From positions 1 through 53,815 of IMG/VR virus record IMGVR_UViG_3300045988_111174: a stretch of 53,815 bases of DNA; one strand, 5' to 3'. Source of the stretch: a virus. The notes below the pieces were generated by a model that was given only the letters and a program-made list of their open reading frames with translations, was not told the origin of the DNA and did not search any database. The position numbers and the translations under genes were made by a program. Below, piece after piece: positions 1 through 53,815 of the stretch. How positions within the stretch are numbered: the stretch's first letter is position 1; the number at the start of each line of letters is the position of its first letter.

Positions 1-55
1 GATTGCCGGAGACATTGTGGGCCTCGCCGTAGATGATCCTTGCGCGGTCGCCGTA
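1..55. repeat. Terminal direct repeat copy 1 (exact copy of 53761..53815)
   Basis: 55/55 nt identical by eye (gattgccggagacattgtgg...tgcgcggtcgccgta). The repeat lies inside a CDS whose frame continues across the junction, so it is an assembly overlap or circular closure. Confidence 0.95.
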
Positions 56-193
56 ATTGCGCTGGTACTCCGCGTAGTCGGCCTCCGTCTGCGTGGAGAG
101 GATGATCTCGTCGCGGCGGTATCCCATCCCATGCAGGTACTCGAGCGTTTTCTGTTTTCCCGCACGCTTATAGCTGGGGATTAAAAACTTCAT
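1..193 (-). CDS. GT-A-like glycosyltransferase, N-terminal part of a gene that wraps the contig junction (continues 53760..53192; 253 aa total)
   Basis: ATG at 193 overlaps the ParB-N stop (ATGA). Translation is MKFLIPSYKRAGKQKTLEYLHGMGYRRDEIILSTQ...GEAHNVSGN. The frame runs through position 1 into 53760 (..RNHLLKTLKIGEKAVMLDDDI). An N-terminal IPSYKR strand plus a DDD (DxD) motif about 80 aa later is typical of GT-A folds. Confidence 0.6.
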   Translation of the reverse strand, partial: MKFLIPSYKRAGKQKTLEYLHGMGYRRDEIILSTQTEADYAEYQRNYGDRARIIYGEAHNVSGN

Positions 194-843
194 TCCCGGC
201 TTCCCGCCTCGCGCATTTCGACGATTTCGGCCAGCGTGTAGTGCCGGAGCAGGTCGCCCTTTACGCCGAGGATGTCGCGCACGGCGGCTTTCTGTTCGTC
301 GCCGTCGCAGCAGATGATGACGGAGAAGCGCTCGTCAAGCGCATCAGAGGCGTTTTCAGCCGATGCACGCTGCGGGTTAGGGTTTTCCTCATCCGAGTAT
401 TCCTCGCCGTCAGAGGGCGCTTCCAGCTCGTCTGAGATGCATTCGCCGATGTCGCTGGTGATGCTCTCGATCTCGAAGGACTCAAACGCCGTTTTGCTCA
501 GGTCGTAGCCCTCGTCGGTGAGCGCCTCAAATTCCTGAGCGAGCAGCGCTTCGTTCCACGTCGCTTTTTCAGAGGCCTTATTGTCCATAAGGCGATAGGC
601 CTTGACCTGCGCCGGAGTGAGGTCGTCTGCGACGATGCAGGGCAGCTCCGTAAGTCCGAGCTGCTTTGCGGCCTTGTATCTCGTGTGCCCGGCGACGATT
701 ACGCCGTCCCGGTCGATGAGCAGCGGGACGCGGAAGCCGAACTCCCGAATGCTCTCTGCGACATAGGGCACCGCAGCGTCGTTTTTGCGCGGATTGTTGC
801 CGTACGGCCTGATGCTGCCGATGGGCATGTTGACGATATTCAC
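190..843 (-). CDS. ParB-like N-terminal (ParB/Srx) domain protein, paralogue 1, with acidic C-terminal tail
   Basis: The 217-aa ORF contains IRPYGNNPRKND..VAESIREFGFRVPLLIDRDGVIVAGHTRYKAAKQLGL..DDLTPAQVKAYRLMDNK. The GTG start overlaps the upstream stop (GTGA), with GGAGG 9-10 nt upstream. Confidence 0.85.
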   Translation of the reverse strand: MNIVNMPIGSIRPYGNNPRKNDAAVPYVAESIREFGFRVPLLIDRDGVIVAGHTRYKAAKQLGLTELPCIVADDLTPAQVKAYRLMDNKASEKATWNEALLAQEFEALTDEGYDLSKTAFESFEIESITSDIGECISDELEAPSDGEEYSDEENPNPQRASAENASDALDERFSVIICCDGDEQKAAVRDILGVKGDLLRHYTLAEIVEMREAGSRE

Positions 844-1553
844 GGGTTCTTTACCTCCTTGCTGAGTCGATATGGCGTCCAGTCGTCAAAATCCCGGTTG
901 AAGCTGACGATGCCGTCGTAGTAATCCTTGTAGAATTTCGCAGCCTCCGTCGTCGCGGTGATGGTGGTCTGCTCGGTGCGCGGATTCGTGTTCATGTTCG
1001 CGCTGCCCTCCGCGGCAAAATCAAAGTCGCGGCCAAAGCCCGCGATGACCTTGGAGTGGTTTCGGAATGTGCAGATGCGGCCGCCATAGCGCCGGGCGAT
1101 TTTGTGGGCGCAGTAGTCGTACACCTCGCCGTACTGCCCTCGGAATATCTCTCCGACGTAAAGATCCATGCGCTTTATAAATCCGCGCCGGAGGTAGCTC
1201 TCCAGAATTTCCGCGTCGGTGATCGCCATGCACCACGTGGAGACCAGGCAGTATTCCAATGGCTGCTGCCGCAAAATCAATTTCAGGTACGACAGGCTGT
1301 CGACGTCTCCGGCAGAAATGACGTGGTAGGCGTATCCCGGCTGCAAGTGCCAGTCCATCGCGTTTTCCAGCGCCGCTTCGCTCATTGCCCGGCGGAACGT
1401 GTGGCGCTCGCAGGTTCTCACGCCGACGGCGACTTTCCCGGCATTTGGGTTTTGCTCGGGTCGGGAGGCGGAATCGTCCATGAGTTCGAAATCAAAATTC
1501 AAGTCGCTTCCATCCCAAAAGACGGAGTCGTTATATTCAGTTTCTCTTGCCAT
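840..1553 (-). CDS. Phospholipase-D/HKD-family (Nuc-like) protein
   Basis: Start taken at the internal ATG at 1553 (MARETEYND..), preceded by GGAGG. The single HKD-type motif is FRNHSKVIAGFGRDFDFAAEGSANMN (HxK ... GSxN). Confidence 0.6.
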   Translation of the reverse strand: MARETEYNDSVFWDGSDLNFDFELMDDSASRPEQNPNAGKVAVGVRTCERHTFRRAMSEAALENAMDWHLQPGYAYHVISAGDVDSLSYLKLILRQQPLEYCLVSTWCMAITDAEILESYLRRGFIKRMDLYVGEIFRGQYGEVYDYCAHKIARRYGGRICTFRNHSKVIAGFGRDFDFAAEGSANMNTNPRTEQTTITATTEAAKFYKDYYDGIVSFNRDFDDWTPYRLSKEVKNP

Positions 1554-1568
1554 GTCTGCACCGCCTCC

Positions 1569-1603
1569 AAAAAAATCAATCGGTGACACGCTGACACCGA
1601 TTG
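1569..1603 (-). terminator. Intrinsic terminator/attenuator hairpin immediately upstream of the PLD gene RBS
   Basis: The minus strand reads CAATCGGTG-tcagcgtgt-CACCGATTG followed by ATTTTTTTGGAGG. This is a 9-bp perfect stem with a U7 tract that runs straight into the RBS of the 1553 start. Confidence 0.6.
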
Positions 1604-1715
1604 ACATGTGCCTCCAGAAAATGTGGCCCCTGCCCCCGTCCTGCTTTGTTTGTGGAGCCGCCCGCTGTCGCTCGGGAGGTGATTCACGCGACGCGCACCT
1701 CAATTTTGGCAGACA

Positions 1716-1753
1716 AAAGCCGTAGGCATGGAATCTGTGTATCCTACGGCTTT
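1716..1753 (-). terminator. Terminator-like hairpin downstream of the late-regulator gene
   Basis: AAAGCCGTAGG-16 nt-CCTACGGCTTT forms an 11-bp perfect stem. The U tract is weak (CUUUUGU on the minus strand). Confidence 0.35.
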
Positions 1754-1838
1754 CGCTGATTTTATTTTACCACAGCATTTTCAGGCTGGGAAGGTGAAAA
1801 ATCCGTAGTGTTTTCGCACAATTTTCGGCAACTTTCCG

Positions 1839-2342
1839 TCAGGAGGCCATTCTGTAGATTTTTTCCATGGATTTCTCCCGGAGCCGCCGGAGGGCCTCTT
1901 TTGTGCGCGGCTCTCCGAAGCGCGTTTCATGTTCCCGCATGAGTTCGCGCCACGTCAGGCCGTCCACCACCTGCCCAAGGACGATCCACCTTTCCCGGTC
2001 GTTCAGGCCGCGCATCCATGCGTCCACCTGATCCGCGGCCTTCTGCTTTGTGCGATACTCCTCCCATTTTTCCGAGATTTCCTCGCGCAGCTCCGAAATA
2101 TGGCGCGGCTCTCCTCCGAAGGCGAACATCATGGCGATGCGCTCCGTGGGATTGCCTATGGCATTGCCTCTGGGCATGCCCGTGAGATTCTGCGCGCCGG
2201 GCGCGGCGGCATCCTCCCGGGCCGTGCCCTCCAGATCGTTCAGCACCTTTTCCGCCTCCGCAAGCTCGATGCGCAGGTATTCGCAGCGTCCGAGGTTTTC
2301 CCGGTAGCTCTGCAGCGTTTCCAGTACGATTTCCGGCTTCAT
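1839..2342 (-). CDS. Phage late-transcription regulator (sigma-70 region-4-like HTH; ArpU/RinA/DUF1492-like)
   Basis: Start at the internal ATG at 2342 with GGAGG upstream. The C-terminus, LNDRERWIVLGQVVDGLTWRELMREHE...ALRRLREKSMEKI, resembles a sigma region 4. The gene sits directly upstream of the late operon. Confidence 0.5.
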   Translation of the reverse strand: MKPEIVLETLQSYRENLGRCEYLRIELAEAEKVLNDLEGTAREDAAAPGAQNLTGMPRGNAIGNPTERIAMMFAFGGEPRHISELREEISEKWEEYRTKQKAADQVDAWMRGLNDRERWIVLGQVVDGLTWRELMREHETRFGEPRTKEALRRLREKSMEKIYRMAS

Positions 2343-2361
2343 GCGTTCGCCTCCTCTGGAT

Positions 2362-2805
2362 TCAGAATGGAAGCTCGTCGTCGTTGACTTCCGCAAATCC
2401 GTCCTGCGCGGCCATTGCGTCGGACATGGTGGTCTGGCGATTGTAGGCCGGTGCGGCGCTCGGCTGCGGAGCGGGCGCGTCCTCCCGCTGGGACGCGGGC
2501 GAAAGAAACTCCACGTTTTCCGCAAGTACCTCGGTGACGTAGCGCTTGGAGCCGTCTTTGGCCTCGTAGGAGCGCGTCTGGAGGCTTCCTGCGACGGCGC
2601 ATTTACGGCCCTTTGTCAGGTATTTTGCGCACAGGTCAGCGAGCTGCCGCCACGCTACGACGGTGATAAAGTCCGCCTCCTGCACGCCGTCCTTGTTTTT
2701 GCGGCGATTGACTGCAAGCGTCATGGTGCAGGTGGAGAGGCCCGTCTGCGTGGTGCGCAGCTCCGGGTCTCGGGCGAGATTGCCGATCAGGATGCACTTG
2801 TTCAC
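2362..2805 (-). CDS. ssb: Single-stranded DNA-binding protein
   Basis: MNKCILIGNLARDPELRTTQTGLSTCTMTLAVNR...FITVVAWRQLADLCAKYLTKGRKCAVAGSLQTRSYE indicates an OB fold. The acidic C-terminal tip is DDELPF. Confidence 0.95.
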   Translation of the reverse strand: MNKCILIGNLARDPELRTTQTGLSTCTMTLAVNRRKNKDGVQEADFITVVAWRQLADLCAKYLTKGRKCAVAGSLQTRSYEAKDGSKRYVTEVLAENVEFLSPASQREDAPAPQPSAAPAYNRQTTMSDAMAAQDGFAEVNDDELPF

Positions 2806-2808
2806 AGA

Positions 2809-3141
2809 TTATTCCTCCTCTCGATGCAGGGAATGTTCCACGTCAAACCCCTCCGGGTAACGGCGCTGGAGCTTGCAGATGTTGAGAGCCGCCACCGTCT
2901 CGAGGCTCACGCCCAGCACGTCGGCCAGCTCCGCGGCGAACCAGAGCAGGTCGCCCAGCTCGTCCACGACGCTGTCCGTGTTCAGCGAATGCCCCTGAAA
3001 GACCTTCTGGTACAGCGCGTGGATTTCGCCGACCTCGCTGGCCAAGCCGTGGAGCGCGTGCATCCGGCGCTCGCAGGGATTGAGCCTTTCGTTCTGGGTT
3101 CGGCGCGCGAGGTTCTGATAATCCTGAAAATTCATGCTCAT
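2809..3141 (-). CDS. mazG: MazG-like nucleoside triphosphate pyrophosphohydrolase
   Basis: FQDYQNLARRT...LHGLASEVGEI...DELGDLLWFAAELADVLGVSLE..N..KLQRRYPEGF shows the EXXE and DELGD-type motifs of small phage MazG proteins. Confidence 0.85.
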   Translation of the reverse strand: MSMNFQDYQNLARRTQNERLNPCERRMHALHGLASEVGEIHALYQKVFQGHSLNTDSVVDELGDLLWFAAELADVLGVSLETVAALNICKLQRRYPEGFDVEHSLHREEE

Positions 3142-3533
3142 TGTACAATGTCCTCCTTAATCCTCTCCATCGGGTCGCTGAAATTGATCGTCAGTCCGAT
3201 CCTGTCGAACACGTCCTGAATCAGCTCCTCACCCGTGAGCCGATACAGTATCGCGTCGTCCACAGCCTTCAGCACGTCTTTGCAGCGCTTCTGCCCAAAT
3301 CCATGCAACTCATGCAGCGCAAGACACAGCGCCGCGTAGCAAGCCTTTACAGTGTCCTCGCCGGCCAGCTTGTAGCCCGCGTTAAATCCATCGTCGTAAT
3401 TGCGCTTGAGATCGTCCAGCGTGATGCCGTTTTTGCAGATGCGCTCGATCCGTTCCTGCCGGGTCATGTTGTGGAAAATGGGCTTTTTCCTGGGCGCGTC
3501 CCGCTTCGCCTCTCGGCGCTGTTTACGATTCAT
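3138..3533 (-). CDS. Hypothetical protein (basic N-terminus)
   Basis: The 131-aa ORF sits within the operon and has start/stop overlaps with both neighbours. Confidence 0.7.
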   Translation of the reverse strand: MNRKQRREAKRDAPRKKPIFHNMTRQERIERICKNGITLDDLKRNYDDGFNAGYKLAGEDTVKACYAALCLALHELHGFGQKRCKDVLKAVDDAILYRLTGEELIQDVFDRIGLTINFSDPMERIKEDIVQ

Positions 3534-4239
3534 GCCGCGCCTCCATCGTAATCAGGTTGGAGAGGGGCAGCGCCTCAAGCATTTTGCAGTAGTCAAGCCA
3601 TTCGTCCAGCTTGTGGTTTTTCCGGGCGTGGTACTGATTTCGCGCGACTGCGTAATTCAACGTCACCGTTGCCCGCAGATTATATCCGCTCGGCAGCAGC
3701 TCGATAATCGCGCGCCAATATTTACGCTCTTTGGTCTCGTTGAACAGGATACGCAGTGCCTCAAGCTCCACCAGTACGCGCAGAAACAGTTCCTTCGTCC
3801 CCCCTCCGACCTCATCAATCCCCTCGTGGCTGAAATCGTCAGGCTCGAAGGACTTGATGTGGATGGTGTGCATCTTCGAGCACGAATTTCTGACAGTGCC
3901 GACCTTGTAGGTGTCAAACTCTGCCCACCACACCTGATGGCTGGTAATGTCCATGCCGATTCCAAGCATCCGTAGGAACTTGGAGTGATCCGAACCAGCA
4001 GTAACGAGATTTTTTGCAAGCTTCAAATCCTCAGCCCCAAGAACGAAGCGCTGTCCAATCATCATATCGGCAAAATAGCACGGTTCGTACTCGCCGGGAT
4101 TCAATGAGCACGTGTCGCACCTTGCTGAGCGTCCCTTGCAATATCCGCTGTCCGACTTCTCCCAGCTGTTCAGCGGATTGCGCATGCCGCGGACGGCGGT
4201 TTCCCAACCAAAGGTTTCAACGTGTTCGATTTTGATCAT
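3523..4239 (-). CDS. Divergent ThyX-fold-like protein (canonical RHR..S....S.RY signature not seen) with a Cys-rich insert
   Basis: A by-eye alignment to ThyX pairs AGSDHSKFLRMLGIGMDITSHQVWWAEFDTYKVGTVRNSCSKMH with [41 protein letters not shown]. The C-terminal NLRATVTLNYAVARNQYHARKNHKLDEW pairs with [21 protein letters not shown]. The N-terminal insert is CKGRSARCDTCSLNPGEYEPC. Confidence 0.4.
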   Translation of the reverse strand: MIKIEHVETFGWETAVRGMRNPLNSWEKSDSGYCKGRSARCDTCSLNPGEYEPCYFADMMIGQRFVLGAEDLKLAKNLVTAGSDHSKFLRMLGIGMDITSHQVWWAEFDTYKVGTVRNSCSKMHTIHIKSFEPDDFSHEGIDEVGGGTKELFLRVLVELEALRILFNETKERKYWRAIIELLPSGYNLRATVTLNYAVARNQYHARKNHKLDEWLDYCKMLEALPLSNLITMEARHES

Positions 4240-4381
4240 TTTTCATCCTCCTTATCCGCTTTTTTAACCTATTAAGCGAATCGATTTGCCGATTTATGGA
4301 AGCAATTACTTGCAGTCCATACACGACTGCTAATGCGGTCATAATTCCACCGACTATAAGCGCGATGATGCCCTCGTCCAT
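4217..4381 (-). CDS. Small membrane protein (54 aa, one TM)
   Basis: Translation is MDEGIIALIVGGIMTALAVVYGLQVIASINRQ.... GGAGG lies upstream. ATGA overlaps the preceding small ORF and the 3' end overlaps the ThyX-like start. The ORF is below the ORF-track size cutoff. Confidence 0.45.
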   Translation of the reverse strand: MDEGIIALIVGGIMTALAVVYGLQVIASINRQIDSLNRLKKRIRRMKNDQNRTR

Positions 4382-4524
4382 CACTCATCCTCCTCTCCCT
4401 TGTGCCTCGTCTCTTGCCACCGTTCATATTCATCATCCGCGTCGCTCCCGGCGACGATGATGGCGTACACCGCCGCAACGCCCAGCGCGGCGACGATGCC
4501 GATTGCGATCCAGATGGCGATCAT
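4381..4524 (-). CDS. Small membrane protein (47 aa, one TM, acidic tail)
   Basis: Translation is MIAIWIAIGIVAALGVAAVYAIIVAGSDADDEYERWQETRHKGEEDE. ATGA overlaps the upstream gene stop at 4521. Confidence 0.45.
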   Translation of the reverse strand: MIAIWIAIGIVAALGVAAVYAIIVAGSDADDEYERWQETRHKGEEDE

Positions 4525-5168
4525 TTTTTTAACATCCTCTCCAGCTCTTCGAGGCTGATTTCTTTCCAGCCTTCTGGTGATTCGGTGTAGGCGCGATTGA
4601 TTTCTACATTTTTCCCGTTCGGAAATTTGGCATCGTATACGCGTATGGTGTCAAAGTCGCCATTTCCCGGGTTAAGTAGAAAATCCTCGCAACGCACAAA
4701 AATCGTGCCATTGGTAGGGGGATAATATGGCATCTCAATTGGTGAAATCTCATCTACGATTCTTCTGACAAGCTCGCTTGTATACGTCACCCCCGAATGA
4801 ATGTCAACCCCGCGCACACGGTTGGTGTCGATATACTCGATACGCCCATCTGGAAATACGTGTTTCCAGAAACTGCCCATACGGCGGCATTGGTAGCATT
4901 TATAGTCCGCATTTGGCATCGGATTTTCCACCCACACCTCAGCCGTATCCTCAATCGGGGTAATCGGCTTGCGATCAACCAAACGATCAAGCACATTTTT
5001 TGTAAGCTGAATGCTGAGGCCCGAATGCCCATCCGCACACAGGGACTCATATGCCTTCAGCGCGCTATCATAACAAGCTCTGGCATAACCGTACAAATCG
5101 CAATCCACGCTTTCACGTTCGAGGGCGATTCGCACTTCGTTTTCTGCCCATTCAATGGATCTGCTCAT
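4521..5168 (-). CDS. Hypothetical protein
   Basis: Start at the internal ATG at 5168 (MSRSIEWAENE..) with GGAGG upstream. There is a 4-nt overlap with the upstream stop. Confidence 0.7.
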   Translation of the reverse strand: MSRSIEWAENEVRIALERESVDCDLYGYARACYDSALKAYESLCADGHSGLSIQLTKNVLDRLVDRKPITPIEDTAEVWVENPMPNADYKCYQCRRMGSFWKHVFPDGRIEYIDTNRVRGVDIHSGVTYTSELVRRIVDEISPIEMPYYPPTNGTIFVRCEDFLLNPGNGDFDTIRVYDAKFPNGKNVEINRAYTESPEGWKEISLEELERMLKK

Positions 5169-5512
5169 TTGCCTAACGCCTCCTCTAGGATGTTCCGCGC
5201 GCTTCTCGGCCACGAGGTGCTTTCGTTCCAGCCCGGCGTATCGGATTCCATGCGATAGCATTCAACCGTTTCGAGGCCGACATCGAGTTCCGGGACGGCC
5301 CACGTAGACGCAAGATAGGTGTACTCATCAGTGATCAGCTTCCCGTCCTCGTAGATCATGCCGCCCGTGTTGCAAAAGTCGCCGCGAAGTCCAGCCCACG
5401 CGCGGTGCGGCTTTTTCTTCGCGATAAGGCGCGCGGCCTTGTCCCAGTCAAAGACCATCCTCTCTTTGCCGCGGTTCGCTTCGCCCATCACAAATGCGTC
5501 CAAAGTATTCAT
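5165..5512 (-). CDS. Hypothetical protein
   Basis: 115-aa ORF with coupled overlaps at both ends. Confidence 0.7.
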   Translation of the reverse strand: MNTLDAFVMGEANRGKERMVFDWDKAARLIAKKKPHRAWAGLRGDFCNTGGMIYEDGKLITDEYTYLASTWAVPELDVGLETVECYRMESDTPGWNESTSWPRSARNILEEALGK

Positions 5513-5892
5513 TTCCTTTCCTCCTCCGGCGGCTGCGGCAGCGGCATCCAGTGGGTGACGTTATCGCCCCATACGTATGCCCAACTCGCAAAGTCAAACT
5601 CTCCATTGCTATATCTCGCCTGATCTACAATCAGTCCACCGCCATCGCGAAACGCCGCAATGATTTTCTGCCCATTTTCCGGCAGCCGCTCCCCGACGCT
5701 GATCCAGCGCGGCTGCTGCGCTTCGAGTTGCGAGATGGCTTCGGCTGCGTCCAGAGCTACGTCAAACATCTTGCAACTTCCACCGGGCCGATTGCATCCG
5801 TTCGGCTCCCCCTCATACGGGCAATGCCCGCACGTCGTTTCAATGTCCATCAACGCCAACTTGATAGCTTTGATCTCTTCAGGCGTTTTCAT
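5509..5892 (-). CDS. DUF551-like phage protein
   Basis: The C-terminal half, WISVGERLPENGQKIIAAF....THWMPLPQPP, matches the DUF551 pattern. Confidence 0.6.
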   Translation of the reverse strand: MKTPEEIKAIKLALMDIETTCGHCPYEGEPNGCNRPGGSCKMFDVALDAAEAISQLEAQQPRWISVGERLPENGQKIIAAFRDGGGLIVDQARYSNGEFDFASWAYVWGDNVTHWMPLPQPPEEERK

Positions 5893-6097
5893 TTAACCAT
5901 TCCTCCAATGATTCGCGACATTTTTCGCATAACTCATATGCGATCGGTTTCCACCCGTCCGGGCATCTCCATTTGTCTGCACAGAGCAATTTATAGCTTG
6001 TCCTCGTATGGACGCCAAACCTGAATCGATCAATCGCTGCGCTATCTGCACCAAGATCAGCACCGCACCGGTCACACTTATATGATGTGGATTTCAT
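5879..6097 (-). CDS. Small zinc-ribbon-like hypothetical protein
   Basis: Start at the internal ATG at 6097 (MKSTSYKCDRCGA...CEKC) with GGAGG 6 nt upstream. Confidence 0.6.
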   Translation of the reverse strand: MKSTSYKCDRCGADLGADSAAIDRFRFGVHTRTSYKLLCADKWRCPDGWKPIAYELCEKCRESLEEWLNENA

Positions 6098-6111
6098 CGT
6101 CGTACCTCCTT

Positions 6112-6474
6112 TCAATTCCCCACAGTCAGGATGATGCACGATTTCCAGTAGGGTTCATATTCTTCGAGCACTTCCTCCACCGCGTCTTCAAGTTCGTCCT
6201 CTTTTAAGTCGCTGTTAAAGTCCACAAAATCATAGACTTCATCTCGGAAATGGTCTCGGCTGGTGAAGCATTCGTCTCTGATTTCCTGCTGGCAGTCCAG
6301 AAATTCGCCTACCTCGGCGGAAACATTTGTGCAGCACATCTCGTCATAGTTGCCATCGATCCCCGTGTCCTTTGCGAATACGATCACCGGCAGCTTAGGG
6401 TATTCCAGTAGCAGCTTACGGAGCTGCTCTCCAGAGTGCATCAGCCCGGTCGGCTGTTTTTCGCGGTCAAGCAT
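6112..6474 (-). CDS. Hypothetical acidic protein
   Basis: The ORF lies in the operon. The start could be 6474 or 6480, and GAGAGGA lies upstream. Confidence 0.6.
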   Translation of the reverse strand: MLDREKQPTGLMHSGEQLRKLLLEYPKLPVIVFAKDTGIDGNYDEMCCTNVSAEVGEFLDCQQEIRDECFTSRDHFRDEVYDFVDFNSDLKEDELEDAVEEVLEEYEPYWKSCIILTVGN

Positions 6475-6784
6475 CGTCATCCATCCTCTCTCCATTGCTG
6501 CAAAAATCCTCCGGCAGTACCACGCGCCCATGCAGCATGCACCAGCCGCAATCCTCCCGGTAGCCCTCCGGCAGCGGAGGCCGCATACCCATGCACACGC
6601 AGTCCTTGCACCTGACCACCTGCACCACGTCAGCGGCAGGGGTCTCGTCGATGATGTCCAGCACGTCGCGAATCACTACATCCGGGATTAGACCCACGAC
6701 AGAAATCGTAGAACACGACTTTGTTTTGTCGCAATACGCGCTTACAGCCGCTTTGAGCGCTTCAGCGTCAATGTATTTTGGCAT
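6467..6784 (-). CDS. Hypothetical protein
   Basis: 105-aa ORF with codon usage like its neighbours. Confidence 0.65.
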   Translation of the reverse strand: MPKYIDAEALKAAVSAYCDKTKSCSTISVVGLIPDVVIRDVLDIIDETPAADVVQVVRCKDCVCMGMRPPLPEGYREDCGWCMLHGRVVLPEDFCSNGERMDDDA

Positions 6785-7178
6785 CGTTCAGCGCCTCCTT
6801 CGGTTTGATCCCCAGCTTCTTCGCGATCTCCGGATCCATCTGCAGGGCTTTGCAACGGTCACAATCATGCTTTGCGCAGATAAAGATCGGGAAACAGCCC
6901 TCGTCAAAGTACTTCCGAGGACACGGAACCTCGCGTGCATTTGGAAACAGTTTCTTCCACGCCTCTTTCCAGTTTGGATACACCTGCTCGGGATGCTCTT
7001 CCGCCCATTTCAACACAATGTGCTCCGCGGTATCGTAGTAAAGATACTTTTCGCCGAGATCAAACCGGCATACCAACCCATCGTCATCATGCAGCGGGCA
7101 TCCATCACAATCGCCCGGATGTTCAAGACATATCCTCCGCGCCTGTTTCATGACATCAACAAACTGTGCCATTGTCAT
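6768..7178 (-). CDS. Hypothetical Cys-rich protein
   Basis: 136-aa ORF that overlaps the downstream start. Confidence 0.65.
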   Translation of the reverse strand: MTMAQFVDVMKQARRICLEHPGDCDGCPLHDDDGLVCRFDLGEKYLYYDTAEHIVLKWAEEHPEQVYPNWKEAWKKLFPNAREVPCPRKYFDEGCFPIFICAKHDCDRCKALQMDPEIAKKLGIKPKEALNDAKIH

Positions 7179-7184
7179 CCCTCC

Positions 7185-7367
7185 TCAATCCAGCGTCCAC
7201 ACGGACAGAATACACACCTCGTTATATCCTTCGCCCTTCAGGTGATCTTTGATCTCTAACATCAGCGCCTCTTCACGTATTGCGGATCGGATTGCTCCGT
7301 TAAGCATCCGCATCTCCGGTGTGACGGCGGAATAGTAGTACGTCCGCAGCTCAGACCTCTTTCTCAT
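7185..7367 (-). CDS. Hypothetical small protein
   Basis: 60-aa ORF in the operon. Confidence 0.5.
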   Translation of the reverse strand: MRKRSELRTYYYSAVTPEMRMLNGAIRSAIREEALMLEIKDHLKGEGYNEVCILSVWTLD

Positions 7368-7473
7368 TTTCCCACAGCTCCCTGTCTCCGGCCCCGCACT
7401 CGGCCTCCTCGTTGATCCGGCAGCACCCGCCGCCGAGATTGTGTCTGCATCCTTCGCAGCTGTCGTGGATCAC
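7351..7473 (-). CDS. Possible 40-aa Cys-rich peptide
   Basis: GTG start at 7473. Translation is VIHDSCEGCRHNLGGGCCRINEEAECGAGDRELWENEKEV. It fills an otherwise empty 112-nt gap, and the RBS is weak. Confidence 0.3.
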   Translation of the reverse strand: MIHDSCEGCRHNLGGGCCRINEEAECGAGDRELWENEKEV

Positions 7474-7479
7474 GCTCTG

Positions 7480-7695
7480 TCACCGCCTCATCTCGTAGTG
7501 TCGGACTGCTCCGTTGTCAAAAACAACGTCGATCCTCGGAGGATACACCGCGCATACGCCCTTCGGCCTGTGATGCACCGCGGCGATTTCGCGCGGAATT
7601 GCGTGCTGTTTCTCACAGGCTTCGCACTCGGCCTTGTTCGCGTAGAGCGTACCGCAATGCTTGCATTTGTACTGCTTGACTTCCTTCATGCTCAT
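7480..7695 (-). CDS. Small zinc-ribbon hypothetical protein
   Basis: MSMKEVKQYKCKHCGTLYANKAECEACEKQH... The ATG at 7695 overlaps the upstream stop (ATGA). The ATG at 7689 is an alternative start. Confidence 0.6.
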   Translation of the reverse strand: MSMKEVKQYKCKHCGTLYANKAECEACEKQHAIPREIAAVHHRPKGVCAVYPPRIDVVFDNGAVRHYEMRR

Positions 7696-8003
7696 TCCCT
7701 CCACATTTTGATCAGCTTGGGGTAGGTGACGATGCACCCCATCACCCACGCCCAGCCGTCCGCGATCCTGTCCCGCACGCGCTGACGCAGCGGGCGCTTC
7801 CGCACGGTTTGCCGCATCCGCAGGTCTTCGGCCAGCAACCGGTTGCGCCGCGCTCGGGTCACGGCCAGCTCCGCCAGCAGGGCGGCTTCCTCTGCCTCCC
7901 GGATAGCGTTCTGGCGGCGCAGCTCCTCGGAGACCACTCCGTTGACGTAGGCCTCCACGCCGCCGTTTCCCTTAATGATGCTACACGTCGCGATCCTGTC
8001 CAT
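7692..8003 (-). CDS. Hypothetical protein
   Basis: 103-aa ORF in the operon. Confidence 0.6.
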   Translation of the reverse strand: MDRIATCSIIKGNGGVEAYVNGVVSEELRRQNAIREAEEAALLAELAVTRARRNRLLAEDLRMRQTVRKRPLRQRVRDRIADGWAWVMGCIVTYPKLIKMWRE

Positions 8004-8580
8004 CCTCCAGTGCCTCCTTTTCCGTCATCGCTCGAATCGCCGGAACGATCACTTCGCGGCAGATTTCCGCGAAGCGCTTCTGCCAGGGTGTGTAACGTTC
8101 CACCAGGCATTCCCACCATTCGTCCGGCATGTCAAACTGCCGCATCTCTGCCGCCACATTTAGCGCCGCCGCAAACTCGCTATACGTGTCATAGCCGTCA
8201 GCAGCTTCCAGCACGCGTTCAACTTCCCATTGTGCGTCATCATCCTCTTCTTTGCCTTCCATCATTCGAATGCGCAGATTACCAATGGTTGCATCGCGAT
8301 CAAATTCCTTCTCGGCATGTCGCTCGCCGCAGCATTTTCGAAGCAGCCACTCCTTGCAGGACAGCCATCGACACCAAAAGTCCGTCGCAGATTCGTCCTT
8401 GACGCAGAGTTCTCCCCAGTGATAGGCGTAACTGCCAATATCGCTGTCACAGGTCATCTGCCCGGTCGCCTCGTCAAGGTACATGTTCAGCCATAGGCAA
8501 TCCCCTCCGCCCACCATGTGGATTGCGATTACATCGCCGCAGCGCTTTGCCGTGGCCTTGCGCAAAGATTTGTCAATCAT
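7981..8580 (-). CDS. Hypothetical protein
   Basis: Start at the internal ATG at 8580 (MIDKSLRKATAKRCG..) with AAGGAGG upstream. Confidence 0.65.
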   Translation of the reverse strand: MIDKSLRKATAKRCGDVIAIHMVGGGDCLWLNMYLDEATGQMTCDSDIGSYAYHWGELCVKDESATDFWCRWLSCKEWLLRKCCGERHAEKEFDRDATIGNLRIRMMEGKEEDDDAQWEVERVLEAADGYDTYSEFAAALNVAAEMRQFDMPDEWWECLVERYTPWQKRFAEICREVIVPAIRAMTEKEALEDGQDRDV

Positions 8581-8710
8581 CGTCTGCCTCCTTCTCAAAC
8601 TCTCCGTCAAAGATCCGCAGGCCGAAGCCCAGCAGAGCAAGGTTGTAACCGGCAATGCCGCCGATCAGGAAAATGTAGGCGATGAGCACCGCCTTGATGA
8701 TCTGAGTCAT
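8573..8710 (-). CDS. Small membrane protein (45 aa)
   Basis: Translation is MTQIIKAVLIAYIFLIGGIAGYNLALLGFGLRIFDGEFEKEADDD. AGGAGG lies 7 nt upstream. The ORF is below the ORF-track cutoff. Confidence 0.45.
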   Translation of the reverse strand: MTQIIKAVLIAYIFLIGGIAGYNLALLGFGLRIFDGEFEKEADDD

Positions 8711-8721
8711 GGTCAGTCCTC

Positions 8722-9024
8722 CTATTTCCACACCCGGACGTATCCGGGCATGACCGTAAAATTGCTGAGCACCTCTTCCGGCAGGGCGTATCGATTGGGA
8801 TCGTAGCCCGGGCCGGGGCGGTGATTCTCCGGCAGCATTCCGACGCGCTGCGCCTCGGTCAGACCGTAGGCCTCGGCGATGCGCTCGACGATCTTGGGAT
8901 GGGTGACGGCCTTGTCGTTCTCTTCCAGCCAGCCCAGCAGCAGCGGGGAGATTTTGAGCTGCTTCGCCATAGCCGTCGGATTGATTTTATGGCTTTCGCG
9001 GTAGTCGATCATGTACTGTCTCAT
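8722..9024 (-). CDS. HTH-domain protein (XRE-like)
   Basis: Start at ATG 9024, overlapping the upstream stop (ATGA). The HTH is INPTAMAKQLKISPLLLGWLE. Confidence 0.55.
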   Translation of the reverse strand: MRQYMIDYRESHKINPTAMAKQLKISPLLLGWLEENDKAVTHPKIVERIAEAYGLTEAQRVGMLPENHRPGPGYDPNRYALPEEVLSNFTVMPGYVRVWK

Positions 9025-9359
9025 TGGGCATTCCGCTCCTCTCTGTATCGACAAAGGTATTCCAGCGCCCGACCTCCGAGGTGTCTCTGGATGGCCTCCC
9101 TGCGGGCCTGCGGCGTGTCAAACCTGCACGGGCGGCAAGGCGGATCGCCCTCGCACCATTCGCAGTCGTCCTGCGATTTTCCCGGGCGATCCAGTTGATT
9201 TTTGTCCTGATAGAGCATTGCCAGCGCGCGGATTTTCGCGTCGTCCGCGCAGGATCGCAATTCCGCGTCCTGCGGTCGGGCCGCGGCGTAGAGCTTCAGA
9301 AACATCGCGCACTTGTAGACCGCGTCCGTTTCGGACTGCCGTTTCCTTCCGACGAGCAC
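9021..9359 (-). CDS. Hypothetical protein
   Basis: 112-aa ORF with a GTG start and AAGGAG upstream. Confidence 0.55.
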   Translation of the reverse strand: MLVGRKRQSETDAVYKCAMFLKLYAAARPQDAELRSCADDAKIRALAMLYQDKNQLDRPGKSQDDCEWCEGDPPCRPCRFDTPQARREAIQRHLGGRALEYLCRYREERNAQ

Positions 9360-9365
9360 AGGGTC

Positions 9366-9560
9366 TCAGCTCCTTTCCGCTTCGTCCTCTGCGACGCATT
9401 CCGGGCATCTGCGCGGCGTATCGCCGCCCTTGAGGAGCTTGTGATACAGTTTGCAGCTGCATGCGCTCAGACGCTTGGAGTAAGCGGAGAAGGGGCAGCT
9501 TTTGCGCCCTGCGAAGAGGCAGTGTTCTCCTTCCGGGATTGCAACGGTACGAGTGTGCAC
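9366..9560 (-). CDS. Small Cys-rich hypothetical protein
   Basis: GTG start at 9560 with GGGAGGA 6 nt upstream. It overlaps the 3' tail of the RuvC-like ORF by 94 nt in another frame. Confidence 0.5.
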   Translation of the reverse strand: MHTRTVAIPEGEHCLFAGRKSCPFSAYSKRLSACSCKLYHKLLKGGDTPRRCPECVAEDEAERS

Positions 9561-10048
9561 GGCTTTTCCTCCCTTCTGTCAATCCACGTCACGCCCACGG
9601 CCATTGCCGCCCATTCGTCGGCGGCGAAGCCGTAGAACACGTCCGGCTTTTTCTTGGTGCCCTTGCCGTTTTTGAAATCGTGCTTGGCAAATCGGTCGAT
9701 GAGCGCCCGTCGTATATTTGCGTCTCCCGCCTTTGCGTCGTGGCAGATGGCGAGCTTTTCGTCGAGGCGGTAGACGTAATCCACCGCATAGCCGTTGGCG
9801 ATGGCCTTCTGGGCAAAGCGCCCCACCCATTCGCAGGTTTCAAAGACGGTCTTTCCGACGGCCATTCCGTAGGAGGCGATGCGCTCTACGACGAGATAGT
9901 TGCAGCAGTGCGCGTAGTCCTCAATGATCTTGAGGAGGCTGTCGTTTTTGACCTTGCCCTTGTCGTAGATCGTGTAAAAGTCTCCGAGCAGGACAAAGGC
10001 GGAATCGATGTTTCCGGGGTCGATGGCAAGAATCAGCATGCGTTTCAC
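9467..10048 (-). CDS. RuvC-like Holliday junction resolvase
   Basis: MLILAIDPGNIDSAFVLL..., LVVERIASYGM... and ADEWAAMAVGV give the D/E/D acidic pattern of RNase-H-fold resolvases. Confidence 0.7.
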   Translation of the reverse strand: MKRMLILAIDPGNIDSAFVLLGDFYTIYDKGKVKNDSLLKIIEDYAHCCNYLVVERIASYGMAVGKTVFETCEWVGRFAQKAIANGYAVDYVYRLDEKLAICHDAKAGDANIRRALIDRFAKHDFKNGKGTKKKPDVFYGFAADEWAAMAVGVTWIDRREEKPCTLVPLQSRKENTASSQGAKAAPSPLTPSV

Positions 10049-11379
10049 TCCCTCCGATCGATGCAGCTAAATTTCATGCGCGCCGGGTCGAACAGCGCGA
10101 CGGCGGTGCGGGTGACGCCCTGCCGCTGCTTTGCGACGTTGATGGCGACGTACTGGTATCCGGCGTTTTTGTAAGCGTCAAAATACTGCCGGTCGTCCGG
10201 GTGGACGTATCGGTCGGACGCGTCGTCCGGCTTGTGCAGAAAGATGACGTTATCCGCGTCCTGCTCCAGATCGCCCGAGCCGCGCAGCTCGGAGAGCGTT
10301 GGCATTGTCCCCTGCGAGGAGCGCCCCACCTGCGCCAGCGCCAGAATGGCGATGTTGTAGTCGGTGGTCATGTCCTTCAGGGCCTTTGAGACGTATCCGA
10401 CGCGTAGATAGTCCTTGTCGAATTTCCGCTTGGTCTGTAAGAGCTGGACGTAGTCCACCACGAGGAGGTCGAGGTCGTTCGCGTCCACCTTCTTCTGCAC
10501 CTCCATGCGCAGGTCTTCGACGTAGCGCGTGGAGAACATAAACGAGACGTTCATGGCGGAGAACAGGCTAAGGCTCTCGGAAATCTGCGCCCAGTCCTCC
10601 GGATCGAGATCGCCGGAGCGGAGCTTTTCGCCGGGGATGTCGATGCCGCGGGCGATCACTCGCGAGCCGTACTGCGTCGCGGTCATTTCCCGGGAGCAGA
10701 TGCCGACCTTATAGCCCTGAGCGGCGGTTGCCAGCGCGATGTGTGCGCCCAGCGCGGACTTTCCGACGGCGGGACGCGCGCCGAGGAGCGTCAGTTCGCC
10801 GCGGCGGAAGCCTCCGATGATCGTGTCCAGCGTGGCAACACCGGAAGGCATGGACGGCTCTTCGCCCTTTGCGCGGCGCTCCAGCATGTCGTAGGTGTCC
10901 AGCAGCACATCCGCCATGGAGACCCACGCGTGACGGGTGGTGACAACGTCCCGGAGCGCCTGCCGCGTTGCGTCCAGCACCGCCGCTGCGTCGTTCTCGC
11001 CCTCCATGAGCTGGTTCTCAGAGCTCTTCAGGATTTCAAACAGCTTTCGCCGCATGGCCGCGGCCTTGATGATTTCCACGTGGCTCTTTGCGTTCCATGC
11101 GGCGGAAAACGTTCCGCCGGAGAGAATCTCCATGAGCCGGTTGGTGAGCGCCGGTTCGCCCGCGCCGTAGAGTGTTTTCATCGCGTCGGTGACTGTGACC
11201 AGATCGACGGGCCGCTTGGCTGCGTAAAGGCTCTGGGCCGCTGCGAAAATGCGGCTGTACTCGTCGCTGTGGAAGTCCTCGGCCCCGAGCTGGGCGATGA
11301 TGTCCGATGCGCCCGGGTCGGTGACGATGAGGGCGAGGACGGATCGCTCGGCCTCCTCGTTGTAAAACGGGCTGCTCAT
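10045..11379 (-). CDS. dnaB: Replicative DNA helicase DnaB
   Basis: The N-terminal DnaB domain is NEEAERSVLALI. Walker A is GARPAVGKSALG. LLVVDYVQLL, LAQVGRS and SELRGSGDLEQDAD are also present. Confidence 0.95.
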   Translation of the reverse strand: MSSPFYNEEAERSVLALIVTDPGASDIIAQLGAEDFHSDEYSRIFAAAQSLYAAKRPVDLVTVTDAMKTLYGAGEPALTNRLMEILSGGTFSAAWNAKSHVEIIKAAAMRRKLFEILKSSENQLMEGENDAAAVLDATRQALRDVVTTRHAWVSMADVLLDTYDMLERRAKGEEPSMPSGVATLDTIIGGFRRGELTLLGARPAVGKSALGAHIALATAAQGYKVGICSREMTATQYGSRVIARGIDIPGEKLRSGDLDPEDWAQISESLSLFSAMNVSFMFSTRYVEDLRMEVQKKVDANDLDLLVVDYVQLLQTKRKFDKDYLRVGYVSKALKDMTTDYNIAILALAQVGRSSQGTMPTLSELRGSGDLEQDADNVIFLHKPDDASDRYVHPDDRQYFDAYKNAGYQYVAINVAKQRQGVTRTAVALFDPARMKFSCIDRRE

Positions 11380-12128
11380 CGCACAAATTCGACGGGCGGT
11401 TCATCGCGCTTCTGCGCCGCCGGTTCCGCCGATGCGCTGCGCGCCGACTTCTTCGTCCGGTCATGCTCGATGCGCCGGGCCTGCGCCGCCTCTCCGGAGC
11501 GGATTCCCTGCGCCGCGTACTCCTCCAGCACCTTTTTCAGGTACGCAAACGGTCGGGCGGGTTGGGCGGCGTTGGTCTCCTCGATGGCCACGATGACCGC
11601 GTCCGCGCCCAAATCCTCGACGTAGGACATGAGCTTCTGCTCCGACAGTCCCATCGGCAGCGTGCCGATCTGGGTCTGGTACGCGTCCGTCACGCGCTTG
11701 TACTCCGGGTCGATCAGGTCGGACAGTACGACTGAATCGTACGGTTCCTCCGCTGGCTCGTCCTTTTCGCCCTTCTTGCCCTTCCAGCGGGCGTTCGCGT
11801 TGTTCTGGGCCGTTCTGGTCTTCTCCTCAGCGCTGCGCGTGCGGCGCTTCAGGGATTCCGACCAGAATTTTTTATCGCTGGCGGAAAACAGCCCGATCTC
11901 GATGCAGTCGTCCACAAACTTGGTCAGGTCAAAGGACGGCTGAATGCTGATCGTAAGCCCGCCGATGCAGCGGTCGGAACGCTCCAGCTCGAGCTTCGCC
12001 GTGCGGCTCATGGCCTCCAACAGCGCCCAGAACACGCCGTAGCCCTCCATGCCGTAAATTCCGCGCAGCTCGGAGATTTTGTTGTCGCTGAGCGCGTTGC
12101 GGTCGTGACTGAAATACAGGTCTTTCAC
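11376..12128 (-). CDS. Replication initiation / helicase-loading protein (DUF4373-type N-terminus plus DnaD-like C-terminal domain)
   Basis: The N-terminus is YFSHDRNALSDNKISELRGIYGMEGYGVFWALLE. The C-terminus is TDAYQTQIG.L....QKLMSYVEDLGADAVIVAIEET......PFAYLKKVLEEY. The gene overlaps the dnaB start. Confidence 0.7.
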   Translation of the reverse strand: MKDLYFSHDRNALSDNKISELRGIYGMEGYGVFWALLEAMSRTAKLELERSDRCIGGLTISIQPSFDLTKFVDDCIEIGLFSASDKKFWSESLKRRTRSAEEKTRTAQNNANARWKGKKGEKDEPAEEPYDSVVLSDLIDPEYKRVTDAYQTQIGTLPMGLSEQKLMSYVEDLGADAVIVAIEETNAAQPARPFAYLKKVLEEYAAQGIRSGEAAQARRIEHDRTKKSARSASAEPAAQKRDEPPVEFVR

Positions 12129-12140
12129 GGTGCTCCCTCC

Positions 12141-12878
12141 TCAAAACGGGGTGAGATTCAAGTCTATTTCCATTCCGGCGGATGCGGCGACGGTGTCGAT
12201 TCCCGTCAGCGCGGAGATCGCGTCCACCATGCGCCTTTCGTCGCTTCGCGCGTCGGACAGGTGGCACAGGACGATTTTCCGCGTGTCGGTCAGATCGTTG
12301 GCGGCGAGCGTATCCTCGAGCCGCTTCAGCGACATGTGGCTGCCGAGCAGGCGGTTTCGCATGGCCTTTCCGATCGCTCCGGCCTCCATCTGGGCCTTGG
12401 CGACGTCGTCGCAATAGTTGCACTCGACGAGCCAGTAATTCACGCCGGGAAAAGTGTTTCGCAGGTAATAGGTGTCGGTGGCGTACAGCAGCGTTTCGCC
12501 GCTGCCGCGGTTTTGCACAAGATATCCACAGGGCTGACGCGCGTCGTGCTGCGTGGGAAAGGGCAGGACGGTAAACGCGCCGATTTCCAGCGGCTCAAGC
12601 ATCCTGACGGGGCGAACGCGCGGCTCGGAGAGGCGGGCCGCCTCAAGCGTGCCGGGCGTTGCGTAAACGTCCACGCCCATTCGGGCGAGATCGCGCGCGC
12701 CTGCGATGTGGTCGCCGTGCTCGTGGGTGACGAGGCAGCCGCAAAGCCCTGTCAGGCCGCGCATTTCGCGGATGATCCGCCTTGCCGGGAGTCCCGCGTC
12801 CAGAAGGAGCGCGGAATCCCCGGCGGCGAGCCTGTAGGCGTTTCCGGCGGAGCCTGTGCCGATTACTTTCAGGCGCAT
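12141..12878 (-). CDS. Metallo-beta-lactamase-fold hydrolase (recombination-associated nuclease-like)
   Basis: VIGTGSAGN...LLLDAG...LVTHEHGDHIAG carries the HxHxDH motif. Confidence 0.8.
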   Translation of the reverse strand: MRLKVIGTGSAGNAYRLAAGDSALLLDAGLPARRIIREMRGLTGLCGCLVTHEHGDHIAGARDLARMGVDVYATPGTLEAARLSEPRVRPVRMLEPLEIGAFTVLPFPTQHDARQPCGYLVQNRGSGETLLYATDTYYLRNTFPGVNYWLVECNYCDDVAKAQMEAGAIGKAMRNRLLGSHMSLKRLEDTLAANDLTDTRKIVLCHLSDARSDERRMVDAISALTGIDTVAASAGMEIDLNLTPF

Positions 12879-12880
12879 GG

Positions 12881-13741
12881 TCAGAAGTCAGGCTCTCCGG
12901 CTGCGTCCGGCTCCGGCTCGGGTTCCTCCGGCGGAATCTCCAGCTCGATTTCCGAGGCCTCCATGGAGGCCGTCTGGATCGGCTGGGTGTCGGCGGGAAT
13001 GGCGGCGGCGGGCGCTTTCGGCAGCGTCACGGGCGCGCCGTTGGCGTTCTCGGCCACCTCGGCCTCGATGGTATCCTCGTAGTCCTGCGAGATGGCGCTC
13101 GCAAACTCCACGGACATCACGCCGTACTTGGAGATGAGGGCCTTGAGTACGGTCTTGATGGCCATCGCGTCGAAGTCCGTATGCCACGGAGAATCGGCCT
13201 TGCTCCACGCCTTGGAGAAGCGTTTGGCGTGGGCCTCGACCTTCTCGCGAGACCAGTACACGCACTTTTCAAAGCCGTTGAGGAGCTGGAAATAGGCGAA
13301 GTAGCCGATAGGCGTATCGCTGGTGGCCTCGCCAGCGATCTCAAGCATGCCCGTGATGCGGTTGTAGTGTACGGCCTCGCCCTCGTAGACCGCATCGGCG
13401 TTGAGGTACTTGTACTGGCCGCTGCGCTGGGCGAGCTGAAGCAGGCCCTTATAACCCAGCTGGAATTGAGGCACATTGCCGTAGGGGATGACGTAGCAGA
13501 AGCCGAGGGACTTCGCCACGGGCAGCTTCAGGGCCGCCGCCTTCATGCACTCGGCCATGACGCGGGTCGCGTCGCACTGGCTGAGCTTGGAGTCGCTGGT
13601 GTAGAGATCGAGGGCGGAGGCGAGGAACGTTCCGGCCTCCTTGCCGAGCAGGTTATTCATGCGCGCCTTGATCTTTTCGGACGCGATGAGGGATTTCATC
13701 TGGTTGATGTTGGCCTGACGGACGGTGAGCTGATTTGCCAT
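12881..13741 (-). CDS. recT: RecT-family single-strand annealing recombinase
   Basis: CMKAAALKLPVAKSLGFCYVIPYGNVPQFQLGYKGLLQLAQRSGQYKYL matches the RecT core. Confidence 0.85.
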   Translation of the reverse strand: MANQLTVRQANINQMKSLIASEKIKARMNNLLGKEAGTFLASALDLYTSDSKLSQCDATRVMAECMKAAALKLPVAKSLGFCYVIPYGNVPQFQLGYKGLLQLAQRSGQYKYLNADAVYEGEAVHYNRITGMLEIAGEATSDTPIGYFAYFQLLNGFEKCVYWSREKVEAHAKRFSKAWSKADSPWHTDFDAMAIKTVLKALISKYGVMSVEFASAISQDYEDTIEAEVAENANGAPVTLPKAPAAAIPADTQPIQTASMEASEIELEIPPEEPEPEPDAAGEPDF

Positions 13742-13744
13742 GAT

Positions 13745-15730
13745 TTACGCGACCTCCCTGACGTTTTCGGTGGTGACGGTGAGCGCGGGCGAGTTGTCCA
13801 CGCTGAGGGTGATGAGCTGCCCGGCGGGGCGGGCGACATAGTTGACGCGCTCGGCGTTGTCCACAAACAGCGGCGCGATGACGTCGCAGCGGCGGGACAG
13901 CACGCCGATGATCTCGATGTCCGCATTGACCCTCGCGGCGGTATTCGCGCCTCCGTAGGGCACGAGCGCGCCGTCTCCGGGGATCATGCACTCGCAGCAG
14001 TCCGCCAGCGCGCCGTTGATCTGGCGGTCGAAGAGCTTCCAGCGCACCGTGGGGAACTGCTCGTTGATGCGCTCCTCCAAGAGTCCGCACCGGGCGGACA
14101 CGAAGCGCTCCACATCCGAGATGAGCACCTCCACCTCGGCGCGCCGCTGGCCGATCTGCGTCTGCTGGGCCTCCAGCTCGGCGATGCGCGCGTCGGCCTC
14201 TTTCGCCCGGTCTCGCTTGGCGAGGGTCTCCCTCGCGGCGGCGATTCGCGCTTTGAGTTCGCTGCGCCGGTCGTCAAACTGGCGAGCGCGGAAATCGGGC
14301 GCTTCGGTCTTTGCCGTTCTGAGGCCCGTAAGGCGGCTTTGGAGCGCCTCGACATTCTGGTCAACAGAATAATCGACTTCGGCAGGAAAATCGGCGAGAG
14401 CGGCCTTTGCGGCCGTCTGAACGGCATCAGCGTCGTTTACTTCCCGCTCCGCGTGCTGCAAATCCTCTTCGGCGGCCCTCAGGCGCTCGGAGACGTATTG
14501 CTCGCGCTTTTTGAGCTCCTGACCGCGCGCGTTGATCTTTTCCAGCCTCGCGGCCCTGTCGGCCTTGTGGGCGGCCCGGTGCTTTATCAGCGCGTCGGCG
14601 ATCTTTTCCGTGGGGATGGACTGGCCGCAGGTGGGGCAGGTCTCGGCCATCTCCAGCGGCGGGCAGGCCTCCGTGTAGACGCGCCTGTAGTCGGCCCGGA
14701 GCTGGTCGAGCTGGTCGGCCAGTTCCGCGGCGCTGCGCTTTGCGTCCTCGACGGTGCGGCGGAAGCTGTCGGCGGAGCGGCGGGCGGTATCCGAGCGGCG
14801 GATCGCGTCGGACAGGGCGGTGCGGAGGCGGTCGCGGCGGGCGTTGAAGTCGTCGGACAGGCGGCGCTTGGCGGCGATCAGCTCCGTTTCCACGGAGAGG
14901 ATTTCCCGCTGGAGCTCCGCGGCCTCGCCGTTTCCGGCCCTGAGGGCGGCGGCGGCCTCCTCGCAGCTCTGGAGGCTCTTCTCCGCGTCCCGGAGGCTGT
15001 ACTCCGCGTCCCGGATTTCCGCGTCGCCGTACTGGGGGCGCATGCGGCGCACCTCGTCGATGCGGGCCGGGAGGAGCTGCAGCTCCTTGGCGAGCTTTGA
15101 GCGGCGGTCGGCGAGCACCTTGCGCAGATCGTCCACGGCGCAGCCCACGCGGGAGAGCTCCTCGGCGATGGGCGCGTATTCCGGGCGGGAGAGCAGCTCC
15201 GCGTCCACGTCCACTCCGGACATGGACAGGAGCATGGCGCGCCGGTCGCGCTTATCCATGGCGTTAAACGCGCCGAGGGTGGTCAGCAGGCGGAACATGT
15301 CGCCGCTGGCGATGGCGTTGATGCGGTCGGCGAAGTCCGCCGCCTTGGTCTCAACCTCGTTGATCCAGTAGGTGGACGCGTTGCCCTGATAGACGGCCTC
15401 GGCGGCTCCGCGCTTCTTGACCCAGTTTTCGCGCTGTATACGGCGAAGGACGAATGGCTTGCCGTCCAGCGTGAAGTCCGCGGTGACGCTGGTGTCCAGC
15501 CCGTGGATTTCCTGCCCGTTCGCGTCCAGCGGCTTTTCGCGGAACCTGTCCGAGCCGGGCGCGTCGCCGTTGGCGTTCTTGTTGCCGAGCAGCCAGCAGA
15601 ACGCGTCCACGATGCTGCTCTTGCCAGTGGCGTTGCCGCCGCAGATGCGGGTTTCATCGCCGAAGCGATAATCGGCGCTGCGGATGCCCTTGAAATTCTC
15701 GATGTGCAGCGCGTTTAGATACAGGTGCAT
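13745..15730 (-). CDS. SbcC/Rad50-like SMC-family ATPase with zinc hook
   Basis: The N-terminal motif is IENFKGIRS...GGNATGKSSIVDAF (Walker A). Long coiled coils carry a central CPTCGQ hook. The C-terminal signature/Walker B region is PLFVDNAE. Confidence 0.8.
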   Translation of the reverse strand: MHLYLNALHIENFKGIRSADYRFGDETRICGGNATGKSSIVDAFCWLLGNKNANGDAPGSDRFREKPLDANGQEIHGLDTSVTADFTLDGKPFVLRRIQRENWVKKRGAAEAVYQGNASTYWINEVETKAADFADRINAIASGDMFRLLTTLGAFNAMDKRDRRAMLLSMSGVDVDAELLSRPEYAPIAEELSRVGCAVDDLRKVLADRRSKLAKELQLLPARIDEVRRMRPQYGDAEIRDAEYSLRDAEKSLQSCEEAAAALRAGNGEAAELQREILSVETELIAAKRRLSDDFNARRDRLRTALSDAIRRSDTARRSADSFRRTVEDAKRSAAELADQLDQLRADYRRVYTEACPPLEMAETCPTCGQSIPTEKIADALIKHRAAHKADRAARLEKINARGQELKKREQYVSERLRAAEEDLQHAEREVNDADAVQTAAKAALADFPAEVDYSVDQNVEALQSRLTGLRTAKTEAPDFRARQFDDRRSELKARIAAARETLAKRDRAKEADARIAELEAQQTQIGQRRAEVEVLISDVERFVSARCGLLEERINEQFPTVRWKLFDRQINGALADCCECMIPGDGALVPYGGANTAARVNADIEIIGVLSRRCDVIAPLFVDNAERVNYVARPAGQLITLSVDNSPALTVTTENVREVA

Positions 15731-15982
15731 TCAGTCGACCTCCTTGCACAGATACACTTTGCCATTCCGGGAGACGACCTCGACGGGGTAGTCATTGTCC
15801 CGGACATGCTTGCGGATGGTGATGTACGCGGACGTGCCCGCGCCGACGATCTCGGCGTATCGGTGCCCGCTGGTGAGGAACTCCTCGATGACGCGCCGCT
15901 TCCAGGTGTCGCGCGGCTGCGGGGCGACGCGGTGCGGGAGCTGGTCGAGGTACTTCAGCTCGATGGATTCCGGCATGGTCAT
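15731..15982 (-). CDS. Hypothetical protein
   Basis: 83-aa ORF tightly packed in the operon. Confidence 0.6.
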   Translation of the reverse strand: MTMPESIELKYLDQLPHRVAPQPRDTWKRRVIEEFLTSGHRYAEIVGAGTSAYITIRKHVRDNDYPVEVVSRNGKVYLCKEVD

Positions 15983-16416
15983 CGGCCTCCTTCCGGAGAC
16001 GCGGGTTCGGGCTGCGCGGCGGACTCGAGATGGCGTGAGAGGCTTTCTAGAATCTCGCCGCGCGGGGTGGTGCTCCTCTGGAGGCTGGTGTAATACCTGC
16101 CTCCGAAGCGCTGGTAGTAGGCGGTCACGTCGCCGTAGGTGTACTCGGACATCCAGAAGCCGGAACCGTTCCAGTCGATGGGCGGAAGGACGTTGAGCTG
16201 CTCGTTGAACTCCTCCTCGGTGACTTCCTTCCAGCGGCCGCAGAGGCCGTTCTGGTAGCGCTCCAGCAGCTCGTCGAACTGCTCGTCGTTGAGCACGTCG
16301 TAGCCCTCGGCGGCGAACTGCTCGGCGGTCTTGCCGGTGTAGGGGCAGGCGCCGCCCTCGGCGAAAGAAGTCTTTGCATAGCCGTCGAAATGGGCGGCGT
16401 TTACGATCCAGATCAT
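15979..16416 (-). CDS. Hypothetical protein
   Basis: 145-aa ORF that overlaps the downstream start. Confidence 0.65.
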   Translation of the reverse strand: MIWIVNAAHFDGYAKTSFAEGGACPYTGKTAEQFAAEGYDVLNDEQFDELLERYQNGLCGRWKEVTEEEFNEQLNVLPPIDWNGSGFWMSEYTYGDVTAYYQRFGGRYYTSLQRSTTPRGEILESLSRHLESAAQPEPASPEGGR

Positions 16417-16438
16417 GGGGTTAATCCTCCTTGCGTGA

Positions 16439-16657
16439 TTACTCGAGTACGATGACAGCGTCCGTGATGCCGGCGGCGTATTCCCGGACCTCCTGTCGCG
16501 TGCGGCAGAAGCGGCCCTGTCCGCAGTAGGCGAAGGTCTCGCCGCCGTCGATGCTCGTCAGGATTTGGGCGTTGTACATGAGCTTCCCGTCGGGATCAGG
16601 CGGGACGGCCGTCTCGCGGATGATGACCTTGAGCCTGATCTCCTTGCTGATCTGCAT
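16439..16657 (-). CDS. Hypothetical small protein
   Basis: Start at the internal ATG at 16657 (MQISKEIRLK..) with GGAGGAAGGAG upstream. Confidence 0.6.
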   Translation of the reverse strand: MQISKEIRLKVIIRETAVPPDPDGKLMYNAQILTSIDGGETFAYCGQGRFCRTRQEVREYAAGITDAVIVLE

Positions 16658-16680
16658 GGGGGTCTCCTTCCTCCGGGCGC

Positions 16681-16788
16681 TCAGACCCGGTCGAACCAGA
16701 TATGCGTCTTGCGGCGGACCGGCGTTCCCGGGCGGGTTACCCAGATCAAAAACGCCGTTCCGAACGCGATTCCAAACCACTGTGCCAT
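16681..16788 (-). CDS. Small membrane peptide (35 aa)
   Basis: Translation is MAQWFGIAFGTAFLIWVTRPGTPVRRKTHIWFDRV, with GGGAGG 7 nt upstream. Confidence 0.4.
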   Translation of the reverse strand: MAQWFGIAFGTAFLIWVTRPGTPVRRKTHIWFDRV

Positions 16789-16823
16789 GTATGTGCCTCC
16801 CTTGCATTTGCCACGGGATTGTG

Positions 16824-17024
16824 TTATGATTCTGGCGTGCTGAACAGCTCTCTCACGTCGCTCACGTTCAGCGCGTCGGCGATGCGGATTGCCGTCCGCA
16901 CGCTGGGGTCGTTCTGGCCGTACTCGTAGCGCTGGTACATCTGGCACGAGATTCCGACCAGTTCCGCGAGCTGGGCTTGTGTCTTGCCGGACTTCTCTCG
17001 CTCGGCTCGCAATTTCAGGTTCAT
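16824..17024 (-). CDS. Cro-like XRE-family HTH regulator
   Basis: LRAEREKSGKTQAQLAELVGISCQMYQRYEYGQNDPSVRTAIRIADAL. It is the first gene of the early leftward operon. Confidence 0.85.
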   Translation of the reverse strand: MNLKLRAEREKSGKTQAQLAELVGISCQMYQRYEYGQNDPSVRTAIRIADALNVSDVRELFSTPES

Positions 17025-17060
17025 CGTTCGCTCCTTTCTCCGCTGGATACGCCAAACATC

Positions 17061-17101
17061 TTAGGCGTTTTTATTATAACTCCTAAAATGTTAGGTGTCA
17101 A
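17061..17101. promoter_or_regulatory. Overlapping divergent promoters with TTAGG-type operator repeats
   Basis: The minus strand has TTGACA (17101..17096), a 17-nt spacer and TATAAT (17078..17073). The plus strand has TTAGGC (17061), a 17-nt spacer and TAAAAT (17084..17089). TTAGG occurs at 17061 and 17091, and the inverted CCTAA at 17082. Confidence 0.65.
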
Positions 17102-17134
17102 CCCATTGCGGGACATTTTCTTGGAGGTGGTATC

Positions 17135-17353
17135 GTGGAGGTCAATGACGCTCTCAAGCGCTTCAGAGCTGAATTCGGTCTGACCCAAACTCAGGCGGCG
17201 AAATTCGCCGGCGTATCCGTCGCCATGTACCAGTTTTACGAGTACGGCCGCCATGAGCCGAAGGTGTCGGCTCTTGTCGCTCTGGCGAAGCATTGCGGTG
17301 TGTCGCTGGATTATCTTACCGGGCTTACCGACAATCCGGCGAGAAATCCATGA
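17135..17353 (+). CDS. XRE-family HTH protein (paralogue A1)
   Basis: GTG start with GGAGGTGG upstream. The sequence FGLTQTQAAKFAGVSVAMYQFYEYGRHEPKVSALVALAKHCGVSLDYLTGLTDNP contains the HTH. Confidence 0.8.
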   Translation: MEVNDALKRFRAEFGLTQTQAAKFAGVSVAMYQFYEYGRHEPKVSALVALAKHCGVSLDYLTGLTDNPARNP

Positions 17354-17583
17354 TGGGGACGCGCATGCAGCTCTCGGATGCACTCAGGCGTTTTCGTCAG
17401 GACTTCGGCCTCACGCAGAAGCAGGTGGCATCTGCCGCCGGGGTTACTGAGCAGGTTTACCAGAAGTACGAGTACGGCACGGTCGTTCCCCGTGTGTCGA
17501 TTCTCATCCGGCTTTCCGAGACCTTTAACGTGTCTCTGGACTACCTCGCCGGGCTTAGCACCGACCCGGCGAGGCGGCCGTGA
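17350..17583 (+). CDS. XRE-family HTH protein (paralogue A2)
   Basis: The ATG at 17350 overlaps the A1 stop (ATGA). The sequence FGLTQKQVASAAGVTEQVYQKYEYGTVVPRVSILIRLSETFNVSLDYLAGLSTDP contains the HTH. Confidence 0.8.
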   Translation: MMGTRMQLSDALRRFRQDFGLTQKQVASAAGVTEQVYQKYEYGTVVPRVSILIRLSETFNVSLDYLAGLSTDPARRP

Positions 17584-17593
17584 CGGTGGGCGC

Positions 17594-17923
17594 TCAGCGC
17601 GCCCACATGTCTCTGAGTTCCGCCACCCGGCTGGTCTCCTCGGCGGGCTGGCAGGTCATGAAAGCGGCCATGAGGACGGCAGAGTAGGTCTTGTGTTTCC
17701 ACTCGCAGATCAGCGTCTCAAGGTCTTCGGCGATCTCGTCATGCTCTTCGATGGGCTGGTCGTCCAAAGTCTCAACCAGCGTCCACAGAGCGTCGGTATA
17801 GCCGAGCGCGAGGTTGCCGTGGGCTTTTGCCCTGTCGTAACTCTCCGCGCTCTCGATGTTCTTCAGCGTCTCGGAAATCGTCTCGCTGTAGTTCGCGATA
17901 AACTTAATCAGGCTCAGCTTCAT
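17594..17923 (-). CDS. Small acidic hypothetical protein (109 aa)
   Basis: Start at the internal ATG at 17923 with GAGGAGG upstream. The protein is rich in D/E (LVETLDDQPIEEHDEIAEDLETLICEW). Confidence 0.6.
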   Translation of the reverse strand: MKLSLIKFIANYSETISETLKNIESAESYDRAKAHGNLALGYTDALWTLVETLDDQPIEEHDEIAEDLETLICEWKHKTYSAVLMAAFMTCQPAEETSRVAELRDMWAR

Positions 17924-17949
17924 GGTTTTCGTCCTCCTCGTTGTCGTTG

Positions 17950-18123
17950 TCAGATGCGCTTGCCCTCGTAGGTGTCGATGCCGCAGGCGAAGCAGTACTC
18001 GTCGGCCTCGCGGCGGGAGCGGAAGGTGCCGATCAGCTCGAAGCGGCAGCCCGGCCATACGCTCTGGGCCTTTTCCCGCTCGGTGTAGATGATCTTGGAG
18101 TCGCTGATGTAATATTTACGCAT
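17950..18123 (-). CDS. Small hypothetical protein (57 aa)
   Basis: Translation is MRKYYISDSKIIYTEREKAQSVWPGCRFELIGTFRSRREADEYCFACGIDTYEGKRI, with GAGGAGG 7 nt upstream. The ORF is below the ORF-track cutoff. Confidence 0.5.
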   Translation of the reverse strand: MRKYYISDSKIIYTEREKAQSVWPGCRFELIGTFRSRREADEYCFACGIDTYEGKRI

Positions 18124-18205
18124 TGTGGTTTCCTCCTCGTCTCGGTCGCGATTGACAGTCGCCTGTCGGTGTGGTAGAGTGGTCTCAAGGCTCCGGGGTT
18201 GTTCC

Positions 18206-18255
18206 CTCTCTCAACCTTGTGAGTTAATTATACCAAACCAAACTTGGTTTGTCAA
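18206..18255 (-). promoter_or_regulatory. Consensus sigma-A-type promoter with a palindromic operator in the spacer and a conserved initial transcribed motif
   Basis: On the minus strand, TTGACA (18255..18250) is followed by the 17-nt spacer aaccaagtttggtttgg, which contains the palindrome AAACCAA-GT-TTGGTTT. TATAAT (18232..18227) follows, then TCACAAGGTTGAGAGAG (18222..18206). Confidence 0.7.
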
Positions 18256-18301
18256 TACTTTTTTGGTTTGAATTTATATTTTTTTTCAGGAGGAATGCAA
18301 T

Positions 18302-18532
18302 ATGCCGAAAATCCCAGTTGACAAATTCGCGGGCCGCTTGAAAGAGCTTCGCCTTGCCGCCGGGTTGACCCAGAAGGAGGCCGCCACCGCTCTTGGGATG
18401 CCTGAGCCCCTCTGGCAGAAATACGAGTGGGGACTCAGCGTGCCGTCCCTTGGCAAGTGCATACAGATCGCCGACCTGTTCGACGTCTCGCTCGACTACC
18501 TCGCCGGGAGAAGCGATGACCGCTCTTGTTAA
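18302..18532 (+). CDS. XRE-family HTH protein (paralogue B1)
   Basis: AGGAGG lies upstream. The sequence LRLAAGLTQKEAATALGMPEPLWQKYEWGLSVPSLGKCIQIADLFDVSLDYLAGRSDD contains the HTH. Confidence 0.8.
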   Translation: MPKIPVDKFAGRLKELRLAAGLTQKEAATALGMPEPLWQKYEWGLSVPSLGKCIQIADLFDVSLDYLAGRSDDRSC

Positions 18533-18562
18533 GATTTTTTTAAGCAGCTTGGAGGTATCACT

Positions 18563-18787
18563 ATGGCGAAACAGATCGTCGCTGACAGGATTAAGCAGCT
18601 CAGGCTTTCTGCCGGGCTTACGCAAAAGGCTGCGGCCGAATTGCTTCCGACAAGCGAGCGGCAGTGGCAACAATACGAGTACGGCACACGCACTCCGGCC
18701 TATGAAAAGCTGATCGCACTCGCGAATCTTTTCCAGTGCTCGACAGATTTTCTCTGCGGCCTGACGGATGATCCGACTCGCAAGTGA
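18563..18787 (+). CDS. XRE-family HTH protein (paralogue B2)
   Basis: GGAGG lies upstream. The sequence LRLSAGLTQKAAAELLPTSERQWQQYEYGTRTPAYEKLIALANLFQCSTDFLCGLTDDP contains the HTH. Confidence 0.8.
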   Translation: MAKQIVADRIKQLRLSAGLTQKAAAELLPTSERQWQQYEYGTRTPAYEKLIALANLFQCSTDFLCGLTDDPTRK

Positions 18788-18823
18788 TCGTATTCCGTCT
18801 CCGTTTTTCCGTTTTTTTCTGCC

Positions 18824-18866
18824 AGCCAGCCGCCTGCAAACTCCGTTGCGACGGCTGGCTTTTTTC
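18824..18866 (+). terminator. Rho-independent terminator after the B1/B2 HTH pair
   Basis: The stem is AGCCAGCCG ... CGGCTGGCT (9 bp) with an inner GCAA/TTGC pair, followed by TTTTTT. Confidence 0.75.
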
Positions 18867-18940
18867 GCTCTCACTATCTAAGTTATTTAGTACTATTGCT
18901 GCTTGCTTATTATATATATTATATTTAATTTTACCGTGCC

Positions 18941-19083
18941 GTTGCATTGCAAAAGCGATGCAAACCAGCATGGGTTTTGCAATGCCATCGCAATGCAACC
19001 GCATTGCGGACACGATGCAAAGCCGATGCAAACTGTTTCAGTTTTGCAATGCAATGGCAATGCAATTGCATTGCAACTGCATG
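18941..19083. repeat. Iteron array L: clustered TGCAATGCA/TGCATTGCA and GATGCAAA motifs
   Basis: By eye there are about 10 copies of GCAATGC/GCATTGC in both orientations, for example ttgcattgcaa, tcgcaatgcaacc and tgcaatgcaatggcaatgcaattgcattgcaactgcat. There are three GATGCAAA copies. Confidence 0.85.
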
Positions 19084-19298
19084 ACGGCAAAACGCCGTGA
19101 TACCAAGGGTTTTCGGGATTTTTAAGTTTTCAAAGATCGAATTTTCGAGAATTTTTTTTCGCGCTTCGCTTCGGATTTTTTTCTGCGAAAAATTTTTTTG
19201 CCGCTCGAATCGTCGTCGAAAAATCGCATGTTAAGAAATTATGATGACGTTTTTCGCGGGACTTTTTTTGTGCCGAACGCTTTATATTCCAAAAAGTT
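19084..19298. other. A/T-tract-rich non-coding core between the two iteron arrays (candidate DNA-unwinding or bent region)
   Basis: T5-T9 and A5 tracts recur, interspersed with cg-containing spacers (gaattttttttcgcgcttcgcttcggatttttttctgcgaaaaatttttttgccgc...). GC content is much lower than in the flanks. The ORFs here are low-complexity translations. Confidence 0.6.
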
Positions 19299-19510
19299 CG
19301 ATGCAAAGCCATTTTTTTGCATAAGCCTTGCATTGCAGTTGCATTGCAACATGGATGCTGCTTTGCATTGCAACCGCATTGCAAAGGGTGATGCAAAGCC
19401 GATGCAAAATCATCTGAGTTTGCAATGCAACTGCAATGCGACTGCTATGCAATGGCAATGCAAAACGGATGCAAACCAGCAATGCAATGGCAATGCAACT
19501 GCATTGCAAA
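19299..19510. repeat. Iteron array R: clustered TGCATTGCA then TGCAATGCA motifs, partly a direct repeat of array L
   Basis: By eye there are about 14 motif copies. The left half is mostly TTGCATTGCA and the right half mostly TGCAATGCA. The 19-nt string gatgcaaagccgatgcaaa is exact at 19014..19032 and 19390..19408. The string gcaatgcaatggcaatgcaa-(t)tgcattgcaa is shared. Confidence 0.85.
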
Positions 19511-19524
19511 AATGACGCAAAAAA

Positions 19525-19818
19525 TCACGCCCGACGGAGCCTTTTCGGAGGGTTTTTTGAGCCGGAATCGAACACCCGGAAGAGGCGTTTCCCTGGCTGA
19601 ACACTGGCTCCGCCCATGGGGAAAACCTCGTTGAGCTGGTCGTGGGGGACGTAGTAGCGGTTGAGGACGGCATACATTTCGCCCAATTTCCACTCTGCGC
19701 GATTGTTCATTCTGTCACTGACGGACTGGGGACTGAGCAGGAGGAGCCGGGCGAGGTCGGCCTGCGTATCGTCGTTTTCGCGCATCAGGCCGCGGAGTTT
19801 GGCGTAGGGTCTGGACAT
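19525..19818 (-). CDS. DUF739/XRE-like phage regulatory HTH protein
   Basis: YAKLRGLMRENDDTQADLARLLLLSPQSVSDRMNNRAEWKLGEM matches the DUF739 pattern (Y.KL+G.i.E...tq..fA..l..S..s.s.K.N). Confidence 0.6.
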   Translation of the reverse strand: MSRPYAKLRGLMRENDDTQADLARLLLLSPQSVSDRMNNRAEWKLGEMYAVLNRYYVPHDQLNEVFPMGGASVQPGKRLFRVFDSGSKNPPKRLRRA

Positions 19819-19839
19819 AATGGCATCTCCTTTCGGGCC

Positions 19840-20586
19840 TTACGAGGCTCTGAGGCGGCGCAGAAGCACCATTTGCCCCTTGCCGGTGATGAGCGTCGTC
19901 GTGCGCACGAAGCTGCCTGAGATCGTCGTCACTGGGCTCTCCTTCATCTTAAAGAGGCCCTGATCGACGTATTTCTGGTACGGCTGGTTATTGCTCATAA
20001 GGTAGCCGTTTTCCCGCAGCCAGCGGAACATGCGGTTCTGGCCAATGCGGATGCCGTTGTTATAGGCGAGCTTGGCAAACTCGCCGACGAGGATCGCGTC
20101 GCTGCTTGCCGCGATGGCCTTACCAAAGCCCGTGTACGGAGCGTCCTTCTCAATCTGCTCTGTGAGGGCCTTGCGGCGGGCACGCTCGTCCTTCAGCTCG
20201 GTGGCTAGGCGAATGAGCGTGTCCGGGTTCAGGAGGGCTTCTTCGACCTTCTGGGGCGTGAGATAGCCACCGTGAGAGCGGATGGCCGGGAGAACCTCGC
20301 TCGTGACCCAGCGCTTAAACTGCTTCGCGCCGGGGAGCTTGCTGCCGAGAACGAGAGAATAGAAGCCGGACTCGTTGATAATGGTAACATCCTGCCTGCC
20401 GCCAAGGGTGTCACATTTCGTTACCCCCTTATCCTCATCGTCAACGTGGTCGATGAGCGCCTTACGCGGGTTGACGTAGCCCAGGCGCTCTGCAACGTCC
20501 TTGCCGACCAGCCAGCTTTCGCCGTCGATCTCTACGCCGCGGATTTCGCCAAATTGTTCGTTGTGGAAAACCTTCAGATCGTTCAT
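19840..20586 (-). CDS. Phage antirepressor (Bro-N domain plus KilAC/ANT C-terminal domain)
   Basis: The Bro-N part is LKVFHNEQFGEIRGVEIDGESWLVGKDVAERLGY.NPRKAL..HVDDEDK...SGFYSLVLGSKLP.AKQFKRWVTSEVLPAIR. The C-terminal part is FAKLAYNNGIRIGQNRMFRWLRENGYL. Confidence 0.85.
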   Translation of the reverse strand: MNDLKVFHNEQFGEIRGVEIDGESWLVGKDVAERLGYVNPRKALIDHVDDEDKGVTKCDTLGGRQDVTIINESGFYSLVLGSKLPGAKQFKRWVTSEVLPAIRSHGGYLTPQKVEEALLNPDTLIRLATELKDERARRKALTEQIEKDAPYTGFGKAIAASSDAILVGEFAKLAYNNGIRIGQNRMFRWLRENGYLMSNNQPYQKYVDQGLFKMKESPVTTISGSFVRTTTLITGKGQMVLLRRLRAS

Positions 20587-20606
20587 CTTCGATGACCTCC
20601 TTCTTC

Positions 20607-20852
20607 TCAGGCGCTCTTTTCGAGGCCGAACAGAACGTTCGGGGAAACGTTCAGCGTAACGGCCAGACGGACTACGTCGTCGATCTTGATAAGCCTCCGG
20701 CCCGTAAGCATGGCTGAGAAATTGACCGGGGAAATTCCGGCCTGCCGGGCGACGTGGCTCATCTTCAGGCCGCGGGCCGAGATGATGTCTCGGATCGTCT
20801 GGGGCATGGCTCCGTTGGCTTCGCTGATGTTATTCGTAGCGGGCAAGTACAT
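20607..20852 (-). CDS. Cro-like HTH regulator (start uncertain: 20882 TTG, 20852 ATG or 20807 ATG)
   Basis: TIRDIISARGLKMSHVARQAGISPVNFSAMLTGRRLIKIDDVVRLAVTLNVSPNVLF. It is divergent from the CI-like gene. Confidence 0.7.
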   Translation of the reverse strand: MYLPATNNISEANGAMPQTIRDIISARGLKMSHVARQAGISPVNFSAMLTGRRLIKIDDVVRLAVTLNVSPNVLFGLEKSA

Positions 20853-20920
20853 CCCTCCATTTTCATTTTTTGCAATGAACAAATTTATATTTCAACGGTT
20901 TTTCAGTAGTTTCCGGGGAT

Positions 20921-21018
20921 AGTGTATTGCATTAAATGCAATATGTCAATAGGTTTAGCAAAAAAATTGCACCAAATGCAATTTTTATCTTGACAAATCT
21001 TGACTTTGGAAATAAAAT
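20921..21018. promoter_or_regulatory. CI/Cro-type switch: divergent promoters with two ATTGCA-N-TGCAAT operators
   Basis: O1 is ATTGCAT-TAA-ATGCAAT at 20926..20942, a perfect 7-bp inverted repeat. O2 is ATTGCAC-CAA-ATGCAAT at 20966..20982. The plus-strand promoter is TTGACA (20990), a 17-nt spacer and TAAAAT (21013..21018). The minus-strand promoter is TTGACA (20949..20944), a 17-nt spacer and TACACT (20926..20921), with O1 in its spacer. Confidence 0.7.
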
Positions 21019-21054
21019 ATAAATAGAGAAAGGATAATAAGGAGGGCTTGAATT

Positions 21055-21414
21055 GTGTTCAACACACAGCTCAGAAAGGCCCGGGAAGCCATGGGGCTTT
21101 CGCAAGGGGACGTTTCAAATCTGACGGGGATTCCAACGTCCACAATTTGCAAATATGAGACGGGAAAATCCCAGCCGGGCATCTCAAAAATATTGCAGCT
21201 AATGAAAGTTTACAACGTCGATGCGGATTTTTTGTTCTGCGACGAAATTGCAGCTGCGGAAATTTCAGCGGTGGCCTTATCGCCGGAGGAAAAGGACGTG
21301 CTCTATAAATACAGGACGCTGGACGGGCCCGCGCGGAACATGCTCGGAAACGTTTTGGACTACGCCGCGCAGGAGGCCGTAGAAGCGCCCTCTCAGGAGG
21401 GCGGAAGCACCTGA
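21055..21414 (+). CDS. CI-like XRE-family repressor
   Basis: GTG start with AAGGAGGG upstream. The HTH region is LRKAREAMGLSQGDVSNLTGIPTSTICKYETGKSQPGISKILQLMKVYNVDADFLF. A C-terminal extension follows. The gene heads the rightward lysogeny block that ends in the integrase. Confidence 0.75.
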   Translation: MFNTQLRKAREAMGLSQGDVSNLTGIPTSTICKYETGKSQPGISKILQLMKVYNVDADFLFCDEIAAAEISAVALSPEEKDVLYKYRTLDGPARNMLGNVLDYAAQEAVEAPSQEGGST

Positions 21415-21599
21415 GAGATTTTCGCGCCGGGGCGGGCGCACAGGTTGACGTAGCGCGTGAGCGGCTCTGAGACGGTAAAGAACTCGAATACTTCCGGGCG
21501 CGTGGGATCGCTGACAAACATGACCTGGAATTTCCCATCGTGGGACAGCCGGGTACACAGTTCCCTGAGCGCCTCAACAGATCGCATCTTTCCTCGCAT
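21393..21599 (-). CDS. Small hypothetical protein (68 aa), convergent with and overlapping the CI-like gene 3' end
   Basis: ATG at 21599 with GGAGGTG 9 nt upstream. Translation begins MRGKMRSVEALRELCTRLSHDGKFQVMFVSDPTRPEVFEFFTVSEPLTRYV.... Confidence 0.4.
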   Translation of the reverse strand: MRGKMRSVEALRELCTRLSHDGKFQVMFVSDPTRPEVFEFFTVSEPLTRYVNLCARPGAKISQVLPPS

Positions 21600-21760
21600 T
21601 GCGTCGCACCTCCGTTTGCTTGTTGGCGACAGTATAGGATATGCGACTGAGAAGAGCAATAGACCGTAAGAAGAATCGGAGAAGAATTCACTTTTTGTGA
21701 GAAGAACAATTCTTCCTGAGAGAAGAATCGAATAAGAGAGGAGAAAAGAGGCGCACTGCA

Positions 21761-22234
21761 TTGGAAAATAGGGTTACGACGTACCTAAAACAGTTGAAGG
21801 AGGCGAAAGGGTACACGCAGCAGCAGATCGCGGATGAATCGGGCGTGCCAATCGGTACTATCGGGAAATACTTTTCCGCGCTGGACGACGAGTCCGCGAG
21901 CTACGAGATTCTCCGCAGGCTGGTCGTCTGTCTGGGCGGCAGTCTGGACGAGATGGCCGGAATAAAAGCGGACGGGCACAAGGCCGATGGAGGCGCGGAT
22001 CAGGCCTACAAGGCCGTGATCGCCGGTCTGGAGGCGCGGCTGGACGAAAAGGACGAGCGGATCGAGCAAAGGGGCAGAATCGCCTCGGAGGATCACCAGC
22101 GCGCCAAAGAGGCCATCGCCTACGAGCGCCGGCGCGCAAGGATAGCGATGGCCGTTTCGTACATCGTGATGGGGCTGATCGTGTTGATGTTTGTCGTCGA
22201 CTGGATGGTTCCGACGGTGGGATGGATAAGATGA
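21761..22234 (+). CDS. Membrane-anchored XRE-family HTH protein (HTH, coiled coil, C-terminal TM helix)
   Basis: TTG start. The HTH is LKEAKGYTQQQIADESGVPIGTIGKYFS. The central part is charged (LEARLDEKDERIEQRGRIASEDHQRAKEAIAYERRRAR). The C-terminal TM is IAMAVSYIVMGLIVLMFVVDWMV. Confidence 0.65.
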   Translation: MENRVTTYLKQLKEAKGYTQQQIADESGVPIGTIGKYFSALDDESASYEILRRLVVCLGGSLDEMAGIKADGHKADGGADQAYKAVIAGLEARLDEKDERIEQRGRIASEDHQRAKEAIAYERRRARIAMAVSYIVMGLIVLMFVVDWMVPTVGWIR

Positions 22235-22236
22235 GA

Positions 22237-22267
22237 TTCAAGCGGTGACGGATCGTCACCGCTTGAA
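22237..22267 (+). terminator. Terminator-like perfect hairpin
   Basis: TTCAAGCGGTGAC-ggatc-GTCACCGCTTGAA forms a 13-bp stem 3 nt after the stop. The T tract is poor. Confidence 0.45.
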
Positions 22268-22293
22268 TTCCAGAGATATGGGAGGACAAGAGC

Positions 22294-23031
22294 GTGGGAA
22301 AATGTGTAAAATGCGGGCGGCACGGGCTGTTTGTCCGCGTAAATGGCGATGGGCTGTGCGCAACGTGTCAGGGAATTAGTGATGCAATTGCCGCGGTCGC
22401 GAATGCAGTTACGGGAAGCCGTGGGAATTGTAAGCCTTCGAAACCGGAAAAAACGATCATTCCGAAGCGGAGCACGTATCTGAAAGATCGTAACGGAAAG
22501 CGTATTACGAAAAAAGATTACTCTATCATTTTCGACATGAGCGCCTTTTCAGAGCTAATAAACAACACGTACCAAATTGACGGGGAACACAATCGGAGCA
22601 TAATACAGCGCGATGCCGTCGAGATGGTAAAGCTGGCAAATGCACTTGAGGTAGATGCTTTTGACATTCCGCATGTCGAGGCGGATGGCCTATGGCTTGA
22701 TTTTAGTTATGTAGAGAGTAGAGGGCAATGTAAGACGACTGCTCAATTCGAGCCAAAATATAATGGTAAAATGCCAAATCCTTGCATGACTATTGGTTTT
22801 GCTTTTGACGAGGATTTGTTTGGCGTGCTGGAATATGATAAAAACGAGCTTTGCGGCGGAAAGGTAATAAAATGGTGCCGTACAAAAATAGAAGCTCCGG
22901 ATTATGTAAGGCTGGGAGGAACCTGCTGGGTTGCGCGCTTTATAAAGATTGGCGAAAACATGGAACTGTACGAAGCTATAAAGACGATTGACGGAAAACG
23001 TCAGGTTATTTACAGGCGCAGGAAAAAATGA
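22294..23031 (+). CDS. Orphan accessory protein (N-terminal zinc ribbon), visibly A/T-richer than the rest of the genome
   Basis: GTG start with GGGAGGA upstream. The N-terminus is MGKCVKCGRHGLFVRVNGDGLCATCQ. I recognise no family for the remainder. The gene lies between the repressor block and the integrase. Confidence 0.65.
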   Translation: MGKCVKCGRHGLFVRVNGDGLCATCQGISDAIAAVANAVTGSRGNCKPSKPEKTIIPKRSTYLKDRNGKRITKKDYSIIFDMSAFSELINNTYQIDGEHNRSIIQRDAVEMVKLANALEVDAFDIPHVEADGLWLDFSYVESRGQCKTTAQFEPKYNGKMPNPCMTIGFAFDEDLFGVLEYDKNELCGGKVIKWCRTKIEAPDYVRLGGTCWVARFIKIGENMELYEAIKTIDGKRQVIYRRRKK

Positions 23032-23053
23032 TACAACGATGAGGAGGGTGGAT

Positions 23054-24190
23054 ATGGCTGCAAGGAGAACCGCCGAAGCAATCTGGATCGAATCGAAGAA
23101 ATATTGGCAAATCAAGGTGCAGCGCAACGGCGTGCGCAAGGCGTTTACTTCCTCTATAAAAGGGCGAAAAGGGAAGCACGAGGCCGAAGCAAAGGCGGAC
23201 GAATGGCTGGACAGCGGAACCGAGGATATGCGCTTTGACGTTGCCGCAAAGATGTTTCTGGACGATATTCAGCGCAGGACCGGTCGGTCAAATTACGAGA
23301 ACAACGAGTGGGCGATGCGTCTTTACATCCTGCCGGAAATAAAGGCACGGAAACTATCTACAATTACTAAGGCGATGTGGCAATGCTGCATTCTGCGCGG
23401 CGCGGAGGCGGGCCTCTCAAGGCGGTCATGCTCAAACGTGCGCAGCACTATAATGGGCTTCATCAGTTTTGCAGAATCAAACAGATGGAAAATCGAAAAA
23501 CAGGACGCGAAAAAATTCACAATCCCGAACACTGCTGCCCCGAAGAAAGAGAAGATCATCTTGCAGCCGGCGGAGATTCACATGCTTTTTGAAAATGATA
23601 CTGTGACGAATCGCGGGAAGCCCGTCTTTACTCGCAATATTTACGCATGGCGTTTTTACGTTGTGACGGGTCTGCGGCGTGGCGAGCTTTGCGGGCTGAG
23701 AAAAGACGATCTTATCGGGAACGCGTTGATTATAAAACGGAATATAAATACCTATGGTCAGGAGACGTCTGGTAAAAACGACAACGCCCGGCGCGAAATA
23801 CTGCTGCCAGATGTAGCGATACAGGTTTTAAAAGATCAGAAAGAAATGCTGATGCGCGAAGGGGTTATTGCCTCAGAGTGGATTTTCCCGAACAAGTATG
23901 GAGAAAGGATGAATCCAAAGTACGTTTATACTACGTGGAAACGATTTGCGCTTCAGCACGGCATAAAATCATCCCTGCACGATCTGCGCCACACATTCAT
24001 CTCCGTAAACAAAAGCGACCTCCCGCTCGTGCTGATGAAATCCGTAATAGGGCATTCTAAGTCAATGGATACATACGGCGTTTACGGACATGATGTCGAA
24101 GGGGAAAAAGAGCGTGCTGCGCAGATCGTAGACGGCGTTTTTGCCAAAATTATAGGCGATGCGGGTGGAAAAGTGGGTGGAGATAAATAG
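23054..24190 (+). CDS. int: Tyrosine recombinase / phage integrase
   Basis: Start at ATG 23054 with GAGGAGGG upstream. Catalytic-region motifs are GLRRGELCGL, HDLRHTFIS and GHSKSMDTYGVYGH (R..HxxR..Y). Confidence 0.9.
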   Translation: MAARRTAEAIWIESKKYWQIKVQRNGVRKAFTSSIKGRKGKHEAEAKADEWLDSGTEDMRFDVAAKMFLDDIQRRTGRSNYENNEWAMRLYILPEIKARKLSTITKAMWQCCILRGAEAGLSRRSCSNVRSTIMGFISFAESNRWKIEKQDAKKFTIPNTAAPKKEKIILQPAEIHMLFENDTVTNRGKPVFTRNIYAWRFYVVTGLRRGELCGLRKDDLIGNALIIKRNINTYGQETSGKNDNARREILLPDVAIQVLKDQKEMLMREGVIASEWIFPNKYGERMNPKYVYTTWKRFALQHGIKSSLHDLRHTFISVNKSDLPLVLMKSVIGHSKSMDTYGVYGHDVEGEKERAAQIVDGVFAKIIGDAGGKVGGDK

Positions 24191-24397
24191 CAGAATCCGA
24201 CAAATCCGCTGCGCTGCAATGGTTTTAGAATTTTATATTCCTCGGCGGCGCTCCGGTCCATAATCAAAAATGCAGCCGGAGTAACTCCGGTATGGCCATG
24301 TTTTCTTCAGAAATTACGGATGCGCCGGAATTTGAACAAGTATATTCAGAACCCAAACGGGTGGAAAAATGGGTGGGGATTATGCCCCACCCATAAT
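24191..24397. other. Non-coding integrase-proximal region; probable attP
   Basis: It lies next to the int 3' end. It contains the perfect palindrome CCGGAGT-A-ACTCCGG (24276..24290). The minus strand at 24336..24317 reads TTCAAATTCCGGCGCATCCG, which resembles a tRNA T-loop plus 3' acceptor end. Confidence 0.4.
24364..24392 (-). terminator. Rho-independent terminator of the cargo operon
   Basis: On the minus strand, GGGTGGGG-cataat-CCCCACCC is followed by ATTTTTCC, 6 nt after the stop at 24398. Confidence 0.7.
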
Positions 24398-24718
24398 TCA
24401 TTTCCACCCATCGATCATCGCCTTGACCTCTGCGGTCTTGGCGATGAGGTCGTTGTGGATGGCTTCCCACGCTGCGATCATGCCGTCGGCGTAGGCGGGG
24501 TTGCGCTTGTACTCCTCGGAGGCCTTGTAACCCTCGATCAGCTTCTTCACCACGGCGTGGCCGTTGGTGTTGAAATTGATGTGAGCCGCGGCCATCTCGC
24601 GATACCACGCGGCGGCCTCGGGATGCTCCGCCTTTAGGTCGTAGGCCGTGCGGATTTTGCCGCGGGCCTCCTCGATGTTGCCGGCGATGTCGTTGCTCAG
24701 GCGCTTGATGATCTTCAT
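24398..24718 (-). CDS. Helical hypothetical protein (cargo island gene 5)
   Basis: The 106-aa ORF has GGAGG upstream and no recognised motif. Confidence 0.65.
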   Translation of the reverse strand: MKIIKRLSNDIAGNIEEARGKIRTAYDLKAEHPEAAAWYREMAAAHINFNTNGHAVVKKLIEGYKASEEYKRNPAYADGMIAAWEAIHNDLIAKTAEVKAMIDGWK

Positions 24719-24730
24719 ATCCGCGCCTCC

Positions 24731-25165
24731 TTAGGCCAGCTTGACCGCGCTGGCGCATACATGGCTGACCGTTCCGGCAACGCCGCTCAAGCGCGCGCTG
24801 ATGACGGGCTGGATCGCGCAGCAGGTGGCAAGCCGCACCACCGTCTCCACGTGCTGGGTGATTTCGCCTCCCGCCGCCACGGTATCCGTGGTAATCGCGC
24901 AGGGCATGGGCGTGGAGCCGTTGTAGAGCTGGAGCACCTGAGCGCCCGCCGCGCCGGGAGTGCTGGTCACGTCATAGCTGACGCGGAACAGGCCGCCGGC
25001 GTTGATGCGGAAGCCGCCGCTCTGGGTGGTGATGGAGCAGCCGGTGTCGGTGATCTGGGTGCCGAGCACGTTGATGGTCGTCCCATCGGCGGTGTAGGTC
25101 TGCAAAGCGGCGTTGTATGCGGCCTGCGCAGACTTCTGGTGGACGTTTTTGCAATTGCAGGACAT
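24731..25165 (-). CDS. Cys-capped beta-rich protein (BclA-C/C1q- or Ena-like jelly-roll suspected; cargo island gene 4)
   Basis: Start at ATG 25165 with AAGGAGA upstream. The N-terminus is MSCNCKN. The body is Gly/Thr/Val-rich and strand-like (GGFRINAGGLFRVSYDVTS..AQVLQLYNGSTPMPCAI). Cys residues occur near the C-terminus (LATCCAIQP, HVCAS). Confidence 0.35.
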   Translation of the reverse strand: MSCNCKNVHQKSAQAAYNAALQTYTADGTTINVLGTQITDTGCSITTQSGGFRINAGGLFRVSYDVTSTPGAAGAQVLQLYNGSTPMPCAITTDTVAAGGEITQHVETVVRLATCCAIQPVISARLSGVAGTVSHVCASAVKLA

Positions 25166-25251
25166 ATCGTTTCTCCTTTCCAATTCATAGCGCCCGCCCG
25201 GCGCATGGCTCGGACGGGCGCAGGCGCTGTTATAACGCGTATGTCAGTTGG

Positions 25252-25950
25252 TTACGCGACGTAACCGGCTCCGCAGTTTCCGCAGCCCTGCGCGGCGTAG
25301 GGGTTGTAGCCCGACTGATACGGGCTGCACGTCAGATACGCCGGCACAGGGGTCTTGTTGATGGCCGAGAGCAGCGTGTTGGTCTGCGACAGCGTGCCGA
25401 GCTGGAGCTGGGCCGCCTGCAGGTTGTCGCGCAGCTCCTGCATCGTGTTGGCGTTGATGAGCGCGCGGGTGGCCTCGCCCTCCGCGTGGATCGCCGTCTT
25501 CACATCGCAGCAACACTGCGCCTGCTGGGCCTGCATGGCCTGAGCCTGCAGGGCCGCGTCGTAGCGGTTCTGCATGATTTCCTTCTGGGTGGTGCAGCAG
25601 CACTGCTGGGCGGCAAACCGATTTTCCATGATCGACTTGTCGATGCCGGCCAAGCCGAGCTGGGTGTTGTAGCGATTCTCCAGCACGTCGCGCTGCACGC
25701 CAAACTGGTCACGCATCAGGCCGTTCTGGTTGCGGAGGATTTCGGCGGTGTTAAAACCGTCGGCCATCTCGCCGCGGGTGAGCGCACCCTGAAGGCCGGC
25801 ATTGCCGTTGCCCCACAGACCGCCACCCATCATTCCGAATACCAGGAAGAGCACGACGATCCAAAAGAAACCGCCGTCGCCGAAAAATCCGTCGCAGTTG
25901 CGATCCTTATTGGTCACGGCCGCGATGTCGGCAAGGGTCATATTGTCCAT
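25252..25950 (-). CDS. Membrane-anchored Cys-triplet repeat protein with YjcZ-like N-terminus (cargo island gene 3)
   Basis: The N-terminus is CDGFFGDGGFFWIVVLFLVFGMMGGGLWG. Internal repeats are VLENRYNTQ, IMENRFAAQQCCCTTQKE and IMQNRYDAALQ..AQQAQCCCDVKT. The C-terminus is GCGNCGAGYVA. Confidence 0.6.
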   Translation of the reverse strand: MDNMTLADIAAVTNKDRNCDGFFGDGGFFWIVVLFLVFGMMGGGLWGNGNAGLQGALTRGEMADGFNTAEILRNQNGLMRDQFGVQRDVLENRYNTQLGLAGIDKSIMENRFAAQQCCCTTQKEIMQNRYDAALQAQAMQAQQAQCCCDVKTAIHAEGEATRALINANTMQELRDNLQAAQLQLGTLSQTNTLLSAINKTPVPAYLTCSPYQSGYNPYAAQGCGNCGAGYVA

Positions 25951-26005
25951 TTAGGTCACTCCTTTTTGATATTTATCCTCAGCCCGTAGCGCTCCGGGCA
26001 AAGAA

Positions 26006-26224
26006 TCATCCCTTGAAAAATCCCTGCATCTGCTCGGCGATCTGCTTCGCCTGCTCAAGCTGCTGGGCGTTGATCTGGCCGCTTTGCAGCATCTCGTTGA
26101 TCTTCTGCTGGGCGGATTGCGGCGACCACATCTGTCGAAATTTCCGGAACTGCTGCAGCATCTGCATTCCCGGTATCTGGGCGTTGGCCTGTTTGGCCAT
26201 CATGCCGATGAGAGGGTTGCTCAC
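26006..26224 (-). CDS. Small Gln-rich helical protein (cargo island gene 2)
   Basis: The GTG at 26224 overlaps the upstream stop (GTGA), with GGGAGGGA upstream. The sequence reads ...MQMLQQFRKFRQMWSPQSAQQKINEMLQSGQINAQQLEQAKQIAEQMQGFF. Confidence 0.55.
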   Translation of the reverse strand: MSNPLIGMMAKQANAQIPGMQMLQQFRKFRQMWSPQSAQQKINEMLQSGQINAQQLEQAKQIAEQMQGFFKG

Positions 26225-26649
26225 AGGTTGATCCCTCCCAGCGCGTTTTCGAGCTGCGACAGCTTGTCCGACACAGCCTTGATCTCTTCCTTGGTGGCAA
26301 ACTGCGACACGTCGATCTGGGGCGCGGGCGCAGCCTGCGTCTGGGCCTGCGGGTCGATTTCCAGCAGCCGGAACGACTTGAGCGTCGCCGTTCCCATGCT
26401 GTCCACGGCCTTGACGTGGATGACCGGGTCGTTGTTGTCCATCATCCACGCCGTCTGTCCGGGCTGGACGATGTGGTCGCGCGCGCCCTGCACGCCGTTG
26501 ACGTAGATCCACGACACATTGCTCTGCGCGCCGCTGTTCTGCGGCGGCAGCTGTTGCGTCATCTGCATCATCTGGGGCTGAGGGGGCATGTAGTTGGCGT
26601 TGAAATATCCCGGCACAGCGGGCTGTGGGAATGGGTAGTTATAAGCCAT
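26221..26649 (-). CDS. Pro/Gln-rich N-terminus plus small beta domain protein (cargo island gene 1)
   Basis: ATG at 26649 with GAGGTG 6 nt upstream. Translation is MAYNYPFPQPAVPGYFNANYMPPQPQMMQMTQQLPPQNSG, then WIYVNGVQGARDHIVQPGQTAWMMDNNDPVIHVKAVDSMGTATLKSFRLLEI. Confidence 0.65.
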   Translation of the reverse strand: MAYNYPFPQPAVPGYFNANYMPPQPQMMQMTQQLPPQNSGAQSNVSWIYVNGVQGARDHIVQPGQTAWMMDNNDPVIHVKAVDSMGTATLKSFRLLEIDPQAQTQAAPAPQIDVSQFATKEEIKAVSDKLSQLENALGGINL

Positions 26650-26858
26650 GCGTTGCACCTCGCTTTCTGATGCTATTTTCGCATGGGCGGCGGTGGAGTG
26701 CGGGAAACTATGCGGGGTTTGTGGGAAAAATCAAAAACAAGTGAAGAAATTGAAGATACAACACAAGAAAGAACGTAAGACGTATCAAAAAAAGAGTGAA
26801 ATTTGAAGTATACTTACAGAAAATCCGGCCAAAAATGAAAATAACGCCCGTCATAGTA

Positions 26859-26887
26859 TTGACAAGGCGTTGATGTTGTGTTAATAT
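26859..26887 (+). promoter_or_regulatory. Near-consensus sigma-A-type promoter of the orphan small RNA
   Basis: TTGACA (26859..26864), a 17-nt spacer and TAATAT (26882..26887). Confidence 0.7.
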
Positions 26888-26893
26888 ATAGGT

Positions 26894-27052
26894 GTCGTCA
26901 GAGATGGCGGCTGTCAGGCTCGGAGCACCGAGCGTAATTGTCCTGATGCTGGGCACTGTGGATTAAAATAAAACGGTTGCTGCATTGGACACTGTTTGAG
27001 CGTTTACGTTCAGCAACAAAAATGGCGCCGAGATTCTCTCGGCGCCATTTTT
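26894..27052 (+). ncRNA. Stand-alone structured small RNA (about 160 nt), class unknown
   Basis: The promoter above and the intrinsic terminator at 27017..27053 bracket a segment with no plausible protein gene. Internal hairpins are GCUCGG-agca-CCGAGC (26918..26933) and GUUGCUG...CAGCAAC (26976..27017). The only ORF is a 20-codon MAAVRLGAPSVIVLMLGTVD (26904..26966). Confidence 0.55.
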
Positions 27053-27053
27053 G
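27017..27053. terminator. Bidirectional rho-independent terminator
   Basis: The sequence is CAAAAAT-GGCGCCGAGA-ttc-TCTCGGCGCC-ATTTTTG. The 10-bp GC-rich stem is flanked by an A-run and a T-run. It ends the sRNA on the plus strand and the 27064..27630 gene on the minus strand. Confidence 0.8.
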
Positions 27054-27063
27054 TTGCCCTGAT

Positions 27064-27630
27064 TCAGCCCTTGAGGCTGTCGTCGATCGCTCTTTGCATC
27101 ATGGCGATTGCGTCCTCTCTGGAAACCGATCTCCAGCCCCAATAGTCATTGCCTCTGGTCATCTCGTCGTCATTGAGGACGAGATACCAGCCTCCGTTAT
27201 CATGCTCCCGGTATTCGGCTTCCAGTTCTTCAGCCGACGCGTCTTCGCCGAGGCTGCGCCAGTAAAAGTCCACTCTGTAATTGCTTCCCCTGCCGCGTGC
27301 CCAATCGAATGCTTTTTCCGCATCGTCAAACACGCCGCTGTCAAAGCACAGGCCTTCCCGGTTTATGAGGTCTACGATGATTTCGCCCTTCATGTTTTTG
27401 TCCTCCTTGTTTTTCCGGATCAGTTCGTCCACCGTGCAGTTCAACGCATCGGCCAGCCTGAGCAGGGAGCTGATGCGCGGGTCGCGCTTGCCCATCTCCC
27501 ACTTGGCGATCATCTGCTGGGTGCTGCCGATTGCCTCGGCGAGCTGTTGCTGGGTCATGCCCAGCGCGATTCGGCGCTGGGCGATGGGGCTGCTGCCCGT
27601 GTTGCTGTTAGGTCTTGGGTCAGTGCGCAT
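27064..27630 (-). CDS. XRE-family HTH protein with an unknown 110-aa C-terminal domain (last gene of the three-gene cassette)
   Basis: Start at ATG 27630 with AAGGAGGAG upstream. The HTH is RRIALGMTQQQLAEAIGSTQQMIAKWEMGKRDPRISSLLRLADALNCTVDELI. The C-terminal domain is Trp/Asp-rich. Confidence 0.75.
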   Translation of the reverse strand: MRTDPRPNSNTGSSPIAQRRIALGMTQQQLAEAIGSTQQMIAKWEMGKRDPRISSLLRLADALNCTVDELIRKNKEDKNMKGEIIVDLINREGLCFDSGVFDDAEKAFDWARGRGSNYRVDFYWRSLGEDASAEELEAEYREHDNGGWYLVLNDDEMTRGNDYWGWRSVSREDAIAMMQRAIDDSLKG

Positions 27631-27835
27631 CTCTTTTCTGCTCCTCCTTGCCGTCGGCGGACTTGCGCAACGATACGCAAAATGCCCAATCTTTCTTCGT
27701 CGGCTTATTTTCTGGATTGCAGTCTGCACAAATCCAGCTGCCTCTAGCAACGATCTCACCCTTGTACCAATACTCGTGGATCCCCGGGCATTGCTTGATG
27801 ATCTTGCCGTACTTGGACGTGTATGTGATCTTCAT
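27620..27835 (-). CDS. Hypothetical small protein
   Basis: 71-aa ORF with an 11-nt overlap onto the downstream start. Confidence 0.55.
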   Translation of the reverse strand: MKITYTSKYGKIIKQCPGIHEYWYKGEIVARGSWICADCNPENKPTKKDWAFCVSLRKSADGKEEQKRDAH

Positions 27836-27895
27836 AATCTGCTCCTTTTTCTTCCTTCTCCCGGTCTTTTGCCCGGCCGGGAGGGCTTGGTTGTC

Positions 27896-28417
27896 TTATC
27901 TGTTGGCGATCTCCATCATCTTGGCGTAGCCCTCGGGATCGCTGACCTTATACTCTTCCACCCACCGATTAATTCGGTCGACGTACATCTGACCGCCGGA
28001 GATGGTGTTCTTCAGCTCGTCGCGATGGTCGATCCACCACTTGGCGCTGGGGTTTTCGGCGATGATCACGTCGAGCACCCGGATTGTATAAACCCTAAGG
28101 TCATCATAGGCTTTGTCGATGTATACGCGCTGGATCATCAGCGCGTACTTGGCGCGGATGTCCTTCGCCCAGGCGATCTGCTTTTCGCTGCCGGTGAGGT
28201 TGTCCGGCAACTCCACCGGCAGCGCCTTGACGGCCTCGGCCAGCTCGGCGGCTTCCGCTTCGCGGTGGGCCTGCGCGGCGCACTTGGGGCAGAGGGTGAT
28301 GTTTTCGCGCGCCCAAGCCTCGCTGCTGTCCGCGTCCCGGCGGTTGTAGCACTTCTTCCGCCACTCAAATTCGTTTTCACACGCCTTGCAGATGAGCTTC
28401 ACACTTGCCATTGCCAT
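27896..28417 (-). CDS. Hypothetical protein with an N-terminal zinc ribbon
   Basis: Start at ATG 28417 with GGAGGA upstream. The CKACENEF...CPKC pattern is followed by LTGSEKQIAWAKDIRAKY. Confidence 0.6.
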   Translation of the reverse strand: MAMASVKLICKACENEFEWRKKCYNRRDADSSEAWARENITLCPKCAAQAHREAEAAELAEAVKALPVELPDNLTGSEKQIAWAKDIRAKYALMIQRVYIDKAYDDLRVYTIRVLDVIIAENPSAKWWIDHRDELKNTISGGQMYVDRINRWVEEYKVSDPEGYAKMMEIANR

Positions 28418-28462
28418 TGTATTTCCTCCACTTTCTGCGGTTATGCCGCCGGTCGGTCTTGT

Positions 28463-28512
28463 CTCTCTCAACCTTGTGACTATATTATACATCCATTTGG
28501 ATGTATTGTCAA
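28463..28512 (-). promoter_or_regulatory. Consensus sigma-A-type promoter with a palindromic operator and the same initial transcribed motif as the 18.2-kb promoter
   Basis: On the minus strand, TTGACA (28512..28507) is followed by the 17-nt spacer atacatccaaatggatg, which contains CATCCA-AA-TGGATG. TATAAT (28489..28484) follows, then TCACAAGGTTGAGAGAG (28479..28463). Confidence 0.7.
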
Positions 28513-28558
28513 GCCTTTTTATAGGATTTCCCAAACTTTTTTTTGCAAAAAAGCCAAA

Positions 28559-28591
28559 AGAAAAAAGGCCGGCGGATTGCTCCACCGGCCT
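28559..28591 (-). terminator. Rho-independent terminator ending the late/lysis operon
   Basis: On the minus strand, AGGCCGGTGGA-gcaa-TCCGCCGGCCT (one mismatch) is followed by TTTTTTTC. Confidence 0.7.
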
Positions 28592-28597
28592 GAAAGC

Positions 28598-28846
28598 CTA
28601 CATACATTTGTCCACCGCCTGCATAACCAGCTCGATGCGCGGGACGATCTGCCCGCGCAGGCGCTTGGAAACGGCGCTCCTGTCCATGCCCACCGCCGCG
28701 GCGATGTCCGCATAGTCCATGCCCCAGACGAGGCGAGAGGCGGCGATATGCACATCTGACGGCGCGAGCCGCGCCTCGATGATGAGGCGCGACATCACCG
28801 ACGAGGTCACGCCGTCAAACTGCGGGTACTCGTCGTATCTCATCAT
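28598..28846 (-). CDS. Small sigma-70 region-4/LuxR-like HTH protein
   Basis: WGMDYADIAAAVGMDRSAVSKRLRGQIVPRIE. Confidence 0.5.
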   Translation of the reverse strand: MMRYDEYPQFDGVTSSVMSRLIIEARLAPSDVHIAASRLVWGMDYADIAAAVGMDRSAVSKRLRGQIVPRIELVMQAVDKCM

Positions 28847-28864
28847 ATGCGCGGCCTCCCGGGG

Positions 28865-29224
28865 TTATTCCTCGGGAGGCTTTTCGTCCTCGGCTTCGGT
28901 TTCCTCCTCCCGTGCCTTCGTTTTGCTGGGAGAGTAAGTGTGCAGGGCATCCACGTTTTCTTTAATAATTGCCTCAATTTCGCTTCGATCCACGCTGTAG
29001 CCGCGCTGACTGAGCTGGTAGATTACCCAGTCCAGTTTCTCGGAGCCGTTTTTGGCTCCGTAGAGCTGTTCGGCGGCAAAGACCATCGTCTTGATGGTCG
29101 CTTTGATCAGCGCCTGCTGCTCGTTGGTCGTCCGCGCCTTGATCCACGGGATCAGCTTGTAGGTAATCAGCGCCGCAAGCAGCGCGATGATCGCCTGGAT
29201 GATGGGGGTCAGATTGATGTTCAT
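28865..29224 (-). CDS. Holin (LL-H-like, N-terminal TM)
   Basis: MNINLTPIIQAIIALLAALITYKLIPWIKARTT....KLDWVIYQLSQRGYSVDRSEIEAIIKENV. The tail is charged. The gene lies downstream of the endolysin and XhlA genes. Confidence 0.65.
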   Translation of the reverse strand: MNINLTPIIQAIIALLAALITYKLIPWIKARTTNEQQALIKATIKTMVFAAEQLYGAKNGSEKLDWVIYQLSQRGYSVDRSEIEAIIKENVDALHTYSPSKTKAREEETEAEDEKPPEE

Positions 29225-29242
29225 GTTTTTTCTCCTTCCTCG

Positions 29243-29590
29243 TTATACCCCTTTGATGATGTAGCCCACCGCCACGCCAACGGCGGCCAGCACGACGTAT
29301 TTGACGATTTCAAAGGCCAGCTTCTTCCACTTGTCGCCCGGCTCCCGCTCGATCACGTCGATGCGCTTGCCCAGCTTGTCCACCTTGCCGTCGATGCTGT
29401 TGATCGTGGACAGGATATTCTGCTGGGCGTTTGAGATGTTCTGGATGTCCAGCAGCATCCGCGTCTGCTGGTGCTGTGCGTCCTCCAGCGCATTGAGGCG
29501 GCGCTGGTAGCTCTTATGATCCGCCTCGTTCCGGGCCTTCAGCGCCGCGAGTTCCTCTCCAATTGCATTCAGATGGTTTTCGTCGTTCAT
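29243..29590 (-). CDS. xhlA: XhlA-like hemolysin/lysis-accessory protein
   Basis: The N-terminal half is a coiled coil. The C-terminus, REPGDKWKKLAFEIVKYVVLAAVGVAVGYII, is a TM helix, as in XhlA. Confidence 0.6.
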   Translation of the reverse strand: MNDENHLNAIGEELAALKARNEADHKSYQRRLNALEDAQHQQTRMLLDIQNISNAQQNILSTINSIDGKVDKLGKRIDVIEREPGDKWKKLAFEIVKYVVLAAVGVAVGYIIKGV

Positions 29591-29611
29591 GAGCCTCGCC
29601 CTCCGATCTTA

Positions 29612-30604
29612 TTATTTCAGCTTCCCGTATTTGCCGGACACCCAGGCGTTTTGATTTTCATAGGTCACCAGCAGCCAGCCGTTGTCGGCCTTCTCGCCGC
29701 CATAGGGGAGTACGTCGCCCCGATGGGCAACGCCGAGGATTTTGCCGTCGGTGTTGGGCGCGGCGCGCACGTAGCAATTGCCGCCCTCGATGGCCACATA
29801 GCGCTGCTCCGCCTCCGGCTCGTCCGCTTCCAGCGCCTCCAGCATGGCCGCATGGCTCTTGGGACCGTACTGGCCGTCCACGCCCAGTTTGTGATCGCGC
29901 TGGAAACGCTTCACCGCCAGCTCTGTAGCGTCGCCGAACTCGCCGTCCGCGCCCCACTTGCCCAGATCGTAGTCCAGCTGGATGAGGTACTGCTGGAGCT
30001 GCTTCACATCCGCGCCTTCTGCGCCGTGCTTCAGCAGCCGATCGCCCAGCGCGTACTCCCTGACCTCGACCGCGCCCTCATACTTTACACCGTCGTCCAG
30101 CACCACCACCGTGTGGCCGTGGGTCTTGGTCACGAGGATGTCGCCCTTGCCCAGATACGCGCTCTGGTCGGTGTACTTCGCACCCTTCAGCTCCACAAAC
30201 GCGCCCGTCTTGAGCAGATTTGCCGGCATGTTCCCCGTTCGGAAGTCGCTCGGCAGGCCCATGATGCCCGCGTAGGCGCAGCACACCCGCACCAGCGCCG
30301 AGCAGTCCGTCTCGCAGTCGGTCTTGACCTTGGCGCAGTCAAAGCCCAGCGGCTCGGCCGCCTTGTACAGCGTGTTGCGCTGCCACTGGTCGTAGCCGAT
30401 GTGGCTGTTCCTGCAGGCCGCTTCCATGTCCGCGGCGATCTTCAGCGCCGCGTCCCGGCTTTTCGCCCGGAACACCCGCCAGCCCTTTTTGTGCAGATAC
30501 CACCTCTGCGTGCTCAGCTCGCGCCCGGTCTGGTCGCCCGCCTTGCCGTTATACGCTTTGCCCCTCTCGTCGATTCTCGCGCTTCCTACTCTTACCGTTG
30601 CCAT
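29612..30604 (-). CDS. Endolysin: papain-fold (NlpC/P60 / Amidase_5-like) hydrolase plus PG_binding_1 plus SH3-like domain
   Basis: The Cys/His pair is in CETDCSALV and GDILVTKTHGHTVVV. The PG-binding repeat is VKQLQQYLIQLDYDLGKWGADGEFGDATELAVKRFQRDHKLGVDGQYGPKS. The C-terminus is CYVRAAPNTDGKILGVAHRGDVLPY..NGWLLV. Confidence 0.85.
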   Translation of the reverse strand: MATVRVGSARIDERGKAYNGKAGDQTGRELSTQRWYLHKKGWRVFRAKSRDAALKIAADMEAACRNSHIGYDQWQRNTLYKAAEPLGFDCAKVKTDCETDCSALVRVCCAYAGIMGLPSDFRTGNMPANLLKTGAFVELKGAKYTDQSAYLGKGDILVTKTHGHTVVVLDDGVKYEGAVEVREYALGDRLLKHGAEGADVKQLQQYLIQLDYDLGKWGADGEFGDATELAVKRFQRDHKLGVDGQYGPKSHAAMLEALEADEPEAEQRYVAIEGGNCYVRAAPNTDGKILGVAHRGDVLPYGGEKADNGWLLVTYENQNAWVSGKYGKLK

Positions 30605-30621
30605 TCTTCATCCATCCTTTC

Positions 30622-30933
30622 TCATTTCGGCGTTCCCGCCGCAATCCAGCTTACCCGCGGCACGCGATCCGTCGTATCTCCGTTGTAGATGCGCACCGTA
30701 AATCCCGTGGCAGTCACCGTGCCCGTCACCGCCACTGCGCATCTGCCGAATGATCCCGCAGTCGATTCCGTTTCAAAGCCCACCACTACGATGGGCGCAG
30801 CGTAAAACGCCTTGGGGAACGTCACGCTTACGTCTTTATAGCCGCCATGCGATACGGTCGTCCCCGCTATACGCCCGCTCTGCACTCCCACGTCCGCCGG
30901 GAAATGGTTGTGCCCCGTGTTCCAGTTCGCCAT
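30622..30933 (-). CDS. H-type-lectin-like domain protein (tail-associated)
   Basis: VSVTFPKAFYAAPIVVVGFETE....VTATGFTVRIYNGD resembles the H_lectin pattern. Confidence 0.4.
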   Translation of the reverse strand: MANWNTGHNHFPADVGVQSGRIAGTTVSHGGYKDVSVTFPKAFYAAPIVVVGFETESTAGSFGRCAVAVTGTVTATGFTVRIYNGDTTDRVPRVSWIAAGTPK

Positions 30934-31094
30934 TACTCCACCCCCAGCGCGGTGCGGATGGCCTCAAGGTCGTCCGTGATCAGAACGGGATAGTCCGCCG
31001 CGATGTCCTCAAAGGATTCGCCGTTGCCGATGCGAATGCGGAACGCTCGCGCCATGATCCGCAGCTTCAGATTGTCCAGTGTCTTCATGCTCAT
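30933..31094 (-). CDS. Small hypothetical protein (53 aa)
   Basis: ATG at 31094 with GGAGGAGG upstream. The stop overlaps the next start (TAATG). The ORF is below the ORF-track cutoff. Confidence 0.5.
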   Translation of the reverse strand: MSMKTLDNLKLRIMARAFRIRIGNGESFEDIAADYPVLITDDLEAIRTALGVE

Positions 31095-31285
31095 TCACCT
31101 CCTCCGATTAGGTCTGCCATCATAAGGATAATATCGTCTGTTGTGCCCTCCAGCACGTCAAGGCGCTGCTCCGGCGTGGGGGGCGGGGTAGGAGTATTCG
31201 CCTGCATGGCTTCCAGCTCGGCGATTTCCTCCGGTGTCATGTCGCGATAGATCGTTTTGCCGTCTTTGTATTCTACTGCTTTCAT
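31091..31285 (-). CDS. Small hypothetical protein
   Basis: Start at ATG 31285 (MKAVEYKDGKTIY..). ATGA overlaps the downstream gene. Confidence 0.55.
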   Translation of the reverse strand: MKAVEYKDGKTIYRDMTPEEIAELEAMQANTPTPPPTPEQRLDVLEGTTDDIILMMADLIGGGE

Positions 31286-31305
31286 CGTTTCCCCACCTCT
31301 CTCAC

Positions 31306-32574
31306 TCACACTGCATAGACTTCAATCGTCGTGTTTTTTGGAAATTTCATTTGGTATGTCGTGAATTTCAAATACCTAAATCCAGTCGTTTCATCCATTG
31401 CATACTCCATGGGCATCGAATACTGCAATGGGGCAGTGGCCTCATTGCCAATGTAGGTAGCGGGAGCAAATATCGATATTGGCTTTAGCGCGGATGCGAT
31501 ACGTATATAATCTAGGTATTTTCTGTTGTTAATGGCACATCCAGACATATTGTAGTACGTGGTATTTGTGTTTGATACCGCTACGTAAGTATAGCCCGTC
31601 GAGATCGTTTCCGGAAATGTATAGTAGAAGCGACAGGTTTTACACTGCTTTCCCAGATCAACAATGAGGACGTTGGTTTCTTCTTCCGTTACAAGCGTCG
31701 TGATATGATTCATCTCCGCAAACCCGGCGATCCCCATCCTCTCCCGTGCCGCCTTCTGCTCAGCACTCGTCCACGCCGCGCCGGTCGTCATGCCGGTCTT
31801 GGTGATCGACTGCCTGTCCGCGTCGGTCAGAGCGTCTTGCTTTGCAGCCAGAGCAGACGGTGTTACCGGCGCATACCCCAGCGCCGTTTCAATATTTGCA
31901 GCCGTGACATTTGCATCGCTGCCCGGCTCGCCCTTCGGGCCTTGCTCACCCTGCGGCCCCTGCGCTCCGGTTTCTCCCTTTTCTCCGGGATCACCTTTAG
32001 GGCCTTGTGTTCCCGGATCACCTTTGTCACCCTTCGCACCGGCGGCTCCGTCCTTACCATCCGTACCGTCCTTGCCCGGCTTGCCCTCCGGGATGCCAAA
32101 GTGCATCGTCCCCGTCTTGCCGTCGTACTCCGCCGTAGCAGGCTCACCATATGCAACGCTCTCGGCCTCAGCCTTCATATTCTGCGCGTTCCCGATGGCA
32201 TTGGTGATCTTGTCCACCCAGTCCATGCCCGGCTCCGGCGCTTCCGTTTCCTGTCCCGTCAGGCTCTTGTCCACCATTGTAGAGAGTATCTTGGACTTGG
32301 CCAGCACTCCGTTCACGGTCACGCGCACCTCTGCCTCACCGCTCCCAGCAATAGCCGTGTCCGCGCTGGTAGGCTGCCAGACGAGACATCCGTCCCGCAG
32401 CTCCGCCGCCACGGGGTAGATGCCGCTCTCGCCATGTCTCCGGTGCAGCAGCGTCACCACCGCACCGGGGTACTCCACTAGATATTCAGATACATCAATT
32501 TCGACCGTCCGCGCGAGATTCTCTCCACATCTGCCGAGCAGTATGTATCCGCCCTTGGTCACATCATATTTCAC
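31306..32574 (-). CDS. Tail fibre / receptor-binding protein with collagen-like Gly-X-Y repeats
   Basis: The BppU-like N-terminus is followed by [55 protein letters not shown]. The C-terminal about 130 aa are encoded by conspicuously A/T-rich DNA. Confidence 0.8.
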
Positions 32575-32588
32575 AGGTTTCTGCCTCC

Positions 32589-35500
32589 TTACTTCCTGTA
32601 GCTCACCTTCAGCACCGGCGCGCCCGATTCGCCATTACCCGCGAACCTTGAGTAGCTCGCCGTATAGCTCTTGCTGCCCACGGTCGTCGTGTCGGGATTG
32701 TAGAGCATCAGGCCGCCATATCCGTTGGTCTTCATGGCCTTGACCGCGCTCGTCACGTCGATGCTCACCGTCTGGTTTTCATACGCCGTCTTGCTGGCGT
32801 AGAGTGTGCCCGGCACATCGTAGCATCGCACATGCACGTTCACGCCTCCGCCCTGACCCACGCCGCCGATGCGCTTGATCGTCAGCGTTGCCGAGTCAAT
32901 CTTGTCCGCGCTCGTCAGATCACTGGGCAAGCTAAACAGCATCACGCCCTTGCGCAGCGACTGAGAACTGCTGTAGCGGCCCTGATAGAGCTTGCTGCCG
33001 TACCCGCTGGTGGACGTGCTCGTAGGAGACAGGCTCACTGTCACCGTCTGGGTCGTGGGAATGCTTGGCGAGCTGGCGGCGGTGAACGTCGGATCGGGCG
33101 TGGCGTTGTAGACCTCGCTACCCGTCGCGCACTGGATAATCCCGCTCGGCTTTGAACTGCCAATCATTCGCAAGACTGAACAATACCCCAATCGCGCCAG
33201 TGAATAGCAGTTTCCTGTGCACGAAATCATAATCACATTTCCGCCCAATACTCCACCGCTATTACTTTCGTAGCCCAATTGTAACCCAAGGTCTCCGCTT
33301 ATTTTTACAGCATGGAAATGGACGTATTGCGATCTGTAAATCCCGATACATAGGTTTGCGTTCTCCACTATACTCCCGTAAAAATACACGGATGCCTGAC
33401 AGTCAGTAATCGTAACTTCGCCGAAGGTTCCATTATCAATTTCGAGCCGTCCGCCTGCCGCCTGAATACCGCTCAATGCAACGGTTCCGCCGGTGACATT
33501 TGCGCAGTTAATCACAACTGCTCCGGTAAGCGTCTTTCCGCTCAGCTCCTCCAGAATCGCCGCCAGTTCGCCAGCATTCGCCGGGGAGTAGCTCGCCGCG
33601 CCATGAGTGCGCACCACAGATTCGGACACAATCACGTCCGCCTCGACCACCTCGGCATGCACGCCGTCCGCGTCCACGCGCAGCACATCATCCTCGCCAT
33701 CCTCCGACGGCACGGCCACCTCCATCCGCTTCGATACAATCCTCACTCGCTCGGTGTTGATGTCCACCTTGCTGTAGTCGCTGTTCACGCTCAGAGCGCC
33801 CGCCGGGTCTTCAGGTGCAGGAGACCAGTCCGTGGGCTTGTTGCCCTTTTCGAGCTTCAGGTTTTTGAAGATGTGGACGGAGTTGACCGTTGTTGGCAGT
33901 CTCGTAATATAGATTTCGGTTGAGTTAAGCACGAAATCCGGAATGTTTTCAACCGTCGTGAATGTACCAGAGATATGTGTCCATTCATTCGCCGGAATCT
34001 CTTTCCAGTAACCGCCATCGTTCGTTGCAGCGTTCGAGCCGTCGCCTCTTCGGATGGAAAACATAACTCCGTTCGCGGTCGCGACCGACGGCTTGTAATC
34101 GAAGCTCAGCGTGTACTCCGTGTTCGGCTCCAGCAGAGCGTATGTGTCTTCGCTGACCGCGTAGGTTATAACGCTCCAGCCCGTCTGTTCCACCGCATCC
34201 CTCGTCATCTTAACTGCCCGCACGCCGCCATCCAGATACTCTTCGATGGTTTTCCCGCCTGTCTGCATAGACCAGTTCCAGTTGGCCGCACCCTGATTTG
34301 TGCCCCGCAGCAGGTTCCTACCGCCCACAGAGATGCCGTCCACCTTCGTCTCCAGCACGCTCAGCGTAATGCTGTCGGCCTTCTGATCGATCTTCGATTC
34401 CGCCGTCGTCATCCGGGTCTTCAGCCCTGTAATGTCGGTCGCGTTGCCGTCGGCTTTGGTCTTAGCTGTGTCAGCCGTAGACTTTGCTGTGTTCGCCGTC
34501 GATTGAGCCGTCTCCGCCGTGCTGCTCAGCGTCTTATAGCTCGTCGAGCTGGTGACGGTGGATACAATTGCGTCCGGCTCGATCTTCAGCTCCGCCGCGC
34601 TCATTCGTTCCTCAATATCTTCGGGCGCGGGCGACCAGTCGGTGGGTTTGTTGCCTTTTTCCAGCTTCAGCCCGGCGATCCATAGCGTTGCTCCAGCAAC
34701 GTTTTGTTCAAATCTTGGGAAATACGTCTCGGCTGTCGAAACGGTAAACGTGACATGACATCTGCTCCAATCCGTCCTCACATCGACTACACTGCCGCTT
34801 CCTTTATCGCTTGAGGCAGCACCGTTTGCCTTACTGTCGTAGTATTTCACCGTACCGCCATCGGTCTGTTTCATCCACGCAGACAACGTATATTGCGTGT
34901 TCGCCTCAAGAGTAATCATGTGCCCGAGTCCGTTCCATTGACCGGTATATTTGTAGACCAGACAGCCGTTATAGCTGCCGTCCTCCGTCCACATACTCTT
35001 GAACATCCATGTATCACCGTCGAAATTACGCGTGCCGGTGTAGAGATTCCTTCCGCCTACAGAGATTCCGTCCACCTTGTCCGTCACATACAGCTGCAAA
35101 TACTTGTTCCCGCGAATATCCATCGCGTTGAGCGAATTTATAGTCGCTTCCCGGGCAAACAGCGTGTCCACGTCGATGTTGGCCGCGATGAGCTGCTTGA
35201 TGGTCGCGTTGTTGGCAAAGATGTCGTTGGCATTGAGACATGCCGCCGTGACAGTGCCCTCGATGATCTTCTCCCCGGCGTTGATGGAAAGGTCTTTCAC
35301 GTCGCTGTTCACGACCTGCTTTTTCTCGGTGACGATGTTCCCATCCGCGTCCACGGACACGGAGTAAAACGAGCCGTCCTGCCCCTTGACCAGCAGCTCG
35401 CCCACGCTCAGGCTGACCATATTCGCCTCAGTGACGGCCAGCCGCGCGATATGCAGCTTGTCGCCCACACCCGCGGTAAAGATGGCAGTGCCCGCCACCA

Positions 35501-37442
35501 AGTCCTTGATATGCGCCCAGTCGATGTCCGCCACGGCGATCTTCGCCGCCGCAATGCGCGCGACTTCCGCCTCCAGATCGGTGATCTGCGCCGACTTGAT
35601 CTCCGCTTCGCCGATCTTGGCCGTCGCGATGTCCGCGATGGCCGCAGACAGGGACGTGATCTGCGCCCAGTTGATATTGGCCGCATTGATGTTCGCGGTG
35701 GTGATCTGCGCCTTGGAGATATTCGCGATCTGCGCCGTCAGCTCGGCGATCTGCGCCCAGTCAATGTTGGCCTCCTTGATGTTCGCCGTGGTGATCTGCG
35801 CCACGGCCAGTCTGGCGAGGTCGGCATACAGCTGATCCGTCGTCACGCTGCCCGCCACGATCTTGTGGATGTCCGCCCGGATGGCCACAATGCTGTCCGC
35901 CGCCAGCTGCTCAATGGCCGCCTGGGCGATCTTGGCGTAGCCGATGGTGGCATTTCGCATGACGCTGTTGGCGTTGACGCTGCCCGGCAGGAGCTTCACG
36001 CCGGATACGCTGCCGTCGGCGATCTCGTAGCCATAGGTGGTCTGATCAAGCTCCGAGATGTCGCCCACATACACGTCCTGATAGCGCTTCAACAGGCAGT
36101 CGTAGACATAGCCGTTGACGCGGAGCTTGGCGTTGATGCCCACGTAGGAGGCGACGACGCGCACGCTGTCGTACAAAAACACCGTAAGCAGCGGCGCGTA
36201 GTCCGCGTATTCCGCCGAGTTTTCCAGCGCCGCGAGCTGCACGTCGAGGCTCACCGCAGCCGCATCCATGCCGTCCGCAAAATCCTGCTGGGCGAGGCGC
36301 TTAAGCTCGGCCCGGGCCGCCGCGTTGTTCTTGAACTGCGCGTCCTTGGCCGTGGAGACGCTCACGTCGTATTCGATCTCCGCGTCCCGGCTGGTGGGGT
36401 AGAGGGCCTTGTTGGCGCTCTCCACCCAGCCATTATTCTCCGTGATGAGCAGGCGGTTGCCGTCCTTGTCCTTGCCCACGGGCCGGATGCGCGTCACCAC
36501 GCCGGACACGTCCACCGTCAGCACCGCGCCCAGAAGGTTTTTGCGATGCCGAATCTCCATGCCGCGATCCATGACCTCGTCCGGCAGGATATACACGTCG
36601 TAGTTGTCGCGGATGATCCGCGCGCCGGTCTGGGGCACGATGCCGATGTCCGGGTCGAGCAGCGCCTTGACGATGGATGCGCCGGTGTAGTCGCCCGAAA
36701 TCGCCTTGGTAACCTTGCAGTGGAAGGTAAAGCCATGCTCGGCGCTGGCGCTGGCCAGAATGGTGCTCAGAACCGTGTCGGCGGCGACGTTTTCCGGCTG
36801 ATAGTCTCTGGTACAGATCACGCCGGACAGGTCGTAGAATATGTGGGAGGCCTTGACCTCCACCATGCCCGTCTCCGCGTCGCGCCCCACGGAATAGATG
36901 CGGAAGAGCTGATCCCGCGTCTGTTTGCTCTCGATGACGGTGCTGGGCTGATCGTTGTCGCCCTTGACGGTCTCCGTCTCGTTGCGGTCGAATTTGAGAT
37001 ACTGGCTGTACATCCAGCCCGTCGCGCCGCCGCTCTTGATGACGACGCGCGACCAGTCGCCGGACTTGGAGAGCTGCACGACCTCCGTTCCGACCTTGTA
37101 GGCGCGGATGATCTTGGCCGAGGTGCTGGGCTTCGCCCGCAGTCTCAGGCGCGCGCCGGTGTTGGTTCGCACCTTGTAGATGGCGCGGGTGACGGTCTGC
37201 GTGGCGCCGCTGGGCACGTTGTCGAGAATGCGCACAATGGGCGCTTCCCGCACGGCGCATGGGGCCTTGATGATGCATCCGTTCTGCAGGTACGTCCATT
37301 TCAGATCGTCGTCCACGGGATGCTTCATCTCCAGCTCCATCAAGCCGCCGGCCTTTTCCTCCACGGTGCATTCCGTGGGTTGGAGCACGGCCAAACCGAG
37401 CGTGGAAAAGTCCTCGGTGTCTGCCGGGTAGATGTTGATCAT
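32589..37442 (-). CDS. Large multidomain tail protein (1617 aa): tail-endopeptidase-type N-terminus with SH3-like insert, repeat stalk, two CBM-like modules, beta-helix-like C-terminal region
   Basis: Start at ATG 37442, ATGA-coupled to the Dit stop. The N-terminus is [22 protein letters not shown]. The SH3-like segment is [50 protein letters not shown]-type repeats are present. [12 protein letters not shown]...[18 protein letters not shown] occurs twice. Confidence 0.85.
33815..35082 (-). repeat. Tandem duplication of a roughly 160-aa CBM-like module inside the tail protein gene
   Basis: Copy A is about 34625..35082 and copy B about 33815..34348. Both open with [12 protein letters not shown] and close with [18 protein letters not shown]. 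The nucleotide strings gaccagtc(g/c)gtggg(t/c)ttgttgcc are shared. Confidence 0.8.
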
Positions 37443-38158
37443 AGATACCTCCATCGCGGCGTGATCTCAACCTTGGTCACGCTGCCCGTCCACGTGATGA
37501 TATTCGCCCCGGGCCGCAGCACCGGGAACTCGTCCATCACAAAGCTACTGTTGAGCGACGCGGTTTTGGCCAAATTAAACGTCTCCATCAGCTCGCAGTC
37601 GATGATGGCCCCATCCGTCAGGCTCCGCGCCTCGACGGAATAGCCGTTGACCACCAGCGTGATGTCGCCGCTGCCCGTCAGCTTGATTTCCGGCTGAGAA
37701 AACACGGTGCCGGGATTGGTGATCGTCCCGCCGGAGGTGGTGATCTCCTCTGCGGGTTTGGCCGGATAGACGTAGCGGAAGGGCTCGCAGTCGAACACAA
37801 CGGTAAACTCCTGCCCGCGGAGGCGGGAATTGCGGTTGCTGACGCTGAACTCCTTGGTCACGGAGGCGTTGTAGGCGCGCGTCGGATCGTCGCCGAAGCG
37901 CAGCAGGCCCCTGCCGGACAGCCAGCTGTTGACCGCGTCCATGTTGCCGTCCACGGCGATCACCCGGACAGAGACGAGAACGCGGTCATACGCGCCCTCG
38001 TCCATGAAGAGCTTGCCATTGCGCCCCGGAACGTCGATCAGATCGCCCTTGCGGGCCGGATGCGGTCGAGTGGGCATGGACAGCATCTCCACGCCGTATT
38101 CCGTGTTTTTGTGACCCGCGTACTCCAGCCACGCGTTTGCGCTTCCGACTGCTTTCAT
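37439..38158 (-). CDS. Distal tail protein (Dit, siphovirus tail component)
   Basis: Start at ATG 38158, ATGA-coupled to the TMP stop. The gene lies between the TMP and the large tail protein. A fragment reads YGVEMLSMPTRPHPARKGDLIDVPGRNG. Confidence 0.75.
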   Translation of the reverse strand: MKAVGSANAWLEYAGHKNTEYGVEMLSMPTRPHPARKGDLIDVPGRNGKLFMDEGAYDRVLVSVRVIAVDGNMDAVNSWLSGRGLLRFGDDPTRAYNASVTKEFSVSNRNSRLRGQEFTVVFDCEPFRYVYPAKPAEEITTSGGTITNPGTVFSQPEIKLTGSGDITLVVNGYSVEARSLTDGAIIDCELMETFNLAKTASLNSSFVMDEFPVLRPGANIITWTGSVTKVEITPRWRYL

Positions 38159-41100
38159 CGCTGCCCATACCCCCTTGCGTCTCTCGCGCGCAGCCACGCA
38201 AGCTGCGACGCATTATTCTGCCCCTGGATTTCCGCGACCTTTCGACCGTCGATGTTGACTGGCACCTTGTTCTGCTCGGCGGCGATGGAAATTTCCTGCC
38301 GCAGCTCCGGCATGTTGACGCTGGTCATTCGCGTCAGGTCTGCCGAGGTAGTCAGGCCGCCCAGCATGGTGTTCGCCACGCGCACCGCGCGCGCCATCGA
38401 CTCGTTCAGGCCGATTTCGAGGCCCTCGCCGGTGTAGCGGCCAAGGCGCTTCATGACCTTCGACGGAGACTGGATTTCCATCGTCGATTCATACCCGCTG
38501 GCAAATGCATGTCCTGCTTTTTCGCCGGCTCGTCGAGCGCGAATCGCGATTTTATCCAATGTAGTAATCAGACCTCGCTCTGTTTCCCGCGCAGCGCTGC
38601 GCGCGCCCTGTTCATCACCCATCTTAGATGTGGACGCTTTGCCGATCTCCGCGCTTTTTGTTGCGGCGGTCGATTTTGCTGCATCCGCTGAGGTGTTGAT
38701 AATAGCGTTCATAACAGCCTCGAGCTGCGCAGACTCGCTTTCTACGTTAAACGACGTCCCTTCCAATCCATTGTCAAGCGCTGCCTGATAGGCATTCATA
38801 ATCATCGTTGTATCTGCATTTTCAAGAGCGCTTGCGACTTCGTTCTCAAATTGCGTGGCAAGACCGGATGTTGCCGTTTTAAGCTGCGGAATGCTCATCT
38901 CATCCAGCCCTTCAACGCTCGTCCCTAAATAATCTGCGAGTTGCTGCTTCAGATCATCACCAAGATAATCGAGGCTCTGCGTATCAAGAGACGTGTAGAA
39001 CGATTTCAGCAAATCCGCGGCGTTCATTTTTTCCGCCGCTTTCTGCCAGATCGCCGCCGTTCCGGAGGATTCCGCAAGGCCGGAAAAAATCTGCTGCATC
39101 GCAGTGTCAAGGCTGGCCTGTGCTGCGTTGATCGCCGCCTGTTTATCCGCTTCCGCGCTTGCGGCACGGGACTCATACTCGTCTTTTCCGATTTTCCCGC
39201 TGGCCAAATCGGCGTTCAGCTGCTCCATTGTCGCGTTATACGCATCCTCCGCAGACTGCTGATCCAGCTTAAACTCGGTGATCTTGTAGCCGATTGCCAC
39301 ACCGACAGTTTCAGCGTCGGTTTTCGCACCGCTGCGCACGACGGCAAAGGCATTTTCAGCCGCGCTTTTTGCTTTTCCGCTTACAGCCTCGATCCTTTCC
39401 TCCATCTCTGCAGCGCGCTGCTCCAAAGCGATGAATTCATTAATGCGCGCCTGTACCGTCTTCGTGGGCGCGCCCGCGAGCGTAGAGACAAGCGTTCGCA
39501 TTTCCGTGTCCATGCTCTGGATTTCTGTCTTTGCGCTTTCGTACCATGCATCCAATTCAGCTTTGCGTTGCTGATAATCCGCCGCAGTAGGGTCGAGTTC
39601 GGCGAGTTGAGATTGATAAGCGTCGTCCAAATTACCCAGCAGCTCGTCGATGTAATCCGTGATCTGCTGCGTAAGTGCTTCAACCGTCTGATCGTCATCC
39701 GGTTTTCCGTCGGTCAGTTTGTCATAGATTTCCTCAATGAGACTAGGAACTTGCTCACCGAGCTTGCCTGACATTTCGTCGTAGACTTTGACGACTTCTT
39801 CAATGTCTGTATCAGTCAGGCCTTCGGATTTCAGCAGACTTTTCAGCAGGATTCGGCTTCCGTTGGCCTGTACGGTAAGCCTGAGCAGCGTTTCCCCATC
39901 AATTCCGAGATTGAGTGCATCATAAGCGTCGATGATGGTCTGACCAGAATCGGTGATAGTCTGCGCCAGCGCAGCTGCATCCTCGTCGCTCATGCCGAAT
40001 TCCATCAATTTCGCCTTTATCGCGTCTGCGTCATCGCCGAGAGCGTCAAGCAGCTCCGCTTTCTGCTCCTCCGTGAGCGGAGAAGCCTCCAACGCCTGCC
40101 GGATGGTGTCATAAGCCGTCTCAATGGCATTTTCCGCCTCGCTCGTGTCGATGCTCGCATCAATTCCGGCCTGAATCTCAGTCGTGTAGGTCGTATCGAC
40201 CCAAAGACCGGCGATCTTCTTTTTGCCATCATGAAACAGACTTTCCACGCTGTCCCAAATGCCCGTGAACATCTTTCCGATGCCGTCAAGCGCCGAATCC
40301 ATGATATTCAGAATTCCGTCATAGACAATGGGTGCAAGCTCAGGCAACATGTTGACGAGATCGGTAGCAACCGTCGTGGCAACCTCAAAAAGCGCGGTTG
40401 TCAGTTTGGAGATATTTGCGGATGCGCCTTTTACTGCGTCCGGAAGACCACTCATCAGGGCATCCGCGATCTTCGGCCCCCAACGGCTGATGCTCATAAC
40501 AACACCGTCAAATTTGCCGTCGATCATCTTGAGCAGATCAGGGATCATGCCTGTCGCTGCGTCCAAAAGGCCCTGATAGCCGCCCTCGTCAAATGCGGTC
40601 TGCAATTCGCCGACAATGTTGTTCACCATCGGGAGCATCTGAGAGGCAAGGTTTTCCGACATGCCCTCCGTAATACTGCCCAGCAGCTGCATGGCGTTGT
40701 CCTTCAGCGTGGAGAGCTGACCGTTCAGCGTTTGGGACTGCTTTTCCATCGACTGATAGAATTTGCCGCCCTCGCTGGTGGCGTAGCGCATGCTGTCGGT
40801 GATCTCGCTGATGGCCATCTTGCCCTTGCTGATGCGGTCATACAATGAGGCCATGCTCTCGCCGGTGCGCTCGGAGATTTCCTGCAAGGGGTTGAATCCG
40901 CCGTTAATCATCTGCTTGATGTCCTGCAGGTTGACCTTTCCGGCGCTGCTCATCTGGGCGTAGCCAGTGGCGATGGAGACCATAGCCTCCTTGTTGCCCT
41001 GCGCGATGTCGCCGAGCATGCTCATCTTTTCGATTGCGTCGTCGGCAGTAAAGCCATACTGCATGAGTAGCTGGGTGACCTGGACGAGGTCGGTCGTTTC

Positions 41101-41388
41101 AAAGGGCGTTTCCGCGCCCATCGTCCTAAGGCGCTCGACCACGTCCGCGGCCTTTTCCGCCGAGCCGGTCATAACCTCAAAGGAGGTGCGGTACTGCTCG
41201 AGCGTGGCGTTGTAATTCACGCCCTTGGAGGCAACCTCCATCAGTTTGCTGACGGCCTGCGTAGTCATGTCAATGCCGGCCTTGATGTCGGCGAGACTGG
41301 CCTTTGTTTTGACTTTTAAGCCGGATAGTTTTTTCTCATAATCGCTCGCATCGCCGTCAATGCGGATTTTAAGGCTATTCTCAGCCAA
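38155..41388 (-). CDS. Tape measure protein
   Basis: The 1077-aa protein is Ala/Gln/Glu-rich and helical. It lies downstream of the tail chaperone gene. Confidence 0.9.
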   Translation of the reverse strand: MAENSLKIRIDGDASDYEKKLSGLKVKTKASLADIKAGIDMTTQAVSKLMEVASKGVNYNATLEQYRTSFEVMTGSAEKAADVVERLRTMGAETPFETTDLVQVTQLLMQYGFTADDAIEKMSMLGDIAQGNKEAMVSIATGYAQMSSAGKVNLQDIKQMINGGFNPLQEISERTGESMASLYDRISKGKMAISEITDSMRYATSEGGKFYQSMEKQSQTLNGQLSTLKDNAMQLLGSITEGMSENLASQMLPMVNNIVGELQTAFDEGGYQGLLDAATGMIPDLLKMIDGKFDGVVMSISRWGPKIADALMSGLPDAVKGASANISKLTTALFEVATTVATDLVNMLPELAPIVYDGILNIMDSALDGIGKMFTGIWDSVESLFHDGKKKIAGLWVDTTYTTEIQAGIDASIDTSEAENAIETAYDTIRQALEASPLTEEQKAELLDALGDDADAIKAKLMEFGMSDEDAAALAQTITDSGQTIIDAYDALNLGIDGETLLRLTVQANGSRILLKSLLKSEGLTDTDIEEVVKVYDEMSGKLGEQVPSLIEEIYDKLTDGKPDDDQTVEALTQQITDYIDELLGNLDDAYQSQLAELDPTAADYQQRKAELDAWYESAKTEIQSMDTEMRTLVSTLAGAPTKTVQARINEFIALEQRAAEMEERIEAVSGKAKSAAENAFAVVRSGAKTDAETVGVAIGYKITEFKLDQQSAEDAYNATMEQLNADLASGKIGKDEYESRAASAEADKQAAINAAQASLDTAMQQIFSGLAESSGTAAIWQKAAEKMNAADLLKSFYTSLDTQSLDYLGDDLKQQLADYLGTSVEGLDEMSIPQLKTATSGLATQFENEVASALENADTTMIMNAYQAALDNGLEGTSFNVESESAQLEAVMNAIINTSADAAKSTAATKSAEIGKASTSKMGDEQGARSAARETERGLITTLDKIAIRARRAGEKAGHAFASGYESTMEIQSPSKVMKRLGRYTGEGLEIGLNESMARAVRVANTMLGGLTTSADLTRMTSVNMPELRQEISIAAEQNKVPVNIDGRKVAEIQGQNNASQLAWLRARDARGYGQR

Positions 41389-41402
41389 ATTTTTCCCTCC
41401 TC

Positions 41403-41996
41403 TCAGGAGTTATAAAACAGCTCGTCAAACGCGTCGAGCATCGCCTGATCCTCCGCCGTGGTCTCCCGCGGCAGGGCGTAGCGCTGGGCTTGACGCTTGA
41501 GATCGCTGTCCTTGCCGTCGTAGCCCCGAATTTCCATCAGGCGCAGAATGTAGTGGTTCCCGGCCAGCGCCCGGAAGTACAGCAGAAATTCCCACCAATG
41601 GAACGGCTCTGTCCGCCGGTAGGAGAGATCAATGCCGAACTGATTTTGAATTGCAATGATGATGTAGTTCAAATCCCAGTCAAAGGAATACGTCGGCTGG
41701 GCGCTCTCGCCGGCCTCGACGGGCGGCTCGGGATAACCCCGGGAAAAGTCGATCACGGCGGACAGCACGTCCGCCGCGGGCTGGGGAATCAGATCGCCGA
41801 ACACGGCCCTCTCCATCTCGCCGATCACCTCGGCGTTATGCATGGCCTGCTCAACCGTCGCGGGCGTGGAAATCAGATCGCGCAGCAGCCGCAGCACGTC
41901 GATCCACACCCGAAAATCGACGTTGACGGTATAGTCAGCGCCCCCGACCGTGATGGCGGTAGGGGGCGCGTCCTGCGCCAGATTCGGGCGCGGCAT
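41403..41996 (-). CDS. Phage Gp15-family protein (tail assembly chaperone position)
   Basis: YTVNVDFRVWIDVLRLLRDL... and FHWWEFLLYFRAL fit the Gp15-like pattern. The gene lies between the major tail and TMP genes. Confidence 0.6.
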   Translation of the reverse strand: MPRPNLAQDAPPTAITVGGADYTVNVDFRVWIDVLRLLRDLISTPATVEQAMHNAEVIGEMERAVFGDLIPQPAADVLSAVIDFSRGYPEPPVEAGESAQPTYSFDWDLNYIIIAIQNQFGIDLSYRRTEPFHWWEFLLYFRALAGNHYILRLMEIRGYDGKDSDLKRQAQRYALPRETTAEDQAMLDAFDELFYNS

Positions 41997-41999
41997 GGG

Positions 42000-42506
42000 T
42001 TACGCGGCGGCGGAGAACGTCGGAGCGCCCTCGGTGATGGTGGCGGTGCCCTTTTCGATGGTGCCGCCGAGCTTCAGCGTAAACGTGATCTTGCCGTCCA
42101 CGCTGTTGTAGTTGGTCAGCAGCAGGCGGCACTCCTTGACCTGCCATGCCTGGATGTCCTCGCCGCTGCCGCTGCTCTTGGGCTTCGGCGGCCAGCAGAG
42201 CAGCACGGGAACCTTCACGCTGTCGCCGACCGGGAGGTTAATGCACAGCTTTTCCACAAAGTCGTAGATGACATTGCCGCGATAGAGCGCGATCTCCTGC
42301 GGAAGCTCCGGCTGATAGCTGGAAACTTCCTCGACCGCCGCTTCCATCGAGATGTAGTCCACGCTTTCCGACTGCGGGTTAAACGCGAGATCAAAGATCG
42401 TGGACTTGTCGATGCGCTTCCACGTCGGCACCCAATCGCTGCCAATCGTTTCAGACGTATCCATAAACGGGATCACCTGATTTTTCGTAATCTTCTTTTC
42501 AGGCAA
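42000..42506 (-). CDS. Major tail protein
   Basis: The call rests on position between the tail completion genes and the chaperone/TMP. The 168-aa protein is beta-rich and has a TTG start. Confidence 0.6.
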   Translation of the reverse strand: MPEKKITKNQVIPFMDTSETIGSDWVPTWKRIDKSTIFDLAFNPQSESVDYISMEAAVEEVSSYQPELPQEIALYRGNVIYDFVEKLCINLPVGDSVKVPVLLCWPPKPKSSGSGEDIQAWQVKECRLLLTNYNSVDGKITFTLKLGGTIEKGTATITEGAPTFSAAA

Positions 42507-42512
42507 GTTAAA

Positions 42513-42938
42513 TCATCCTTTCACATAGTCGATGGCGAAGGGGATCATGTACTTCGCCGTGTTTTCGTCCTGCGCGGCCACATAGCCGACGCTCTCTTCC
42601 AGCACCCCGACGCTCTCCACGGTATAGCCCGCCGGGAAATCCGGAAAGGCTCCGTCGTCGTTCTGCCGACGCACCCACTCGATGATGCTCTCCACATCGT
42701 CCATCATGGCGACATTGCTGTCGTCGTTGGCGGCGAAGGAGACGGGAAGGAAGCGGATCAGCTCGAAGGCGTAGCGCCGCCGCTGGCTGCCGTCGATGTA
42801 GTCCTCCAGCAGGGTATCGCCGGAGGTGGCGATGGCCGTGTCGCCGTCGTCGGTGCCGGAAAAGTTGAAAAAGAGCTGTGCAATGGATGCACAGCCCGCG
42901 AACCATTTCCAGAGCGCGTCATGGATGCTCTTAGCCAT
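42513..42938 (-). CDS. Tail completion / head-tail joining protein
   Basis: Positional call within the conserved head-tail gene order. Confidence 0.5.
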   Translation of the reverse strand: MAKSIHDALWKWFAGCASIAQLFFNFSGTDDGDTAIATSGDTLLEDYIDGSQRRRYAFELIRFLPVSFAANDDSNVAMMDDVESIIEWVRRQNDDGAFPDFPAGYTVESVGVLEESVGYVAAQDENTAKYMIPFAIDYVKG

Positions 42939-43371
42939 TGAGATTCAGCCTCCCGGAATTGATATAGCGCTGCAAAGTGGAAATCAGCATGGGCTTCTGC
43001 GTGGCCTCGGCCTTTTTGTCCCACTCCTTCGTGGCCTTTAGATTGCGATGGTACTGCAGCGCCCGACCCGTGGGATGCTTCCTCGGCGGCGAATAGTAGC
43101 CTACGACGCGCCCGCTCTCGGTGATTGGGTAGTTGGGGCCGTATACCTCGCCGGTATACTGATAGTGGGCATAGGGCGCAGTGTGCTCGATGCAGCCGGG
43201 CGTGATCGTCACGGAATTGGCCAGCGTCCCCGTGTCAAACGGGACATAGGGCTTATACAGCCGATGCCACTGCGTCGCCGCGAACGTCCAGAAGCCCCGG
43301 TCGTTCATGACCTTCGCCTTGGCCCGCGCCGCGTTGACGTGATACGATTCCAGTTCGATGCGTATGTTCAC
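42931..43371 (-). CDS. Head-tail joining protein (HK97 gp10-like / minor capsid)
   Basis: YVPFDTGTLANSV matches the typical gp10-like motif, and the position fits. Confidence 0.55.
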   Translation of the reverse strand: MNIRIELESYHVNAARAKAKVMNDRGFWTFAATQWHRLYKPYVPFDTGTLANSVTITPGCIEHTAPYAHYQYTGEVYGPNYPITESGRVVGYYSPPRKHPTGRALQYHRNLKATKEWDKKAEATQKPMLISTLQRYINSGRLNLNG

Positions 43372-43377
43372 GCCGCA

Positions 43378-43731
43378 TCACTCCCCGCTGGCCGCGTAAT
43401 GGGGCAAGAGGCCCATCCGGCTGTTGTCGCTGACGCGCTGGGCGCGAAAGGCCGCCTTTCCGCTCTTCAGCAGGGCTTCCCGCAGGCGGATCAGCTCCAC
43501 TTCGTTTCTCACCGCCAGCTCCGCTTCGCCCAGAACCAGCAGGTCGCCCGGCGCGGGCTTCTGCTGCCCGGCGGGTATCCTGCACGTGGTCTCCGCGGTT
43601 CGCGTCACGGATTTGTCGCCCATCGTCTGCGCCGACGTGTCCTGCCAGCTGCAGCCCGTCAGTGCGACGGCATGATAGCCGTCCGCCGTCTTATGCAGCA
43701 GCGTGACCGCTCGATTGCCAAATGGGATCAT
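43378..43731 (-). CDS. Head closure / head-tail adaptor protein
   Basis: Positional call. Confidence 0.5.
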   Translation of the reverse strand: MIPFGNRAVTLLHKTADGYHAVALTGCSWQDTSAQTMGDKSVTRTAETTCRIPAGQQKPAPGDLLVLGEAELAVRNEVELIRLREALLKSGKAAFRAQRVSDNSRMGLLPHYAASGE

Positions 43732-43734
43732 CGC

Positions 43735-44049
43735 TCACAGCCTCCTCGCCACGGGCAGCGTATGCCGGATCAGTCCCGCGTTGAACAGATACGCATAGGC
43801 CGCAGGGCAGATCGAAGCGACGGTGTATTCCGCCGTTTCCACTCGGTCGGAGCGGAAGGTGACGGAAACGCCGTCGTTGGAGGCGCTGGCGACGCCTCCC
43901 GGCATGCTCAGCGCCTCGTTGCGCTCCTCATACTCCGCCTGCACCTGCACGGCCTTGAGAAACGCGGCCTCCTGCTCGTCCGTCGCCGGTCGTCTCGGGT
44001 AGATGTACGCGGTCAGGCGCTCGCGCACATGCTCCGCGTTGATCGCCAC
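43735..44049 (-). CDS. Head-tail connector (gp6-like) protein
   Basis: Positional call, immediately after the major capsid gene. Confidence 0.5.
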   Translation of the reverse strand: MAINAEHVRERLTAYIYPRRPATDEQEAAFLKAVQVQAEYEERNEALSMPGGVASASNDGVSVTFRSDRVETAEYTVASICPAAYAYLFNAGLIRHTLPVARRL

Positions 44050-44053
44050 GGCC

Positions 44054-45172
44054 TTAGCCCATCACGCGGACGGCCAGCTCCGGGTAGATGGTCTTGTAGC
44101 CGTAAAGCACGTCCATCGAGTAGGTGGAGCGCTTGTACTTCTGGTCATAGCCCTTGGTGACGCGCAGCGAGATGCCGTTGTAGCTGGTGACGTAGCTCTG
44201 CACGCCCTGACCGTCGGGATCGATGAGCGGACGGGTGACGTAGGCAAAAGCCATCGGGCAGAACACGAGGTTGGCCGCATGGCTGGCGGCGATGGTGACG
44301 TTGGTGCTGGTGGTGCCGGACTTCTTCAGCGCCGGATAAATCTTGACACCGGCGATGGCGTTGGAGGCTGCGGCGGCGGTGTCCTCAGTGACCACATAGG
44401 TGCCGCCGAGGATGGTCAGCACGTCGCCCTTGACGAGCTTGCCCGTCAGCGTGGTGCCGGTCAGGCCGATGGTGGTGGAGCCTGCGGCGGCGCTGGCGGA
44501 CAGCTTTACGCCCTCCTGCGCGGTGATGCCGGAGGCGTGAGTCTGCACGCCCTGCGCCATGTAGTTGTCGATGCCGTACACGCGACCGATGGAGCCTTCG
44601 CGCAGCGCCTGAGTCGTGCCGGACTTCTCCGCGTTGACGAGCGCGGGAATCTGGGTAAATTTCGCGTCGGCCTCGGGGCTCCACACGCCGACGCGGCCGC
44701 TGACAGGGGCCTTGTTGACGTTGAGCATCTTGCGGGCCTCGGCAAAGGCCGCGAGGGAATCGGGCGTAGTGCCGGCAGTGCCGACGGCGTAGGGCACGTC
44801 CTTGTAGAGGGCGAGGCCGTCGGCGTTGATCCTCTCGGCCAGCGCCACCGCCGCGGGCTCGATGAACACGCGGTCGAGATCGGAGATGTTCACGGCGGTT
44901 TCGATGGCGGAGGCCTTCGCGTCCACGGTTGCCAGCTTATCCAGCTTGACGAGGACGCTGGTCTCCTTCATGTCCTGATACTCCACGCCGGAGGCCTCGT
45001 TAAAGTCCTTGGCTTCGAGGACGTTGGGTTTGCGCACCTGGATCGTATCGCCGAGGTCGGAAAAGTCCCCGGAGAAGTCGCGATAGCACAGATTCGGGAA
45101 CACGAGGTTCTCGATCAGGCGGGGCAGGGCGCGTCTTGCGATGGTCTGGAGGGTAATAAATTCATTGGCCAT
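44054..45172 (-). CDS. Major capsid protein (HK97 fold; P22 coat gp5-like family)
   Basis: The 372-aa gene follows the scaffold gene. The N-terminus is MANEFITLQTIARRALPRLIENLVFPNL. Confidence 0.8.
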   Translation of the reverse strand: MANEFITLQTIARRALPRLIENLVFPNLCYRDFSGDFSDLGDTIQVRKPNVLEAKDFNEASGVEYQDMKETSVLVKLDKLATVDAKASAIETAVNISDLDRVFIEPAAVALAERINADGLALYKDVPYAVGTAGTTPDSLAAFAEARKMLNVNKAPVSGRVGVWSPEADAKFTQIPALVNAEKSGTTQALREGSIGRVYGIDNYMAQGVQTHASGITAQEGVKLSASAAAGSTTIGLTGTTLTGKLVKGDVLTILGGTYVVTEDTAAAASNAIAGVKIYPALKKSGTTSTNVTIAASHAANLVFCPMAFAYVTRPLIDPDGQGVQSYVTSYNGISLRVTKGYDQKYKRSTYSMDVLYGYKTIYPELAVRVMG

Positions 45173-45204
45173 ATGGTTTCATTCCTTTCTTCTGGTTGCG
45201 GCGG

Positions 45205-45843
45205 TCACTTCTGGCCGCCGGTCTTGTAGGTGGCTGCGTAGTATTCCGCGTCGGACATCTTCGCGAAGTCCGGCGCATTACCGGCGCGCACCGTCACGCC
45301 GCTCTGGCGCAGGCGCTCGTCCACGCCCTGCTGCACGGCCTCGCGGAAAGCCTTTTCTACCGTGTCGATGGAGGTATGGCACGCGTCCGCATCCGTGTAG
45401 TTGAGCACGATTTCGAGGCTCGTGGGCAGGCCGCGCTTGCGGAGGTCTTCAATGGCCGTGGCACGCAGCTCGCGGCGGTTGAGTTCCGCTTCGCGCTGGG
45501 CGATAGCGGCCTCGCGATCCTTGGCTGCCTGTTCCACGCGCTGGCGCTCATGCTCGGCGCGCTGGGCCTCGTTCATCTGGGCCAGTTTCTCGGCCTCGCT
45601 GCGGGCCTCTTCCCGGGCCTGCTCGATGCGCTTCTCCGCGTCGCGCCTCTCGCGCGCCAGACGCTGTCTGACGGTGCTGTCGATGGCAGCCTGCAATTCC
45701 TCTTCGGTATAGGTGCGAGGCTGCTCTGCGGCCTCCTGCGCGCCCTGAGCGGCATTCTCGCCGCCCGCATTGGGATCAGCGCCGTTTTCCTCTCCAAAGA
45801 GCTGGAGGTTGATAGGGTTAAAAAAATCCTTCGCACTGTTCAT
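45205..45843 (-). CDS. Capsid scaffolding protein (DUF4355-like)
   Basis: The body is a charged coiled coil (EEARSEAEKLAQMNEAQRAEHERQRVEQAAKDREAAIAQREAELNRREL). The gene lies upstream of the major capsid gene. Confidence 0.75.
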   Translation of the reverse strand: MNSAKDFFNPINLQLFGEENGADPNAGGENAAQGAQEAAEQPRTYTEEELQAAIDSTVRQRLARERRDAEKRIEQAREEARSEAEKLAQMNEAQRAEHERQRVEQAAKDREAAIAQREAELNRRELRATAIEDLRKRGLPTSLEIVLNYTDADACHTSIDTVEKAFREAVQQGVDERLRQSGVTVRAGNAPDFAKMSDAEYYAATYKTGGQK

Positions 45844-45952
45844 GGTTCGTTCTCCTTCCGTTTTACGTCCGTCGACAATTCCACAGATTTGCCGCTGCGT
45901 TCGGCTTGATTTTTGAGGCCTTTTCCGCTTGATCAGGGCGGAAAAGGGTATG

Positions 45953-45992
45953 CAAAAGCCGCCGGGAGAGTGATCGGCTCTCCTCGGCGGCT
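45953..45992 (-). terminator. Intrinsic terminator-like hairpin inside the late region (between packaging and head genes)
   Basis: On the minus strand, AGCCGCCGAGGAGAG-ccgatca-CTCTCCCGGCGGCT (one bulge) is followed by TTTTG. A second 10-bp hairpin lies at 45919..45947. Confidence 0.5.
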
Positions 45993-46014
45993 CAATGCCG
46001 TGTGGGATATTGAT

Positions 46015-46374
46015 TTAAAGCGCGTCCGCGGCCTCAAAGGCTGCATGCAGCTTGGGGGCCTGCAGGGCGATCCAGTCGATCATTTCCTCGTGCTCGGCCC
46101 ATCCCATGTCGGTGATCCGGCTGGAGCTGCTGTCAAGGCCGCTCTCAAACAGAAACGCGTGGACGATCTCATGGCGCAGCGTCGCCTTTTCGTACATCGC
46201 ACGGGCGACTTCGTCATCGTCGGCAAACGCCGGATGCGTGTCCGCGGAGCAGATGACGAGCTGCTTGCCGAGCTTGTCGCAGTAGGCGTTGCAGCCGTGG
46301 GCTTCGAAATACGGATCGTCCGCGTAATTCTTGCGGATGACATCGTATTCAGTGCCCAAAATGGACAGTTTCAT
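46015..46374 (-). CDS. Small zincin-like metallopeptidase (HExxH)
   Basis: Start at ATG 46374 with AAGGAGGA upstream. The HExxH motif is in ATLRHEIVHAFLFESGL. Confidence 0.65.
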   Translation of the reverse strand: MKLSILGTEYDVIRKNYADDPYFEAHGCNAYCDKLGKQLVICSADTHPAFADDDEVARAMYEKATLRHEIVHAFLFESGLDSSSSRITDMGWAEHEEMIDWIALQAPKLHAAFEAADAL

Positions 46375-46432
46375 GGCATTTCCTCCTTGTTCAGGGCATA
46401 GAAAAACCGCCTCGCTTGCGCTGGGCGGTCTG

Positions 46433-46621
46433 TTACTTGACTTCTTTCCCCTGTTTGTAGGCTTTTCTTGCTTCATTAAGGCTCATGACATTTGCGCCAC
46501 CTTTATAGTCAGGATTCCGTAGCTGCACCGGATCATTCTGCCAGTAGCACACGTCACAAATTTCATATTCCTCAACCTTCATCTTTCCGCAGCACGGGCA
46601 GCTAGTCTTTGTTTCGTTCAT
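46433..46621 (-). CDS. Cysteine-rich CPCC-family small protein
   Basis: Start at ATG 46621 with GGGAGGA upstream. The sequence is MNETKTSCPCCGKMKVEEYEICDVCYWQNDPVQLRNPDYKGGANVMSLNEARKAY. It overlaps the MuF gene 3' end by 20 nt. Confidence 0.65.
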   Translation of the reverse strand: MNETKTSCPCCGKMKVEEYEICDVCYWQNDPVQLRNPDYKGGANVMSLNEARKAYKQGKEVK

Positions 46622-48044
46622 ACTCATCCTCCCAGTACTTGATACCATCTTTCGGTTTAAATGCAGTCCGGATTTTGCCATTTTTTGTTCCGACGACAAA
46701 CTCGTTCGTCGATACGCGATACTTTGAAATGCTTCCATCCGATCTCTTCATCACAAGTATATCATCAGATTCCTTTTGCTGCAAGAGATTTCGCGCGGCC
46801 TGTATGTATTCTTCCTGAGTTATACCGCCGTATTCCGCAAGATGCTTGTCGACGTGTTTTTTCAGCAACTCGGGTGTAGCAAATGCAGCCGCTTTGTATT
46901 TTTCCTTATCGGAAAGTTGTTCCGCAGTTTTCACCTGCCTGAATCCCGCCACATACATCCTCTTGTAGTCGGTCTCAAGCCCGGCGGCTTCGGTGATCCT
47001 GTCGTATCGATCCATCAGCGCGTTGATCTTCGCCTGAGCATCCCGGCGGGCGACGTCATCGCCGCTGGCCTTGGCGAGGTTCGCAATGTCCTTCTGGGCG
47101 CGGACGGCGGTCTCGATCTTCCGTTGCTCCTGCGTCCACTCGTATCGGCTCAGTGACCTGCCACCGATGTCGATGCGCTTGGAGCTGTTGCGGTTGATCT
47201 CCTCCAGCTCCCTGTCGCTGTGAGCCGGTTCGGACACGCCGAGGATGATGGGAAAGATCGTATGCTTACAGTTCCACATGCCAAAAGGGCGATCAAGCCG
47301 CGCCTGAAGCGCGTCGAACTCCTTTTGGCTGAACTGCCGTCCCTGATAGGGCAGATGATCCTCCGCGCACAGGTAATGCGCCGAAATCTCCACGCCGTCT
47401 GTGCCGTACTCCTTTCCGAGCTGGCGCAGGATGTCGTTGTTCAGCGCCCGCACGCCGTCGAGGACGTTCTGCCGCACCGCCGTGTCCAGCCGCCGGGAAG
47501 CGCCGGAGGGGTATTTGACGCGCAGTCCGTCCACAGCCGCCTTTTTCATGGCCGCACGGATGGCGCTGCGGTAGTCCACAGCGCCCGCCTGCACCGTCTG
47601 CACGGCCACATCCACCGCCGAGCGGTAGCTCTCAGACAGAATCGTGGTCTGGGACAGATTTTTGAACGCCTGCGCCGTCACGCGAAGCTGCGCCTTGAGG
47701 ATGCGCTCGATGGGCTTGGAGGCCTGCGCTGCGCCCTTGGCCGGCGCGGCATAGGCTTCGGCAAACCACTGGGCGGCGAACTGCTCGTCGCTCTCGGCCA
47801 CGGCGCGGAAGGTCTTTTCCAAGTCCTTCACGCTGATGTTCGCGGCCTTGGCGATCTCGCGCTTCATCCGCTTGACGTTCGTTCCGACGCGCCTGAGCTC
47901 CTTGAGCCGATGGACGTCCGTGGGCGACAGGCTCCCCATGTCCCGGAGGTGCTCCCCCATCAGGCGCAGATACTCGTCCGTGACCGCCTGCATGCGATCC
48001 TGATACAGCTTAAGCAGCGCCTCAAGCTGACGCTCCGAGAGCAT
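46602..48044 (-). CDS. Head morphogenesis protein (SPP1 gp7 / Mu F family) with an extra C-terminal domain of about 95 aa
   Basis: The MuF core is GVEISAHYLCAEDHLPYQGRQFS...FGMWNCKHTIFPII. The C-terminal extension is ELLKKHVDKHLAEYGGITQEEYIQAARNLL...KIRTAFKPKDGIKYWEDE. Confidence 0.8.
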   Translation of the reverse strand: MLSERQLEALLKLYQDRMQAVTDEYLRLMGEHLRDMGSLSPTDVHRLKELRRVGTNVKRMKREIAKAANISVKDLEKTFRAVAESDEQFAAQWFAEAYAAPAKGAAQASKPIERILKAQLRVTAQAFKNLSQTTILSESYRSAVDVAVQTVQAGAVDYRSAIRAAMKKAAVDGLRVKYPSGASRRLDTAVRQNVLDGVRALNNDILRQLGKEYGTDGVEISAHYLCAEDHLPYQGRQFSQKEFDALQARLDRPFGMWNCKHTIFPIILGVSEPAHSDRELEEINRNSSKRIDIGGRSLSRYEWTQEQRKIETAVRAQKDIANLAKASGDDVARRDAQAKINALMDRYDRITEAAGLETDYKRMYVAGFRQVKTAEQLSDKEKYKAAAFATPELLKKHVDKHLAEYGGITQEEYIQAARNLLQQKESDDILVMKRSDGSISKYRVSTNEFVVGTKNGKIRTAFKPKDGIKYWEDEYERNKD

Positions 48045-48046
48045 GG

Positions 48047-49438
48047 TTATTCATCTCCCGGCGAGGCGGCGCCGCTCAGGATGTCGTCGATGCTCTGCGT
48101 CGGCTCGTCGCCTTTGATCTTGTCCACCTCGTCGCGCACCATCTCGTCCGTCCAGCCGTCCGCGGCGTGGAGCATGCGCACCTTGGTCTCGGTGCTGGCG
48201 GCTCCGGCGGCCTCGGCGTACTGGGCCATCTGGGCGTTTTCCACGAGGTTTGCGGGCATGGCGCGGGTCATGGTGATCTTCACGTCGTCCACATTGAGCG
48301 CCGGATGCCCCTGCACCTTGCAAAAATTGGCGAAGAGCTTCAGGCGCGCTTTGAGGCCCTCTATAAACCACTGCTGCTTGACGTTGGTCATCTGCTCAAG
48401 GCCCCAGAGCTTGTATTTCATGGCCACGCCGGAGGCGTTGGAGGCGAACTCCCGGTCAGACAGGTCAGGAATCATACTCATCTTGTGGATATCCGCCATC
48501 AGCGCCGTCCGAAGCACCTCCACGTCGCTCTCGGTGAGCACGCCCTGAAGATACTCGGCCTTGGCCTGCAAATCCGGCAGGCAGAGCGCCTTGTCCTCCC
48601 GGAGCTGCTGCCACGGCGGGCGGCCCCGCTCGTCATCCTCGAGGGTACAGCCGGTCAGCAGCAGCAGCTTGTCCACAAACTGCTCCTTGTCGTTGACGCG
48701 GTCGGACTGGAGCTTGTCGTATGCGTCGATGAGCGGCAGCACCCACTCGAAGTCGCCGCGCTCGTCCTCGTCGTTCCAGTACTCGATCATGGGCACGCCG
48801 CCGAAATAATGCTGGGTCTCGCTGACGACCGTGACCGCGCTGGCCGATAGATCGGTCATGTGGCACTCCCGGACGCTCCGAGCGCCCATGAGATACACGC
48901 GCCAGCCGTCCGGATCGCCCTCCTCGGTGGTGTCCTGCGCGTAGTGCACGCCGAAGAGCGGCGTGTTGTGGTAATCGTCGTCGTAGACGACAAAAGCCTG
49001 CTCCGGCGACAGGGCCGCCACGCATGGAAGCACCTGCCTATCGTCGTTCTCCGACACATGCACGTATTCCACGCCGCGTCCGTAGATGGAGGCGTGGCGG
49101 GCGTTCTCCGCGTCGATGGAGGAAATAGAGCACTTGCTATAAGCGTCCGTGACGGGCTGCAGCGCGTCCTCGCCGCCGTCCACGGAGTAATTCACCGGCT
49201 GCCCGATGAGGTAGCCCGTGGCCACGGAGACGATGTAGCGCGCGTAGGGATGGGCGATGCGGTTGTTGGGCAGGCCCTTCTGCCGGACGCGGCGGGTGAT
49301 CTCGCTGTCGCCCCGGTAGTAGTCCGCCAGTTTGCCCAGCCGGGGAGCCTCGGCCAGATGCTCCGCCAGTACGCTGCGCAGCATGGCCGGAGAGGGCATG
49401 CCGGCCTCGTCCAGATAGCGCTTGGCGCGTGTAATCAT
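48047..49438 (-). CDS. Portal protein (SPP1 gp6-like)
   Basis: The 463-aa gene lies between terL and the MuF gene. The tail is acidic. Confidence 0.85.
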   Translation of the reverse strand: MITRAKRYLDEAGMPSPAMLRSVLAEHLAEAPRLGKLADYYRGDSEITRRVRQKGLPNNRIAHPYARYIVSVATGYLIGQPVNYSVDGGEDALQPVTDAYSKCSISSIDAENARHASIYGRGVEYVHVSENDDRQVLPCVAALSPEQAFVVYDDDYHNTPLFGVHYAQDTTEEGDPDGWRVYLMGARSVRECHMTDLSASAVTVVSETQHYFGGVPMIEYWNDEDERGDFEWVLPLIDAYDKLQSDRVNDKEQFVDKLLLLTGCTLEDDERGRPPWQQLREDKALCLPDLQAKAEYLQGVLTESDVEVLRTALMADIHKMSMIPDLSDREFASNASGVAMKYKLWGLEQMTNVKQQWFIEGLKARLKLFANFCKVQGHPALNVDDVKITMTRAMPANLVENAQMAQYAEAAGAASTETKVRMLHAADGWTDEMVRDEVDKIKGDEPTQSIDDILSGAASPGDE

Positions 49439-49453
49439 GTTGTCACCTCTTGC

Positions 49454-50719
49454 TTAGTAGATGTCCGAGCGCGTCGTTGCAACTCTGCGCCCGATTTCCG
49501 GCTCCAGCGCATAGCGTGAGGAGTCGATGCAGTGGTTGTCCTTATCCGGATACGCGGGCAGGAAATTCCCGTTTTTGTCCTGCAGATACTCGTATTTCTG
49601 GAATTCCCTCGCGATGTTGGGCGTTCGCCGCGGGTCGGCCACGATTGCGCCCAGATCCTCCAGCCATCGCATGCCGTGCTCCACGCTGCCCGCGCCCTTG
49701 CGCACGCCCACGGCGGTGATTCCGCGCCGCTTCAGCTCGGAAATCATCCGCGGGTCGGCGCTGTCGCAGCGCACGACCTCCCGGCCCGCCAGAGCGGAGA
49801 CCTTTTCCGCCAGCGTGTCGATGTTGGTGTGGGAGCCGTAGTATTCGGCGACGGCATACAGCCTGCGCGTCCTGCGGCTGTAGGCCCAGCGGGTAAAAGC
49901 GTCCGGATCGGTGGCAAATCCGAAGTCGAGACCGTTGTAAAAGGTCTCAAACGTGTTGATTTCCTCGTCGCTGATCTCCCGCAGCTCCAAGTTGTCGAAC
50001 ACGTTGCCGCCGGTGCCCGTGACCTCGCCCAGGTACTCGTTGCGGTAGGCGCGCTCGTTGGTCTCGCGGATGCTGTCGGCGAGGGAAATAAATTCCTGTC
50101 CGAGCCACGTCGTCGGAACGTCAAGATAGGTCGAGTGATGGACGAGTCGCCGAGGCTCGTCCTTCTGGGCCTCCTCGTTTACCCAAGTATTCGCCGTTTT
50201 GGGAGGGTTATAGCTATAAAACGTATAGCCGTGTTCAACGCCGCGGAACACCGACTGCTTAATCATGCGGATGTCCTGCGGGCTGCGGAATTCCGTCAGC
50301 TCCTCAAACCACAAAAATTTGAAATAGCCCTTTGTCAGTTTGATGGACTTGGACTTGACGGGATCGTCGGCCCCGCGGAACATGATGCGCTGCCCTGTGC
50401 TCTTGAGTATGATCTCATACGGCGAGCGCCGGAACTGGAACAGCGGAGTGAGGCGCATCGCCTCTATCGCCCAGACCATCTGGGCGTATACGCTGTCCTT
50501 GATGGTGTTTCCCACGCGGCGATAGATGATCGCGTTGGCGCTGTGATCCTGCAAAAGGCCAAGCACGATCTGCGTGGAGATGAAGGACGATTTTGTCGAG
50601 CTTCTGCCGCCCTTGAGCAGGTACTCTCGATGGCCTCCGCGCTGGATGTCGCTCATGACGGGGACGAAGGTCGGGGCGATCAGATCGTTGATGCGAATCT
50701 GCTCACGCATCCTGCGCAC
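49454..50719 (-). CDS. terL: Terminase large subunit (PBSX/Terminase_3-like)
   Basis: The Walker A-like motif is LLKGGRSSTKSS. The Walker B-like motif is FKFLWFEEL. The nuclease domain contains DFGF..DP and NHCIDSSRYAL. Confidence 0.9.
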   Translation of the reverse strand: MRRMREQIRINDLIAPTFVPVMSDIQRGGHREYLLKGGRSSTKSSFISTQIVLGLLQDHSANAIIYRRVGNTIKDSVYAQMVWAIEAMRLTPLFQFRRSPYEIILKSTGQRIMFRGADDPVKSKSIKLTKGYFKFLWFEELTEFRSPQDIRMIKQSVFRGVEHGYTFYSYNPPKTANTWVNEEAQKDEPRRLVHHSTYLDVPTTWLGQEFISLADSIRETNERAYRNEYLGEVTGTGGNVFDNLELREISDEEINTFETFYNGLDFGFATDPDAFTRWAYSRRTRRLYAVAEYYGSHTNIDTLAEKVSALAGREVVRCDSADPRMISELKRRGITAVGVRKGAGSVEHGMRWLEDLGAIVADPRRTPNIAREFQKYEYLQDKNGNFLPAYPDKDNHCIDSSRYALEPEIGRRVATTRSDIY

Positions 50720-51173
50720 CCTCTTCGCCGTCGCACTGGATGATGATCTGGGGCAGCGACTCGGAATCCGGCTGGCCCGTGCGCTGCTTGTCGTATTCCA
50801 GGCGTTCCCGTTCCAGCTTGAGTTTGTCGCGCTCGAGCTGGAGCTTCGCGTCGATGTCGCCCGCCATCTCCATGAGCATTTTACTCGCCTGCAAATCGCC
50901 CTTCATGGCCTTCTGCGCGATGGCCAGCACGGAGATGAGCCGGATGTCCGGGATTTCGTTCGGCGACAGGCCCATTTTCTCAAGCGCCTTTCGCAGGTTG
51001 CTCGGGAGATCGGGTTCAAGGCCGAGGACGAATTTCGCCGCCTGCTTGGTGCTGCGCTTTTTACGCCTCGCCTCGCCGCTGGCGATTCCTCCCATGCGCC
51101 CGATCCTTCTCCGTTCCTCCTCACTTCTCCGATTGGACGGAATGAGGTTCGCGGAATTATCTGCACGAGCCAT
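50703..51173 (-). CDS. terS: Terminase small subunit
   Basis: The N-terminus is basic (RSEEERRRIGRMGGIASGEARRKK). The gene overlaps the terL start by 17 nt. AAGGAGG lies upstream. Confidence 0.7.
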   Translation of the reverse strand: MARADNSANLIPSNRRSEEERRRIGRMGGIASGEARRKKRSTKQAAKFVLGLEPDLPSNLRKALEKMGLSPNEIPDIRLISVLAIAQKAMKGDLQASKMLMEMAGDIDAKLQLERDKLKLERERLEYDKQRTGQPDSESLPQIIIQCDGEEGAQDA

Positions 51174-51219
51174 TTTCGCTGCCTCCTTTCGTGTAGAATA
51201 TTGGCTTCATGCAGAGGTT

Positions 51220-51825
51220 TTACAGGGCGGCAGCCGCCTGTTTTTTCATCAGCTCATCTGCGCGGTAGAGGCGCTTGAGCGTTCCGTTTTCGTGTAGGAT
51301 TTCCGCGAGAGCGCCCTTTTCGCCTTCATTGGCGCAGGTGATCACGATGGCAAACGCTCTCAGAACTTCGTTCTCGGCCTCCTGCTGGTATTCTTTGAAT
51401 TCTTCCTTATCGAGCTTTTCAGGGACGGCATCCGGCATTCCGTATTCCGTCTGCTCGTACTCGTTAAAGCCCGTAAGATTCAGGTCAAAGTCCTCCGCCT
51501 GAAGTCCTTCAAATTCCCGCTGTAGGGCTTCGTAATCCCATCCGGCAAGCTCCGAGGTTTTATTATCCGCGATGCGGAACGCTCGAATCTGGGCGGGCGT
51601 GAGCTCGTCTACGGTGATTGTGGGGACTTCTTCGAGGCCGAGAAGCATCGCAGCTTTCAGTCTTGCATGGCCGCACACGATGACGTTATCTGCGTCGAGG
51701 ATGATTGGGTTTTTGAAGCCGAATTCGCGGATGGATTCCGCAATGACTTCTGCTGCCTCGTTATTTTCTCTGGGGTTATTTTCGTATGGAATAATCTCAG
51801 AGATACGCTTCATGGTAATATCCAT
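51220..51825 (-). CDS. ParB-like N-terminal (ParB/Srx) domain protein, paralogue 2
   Basis: IIPYENNPRENNEAAEVIAESIREFGFKNPIILDADNVIVCGHARLKAAMLLGL..DELTPAQIRAFRIADNK. By eye it is about half identical to the 190..843 product over the domain. Confidence 0.85.
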   Translation of the reverse strand: MDITMKRISEIIPYENNPRENNEAAEVIAESIREFGFKNPIILDADNVIVCGHARLKAAMLLGLEEVPTITVDELTPAQIRAFRIADNKTSELAGWDYEALQREFEGLQAEDFDLNLTGFNEYEQTEYGMPDAVPEKLDKEEFKEYQQEAENEVLRAFAIVITCANEGEKGALAEILHENGTLKRLYRADELMKKQAAAAL

Positions 51826-51873
51826 ATATATCTTATATACCTTCCTCTTATATTATTAAGTTACTTAGGGCGG

Positions 51874-53157
51874 TCAGCAGCCGCCGCAGCCGATACAGTG
51901 ATTGCCGCATGGAACGTAGGTCACGCTCTCGTTGTACGTGTAGACGACGTCGCCGTGCTCGTCCTTGCCTGCCGGGCGCATGATGCCGTTGAAGAGCTTG
52001 TACGGACTCTGTCCGGCGTAGGGGTTATTCCAGAGATAGCGGAGATAGTCGCGCATGGTCATGAACTCGTACTTTGCCCGGGTCTCCGTGCTGTTGCAGT
52101 TGTAGCCCTCGGCCTTGCACCACTGGAAATCCAGAAATCCCATGTCCGCGTCGATCTCGTGGAAATGGACGGAGCCGTTTTTGCGGCAGAGCTGCAGCGC
52201 GTAGGAGAAGTTACCGCGGGAGTAGTCCCAGCCCTCCGGCAGGCCGCAGCAGCAGGAGTTGTCGCAGGCCTCTTTGTAGTGTGCGTCGGAGACGTAGAAG
52301 CGCATGCCGAGCTTGTGGCAGAGGGTGTCCATCTCTTGGATGTATTTCTCCTTTACCTTGCGGTTCAGCCTGAGATAGCCGTTTCCGACGCTGTATTTTT
52401 TATAATAGTCATACAGGTCAAAGCCGGCGCACTTGGAGATGGTCTTGCAATGCTCCCGGCCCATAAGGCTGCGCGCCTCGAGGCAGAAAAACTCGGTGGT
52501 GACGGCGGTGGCTCCAGCGTCGTGCGCCGCTACGATCAGGTCTTTGTAGTCGCGGCTGGACACGCCGATGATGAACGGTCTGAGTCGGAGCGTTGCGCCG
52601 CCCTTGTTCATCTTGGCGTAATTGGCCATTGCCTCCAGACGCTTCTTTGGGCTGGGAACGCCCTGCTCGATCTTCCGGGCCTTCTTTTCGTCCAGTGTGA
52701 TGATGGAGAACTTCATGTTCCAGTTGTCCTGACCTTCAAAGCACTCGATGTATCTCGGGTCAGAAAACACCCATGCGGACTTGGTGGAGAAGCAGATCGG
52801 GTAATTCAGCGTCTTTAGGAATTGCAGAATCTCCAGCGTTACGCCGTACTTGCGCTCAAACTCGTCGAATTCGTCGGAGAGGCCTCCCCACTGGATGGGG
52901 CGGCGGGCCATCAGCCACGGCGTGAACTGGCTCTGTTTTTCGCCGGTGAACAGCCGGCGGATTTTCTCCGGGTCGACGCTCTTGACCTCCTTGGCGAGGT
53001 ATTTCTCCCTGCTCTTTCCTAGTCCGCGCTGGAACTGGGAGAAGCAGTAGACGCAGCCGAAAGAGCAGTTGCTGTATGTGTCAAAGGTTACGGGCAGGCT
53101 GCAATCGGCGATTTCGTTCGTCCATCGCGGGCTGCCATAACCAGTCGGGCATTTCAT
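51874..53157 (-). CDS. Radical SAM enzyme, SplB/COG1533-like (DNA-directed type suspected) with an extra C-terminal Cys cluster
   Basis: FDTYSNCSFGCVYCFSQ carries the CxxxCxxC radical-SAM motif in the Y.GC..gC.YC context of COG1533. CCCGLPEGW is present, and the protein ends with CGNHCIGCGGC. AGGAGG lies upstream. Confidence 0.7.
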   Translation of the reverse strand: MKCPTGYGSPRWTNEIADCSLPVTFDTYSNCSFGCVYCFSQFQRGLGKSREKYLAKEVKSVDPEKIRRLFTGEKQSQFTPWLMARRPIQWGGLSDEFDEFERKYGVTLEILQFLKTLNYPICFSTKSAWVFSDPRYIECFEGQDNWNMKFSIITLDEKKARKIEQGVPSPKKRLEAMANYAKMNKGGATLRLRPFIIGVSSRDYKDLIVAAHDAGATAVTTEFFCLEARSLMGREHCKTISKCAGFDLYDYYKKYSVGNGYLRLNRKVKEKYIQEMDTLCHKLGMRFYVSDAHYKEACDNSCCCGLPEGWDYSRGNFSYALQLCRKNGSVHFHEIDADMGFLDFQWCKAEGYNCNSTETRAKYEFMTMRDYLRYLWNNPYAGQSPYKLFNGIMRPAGKDEHGDVVYTYNESVTYVPCGNHCIGCGGC

Positions 53158-53191
53158 GGGGGCACCTCCTGTGTTTTTGGGAAAATACGGC

Positions 53192-53815
53192 TTATCGACG
53201 GATTTGCAGAATCTCGCCGACCTTGTTGGGATTGTGCTTTACCTGCTCGGGGAATTCGCTGACAAGGAGCATGGCCGAGTAGAGGTTTTTGTCGCTCTTC
53301 CAAGCCTCCTGACAGCCGCCTTTTGTGTAATGGCTGGCGTATGGAGACACGCTGTTCAGCCGAAAAACGGGCTTTCCGTCGCTGATCTGCCGGAGGATAT
53401 ACGCGTAGTCCTCTTTGGTCTCGTAGCGCTCGTCAAAGAGCTGGCCGTCAAAAATGATTCCAAACACCGTCCCGATAAACAGTTTGTTTTTGGAGATTGA
53501 GCCGTTATTCTGAACTGCTCCGTAGATCATGCGCTCATTGTGGACGCTGTACGCGCCAAATACGTGACCATTATGGGCCTCGCAGATGGCAAAAGCGGCG
53601 TTCAGGACTTTTTCCAGCGCCGCTTTCTGTTGGATTTTTTCAAAGCGCCCGAATGGATGCTTTGCGTCCTTGAGGCAGATCAGACGGTCAATGCTCGCGA
53701 TGTCGTCGTCCAGCATTACGGCCTTTTCGCCGATTTTCAGCGTTTTCAGCAGGTGATTGCGATTGCCGGAGACATTGTGGGCCTCGCCGTAGATGATCCT
53801 TGCGCGGTCGCCGTA
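53192..53815 (-). CDS. GT-A-like glycosyltransferase, C-terminal part (upstream part is at 193..1; 53761..53815 duplicates 1..55)
   Basis: The frame is open to the window end (..GNRNHLLKTLKIGEKAVMLDDDIASIDRL..). It joins the 1..193 fragment in frame across the 55-nt overlap. Confidence 0.6.
   Translation of the reverse strand, partial: YGDRARIIYGEAHNVSGNRNHLLKTLKIGEKAVMLDDDIASIDRLICLKDAKHPFGRFEKIQQKAALEKVLNAAFAICEAHNGHVFGAYSVHNERMIYGAVQNNGSISKNKLFIGTVFGIIFDGQLFDERYETKEDYAYILRQISDGKPVFRLNSVSPYASHYTKGGCQEAWKSDKNLYSAMLLVSEFPEQVKHNPNKVGEILQIRR
53761..53815. repeat. Terminal direct repeat copy 2 (exact copy of 1..55)
   Basis: See copy 1. Confidence 0.95.

What the first reader, a model, noticed from the sequence alone, without database searches (positions are those of the whole stretch)
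18941..19510. Two dense arrays of TGCAATGCA/TGCATTGCA iterons flanking a phased A/T-tract core: candidate origin or protein-titration site
Seen in the sequence: about 570 bp have no credible ORF.
- Array L (18941..19083) holds roughly 10 motif copies by eye, and array R (19299..19510) roughly 14.
- The GCAATGC/GCATTGC motif often appears as the palindrome TTGCA-T-TGCAA. GATGCAAA units are also present.
- A 19-nt exact repeat (gatgcaaagccgatgcaaa) and a near-identical block of about 30 nt (gcaatgcaatggcaatgcaa..tgcattgcaa) occur in both arrays.
- In array R the motif orientation switches midway, giving dyad symmetry.
- The 215-bp core between the arrays is a run of T5-T9 and A5 tracts separated by short CG-containing spacers.

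Established knowledge: iterons flanking an AT-rich unwinding element are the classic layout of phage and plasmid origins. The phage encodes a DnaD-like initiator/loader and DnaB but no obvious origin elsewhere.

Alternative inference: the half-site TTGCA/TGCAA is the same as in the CI/Cro operators at 20926..20982. The arrays could therefore be a high-capacity sink or looping anchor for the repressor or antirepressor circuit, or a centromere-like site.
Basis: partly seen in the sequence, partly recalled or inferred. Interest (0 to 1): 0.65.

Follow-up and report, generated by a model that had tools for sequence, protein, structure and literature searches.

The report
Displaced, expanded phage replication origin
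This gene-free stretch of a gut temperate phage is most likely its replication origin: about 30 short repeats to which the phage's own initiator protein would bind, sitting 7 kb from the initiator gene rather than inside it as in related phages.

Summary
Positions 18942-19087 and 19297-19521 hold 22 strong units, in about 33 slots of 11 bp. The units are TTGCAWTGCAA or nnCGATGCAAA. 24 of the genome's 25 exact GCAWTGCAA sites lie here, and these are the only 11-bp-periodic segments in the 53.8-kb circular genome.

They flank a T-rich 205-bp core. Next to array L lies the least stable 60-mer of the genome (18874-18934).

The same iteron at the same 11-bp spacing occurs in at least 119 other phage contigs. 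A composition-matched control motif occurs in 1. In 54 of 118 contigs it lies inside a gene with a Lin1244_N (DUF4373) domain, in the linker before a DnaD-like domain, followed by an A-rich tract.

This phage encodes such a protein (11376-12128) next to DnaB, but its linker is short and has no iterons. Its closest relatives, with about 60% identical N-domains, carry GCAATGC iterons in the gene and no external array.

Best reading (about 0.7): the lytic origin, moved out of the initiator gene and expanded into two arrays. This is a new variant of a known kind. No binding or replication data exist.

The CI/Cro-sink alternative fails: the operator geometry TTGCA-N5-TGCAA never occurs in the arrays.

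The parts
18825..18865 (+). Terminator-like hairpin ending the rightward small-XRE operon. Stem 18825-18834 / 18850-18859, 9 of 10 pairs, followed by T6.
   Evidence: Read directly from the sequence. The scan tool missed it because the loop is 15 nt.
18874..18934 (.). Very AT-rich block (25% GC) abutting array L. Candidate DNA-unwinding element.
   Evidence: Least stable 60-bp window of the whole 53.8-kb genome by nearest-neighbour energy. 100% identical in the relative L043. The external array of L146 is followed by an AT-rich block in the same way.
18942..19087 (.). Array L: about 13 slots of 11 bp, with 9 strong units (TTGCAWTGCAA or nnCGATGCAAA).
   Evidence: The relative lacks 67 bp of it, about six units.
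19088..19296 (.). T-rich core (A-rich on the strand of the replication genes), 38% GC, with T4-T8 and A5 tracts. Candidate unwinding region or spacer between the arrays.
   Evidence: Only 5 substitutions and one 1-nt indel against the relative. It corresponds in position to the A-rich tract that follows in-gene iterons in other phages.
19297..19521 (.). Array R: about 20 slots of 11 bp, with 13 strong units. T-centred units at 19328-19384, A-centred units at 19420-19498.
   Evidence: The relative has one extra 11-bp unit and lacks 35 bp.
19514..19531 (-). Weak terminator-like hairpin at the end of the leftward cro-ant-DUF739 operon.
11376..12128 (-). Predicted initiator (replisome organizer): Lin1244_N (DUF4373) N-domain plus DnaD-like DnaB_2 C-domain. 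Short 43-aa linker without iterons.
   Evidence: Pfam. PHROG 'replication initiation protein' and 'DnaD-like helicase loader'. Linker DNA. AF2 model with a winged-helix-like N-domain, pLDDT above 95.
10045..11379 (-). Phage DnaB-type replicative helicase, overlapping the initiator gene's end.
   Evidence: Pfam DnaB and DnaB_C, E 2e-53.
12141..15730 (-). Conserved companion module: SMC-like ATPase, RecT and MBL-fold protein. It accompanies this initiator in all related contigs except L149, which has only RecT next to the gene.
   Evidence: The same gene order appears in L143, L146, L147, L151, L153, L180 and L181.

Best explanation
The region is the phage's lytic replication origin. The two arrays of 11-bp units would be binding sites for the winged-helix-like Lin1244_N domain of the protein encoded at 11376-12128.

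Within each block of 2-5 units the 11-bp spacing places bound proteins on one face of the helix, so a large nucleoprotein complex forms on each array. The strain, helped by the easily melted DNA next to the arrays, opens the duplex. Two stretches could melt: the T/A-tract core at 19088-19296, and the 25%-GC block at 18874-18934. The protein's DnaD-like C-domain then brings in the phage DnaB helicase (10045-11379) and the host replisome.

In most phages with this initiator family the iterons and an A-rich tract lie inside the initiator gene, as in lambda O and SPP1 G38P. Here the gene's linker is short and iteron-free. The origin lies 7 kb away between two converging, terminated operons, and has expanded to about 30 units in two arrays.

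Shown: the anatomy, the family association and the in-gene/external dichotomy. Inferred: binding, melting, helicase loading, and which AT-rich segment opens.
For: **1. The repeat is specific to this region.**
- 24 of 25 exact GCAWTGCAA sites lie here, and these are the only 11-bp-periodic segments of the genome.

**2. The motif is a real, widespread phage element.**
A control motif of the same composition hits 1.

**3. The motif goes with one protein family.**
- In 54 of 118 of those loci the motif lies inside an ORF with a Lin1244_N domain. The HMM was built from the N-domain only, so iteron-coded peptides cannot bias it.
- 12 more loci have it inside DUF1376 ORFs.
- An 11-bp period is not a multiple of 3, so the repeat is kept at the DNA level, not the peptide level.

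**4. Homologues chosen by protein alone show the same iterons.**
- L136 (41% identity) has in-gene ATGCAA iterons at 11 bp followed by an A-rich tract.
- L137 (35% identity) has the same.
- Class A relatives L151 and L153 (about 60% identical N-domain, same gene module) have the same, and no external array within 10 kb on either side.

**5. Homologues fall into two classes.**
- One class has linkers of 108-121 aa full of iteron-coded tripeptides.
- The other has linkers of 40-55 aa without them. The window's protein is in this class.

**6. A second externalised case exists.**
- L146 (46% identity, short linker) has about 17 units of 11 bp (TGAACAYATGY) plus a 130-bp AT-rich block, about 6 kb upstream of the same module.
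- Its iteron is different, and it has no XRE or DUF739 neighbours.

**7. The iteron sequence varies with the subfamily.**
- GGTCATGA x4 at 11 bp in E. coli phage MagusPhagus.
- ATAGCAATGC in Lactobacillus phage JNU_P2.
- AATCATGA-type repeats at 21 bp in Vibrio phage Athena1.
- All occupy the same linker position and are followed by an A-rich tract.

**8. Other support.**
- The least stable 60-mer of the genome abuts array L.
- The arrays change by whole units between two close variants while the flanks and core are conserved.
Against: - There is no experimental evidence of binding, melting or initiation.
- Only one other variant of this phage was found (L043/L120/L173), so conservation of the external layout rests on two near-identical genomes plus the analogous L146.
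- Several short-linker relatives (L143, L149, L150) show no array in the DNA held.
- The core is only moderately AT-rich.
- The clearly asymmetric GATGCAAA units lie on the T-rich strand. In in-gene origins they share a strand with the A-rich tract.
- The same iteron occurs with at least three N-domain families: Lin1244_N, DUF1376 and a Pfam-less family. This leaves room for a shared host factor.
- The Foldseek support for a winged-helix fold is not significant (E at least 1).
Confidence: 0.7

Rival explanations
1. The initiator binds the arrays, but one or both act mainly as a titration or handcuffing locus that controls the timing of initiation. This would resemble P1 incA or E. coli datA (comparison from memory). 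The true start site would be elsewhere or in only one array.
For: The unit number (about 30) far exceeds the 3-15 units of in-gene origins. There are two separate arrays. Copy number varies freely between variants.
Against: No other iteron cluster exists in the genome to serve as the real origin. AT-rich DNA adjoins both arrays. A lytic phage has little obvious need for copy control.
Confidence: 0.12
2. The arrays are binding sites for a transcription regulator of the immunity region: one of the four small XRE paralogues, the DUF739 protein, or CI/Cro. They would act as a roadblock, sink or looping anchor between the immediate-early and replication operons.
For: The arrays lie between two HTH-rich operons. 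The half-site TTGCA/TGCAA is shared with the CI/Cro operators.
Against: - The operator geometry TTGCA-N5-TGCAA is absent from the arrays.
- The relative keeps the arrays although two XRE-bearing segments are replaced or absent.
- The same iteron elsewhere goes with replication-initiator genes, not with XRE genes.
- L146's analogous array has no HTH neighbours.
Confidence: 0.07
3. A centromere-like partition site. Two sets of 11-bp repeats flanking a bent core resemble R1 parC or P1 parS (from memory). It would be bound by one of the two ParB_N-domain proteins or by an unrecognised adaptor.
For: Two ParB_N proteins are encoded, at 190-843 and 51220-51825. 11-bp iterons in two sets are the R1 parC layout.
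Against: - No ParA, ParM or TubZ was found among the roughly 50 of 73 called ORFs scanned with Pfam.
- The phage has a tyrosine integrase.
- The ParB_N genes sit by the terminase, as is usual for phage ParB-like nucleases.
- The iteron is tied to initiator genes in other phages.
Confidence: 0.04
4. The repeats are recognised by a conserved host factor, or are a cluster of methylation sites (TGCA is a 4-bp palindrome). The phage initiator would not be the binder.
For: An identical GCAATGCAA core occurs with at least three different N-terminal domain families and in phages of very different GC content.
Against: The iteron differs between Lin1244_N subfamilies and in L146. That pattern fits phage-specific recognition. 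No DnaA boxes lie in the region.
Confidence: 0.05
5. A packaging (pac/cos) site or an attP site.
For: Repeat clusters flanking a bent region occur in P1 pac and in attP arms (from memory).
Against: - The large terminase is at 49454-50719, about 30 kb away.
- The integrase is 3.5 kb away with the immunity genes in between.
- Neither kind of site uses about 30 tandem 11-bp units.
Confidence: 0.02

Closest known systems
Bacillus phage SPP1 oriL/oriR with replisome organizer G38P
   Same: The initiator has an origin-binding N-part and a DnaD-like part. Iterons ('AB boxes') lie next to an A-T-rich unwinding element. G38P also binds a second site (oriR) far from its own gene (PMC5737612).
   Different: - The N-domain family differs: Lin1244_N here, and G38P is a different family from memory (not tested).
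- SPP1 keeps an in-gene origin and has a separate helicase loader, G39P.
- Here there is no in-gene copy and no loader gene between the initiator and dnaB. There are many more, shorter units at 11-bp spacing.
Phage lambda ori within gene O (from memory)
   Same: Iterons plus an AT-rich tract lie in the linker-coding part of the initiator gene. This is exactly the layout seen in the window's relatives.
   Different: Lambda has four 18-19-bp iterons inside the gene. The window has about 30 units of 11 bp outside the gene, in two arrays.
SaPI (S. aureus pathogenicity island) origins
   Same: Short iterons in two sets flank a central AT-rich region, with units pointing in opposite directions across it. 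They are bound by a winged-helix domain (PMC9371898).
   Different: SaPI iterons are 5-6 nt and number 6-12. They lie immediately 3' of rep and are bound by a self-loading Rep helicase. No such gene is present here.
In-gene ATGCAA-type iteron clusters of Lin1244_N/DUF4373 and DUF1376 genes
   Same: The same core (GCAATGCAA or GATGCAAA), the same 11-bp spacing, the same mixture of the two unit types, and an adjoining A-rich tract.
   Different: Those clusters hold 3-15 units in one orientation inside the gene. The window's is intergenic, bipartite, larger and in both orientations.
Plasmid R1 parC / ParR centromere (from memory)
   Same: Two sets of 11-bp repeats flank a central segment.
   Different: parC lies directly upstream of parM-parR and contains their promoter. 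No actin-like or other partition ATPase was found here.

Membership tests
Iteron-type theta origin served by a phage replisome organizer (lambda O / SPP1 G38P kind) | Cluster of repeated short sites (iterons) | tested here: met
   22 strong units in about 33 slots; unique in the genome.
Iteron-type theta origin served by a phage replisome organizer (lambda O / SPP1 G38P kind) | Adjacent AT-rich unwinding element | tested here: met
   18874-18934 is the least stable 60-mer of the genome. The core is 38% GC against 58% for the genome. This is sequence-level evidence only.
Iteron-type theta origin served by a phage replisome organizer (lambda O / SPP1 G38P kind) | Cognate initiator with a DNA-binding N-domain and a helicase-recruiting DnaD-like C-domain, plus a helicase, on the same element | tested here: met
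   Lin1244_N + DnaB_2 at 11376-12128 and DnaB at 10045-11379. The winged-helix fold of the N-domain is only suggested.
Iteron-type theta origin served by a phage replisome organizer (lambda O / SPP1 G38P kind) | Origin embedded in the initiator gene | tested here: not met
   There are no iterons in 11376-12128. The arrays are 7 kb away. This is typical of the family rather than obligatory: SPP1 oriR is also outside the gene.
Iteron-type theta origin served by a phage replisome organizer (lambda O / SPP1 G38P kind) | Initiator binds the iterons; replication starts there | not testable with these tools
   Only comparative association is available.
ATGCAA-class 11-bp iterons of Lin1244_N initiators (class defined here) | Core GCAATGC(AA) or GATGCAA repeated at 11 bp | tested here: met
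   compared.
ATGCAA-class 11-bp iterons of Lin1244_N initiators (class defined here) | A Lin1244_N-family gene in the same genome, close to those with in-gene iterons | tested here: met
   N-domain 58-64% identical to class A proteins that carry in-gene GCAATGC iterons.
SaPI-type origin | Two iteron sets flanking an AT-rich centre | tested here: met
   definition from PMC9371898.
SaPI-type origin | Located directly 3' of a Rep (self-loading helicase) gene whose C-terminal winged helix binds it | tested here: not met
   The flanking genes are XRE and DUF739 HTH proteins. The only helicase is DnaB-type.
Type II (ParMRC) or other plasmid or phage centromere | Adjacent partition ATPase and adaptor genes | tested here: not met
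   No ParA, ParM or TubZ in about 50 of 73 called ORFs scanned with Pfam. The remaining unscanned ORFs are mostly structural.
CI/Cro operator set | Operator geometry TTGCA-N5-TGCAA as at 20927 and 20967 | tested here: not met
   The pattern occurs only at those two places.
Any Rfam RNA family | Match at gathering score | tested here: not met
   Only sub-threshold mir-33 look-alikes, caused by GCAUUGCA.

The most novel reading that the evidence does not exclude
The ATGCAA/GCAATGC unit at 11-bp spacing would be an undescribed origin 'code', shared by a very large set of phages of widely different GC content and read by the Lin1244_N (DUF4373) and DUF1376 N-domains. This phage would show that such an origin can leave the initiator gene, multiply to about 30 units in two arrays, and perhaps also act as an initiator sink or transcription barrier between the immunity and replication operons.
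Probability: 0.35. Interest if true: 0.55.

Novelty: new variant of a known kind. Interest (0 to 1): 0.4.

Why it matters
- **Origin prediction.** Origins of uncultured gut phages are almost never mapped. This gives a concrete, testable origin and initiator-site pair for a common but uncharacterised initiator family (DUF4373 / Lin1244_N).
- **A search rule.** Look for short repeats at 11-bp spacing followed by an A-rich tract in the linker of the initiator gene. If the linker is short, look in intergenic DNA. This rule could annotate origins in thousands of phage genomes.
- **Evolution of the origin.** The in-gene versus external split within one clade shows how an origin escapes double coding constraints.
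- **Practical use.** Such origins are useful for building shuttle replicons for poorly tractable Clostridia.

Tried and rejected
**Searches for relatives**
- A distant blastn of 18000-21500 against cultured phages matched only the antirepressor gene.
- tblastn with the initiator against cultured phages found only distant homologues (at most 36% identity). None has ATGCAA arrays, but they do have other iterons at the same place.
The nearest homologues are from Clostridia MAGs.
- The metagenome scan with the 19-mer gave one true relative (L173, the same variant as L043/L120) and 24 unrelated, probably chance, hits.

**Checks on method**
- My first iterated full-length HMM pulled in 81 loci. I discarded that figure because iteron-coded peptides could bias it. 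The 54 of 118 figure comes from an N-domain-only HMM.

**Hypotheses tested and dropped**
- Rfam gave only spurious mir-33 hits.
- There are no DnaA boxes in the region.
- Phasing of the T-tracts is not significant.
- The PDB sequence search found nothing. Foldseek found nothing significant, only weak winged-helix hits.
- pac, attP, centromere and CI/Cro-sink readings were rejected on position, gene content or site geometry.

**Literature**
- Searches for DUF4373, Lin1244, DUF1376 or the motif together with 'iteron' found no paper describing this association.

Full report
**Setting.** The window is a complete, circularly assembled temperate siphophage. It has a 55-nt terminal direct repeat and 58% GC. 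Reading leftward on the minus strand, the early region runs as follows:
- CI-like gene (21055-21414, plus strand) facing a Cro-like gene (20607-20882)
- Bro-N/KilAC antirepressor (19840-20586)
- DUF739 HTH protein (19525-19818)
- the gene-free region under study
- four small paralogous XRE genes on the opposite strand (17135-18787)
- SMC-like ATPase, RecT and an MBL-fold protein
- a Lin1244_N + DnaB_2 (DnaD-like) protein (11376-12128)
- DnaB helicase (10045-11379)

A tyrosine integrase lies at 22988-24190 and the large terminase at 49454-50719. Both flanking operons end in terminator-like hairpins before the arrays (and sequence read).

- Every copy of GCAATGCAA (7), GATGCAAA (7), TGCATTGCA (6) and TTGCATTGCAA (4) in the window lies in 18900-19530.
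- 24 of 25 exact GCAWTGCAA sites lie there.
- The unit is an 11-bp near-palindrome, TTGCA-W-TGCAA, with the variant nnCGATGCAAA.
- A strict parse finds 9 units in array L and 13 in array R, against 9 isolated hits in the rest of the genome.
- An 11-bp autocorrelation scan singles out only these two segments.
- The register is strict within blocks of 2-5 units. Blocks are joined with +1 or +2 bp, giving a mean period of about 11.5.
- The 19-nt and 31-nt shared blocks and the switch of the central base within array R are as described.
- The claimed phasing of the T-tracts is weak.
- Just left of array L, outside the stated coordinates, lies the least stable 60-mer of the whole genome (18874-18934, 25% GC). 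The core itself is 38% GC.

**What it is.** A control motif of the same composition and layout returned one.

One locus, L043, is a close relative of the window. Most of the others are unrelated, lower-GC phages in which the repeat sits inside a gene.

I built an HMM from the N-terminal domain of the window's 11376-12128 protein only, so that iteron-coded peptides could not bias it. With it, 54 of 118 loci carry the DNA motif inside a Lin1244_N ORF. Twelve more carry it inside DUF1376 ORFs. Others are intergenic, next to very AT-rich DNA.

The repeat lies in the linker after the N-domain and is followed by an A-rich or purine-rich tract. Because 11 is not a multiple of 3, the peptide is not repetitive. 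The repeat is therefore conserved as DNA.

**Tests not selected by the motif.** Homologues picked by protein similarity alone give the same answer.
- L136 (41% identity), a Clostridia MAG homologue, has about 15 in-gene ATGCAA-type units at 11 bp plus an A-rich tract.
- L137 (35% identity) has 6 such units plus an A-rich tract.
- Among 51 database homologues there are two classes. Class A proteins (312-327 aa) have a 108-121-aa linker full of iteron-coded tripeptides. Class B proteins (240-267 aa) have a 40-55-aa linker without them.
- Class A contigs (L151, L152, L153) have N-domains about 60% identical to the window's and the same ATPase-RecT-MBL-initiator-DnaB module. They carry GCAATGC iterons at 11 bp in the gene and no external array within 10 kb on either side.
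- The window's protein is class B. Its linker DNA has no iterons.

A second class B phage, L146 (46% identity), also has an external intergenic array. It holds about 17 units of 11 bp with a different sequence (TGAACAYATGY), followed by a 130-bp very AT-rich block, about 6 kb upstream of the same module. It has no XRE or DUF739 neighbours.

More distant cultured-phage homologues have other short repeats at the same linker position, mostly at 11-bp or 21-bp spacing and again followed by an A-rich tract. Examples are GGTCATGA in an E. coli phage, ATAGCAATGC in a Lactobacillus phage and AATCATGA-type units in a Vibrio phage.

So the repeat sequence changes with the protein subfamily while the layout stays. 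That is the pattern expected for an initiator and its origin.

**Close relative.** The only other variant found is L043/L120/L173, 95-97% identical in flanking genes. It keeps both arrays but differs by indels of 67, 11 and 35 bp, that is, whole units or nearly so. The AT-rich block is identical and the core nearly so. Two of the XRE-bearing segments are replaced or missing in it. This argues against those proteins being the array's partners.

**Mechanism proposed.** The Lin1244_N domain would bind the units. An AlphaFold model has pLDDT above 95 in this domain with topology H-β-H-H-β-β. Only weak Foldseek hits were found, nearly all to winged-helix domains.

Same-face arrays would build a large complex on each side. 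The adjoining AT-rich DNA would melt. The DnaD-like C-domain would deliver the phage DnaB. Binding, melting and loading are all inferred.

On the strand of the replication genes, the order array R, then A-rich core, reproduces the in-gene order of iterons followed by an A-rich tract. The order array L, then AT-rich block, mirrors L146.

**Rivals.**
- *CI/Cro sink.* The half-site is shared, but the operator geometry TTGCA-N5-TGCAA occurs only at 20927 and 20967.
- *Centromere.* No partition ATPase was found among about 50 of 73 called ORFs scanned. The two ParB_N proteins sit by the terminase.
- *pac or attP.* The position is wrong.
- *RNA.* Only spurious sub-threshold mir-33 matches.
- *Titration or handcuffing by part of the array.* Not excluded.
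- *Host-factor reading.* The same core is found with three N-domain families, but this is weakened by the subfamily-specific iterons.

**Comparison with known systems.**
- The design is that of lambda ori/O (from memory) and SPP1 oriL/G38P: iterons plus an unwinding element, with the initiator also binding a distant oriR (PMC5737612).
- The two-sets-around-an-AT-centre layout is that of SaPI origins (PMC9371898).
- It differs in three ways. It is outside the initiator gene with no in-gene copy. It has about 30 very short 11-bp units in two arrays. It uses an initiator family for which I found no published origin.

**Verdict.** This is a credible phage origin, a new variant of a known kind. The interest is moderate. 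The broader by-product is the family-wide rule linking Lin1244_N/DUF1376 genes to short repeats at 11-bp spacing. That rule may be the more useful result.

Noticed in passing
window 17135-17353, 17347-17583, 18302-18532, 18563-18787 (+): Four paralogous XRE HTH genes of about 75 aa, in two tandem pairs, oppose the direction of early transcription. The close relative lacks or replaces the segments 17355-18131 and 18235-18519. Their role is unknown.
   Followed up: partly
window 18227-18255 (-): A perfect sigma-70 consensus promoter (TTGACA-17-TATAAT with extended TG) points leftward toward 17594-18058, back to back with the XRE gene that starts at 18302. This looks like a second switch-like module.
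   Followed up: no
window 20927-20941 and 20967-20981: Two operators, TTGCA-N5-TGCAA, lie in the CI/Cro intergenic region. They are the only two such sites in the genome; 0.03 are expected by chance.
   Followed up: yes
window 4521-5261 (-) and 12141-12878 (-): A Tad3 (Thoeris inhibitor) homologue, E 2e-25. An MBL-fold protein with a weak, sub-threshold Apyc1 (anti-Pycsar) match.
   Followed up: no
window 190-843 (-) and 51220-51825 (-): Two ParB_N-domain proteins flank the packaging module, with no ParA.
   Followed up: partly
window 1-55 and 53761-53815: A 55-nt exact terminal direct repeat: the window is a circular assembly of the whole phage.
   Followed up: yes
many IMG/VR loci, e.g. L118 1153-1270, L022 1846-2040, L136 10362-10565, L151 10400-10525: 11-bp iterons followed by an A-rich tract lie inside Lin1244_N genes, DUF1376 genes and a Pfam-less (L134-like) gene family. 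Some genes also have a second small cluster inside the N-domain coding part (peptide NAYAMQLQCK).
   Followed up: partly
L180 12950-13245: A Faecousia-assigned contig with a class B initiator has a GC-rich intergenic array of GGCA(A/G)GG units every 5-10 bp, downstream of dnaB and with no AT-rich block. It may be another externalised origin or something else.
   Followed up: no
L143 526-892: CTGACTACAT repeats and what reads like a tRNA 3' fragment lie next to the integrase. These are likely attP arm sites.
   Followed up: no
window 35656-35802: A 45-bp tandem repeat of 3.3 copies lies inside the 1621-aa tail gene.
   Followed up: no
window 18937-19514: Rfam mir-33 and mir-4703 matches lie below the gathering score on both strands. 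They are an artefact of the GCAUUGCA repeat.
   Followed up: yes

Follow-up and report, generated by a model that had tools for sequence, protein, structure and literature searches.

The window analysed here, a stretch of 53,815 nt from a virus (IMG/VR record IMGVR_UViG_3300045988_111174), contains on its minus strand, at 26649-24398, five co-oriented genes followed by a terminator. All five open reading frames were confirmed, and together they form a real, self-contained cassette. It represents a conserved and mobile unit of which thousands of phages of gut Firmicutes carry copies. The cassette is already very common in phages, yet undescribed: the literature searched contains no description of it, nor of the DUF7841 protein that occurs in some of its variants. 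It is best read as moron-like, a moron being an independent additional set of genes that brings transcription signals of its own, and not as a virion or replication module. The first-pass annotation had regarded this region as a self-contained, cargo-like unit, which is borne out; the unit is located between the lysis genes and the integrase/att region. The same annotation considered the unit unusual for phages, a statement that stands as regards the lack of earlier descriptions and fails as regards frequency.

Gene content, conservation and spread of the cassette

The order of the genes is a Q/N/P-rich protein, a small M/Q-rich protein, a Cys-rich anchored helical rod, and then variable partners (Table 1). 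In terms of protein families, the synteny P145/c16 - c2 - P232 - (P144 or c5) - variable helical proteins is found in 36 of 37 independent loci, the exception being L032, in which the p232 gene is present as fragments only. The G+C content of the 37 loci spans 26% to 63%. The p232 (rod) family comprises 4,380 clusters at 90% identity and at least 1,319 at 50%, and the species-genome matches (33 of 33) all lie within the cassette synteny. P145, c2 and P232 form the universal trio, which was never seen outside the syntenic phage context.

The initial impression that the unit lacks phage motifs has to be corrected because, of the five products, p145 (phrog_21718, E 4.8e-13), p72 (phrog_22984, E 2.2e-10) and p232 (phrog_16490, E 3.5e-17) have matches in PHROG, in phage families that are all of function class unknown. 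No member of the cassette is classed as structural in PHROGs, and profile searches found no match to known structural families. A PADLOC search with the five window proteins and the variant components returned noise-level matches only (at most 17.8 bits). No signal peptide is visible in the translations of the five products.

Table 1. Genes and predicted signals of the cassette and its upstream region in the window
Feature	Position	Strand	Description
Intrinsic terminator	24362..24394	-	10-bp G+C-rich stem, then T-run; closes the cassette
p106	24398..24718	-	Helical accessory protein, last cassette gene
p144	24731..25165	-	144 aa, starts MSCNC, GGAGA ribosome-binding site
p232	25252..25950	-	232 aa, universal core protein of the cassette
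p72	26006..26224	-	Met/Gln-rich helical protein, 72 aa, GTG start
p145	26221..26649	-	First cassette gene; 142 aa from ATG 26649, or 145 aa from GTG 26658
Candidate extended -10 element (TGn-GATAAT-type)	26675..26683	-	TGCGAAAAT, 26 nt upstream of ATG; predicted
Conserved upstream block, candidate regulator-binding site	26698..26728	-	TTTCCCACAAACCCCGCATAGTTTCCCGCAC; two TTYCCC half-sites ~21 nt apart
Small sigma-70-region-4-like HTH gene (c24)	28598..28846	-	Second cassette inserted between c24 and the five-gene cassette

Proteins encoded in the cassette

For p145, the start at ATG 26649 is favoured by close homologues of 142 aa and by a GAGGTG ribosome-binding site. At the N-terminus, the protein is of low complexity and rich in Q/N/P; a beta domain of ~60 aa comes next, and the C-terminal part is a coiled coil. 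Overall, Gln accounts for 12% and Pro for 10% of the residues. This layout agrees with the Pro/Gln-rich N-terminus and small beta domain originally described, and the protein has 140 homologues. The family profile has no significant match among solved structures; the only match among the solved-structure sequences, a fragment of a GAF domain (E 0.02), was rejected as evidence. The start codon of p72 overlaps the stop codon of p145 as GTGA, and the protein is indeed Gln-rich and helical as first reported, with 23.6% Gln and 11% Met. Judging from its position, from the NPL, SPQ and GxxxxQL motifs that it has in common with the c2 family in an alignment, and from a 10-residue BLASTP match, p72 appears to be a divergent member of this family, which fills the same slot in nearly all cassettes; the c2 family HMM alone fails to reach it. 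The proposed relationship of p145 or p72 to GerQ finds no counterpart in Pfam or NCBIfam, and neither protein matches the Spore_GerQ profile at E <= 1.

The p232 protein starts with an acidic tail of 25 aa. Residues 27-41 form a short hydrophobic anchor with Gly on its flanks, followed by a helix of ~128 residues that includes three 18-residue repeats and two CCC triplets, and by a conserved Pro/Tyr/Cys tail. The core of the anchor comprises 11-13 hydrophobic residues, and no charge is present in its C-flank. Such a core is short for a transmembrane helix, and the membrane topology is a prediction. The motif GDGGFFWIVVLFLVFGMMGGG, the (E/Q)NR(Y/F) repeats, both CCC triplets and the CGNCG tail noted at the outset are all present, and the Cys-rich character of the product is evident from the sequence. 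An 18-residue repeat, present in three copies, accounts for the (E/Q)NR(Y/F) motifs, and self-similarity reaches its maximum at offset 18 (1.17 vs a background of about -0.7). Conserved Cys residues are at positions 119, 148, 208 and 226. Domain fusions were not found among the best 150 family representatives, the lengths of which range from 90 to 305 aa. The AlphaFold2 model (pLDDT 54, pTM 0.16) is usable for secondary structure only and consists of one long helix. Comparison of the profile with solved-structure sequences gave Vipp1 and syntaxin at non-significant E 0.3-0.5, and both were rejected. The resemblance of the N-terminus to YjcZ is one of composition only, and there is no Pfam or NCBIfam match at E <= 1 either to YjcZ or to CdeC/CdeM, which had also been suggested as relatives.

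The p144 protein is confidently predicted to fold into a TNF/C1q-like jelly roll that stands alone and is preceded by a flexible peptide bearing Cys. In the AlphaFold2 monomer (pLDDT 92.5, pTM 0.85), everything except this 10-residue peptide belongs to a ten-stranded TNF-like jelly roll. The best solved matches in Foldseek are BxpB, ExsF, ExsFA and the BclA C-terminal domain, with E about 1e-7 and query-normalised TM-scores of 0.64-0.74. Probability 1.0 is reached with BxpB, ExsFA, the BclA C-terminal domain and members of the C1q and TNF families alike (TM-score 0.64-0.75); C1q, TNF and phage fibre domains come close to the exosporium proteins in score (C1QL2 and EDA, TM-score 0.73-0.75), and PRD1 P5 and fibre domains of cyanophages are also among the matches. 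In phage fibre proteins, the TNF-like fold is a generic one, and the BFVD homologues of p144 include some named 'BclA protein' and many fibre proteins. Against Pfam BclA_C (PF18573), p144 scores 21.5 bits (E 2.2e-4) and one of its relatives 27.2 bits, both short of the 38 bits set as the curated cut-off; a precomputed PF18573 match exists for some members of the family. Thus, the BclA_C/C1q-like jelly roll recognised in the first-pass annotation is supported by the predicted fold, the Foldseek comparison and the weak profile match, in contrast to the suggested affinity with Ena, for which there is neither a Pfam or NCBIfam match to DUF3992 at E <= 1 nor an Ena structure among the top 50 Foldseek matches. 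The p144 sequence has no match to Pfam Collagen, no GXX repeat and no N-terminal exosporium-attachment region. Its slot in the cassette is variable and is elsewhere filled by an unrelated Cys-capped beta protein (c5).

Homologues of p106, the helical protein that closes the cassette as described before, were found only in the closest lineage (L004, L005 and L038-L045). In other lineages, its slot is occupied by a ferritin-like protein together with c13, or by a DUF7841 protein.

Predicted transcription signals and a possible small regulator

The terminator assigned to the unit was found as a hairpin at 24394-24369, with the arms ATGGGTGGGG/CCCCACCCAT and TTTTT after it on the minus strand. On the upstream side, the claim that a sigma-A promoter is missing requires correction, as there are two weak sigma-A matches (9/12 each) at 26884-26838 and a conserved box of the -10 type that is kept in aligned relatives as GCGATAAT or GCGAAAAT. 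This box resembles the -10 element of sigma-A and not those of SigE, SigK, SigF or SigG, and the proposed promoter for a sporulation sigma factor is accordingly not retained. Inspection by eye of the conserved upstream block for a -10 element of the SigE/SigK type (CATA...) yielded only a partial, poorly conserved CAT(A/G). The block itself is conserved in the window and in L004, L041 and L038.

A hairpin with a T-run is located at most 160 nt upstream of the first cassette gene in 18 of 31 loci, compared with 16 of 261 (6%) other conserved genes. This hairpin may be read through in late transcription, so autonomous expression of the cassette is put forward as a proposal only. Genes for small HTH proteins similar to sigma region 4 (c9, c24 or c56) are found just upstream of the cassette in 14 of 37 clustered loci, and c56 matches Pfam Sigma70_r4_2 with 38.9 bits, above the cut-off. 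Neither Rfam nor a tRNA scan gave a match anywhere in the window, which leaves the sRNA previously placed upstream of the cassette without support.

Genomic positions and hosts

Three positions of the cassette were observed. It follows the lysis genes or holin, separates portal/gp7-like from scaffold/capsid genes, or, in phages of C. perfringens, is part of the early region. The second arrangement is found in L001, L006, L007, L010 and L012, and in L030 the cassette is directly upstream of the scaffold gene, which makes six head-cluster loci in all. In phiCP13O-like phages of C. perfringens, the cassette is located downstream of the lysis genes, in the early region; no integrase is annotated in the part of the genome examined (nt 1-27545 of 39,184), the cassette being in the remainder. 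Among close relatives of the window, the cassette is fixed after the lysis genes, and the lysogeny module beside it varies between a tyrosine integrase, a serine recombinase and ParA/Rep3. In L038-L040, it is at the prophage edge and adjoins bacterial genes.

The reliable hosts are Clostridia and relatives, C. perfringens among them, and the cultured C. perfringens phages 17DYC, HMD-PC1, PMQ04, CPD1 and XP41-N3 carry the cassette. Some loci come from bins of non-sporulating lineages (Solobacterium and Gastranaerophilales), for which the binning is unreliable. Related MAGs, and these only, point to Oscillospiraceae / Ca. Faecivicinus as the host lineage of the phage in the window; the bacterial proteins that flank the prophage in L038 gave no names in a look-up of protein clusters. 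A megablast search with the structural half of the window gave no match in the GenBank phage collection. The phage also has a fibre gene with collagen repeats.

Possible functions of the cassette

The explanation that we prefer, with about even confidence, is that the cassette is an autonomous accessory operon for a Cys-rich structure that is built in the cytoplasm of the host and anchored to the membrane. The p232 protein would be inserted in the cytoplasmic membrane through its Gly-flanked hydrophobic segment, with the acidic N-tail outward, whereas the rod of 18-residue repeats and the Cys-rich tail would be cytoplasmic and probably oligomeric. Given that the other products have no signal peptide, we propose that they assemble on the p232 rod in the cytoplasm. 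The p144 protein might be a trimeric TNF-like docking head, and disulfides or a metal could link its Cys-bearing N-terminal peptide to the triplets and the tail of p232. The p145 protein, with its prion-like Q/N/P region, beta domain and coiled coil, and the Met/Gln-rich p72 could be matrix or adaptor proteins, and p106 is likely to be a lineage-specific accessory. The outcome would be a membrane-anchored proteinaceous layer or set of fibres in infected or lysogenic cells. Our guess is that the host envelope or membrane is changed in this way to the benefit of the phage, for example, by exclusion of superinfecting phages. Such an envelope role would be exerted in lysogeny as well as in lytic growth and would not be spore-specific. 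A point against this reading is that known superinfection-exclusion systems usually consist of one or two genes, compared with five to eight in the cassette.

The first-pass annotation pointed to the spore surface instead, and of that interpretation the cargo unit, the jelly roll and the composition of the proteins stand, whereas the spore families and the sporulation promoter do not. We consider it improbable that, when a lysogen sporulates, the mother cell expresses the cassette and the products are deposited on the forespore outer membrane, remodelling the spore surface or envelope. It is equally doubtful that these products, which are Cys-rich, Gln-rich or similar to ExsF/BxpB, modify coat, exosporium or appendages, and there is little likelihood, too, that they constitute a portable exosporium-like kit, in which an anchored p232 rod and an ExsF/BxpB-type p144 trimer within a Gln-rich matrix would build or modify a proteinaceous layer on the surface of the host spore or cell. 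The best solved matches of p144, being exosporium proteins, favour an action on spores, as do the weak BclA_C match, the conserved Cys residues of p232 and p144, the clostridial hosts, the ferritin-like protein of variant cassettes (the ferritin-like fold also occurs among coat proteins) and the absence of signal peptides, which coat and exosporium proteins likewise lack. However, p144 is almost as similar to C1q, TNF and phage fibre domains, the universal trio matches no spore family and is confined to its phage context, and the promoter-like box is of the sigma-A type. Furthermore, the cassette is found inside head-gene clusters in six loci and in the early region of phiCP13O-like phages, which have no integrase annotated in the part examined and whose relatives came from screens for virulent phages, and some loci are assigned, by unreliable binning, to non-sporulating lineages. 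Altogether, the case for an action on spores is weak. No gene for coat or exosporium was reported in a survey of the sporulation genes carried by gut phages, so that a spore module would be new.

The six head-cluster loci are also compatible with a virion-related role. Trimeric p144 would then decorate the head or form the tip of a fibre, and the remaining products would serve as assembly or attachment factors made late with the capsid genes. The TNF-like domains of phage fibres and the collagen-repeat fibre gene of this phage are in line with such a module. Nevertheless, we regard it as unlikely: the cassette moves among unrelated phages and between three positions, one of them in an early region, and is delimited by terminator-like hairpins; the universal p232 has a segment resembling a membrane anchor, which is unexpected in the particle of a tailed phage; p144 can be replaced by an unrelated protein; and PHROGs contains no structural assignment for any member. 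Holin or XhlA-like genes adjoin the cassette in about ten loci, and the head-cluster copies travel with an XhlA-like anchored coiled-coil protein (c17) and an HTH protein (c9), an association of a sigma-like regulator, a holin-like protein and signal-less cargo that recalls clostridial toxin and bacteriocin loci. That the cassette encodes cargo for a holin pore seems very unlikely, given that the similarity to XhlA is weak, at E 0.002-0.06, and does not reach the curated cut-off, that proximity to lysis genes is the usual position of accessory genes anyway, and that no toxin-like or bacteriocin-like domain was found with Pfam or NCBIfam; release of soluble proteins that act outside the cell or on the cell surface is, by the same token, a very slim prospect.

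Relation to known systems and significance

Like the morons and lysogenic-conversion cassettes that are found between lysis genes and int-attP, the accessory operon proposed here has its own downstream terminator and upstream transcription signals that include a predicted promoter, is located near a prophage att end, and varies in presence and position among related phages. Unlike those, it consists of five to eight genes and is also found in head operons and in phages without an annotated integrase in the part examined. The membrane-anchored superinfection-exclusion proteins include Sie2009 of lactococcal phages, Ltp of S. thermophilus and Imm/Sp of T4. The p232 protein is comparable to these as a small anchored phage protein that is possibly made independently of the late operon, a likeness that covers both temperate and virulent phages. 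In contrast, the cassette is multi-component with a TNF-like partner, shows no sequence or structural relationship to these proteins, and has no match in PADLOC.

ExsFA/BxpB/ExsF of the exosporium basal layer in the Bacillus cereus group resemble p144 in being stand-alone jelly rolls of comparable size that lack a signal peptide and begin with a short, flexible extension. The structural match is at E 1.2e-7 and TM-score 0.72-0.74, yet with 15-16% identity, and the p144 profile reaches only E 0.19 against the corresponding solved-structure sequences. Unlike these proteins, p144 is phage-encoded, and the cassette contains no partner of the ExsY/CotY or BclA type. The BclA C-terminal domain has the same fold, with profile scores under the cut-off, but p144 lacks the collagen-like region and the N-terminal exosporium-targeting region of BclA. 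The likeness to Ena, a Cys-bearing N-terminal peptide on a beta-rich body, is superficial, and so is the Gly-flanked hydrophobic stretch that p232 has in common with YjcZ-type peptides, p232 being 232 aa long and containing a helical rod of 128 residues.

The cassette is among the larger conserved gene blocks of unknown function in phages of gut Firmicutes, and its presence in cultured C. perfringens phages makes the function directly testable. Envelope modification or phage exclusion, if true, would matter for C. perfringens phage therapy and for the dynamics between phages and hosts in the gut. Should spores be the target of the cassette, structural spore genes would join the known regulatory and enzymatic sporulation genes of phages, and an exosporium-like kit would be the first phage-encoded module for coat or exosporium morphogenesis. 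The combination of a rod of 18-residue repeats bearing Cys triplets with a TNF-like head is an unusual architecture that is of biochemical interest.

Distribution and conserved gene order

The five minus-strand ORFs at 24398-26658 of the window, which are separated by short gaps or overlap and encode products named here by length (see the table below), form a cassette that is common in phages, yet we found no description of such a module in the literature. There are 4,380 relatives of p232 among clusters at 90% identity, and an exhaustive HMMER search yielded 1,319 clusters at 50% identity, the best 150 representatives of which are all 90-305 aa long, with no fused domains found. A scan of 185,579 species genomes produced 33 loci. 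Homologs (tblastn) are also present in Dulem viruses 36 and 39, in fecal 'Bacteriophage sp.' records, and in the C. perfringens phages HMD-PC1, 17DYC, PMQ04, CPD1, XP41-N3 and CPQ4; the carriage of the cassette by cultured C. perfringens phages makes direct testing possible. All hosts on contigs long enough to contain host DNA are Firmicutes, namely Coprococcus comes (an isolate), Oscillospiraceae, Anaerofustis, Lachnospiraceae, Faecalibacillus and Clostridia. Bin labels that do not fit (Bacteroidales, Gastranaerophilales, Treponema, Rickettsiales) come exclusively from contigs of phage size and may reflect faulty binning. Three of the five products match PHROG families of unknown function (p145, phrog_21718; p72, phrog_22984; p232, phrog_16490); NCBIfam and PADLOC gave no match for the five, and the sole Pfam signal was a sub-threshold BclA_C hit for p144.

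Clustering of all ORFs from 37 loci, with a G+C content from 26% to 63%, revealed a conserved order: often a small sigma-70-region-4-like HTH gene (cluster c9, c24 or c56), then the p145 family or its variant c16, the Met/Gln-rich c2 (55-96 aa; p72 is a divergent member), the p232 family, and either the TNF-like p144 family or an unrelated Cys-capped beta protein (c5). These are sometimes followed by a 70-aa helical protein (c4), and the last position is taken by a ferritin-like protein (c7) with c13, by a DUF7841 protein or by the p106 family. Of the HTH proteins, c56 exceeds the Pfam threshold for Sigma70_r4_2 and weakly resembles antiterminator Q. For c7, the best solved-structure matches are all ferritins (E 2.4e-4); its conserved residues (His31, His50, Glu119, Glu155) are unusual compared with the classical E/ExxH pattern.

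Genome positions of the cassette

The cassette occupies three different genome positions. It follows the lysis genes in the window and in five compared loci (L004, L005, L013, L014, L028), lies in the head-gene cluster between the portal/gp7-like and scaffold/major-capsid genes in L001, L006, L007, L010 and L012, with L030 carrying it directly upstream of the scaffold gene, and belongs to the early region in phiCP13O-like C. perfringens phages, where an antirepressor gene and Gam/recombinase genes flank it downstream of the lysis genes. In one of the C. perfringens phages, 17DYC (39,184-nt genome), the annotation of nt 1-27545 shows no integrase, and none was seen among the genes examined in the remainder, which contains the cassette. 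Phages related to the phiCP13O-like group came from screening for virulent phages. Genes for an XhlA-like anchored coiled-coil protein (c17) and for the HTH protein c9 stand before the head-cluster cassettes and seem to travel with them.

Endolysin, holin and cassette follow one another in this order in close relatives of the window too, and the adjacent lysogeny module varies (tyrosine integrase, serine recombinase or ParA/Rep3 plasmid-type). The relatives L041, L042/L043 and L044/L045 have the cassette in common and late regions that hardly differ, yet three different maintenance modules: serine recombinase, ParA with Rep3 (plasmid-type prophage) or tyrosine integrase. The att-proximal position proposed in the first-pass annotation is borne out by L038-L040, in which phage DNA ends with the cassette and the bacterial genes Lactamase_B, queA, ruvB, murJ and lexA come next.

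Predicted properties of the products

The p144 model, built with 24 homologs (pLDDT 92.5, pTM 0.85), shows an all-beta jelly roll preceded by a flexible N-peptide of 10 residues that contains Cys3 and Cys5. The top solved structures in Foldseek are BxpB (8d02), ExsF (9h3d) and ExsFA (7r1m, 7r5i), with E about 1e-7 and TM-scores of 0.72-0.74 for the best chains, and down to E 2e-6 and TMq 0.67 for others; the BclA C-terminal domain (TM-score 0.64-0.66), cyanophage fiber domains, C1q-like C1QL2 (0.73), EDA (0.75) and PRD1 P5 also match. Given this ranking, the predicted TNF/C1q-like fold is a solid assignment, and the model favors exosporium proteins only slightly over the rest of the TNF-like group. 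The nearest viral models in BFVD are auto-named 'BclA protein'.

The earlier description of the sequence features of p232 ((E/Q)NR(Y/F) repeats, two CCC triplets, CGNCG tail) proved accurate. The motifs belong to three 18-residue repeats (VLENRYNTQLGLAGIDKS, IMENRFAAQQCCCTTQKE and IMQNRYDAALQAQAMQAQ), and self-similarity peaks at offset 18. The family shows two length classes, ~207-214 aa and ~228-236 aa, that differ by one repeat, so that each step would lengthen or shorten the rod by five helical turns. The p232 model is of poor quality (pLDDT 54). Its consistent features are a helix at the hydrophobic segment (27-41), a single long helix spanning 68-195 and a tail that is disordered. In the 155 family members compared, acidic residues prevail in the N-tail (on average 4.5 Asp/Glu vs 1.5 Lys/Arg), and the hydrophobic core is only 11-13 residues long, Gly-flanked and followed by an uncharged C-flank, from which we infer an N-out/C-in membrane anchor. 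Even the most divergent members retain Cys119, Cys148, Cys208 and Cys226. The p145 protein combines a Q/N/P-rich low-complexity region, a conserved ~60-residue beta domain and a coiled coil, with no significant structural relatives by sequence. No signal peptides were seen in the soluble products.

Transcription signals

In 18 of 31 loci, the 160 nt preceding the first cassette gene contain a hairpin with a T-run; the same test gave 16 of 261 for other conserved genes, most of the 16 between the p232 family and the p144 family or c5. In many loci the T-run is directly followed by TGn + (T/C/G/A)A(T/A)AAT. Upstream regions from the window's lineage can be aligned well and share a TTTCCCACAAA..CCGCAT(A/G)..TTCCCGC block containing two half-sites, then GCGA(T/A)AAT and a ribosome-binding site. 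These elements look like a sigma-A-type extended -10 promoter with a regulator site and unlike a SigE/K/F/G promoter, a prediction that runs against the possible control by a sporulation sigma factor raised earlier. Terminator-like hairpins just after the p232-family gene in 11 of 32 loci (L001-L036) suggest lower expression of the downstream genes. At the same place the window has a G+C-rich inverted repeat (~25190-25225) that lacks a T-run.

Functional interpretation

The cassette is best filed among phage accessory/moron cassettes, and its set of proteins is unusual. It would be a portable, insulated operon, and its products would come together in the host cytoplasm on a Cys-rich rod anchored in the membrane; this is the best supported reading, and we give it about an even chance. 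Mobility across unrelated phages and positions, the ability of other proteins to take the place of p144 and p106, and boundaries that resemble terminators count against the operon being essential for the virion or for replication, and a virion-associated function appears improbable; export of the products as holin cargo we regard as very unlikely. The presence of the cassette in temperate, plasmid-type and no-integrase-annotated phages points to a role useful in both lysogeny and lytic growth. Our guess for the accessory operon is envelope modification or exclusion, with exclusion specifically being rather doubtful.

The first-pass annotation viewed the five genes as a possible spore-surface module. 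The structural matches of p144, the Cys and Gln richness, the clostridial hosts, the ferritin-like variants and the lack of signal peptides lend this idea some support, but the wide distribution in phages with a conserved gene order, genome contexts that include head-gene clusters and the phiCP13O-like early region, and the predicted sigma-A-like promoter speak against it, and such a role is improbable. Coat and exosporium genes are absent from a published survey of the sporulation genes that gut phages carry.

Neighborhood of the cassette in the window

On the minus strand, genes for a collagen-repeat fiber, an H-lectin/gp53-like protein and an endolysin (ELLD + PG_binding_1 + SH3_3) are followed by an XhlA-like gene, an LL-H holin, a small HTH gene (28846-28598) and a separate two-gene cassette. 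The five-gene unit has, as previously noted, its own terminator and another cassette between it and the lysis genes. The fiber protein (422 aa) and the small protein with an H-type lectin/gp53-like C-terminal domain span 30622-32574 (-).

The ~350 nt spacer between the two cassettes (26650-27015) is A+T-rich and non-coding; it had no match in an Rfam scan, so the sRNA proposed there is unsupported. A plus-strand promoter-like site within it (26859-26887; 10/12 with TG) points away from the five genes. Past the cassette, a 23-nt direct repeat, CGGGTGGAAAA(G/A)TGGGTGG(A/G)GAT, occurs at 24162-24184, in the 3' end of the integrase gene, and at 24358-24380, overlapping the cassette terminator (91% identical; 0 expected by chance). 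The motif is also found at the prophage-host junction of L038 and is a candidate att core or integrase arm site.

Features of the cassette and its surroundings (window coordinates unless a compared locus is named)
Feature	Position	Strand	Remarks
p145	26658/26649-26221	-	GAGGTG ribosome-binding site before ATG at 26649; close homologs 142 aa, N-terminus MAYNYPF
p72	26224-26006	-	GTG start; overlaps p145 stop as GTGA
p232	25950-25252	-	ORF
p144	25165-24731	-	N-terminus MSCNC
p106	24718-24398	-	ORF
Terminator	24394-24369, then TTTTT	-	10-bp G+C-rich hairpin; closes five-gene unit
Two-half-site block	26728-26698	-	Lineage alignment
GCGA(T/A)AAT box	26683-26675	-	Lineage alignment
Tyrosine integrase	22988-24190	+	Next gene past cassette; convergent
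Zn-ribbon-like protein, 229 aa	27896-28585	-	Two-gene cassette, upstream of five genes
XRE-type HTH protein, 231 aa	27064-27759	-	Two-gene cassette, upstream of five genes
Two-gene cassette terminator	27046-27018	-	Separate from five-gene terminator
Strong terminator	28591-28566	-	Directly before two-gene cassette promoter
Predicted promoter TTGACA-17-TATAAT	28512-28484	-	Perfect sigma-70 consensus; would drive two-gene cassette
c17 + c9 pair	L001 1351-1988; L007 6601-7163; L010; L012		Before head-cluster cassette
Ferritin-like four-helix protein c7	L001 4604-5194; L007 9366-9956; L012 9378-9968; others		Variant cassettes

Follow-up and report, generated by a model that had tools for sequence, protein, structure and literature searches.

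Type I-C is among the commonest CRISPR types and is used in genome engineering. The type I-C repeat, as the substrate of Cas5c, has a 2-nt 5' overhang, a 7-bp stem, a loop of 4-5 nt, and an 11-nt 3' overhang; what Cas5c reads is the cut site, the base of the stem, and the 3' overhang (U22-G23-G24), and it reads neither the loop nor the 5' overhang (PMC8524198). The described elements closest to the one reported here are the Racr and Cracr RNA anti-CRISPRs. Racr elements are encoded by phages or prophages, outside arrays and beside acr/aca genes, with their own strong promoter, the criterion being a promoter within 250 bp upstream; the solitary repeats in the published SRUFinder table show 91-100% identity at ~90-100% coverage, and 11 nt separate RacrIC1 from the AcrIC5 homologue upstream of it (PMC10651486). 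A Racr also binds Cas proteins and lowers interference in a host that has the cognate CRISPR-Cas type. CracrVA1, which is viral, consists of a single pseudo-repeat, a pseudo-spacer, and a rho-independent terminator; Cracr RNAs often occur with acr genes, and I-C examples have been predicted (10.1101/2024.10.29.618823). The host models for Cracr are CreR/CreA, to which a Cracr is similar in sequence; a second pseudo-repeat can take the place of the terminator, and at least 9-10 PAM-proximal nucleotides of the pseudo-spacer match the promoter of a cas or toxin gene of the host beside a PAM.

Here we analyze a small RNA gene in 53,815 nucleotides of DNA from a gut phage (IMG/VR record IMGVR_UViG_3300045988_111174; the whole stretch is called the window below). 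We give an even chance to the reading that its product is a degenerate mimic of the type I-C repeat that acts as an RNA anti-CRISPR, Racr- or Cracr-like. The claim that the unit belongs to the adjoining anti-CRISPR locus and interferes with type I-C CRISPR-Cas seems to us equally balanced.

An RNA gene convergent with an aca operon

The plus strand at 26859..27057 carries a self-contained unit: a near-consensus promoter, ~160 nt, and a terminator. The sigma-70/SigA-type promoter, TTGACA-17-TAATAT (26859..26887, plus strand), had been recognized in a first-pass annotation of this DNA and is confirmed here; a TG at 26879-80 adds an extended -10. Only eight sites in the window, this one included, agree with the consensus at 10 or more of 12 positions, compared to 2.1 +/- 1.5 in shuffled sequences. 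By its letters we consider the promoter strong, with the RNA predicted to start near G26894. The remaining seven consensus-like sites all lie in obvious regulatory gaps. At the other end of the unit, the GC-rich hairpin previously placed at 27017..27053 is real and belongs to a longer, perfect inverted repeat with 21-nt arms (27013-27033 and 27037-27057) and a 3-nt loop. Compensatory changes occur at four of its pairs among homologues. With A5 before the stem and T5 after it, termination is possible on both strands; this bidirectional intrinsic terminator (27013..27057) is common to the RNA unit and the convergent aca operon; a simple terminator scanner overlooked it because A/T pairs lengthen the stem.

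Both flanking genes (27064..27630 and 26221..26649) are on the minus strand, and independent gene callers predict no gene within 26659..27063, in agreement with the earlier observation that no plus-strand gene follows. On one side the unit diverges from a cargo cassette read on the minus strand (26658 to 24398), and on the other lies an HTH operon; it does sit between two cassettes, as had been described. The first-pass annotation, which recognized no known RNA family by eye, had asked for an Rfam scan; scanning the window yielded no match at the gathering score, and the sub-threshold matches (E <= 10) are all to the terminator hairpin. An ARAGORN scan for tRNA and tmRNA found nothing. With a promoter, ~160 nt without a credible ORF, and a terminator, the proposal of an orphan non-coding RNA gene is upheld.

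The ORF in question, the 20-codon MAAVRLGAPSVIVLMLGTVD (26904..26966, plus strand), had been translated correctly, although it is not the only reading frame: there is a GTG-extended form of 24 codons, and two TTG ORFs run through the terminator. We judge that it is not a gene. If the transcript were the mRNA for a micropeptide of 20-24 residues, type I toxin-like or signalling, one could point to the frame staying open, with its stop at codon 21, across all three 3' architectures found among the copies in relatives, and to a synonymous change in one copy (L060). That is the one synonymous change against six non-synonymous ones, some of them radical (VIV>ETA, G>D; others include V>E); the start codon is ATT in L058/59, and the AUG is paired within the first hairpin of the RNA. 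The predicted transcription start, moreover, falls within the Shine-Dalgarno-like AGGTG, which reads TGGTG in L061, and the variant peptides are too weakly hydrophobic for a membrane toxin. The substitution pattern, read from sequence, carries no sign of coding constraint, and we regard a micropeptide as highly improbable, in line with the low rank the toxin-like option had been given. A minus-strand ORF at 26708..26956, for which a 100-aa gene was called in L061, is also spurious; past a short stretch, its translation in L012 is completely divergent.

The HTH gene that faces the RNA (27064..27630, minus strand) is of the aca type. It is the orthologue of the aca found after AcrIC5 in the related locus L012 (75% identity over 72 aa), and here it continues in frame into an acidic C-terminal part of 110 aa. 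Where L012 and L061 have AcrIC5, the window has a 71-aa gene (27620..27835, minus strand) whose sequence is unrelated to AcrIC5 and which is a candidate anti-CRISPR with no type assigned. The operon promoter is a perfect TTGACA-17-TATAAT (28484..28512, minus strand) with a 9-bp inverted repeat in its spacer, ATACATCCA/TGGATGTAT, likely the Aca operator; no Aca operator is visible at the RNA promoter. In L061 and L012, AcrIC5 (PF22147) scores 40.4 and 38.7 bits (cut-off 27), with aca alongside, and the AcrIC5 and aca operon ends at the terminator common with the RNA unit. Between acrIC5 and aca, L012 also contains another I-C solitary-repeat-like element that is more canonical (18 bits), which is the published RacrIC1 layout (PMC10651486). 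Eight loci retrieved with three other AcrIC5 proteins, most of them with a downstream HTH gene, contain no such RNA and no I-C-like match. The aca-type operon and the type I-C handle described below had both been overlooked in the first-pass annotation. As for the order of events, the I-C idea predates inspection of the neighbouring genes; the convergent operon was later found with AcrIC5 in relatives.

This arrangement raises the possibility that only the promoter matters, with convergent transcription modulating or insulating the acr-aca operon or the divergent cargo cassette, and the RNA itself irrelevant. The unit is indeed convergent with the aca operon up to a common terminator, its -35 box overlaps a weak promoter-like site on the minus strand, and that box is bracketed by an inverted repeat, AACGCC-N17-GGCGTT (26843..26871; two matches in the window compared to 0.07 expected), that may be an operator. 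Against this, the 21-bp terminator should halt both polymerases ahead of a collision, the transcribed 5' 85 nt are conserved like the promoter, and the unit is gained or lost whole, as a module. We therefore consider a promoter-only role very unlikely.

A type I-C handle sequence in a predicted structured RNA

The predicted RNA begins with three hairpins. P1 (26894..26911, plus strand), a 7-bp 5'-terminal hairpin in the predicted fold, GUCGUCA-GAGA-UGGCGGC, buries the AUG of the mini-ORF and may serve as a 5' stabilizer; it is unchanged in eight haplotypes and broken only in three copies (L058/59/60). P2 (26918..26933, plus strand), the 6-bp hairpin GCUCGG-AGCA-CCGAGC noted at first, is real and present in every fold, whereas the longer helix said to enclose it reduces to one extra pair in one MFE fold. 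The sole change in P2 among handle-bearing copies is a loop C>U in L049. P3 (26939..26955, plus strand) is a 5-bp hairpin in the consensus fold, UGUCC-UGAUGCU-GGGCA. At its third pair, seven sequences have U.G, U-A, or C-G, and one has C.A; because the alleles of P3 occur in all four combinations they do not prove covariation, and with the stems otherwise invariant, P1-P3 offer no covariation test. Without its terminator, the RNA body folds with z = -2.97 compared to shuffles. Another helix proposed at first, GUUGCUG/CAGCAAC, can be drawn on paper, but CAGCAAC is taken by the extended terminator stem, and the pairing is lost in L012/L061 and missing from the consensus fold; neither it nor the longer helix around P2 is conserved among homologues.

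Beyond these hairpins lies an 11-nt sequence, UGGAUUAAAAU (26959..26969, plus strand; 26958..26969 with the preceding G), that corresponds to the 3' end of the type I-C repeat, which is the 5' handle of the crRNA. Its letters match the repeat consensus at 10 of 11 positions and a natural variant at all 11: 12 published solitary repeats of type I-C contain the form seen in the window, GTGGATTAAAAT, and the exact consensus, UGGAUUGAAAU, is found in L012/L052/L061/L063. UGG at 26959-61 is kept in all A and C copies. We estimate that a 12-mer with at most one mismatch would occur by chance ~0.45 times per window, a figure that is post hoc, since the motif was first spotted by eye.

We propose that the degenerate repeat mimic extends over 26913..26969 (plus strand), comprising a GU at 26913-14, a 3-bp junction helix, CAG/CUG (26915-17 / 26956-58, plus strand), that closes P2 and P3, and the handle. 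The junction helix is isoenergetic with the open state and absent from the MFE and RNAalifold predictions, and the same is true of its C26915-G26958 pair; as its sequence is invariant, covariation cannot test it. The handle and the 43 nt that follow it are unpaired in the consensus fold. Compared to the Cas5c substrate (PMC8524198), the mimic has the GU 5' overhang and an 11-nt 3' overhang beginning with UGG, and could form a C-G pair by the cut site. Unlike that substrate, it has ~40 nt with two hairpins between the proposed basal pairs; both overhangs are present, whereas the RNA lacks the canonical GC-rich hairpin of 7 bp, the proposed 3-bp basal helix around P2 and P3 standing in place of stem and loop.

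We also searched with a covariance model of the I-C repeat, R1, which derives from 20 published sequences, both repeats and solitary repeats. Its best match in the window falls on this site and on the correct strand (26940..26969), with 9.7 bits and a window-wide E of 3, which is not significant by itself; scores in unrelated phage DNA peak near 9 bits. The same site in L012/L052/L061/L063 scores 19.2 bits, with E about 0.008 over 90 kb. In the window and in L012/L061, the alignment covers only GUC and, at the 3' end, G followed by UGGAUU(A/G)AAAU, with the stem-loop treated as an insertion. There is one R1 match and no second I-C repeat within the 54 kb window, hence the element is solitary. 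P2 with its flanks was considered as a second I-C pseudo-repeat and rejected; R1 gives no score there.

Copies in relatives: conservation, loss, and possible decay

The RNA unit is present in the window, L009, L012, L061, L049/51, and a set of B-type copies, and is cleanly absent from L008, L011, and L066, where both flanks are retained. As far as these alignments go, it acts as an insertable module that is gained or lost whole. Matches in L001/L003, L047, L048, L050, L054, and L055 were discarded as chance hits to the search words. All copies are metagenomic in origin: a scan of a genome collection for the unit returned one chance match only, and the GenBank phage collection holds no close relative, the nearest cultured ones being Clostridia phages with ~45% TerL identity. 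A 97-kb contig with a relative retains the circular phage gene order around the integrase and has no host flank.

Between the window and L012/L061, positions 26830..26979 form an island of ~97% identity, flanked by sequence at ~77% (26680..26829) and ~75% (26980..27130). The island spans the promoter, P1-P3, the handle, and the first 10 nt beyond it, and its contrast with the flanks argues for selection on the promoter and the first 85 nt. Both promoter hexamers are unbroken in all six handle-bearing haplotypes; weakening changes in the -35 box, P1, or P2 are absent from these six and confined to L058/59/60, which are B-type copies without a handle. The handle is less secure, with damage in almost half of the copies. 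In L009 a 5-nt deletion falls at the handle, and in the B-type copies (L010, L007, L053, L058-60) the handle is replaced by GGGGAUGAACC and there is no pseudo-spacer; L010 and L053 nevertheless keep the promoter and P1-P3 intact. A U>G change, the loss of 1 nt, and a recombination junction suffice to turn the I-C handle into the B-type motif. At the same spot the B-type copies carry UGGGGAUGAACC, a 12-mer that occurs without mismatch in the 3' ends of many type I-E repeats; as I-E mimics, the B-type copies score 6.1 bits with an I-E model, within noise, leaving a low-probability lead only.

An intact I-C element is also found in this phage group. In L019, a phage with the same cargo cassette, there is a canonical I-C mini-array (32.7 bits) with three recognizable repeats and two spacers, laid out as promoter, ~55-nt leader, repeats, and terminator; its spacers have no match among the fetched sequences. 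The window RNA shares with it the phage group, the CRISPR type, and the promoter-leader-repeat-terminator design, but is a single degenerate mimic. One might accordingly see in the window RNA a decaying relic of a solitary repeat or mini-array, still transcribed from its promoter to its terminator and neutral, of which L019 exemplifies the intact version. The degenerate repeat hairpin, the variation of the handle between copies (G>A, the 5-nt deletion, the B-type replacement), and the disruptive changes in L060 and L058/59 are all in keeping with decay. Neutral decay fits poorly, however, with an island at ~97% amid flanks at ~76%, with promoter hexamers and stems intact in six of six handle-bearing haplotypes, and with the fact that the residues kept are those needed by Cas5c (PMC8524198); we consider it improbable.

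A further explanation is that the RNA is a trans-acting phage sRNA unrelated to CRISPR, which pairs with host mRNAs or binds some other protein, the dodecamer being coincidental or a passenger. The best-conserved part of the RNA, the 5' domain P1-P3, is not CRISPR-repeat-like, the B-type copies retain this domain without an intact handle, the R1 score in the window is at noise level, and no Rfam family matches. In contrast, such an sRNA would leave unexplained the type-matched AcrIC5 with aca, the solitary repeat of L012, the mini-array of L019, and the 19.2-bit matches in L012/L061. Nor does pairing help: antisense duplexes with phage leaders, including the TCACAAGGTTGAGAGAG leaders, and complementarity to ribosome-binding regions never rise above shuffles, so the suggestion that the RNA regulates the phage cassettes that share the TCACAAGGTTGAGAGAG leader finds duplex energies within shuffle noise. 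We give the CRISPR-unrelated sRNA a minor but appreciable chance.

Comparison with Racr and Cracr RNAs and a proposed action

Like a Racr, the unit is encoded by a phage or prophage, outside arrays and beside acr/aca genes, with its own promoter, which ends 72 nt upstream of the handle and so within 250 bp; it carries the 3' end of the I-C repeat, and its proposed action would be competition for Cas proteins (PMC10651486). Co-localization with acr/aca genes of the same type holds in L012/L061, while the window has aca together with the unrelated 71-aa gene in the acr slot. Similarity to the repeat is not near full length, being confined to the GU, the basal pairs, and 11-12 nt at the 3' end. 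Unlike Racr, the RNA has the proposed P2/P3 junction instead of a repeat hairpin, lies on the strand opposite the acr operon without co-transcription, and places an invariant 65-nt structured 5' domain ahead of the mimic.

The architecture of Cracr is present as well: the handle (26959..26969), then 43 nt predicted to be unpaired in the position of a pseudo-spacer (psiS; 26970..27012, plus strand), then the terminator (27013..27057). The window RNA resembles Cracr in having one degenerate pseudo-repeat conserved mainly where it adjoins the spacer. The first 10 nt of the pseudo-spacer, AAAACGGUUG, lie within the conservation island and the remainder is ~20% diverged, which fits seed-only targeting of the Cracr type. 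The 43 nt compare with 33 nt in the mature I-C crRNA (PMC8524198). Unlike Cracr, the B-type copies lack a pseudo-spacer entirely, and the window RNA has no recognized CreR/CreA counterpart. We scanned IMG/VR for the seed preceded by TTC and for a core 18-mer and obtained 22 and 13 non-homologous matches, at about the chance rate, none of which extends; on these viral contigs we reject the pseudo-spacer as a true spacer. The window contains no self target for the pseudo-spacer and no TTC-flanked seed match.

Because part of the RNA copies the portion of the I-C repeat that Cas5c grips, we prefer a decoy or fake guide to a generic regulatory RNA. Among the options listed at the outset, the evidence favours an RNA that sequesters protein or is the RNA component of an RNA-protein accessory system. 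In the fold we propose, the P2/P3 junction would display the GU, the basal C-G pair, and UGGAUUAAAAU in the layout of a type I-C repeat, and the parts that differ from the repeat would be the apical stem and loop, where Cas5c tolerates change. Cas5c of the host would bind the RNA, perhaps cutting after G26958. If it acts as a Racr, the RNA would titrate Cas5c and Cas7 off real crRNAs. If it acts as a Cracr, the 3' product (handle, pseudo-spacer, and terminator hairpin) would be loaded into Cascade as a fake guide, with the terminator hairpin standing in for the 3' stem-loop of a crRNA; pairing limited to the seed, at the promoter of a cas or toxin gene of the host, could then bring about repression. 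Constitutive expression from the prophage would also shield the prophage from self-targeting.

More speculatively, the unit may represent a new RNA anti-CRISPR design, in which a conserved, stabilizing three-hairpin scaffold presents the minimal Cas5c elements at the base of a three-way junction and, once Cas5c has processed the RNA, the 3' half is loaded into type I-C Cascade as a counterfeit guide. A further step would be a "warhead" that is exchangeable between CRISPR types: with UGGGGAUGAACC at the same spot in the B-type copies, one scaffold would have been retargeted from one type to another. We consider this design, taken as a whole, unlikely.

Discovery of RNA anti-CRISPRs has so far demanded near-identity to the full CRISPR repeat. 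If the RNA described here works, a far more degenerate mimic suffices, one that sets the residues read by Cas5c on an unrelated structured scaffold, and searches based on repeat similarity badly under-count RNA anti-CRISPRs. Even if the RNA proves inactive, the locus still illustrates clearly how promoter-to-terminator modules come together in anti-defence islands. Should our reading be true, it would provide a compact natural RNA that binds Cas5c or Cascade of type I-C, and a test case for gut prophages that silence the immunity of their host via constitutive small RNAs.

A promoter-to-terminator unit between minus-strand genes

The sRNA unit (plus strand, 26859..27057) is flanked on either side by a minus-strand gene, and no gene falls within 26659..27063 according to independent gene calls for an identical metagenome contig. 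Its promoter comprises TTGACA (26859-64), a 17-nt spacer with TGt at its end, and TAATAT (26882-87). Sites with at least 10 of 12 consensus positions and a good -35 box occur eight times in the 53.8-kb window compared to 2.1 ± 1.5 times in shuffles; the remaining seven are all in regulatory gaps (the divergent pair 20949/20990, the operon starts 17101, 18255, and 28512, and also 18152 and 22577). An inverted repeat, AACGCC-N17-GGCGTT (26843..26871; two matches in the window where 0.07 are expected), brackets the -35 box. At the other end, an inverted repeat with perfect 21-nt arms (27013-33 and 27037-57) around a 3-nt loop, with A5 and T5 on its sides, is, judging from its sequence, a bidirectional intrinsic terminator. 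The predicted transcript runs from about G26894 to about 27055, roughly 160 nt, and its body without the terminator has a fold z of -2.97 relative to shuffles. The orphan RNA unit proposed in the first-pass annotation is thus confirmed. The Rfam scan suggested there yielded nothing at gathering score, with all sub-threshold matches falling on the terminator hairpin, and ARAGORN found no match.

The window sequence corresponds to a ~53.9-kb phage contig from a human-gut metagenome; the GenBank phage collection holds no close relative, and the nearest cultured phages infect Clostridia, with ~45% TerL identity. Using pattern and neighbor-gene searches, we recovered the sRNA element in 14 loci representing at least 10 haplotypes, with three 3' architectures: full length (type A: the window, L009, L012, and L061), short (type B: L010, L007, L053, and L058-60), and hybrid (type C: L049 and L051). 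The unit, present in all of these and in L052 and L062, is cleanly absent from L008, L011, and L066, where the genes of both flanks are kept; gain or loss as a block indicates an insertable promoter-to-terminator module. [quoted passage not shown] Promoter-only transcriptional interference or insulation, in which the act of transcription would matter, is very unlikely in our view; the convergent minus-strand operon does stop at the terminator common with the sRNA, and the island reaches well into the transcript.

The consensus fold places three hairpins in order, P1 (26894-26911), P2 (26918-26933), and P3 (26939-26955), followed, beyond a long unpaired stretch, by the terminator. Across eight haplotypes, compensatory changes occur in the terminator only; because P1 to P3 are invariant in these haplotypes, no covariation signal is possible there. 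Two pairings drawn earlier from the single sequence, a longer helix around the GCUCGG hairpin and a GUUGCUG/CAGCAAC helix, were lost on comparison with homologues.

The RNA could also be a micropeptide mRNA: its 20-codon ORF translates as originally annotated, and the frame is open in all three 3' architectures. We rejected this reading as scarcely credible because there is one synonymous substitution versus six non-synonymous ones (V>E and G>D among them), L058/59 have ATT as start codon, the AUG is base-paired within P1 in the predicted fold, and the AGGTG motif (TGGTG in L061) overlaps the predicted transcription start. The first-pass annotation had likewise held a mini-peptide less likely, in agreement with the lack of any sign of translation. 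Separately, a public gene call in L061 (13752..14054, minus) places a 100-aa ORF antisense over the sRNA; since neither L012 nor the window conserves its translation, the call is almost certainly wrong.

A possible type I-C repeat end downstream of P3

Directly 3' of P3, the window RNA reads CUG followed by UGGAUUAAAAU (26956..26969), and L012, L052, and L061 read CUG followed by UGGAUUGAAAU. Type I-C repeats end in GCG followed by UGGAUUGAAAU/C, the last 11 nt becoming the crRNA 5' handle (repeat and solitary-repeat tables, PMC10651486). The window's variant, GTGGATTAAAAT, is found in 12 published I-C solitary repeats. Because the motif was first spotted by eye, its own statistics are post hoc. 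From 20 published I-C repeat and solitary-repeat sequences (PMC10651486), we made a covariance model (R1). With filters off, its best match in the whole window is at 26940..26969 on the plus strand, at 9.7 bits (E = 3 window-wide, 0.01 within the RNA); given that the best scores in 45 kb of unrelated phage DNA are 8-9 bits, the window copy alone is at noise level. The same site in L012, L052, L061, and L063 scores 19.2 bits (E about 0.008 over 90 kb). The I-C case is thus carried by the homologues and the context, not by the window copy's own score.

Two features weigh against the I-C reading: the repeat hairpin is non-canonical in the window RNA, and in L009 the handle carries a 5-nt deletion. 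A solitary repeat or mini-array that is decaying as a relic might look like this; we judge that explanation unlikely. Mutations weakening the -35 box, P1, or P2 occur only in the B-type copies L058/59/60 and in none of the six handle-bearing haplotypes, a restriction that, in small numbers of sequences, favors the handle mattering. One further match, GCGTGGATCGAA, to the atypical handle of the published solitary-repeat RNA anti-CRISPR (Racr) RacrIC1, lies in the coding sequence of the holin gene (28982..28993, minus) and its homologues; we took it to be there by chance.

Also weighing against the I-C reading, B-type copies carry GGGGAUGAACC at the handle and have no pseudo-spacer (the 43 nt after the handle, 26970..27012); L010 and L053 still have an intact promoter and P1-P3. 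The I-C handle position is occupied by UGGGGAUGAACC (L010 3694..3722; equivalent sites in L007, L053, L058-60, and L064). The same 12 nt, without mismatch, form the 3' end of many type I-E repeats (the published table has 15 + 15 occurrences). Away from the sRNA, exact 12-mers of this kind turned up at just four independent loci in the 1.62 Mb of sequence fetched. Scored with a full I-E repeat model, the site reaches only 6.1 bits, within noise, and one substitution, a 1-nt deletion, and a recombination junction would derive the motif from the I-C handle. That the RNA was retargeted between CRISPR types is a low-probability lead.

The convergent acr-aca operon and its relatives

We examined the neighboring operon with the I-C hypothesis already formed. 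Its genes encode a 173-aa protein, a 71-aa protein, and an HTH protein, and its promoter (28512..28484, minus) is a perfect TTGACA-17-TATAAT with a 9-bp inverted repeat in the spacer. In L061/L062 and L012, AcrIC5 occupies the slot of the 71-aa gene (PF22147, 40.4 and 38.7 bits, cut-off 27; top PDB match 7yhr, 'Anti-CRISPR protein Type I-C5') and is followed by an HTH gene 75% identical to that of the window. The locus is therefore an acr-aca operon directed against type I-C, at least in relatives. Against the I-C reading, eight loci representing three other AcrIC5 proteins, in most of which an HTH gene lies downstream, yielded no such RNA.

In the window, the slot (27620..27835, minus) holds a Cys-containing 71-aa protein that is unrelated to AcrIC5 and matches no known family, preceded by a zinc-ribbon-like 173-aa protein (phrog_16123; 27896..28417, minus); B-type loci have 94-aa and 186-aa proteins in place of this pair. 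These are candidate anti-CRISPRs through their association with aca. A 110-aa acidic segment (MKGEIIVDL...; 27064..27396, minus) is fused in frame to the aca HTH. It comes with a GGAGGA ribosome-binding site and an ATG of its own, matches nothing in Pfam or PDB, has no counterpart in the aca of L012, L061, or L010, and is separate in L008; it may be an independently translated anti-defense protein.

The window's perfect TTGACA-17-TATAAT promoters (28463..28512 and 18206..18255, minus, and also 17101) each have a different palindrome in the spacer, such as ATACATCCA/TGGATGTAT at 28512 and AAACCAA/TTGGTTT at 18255, and two continue into an identical leader start, TCACAAGGTTGAGAGAG. In the unrelated AcrIC5 phages L097 and L101, the cassette that follows aca has the same palindrome-in-spacer arrangement; all of these look like members of a family of moron promoters gated by repressors. 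Five small genes between the sRNA and the integrase make up a cargo cassette (24398..26658, minus), common to phages down to 42% identity: phrog_21718, phrog_22984, phrog_16490 (a Cys/Gln-rich coiled coil with an N-terminal membrane segment), a weak BclA_C-like protein, and one unknown.

Two relatives carry clearer repeats. L012 has an I-C solitary-repeat-like element, GGCGCCUCCAUCGCGAGAGGCGUUGAUUUAAAU (3235..3267, plus; 18 bits), between acrIC5 and aca with a hairpin before it, the same layout as published RacrIC1; it is more canonical than the window site. Its handle has UUG, not UGG. A degenerate copy is present in L061 (~14330..14365). The half-site AGGCGTTGAT of the inverted repeat around the sRNA's -35 box recurs where the solitary repeat of L012 ends. 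L019, which shares the cargo cassette, carries a canonical I-C mini-array (7700..8035, minus): a consensus-like promoter (TTGACA-17-TATCAT), a ~55-nt leader, one repeat scoring 32.7 bits with the model (GTCGCCGGTCGAAAGATCGGCGTGGATTGAAAT), a 32-nt spacer, a degenerate second repeat, a 58-nt spacer, a degenerate third repeat, and a terminator. Its spacers match nothing in any fetched sequence. The L012 and L019 elements indicate that these phages encounter type I-C systems and make use of repeat-bearing RNA genes that stand alone.

A possible scaffold-embedded handle mimic

In the canonical I-C repeat, a 7-bp stem with a ~5-nt loop is flanked by a 2-nt 5' overhang and an 11-nt 3' overhang; Cas5c is reported to read the cut site, the stem base, and the 3' overhang, above all U22-G23-G24, with no reported dependence on the loop or 5' overhang (PMC8524198). 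In the window RNA, GU (26913-14) is followed by CAG (26915-17), which could pair with CUG (26956-58) around P2 and P3. We infer that this junction helix would set the pair C26915-G26958 directly beside U26959-G-G. The closed and open forms are predicted to be isoenergetic (-25.6 versus -25.7 kcal/mol); the helix appears in neither the MFE fold nor RNAalifold, and its bases are invariant. With GU, a basal pair, and a UGG overhang laid out in this way, the elements needed by Cas5c would be present and the dispensable apical hairpin replaced.

The handle is followed by 43 nt predicted to be unpaired and then the terminator hairpin. This pseudo-repeat, pseudo-spacer, and terminator layout is shared with the viral crRNA-like regulatory RNA (Cracr) CracrVA1, which ends in a rho-independent terminator and in which 9-10 PAM-proximal nt match a host cas promoter (10.1101/2024.10.29.618823). 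The conservation island takes in only the first 10 nt past the handle (AAAACGGUUG). We found no TTC-flanked seed match to the pseudo-spacer within the phage window and no extended match in IMG/VR. An alternative is a trans-acting sRNA with a function unrelated to CRISPR; pairing between the RNA and phage leaders does not exceed chance, and we regard this alternative as rather unlikely. One possibility for the strongly conserved 5' domain is that it serves as a 5' stabilizer and scaffold.

Functionally, the closest known things are Racrs such as RacrIC1 and Cracrs. Racrs are defined operationally by near full-length repeat identity, which the window element lacks, and the defining feature of Cracrs is a host promoter target; we place the element in neither family. 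We put the chance that the RNA acts on type I-C Cas proteins, as a minimal, scaffold-embedded handle mimic in an anti-CRISPR locus, at about even. If the mimic is real, RNA anti-CRISPRs could be much more degenerate than present search criteria permit.
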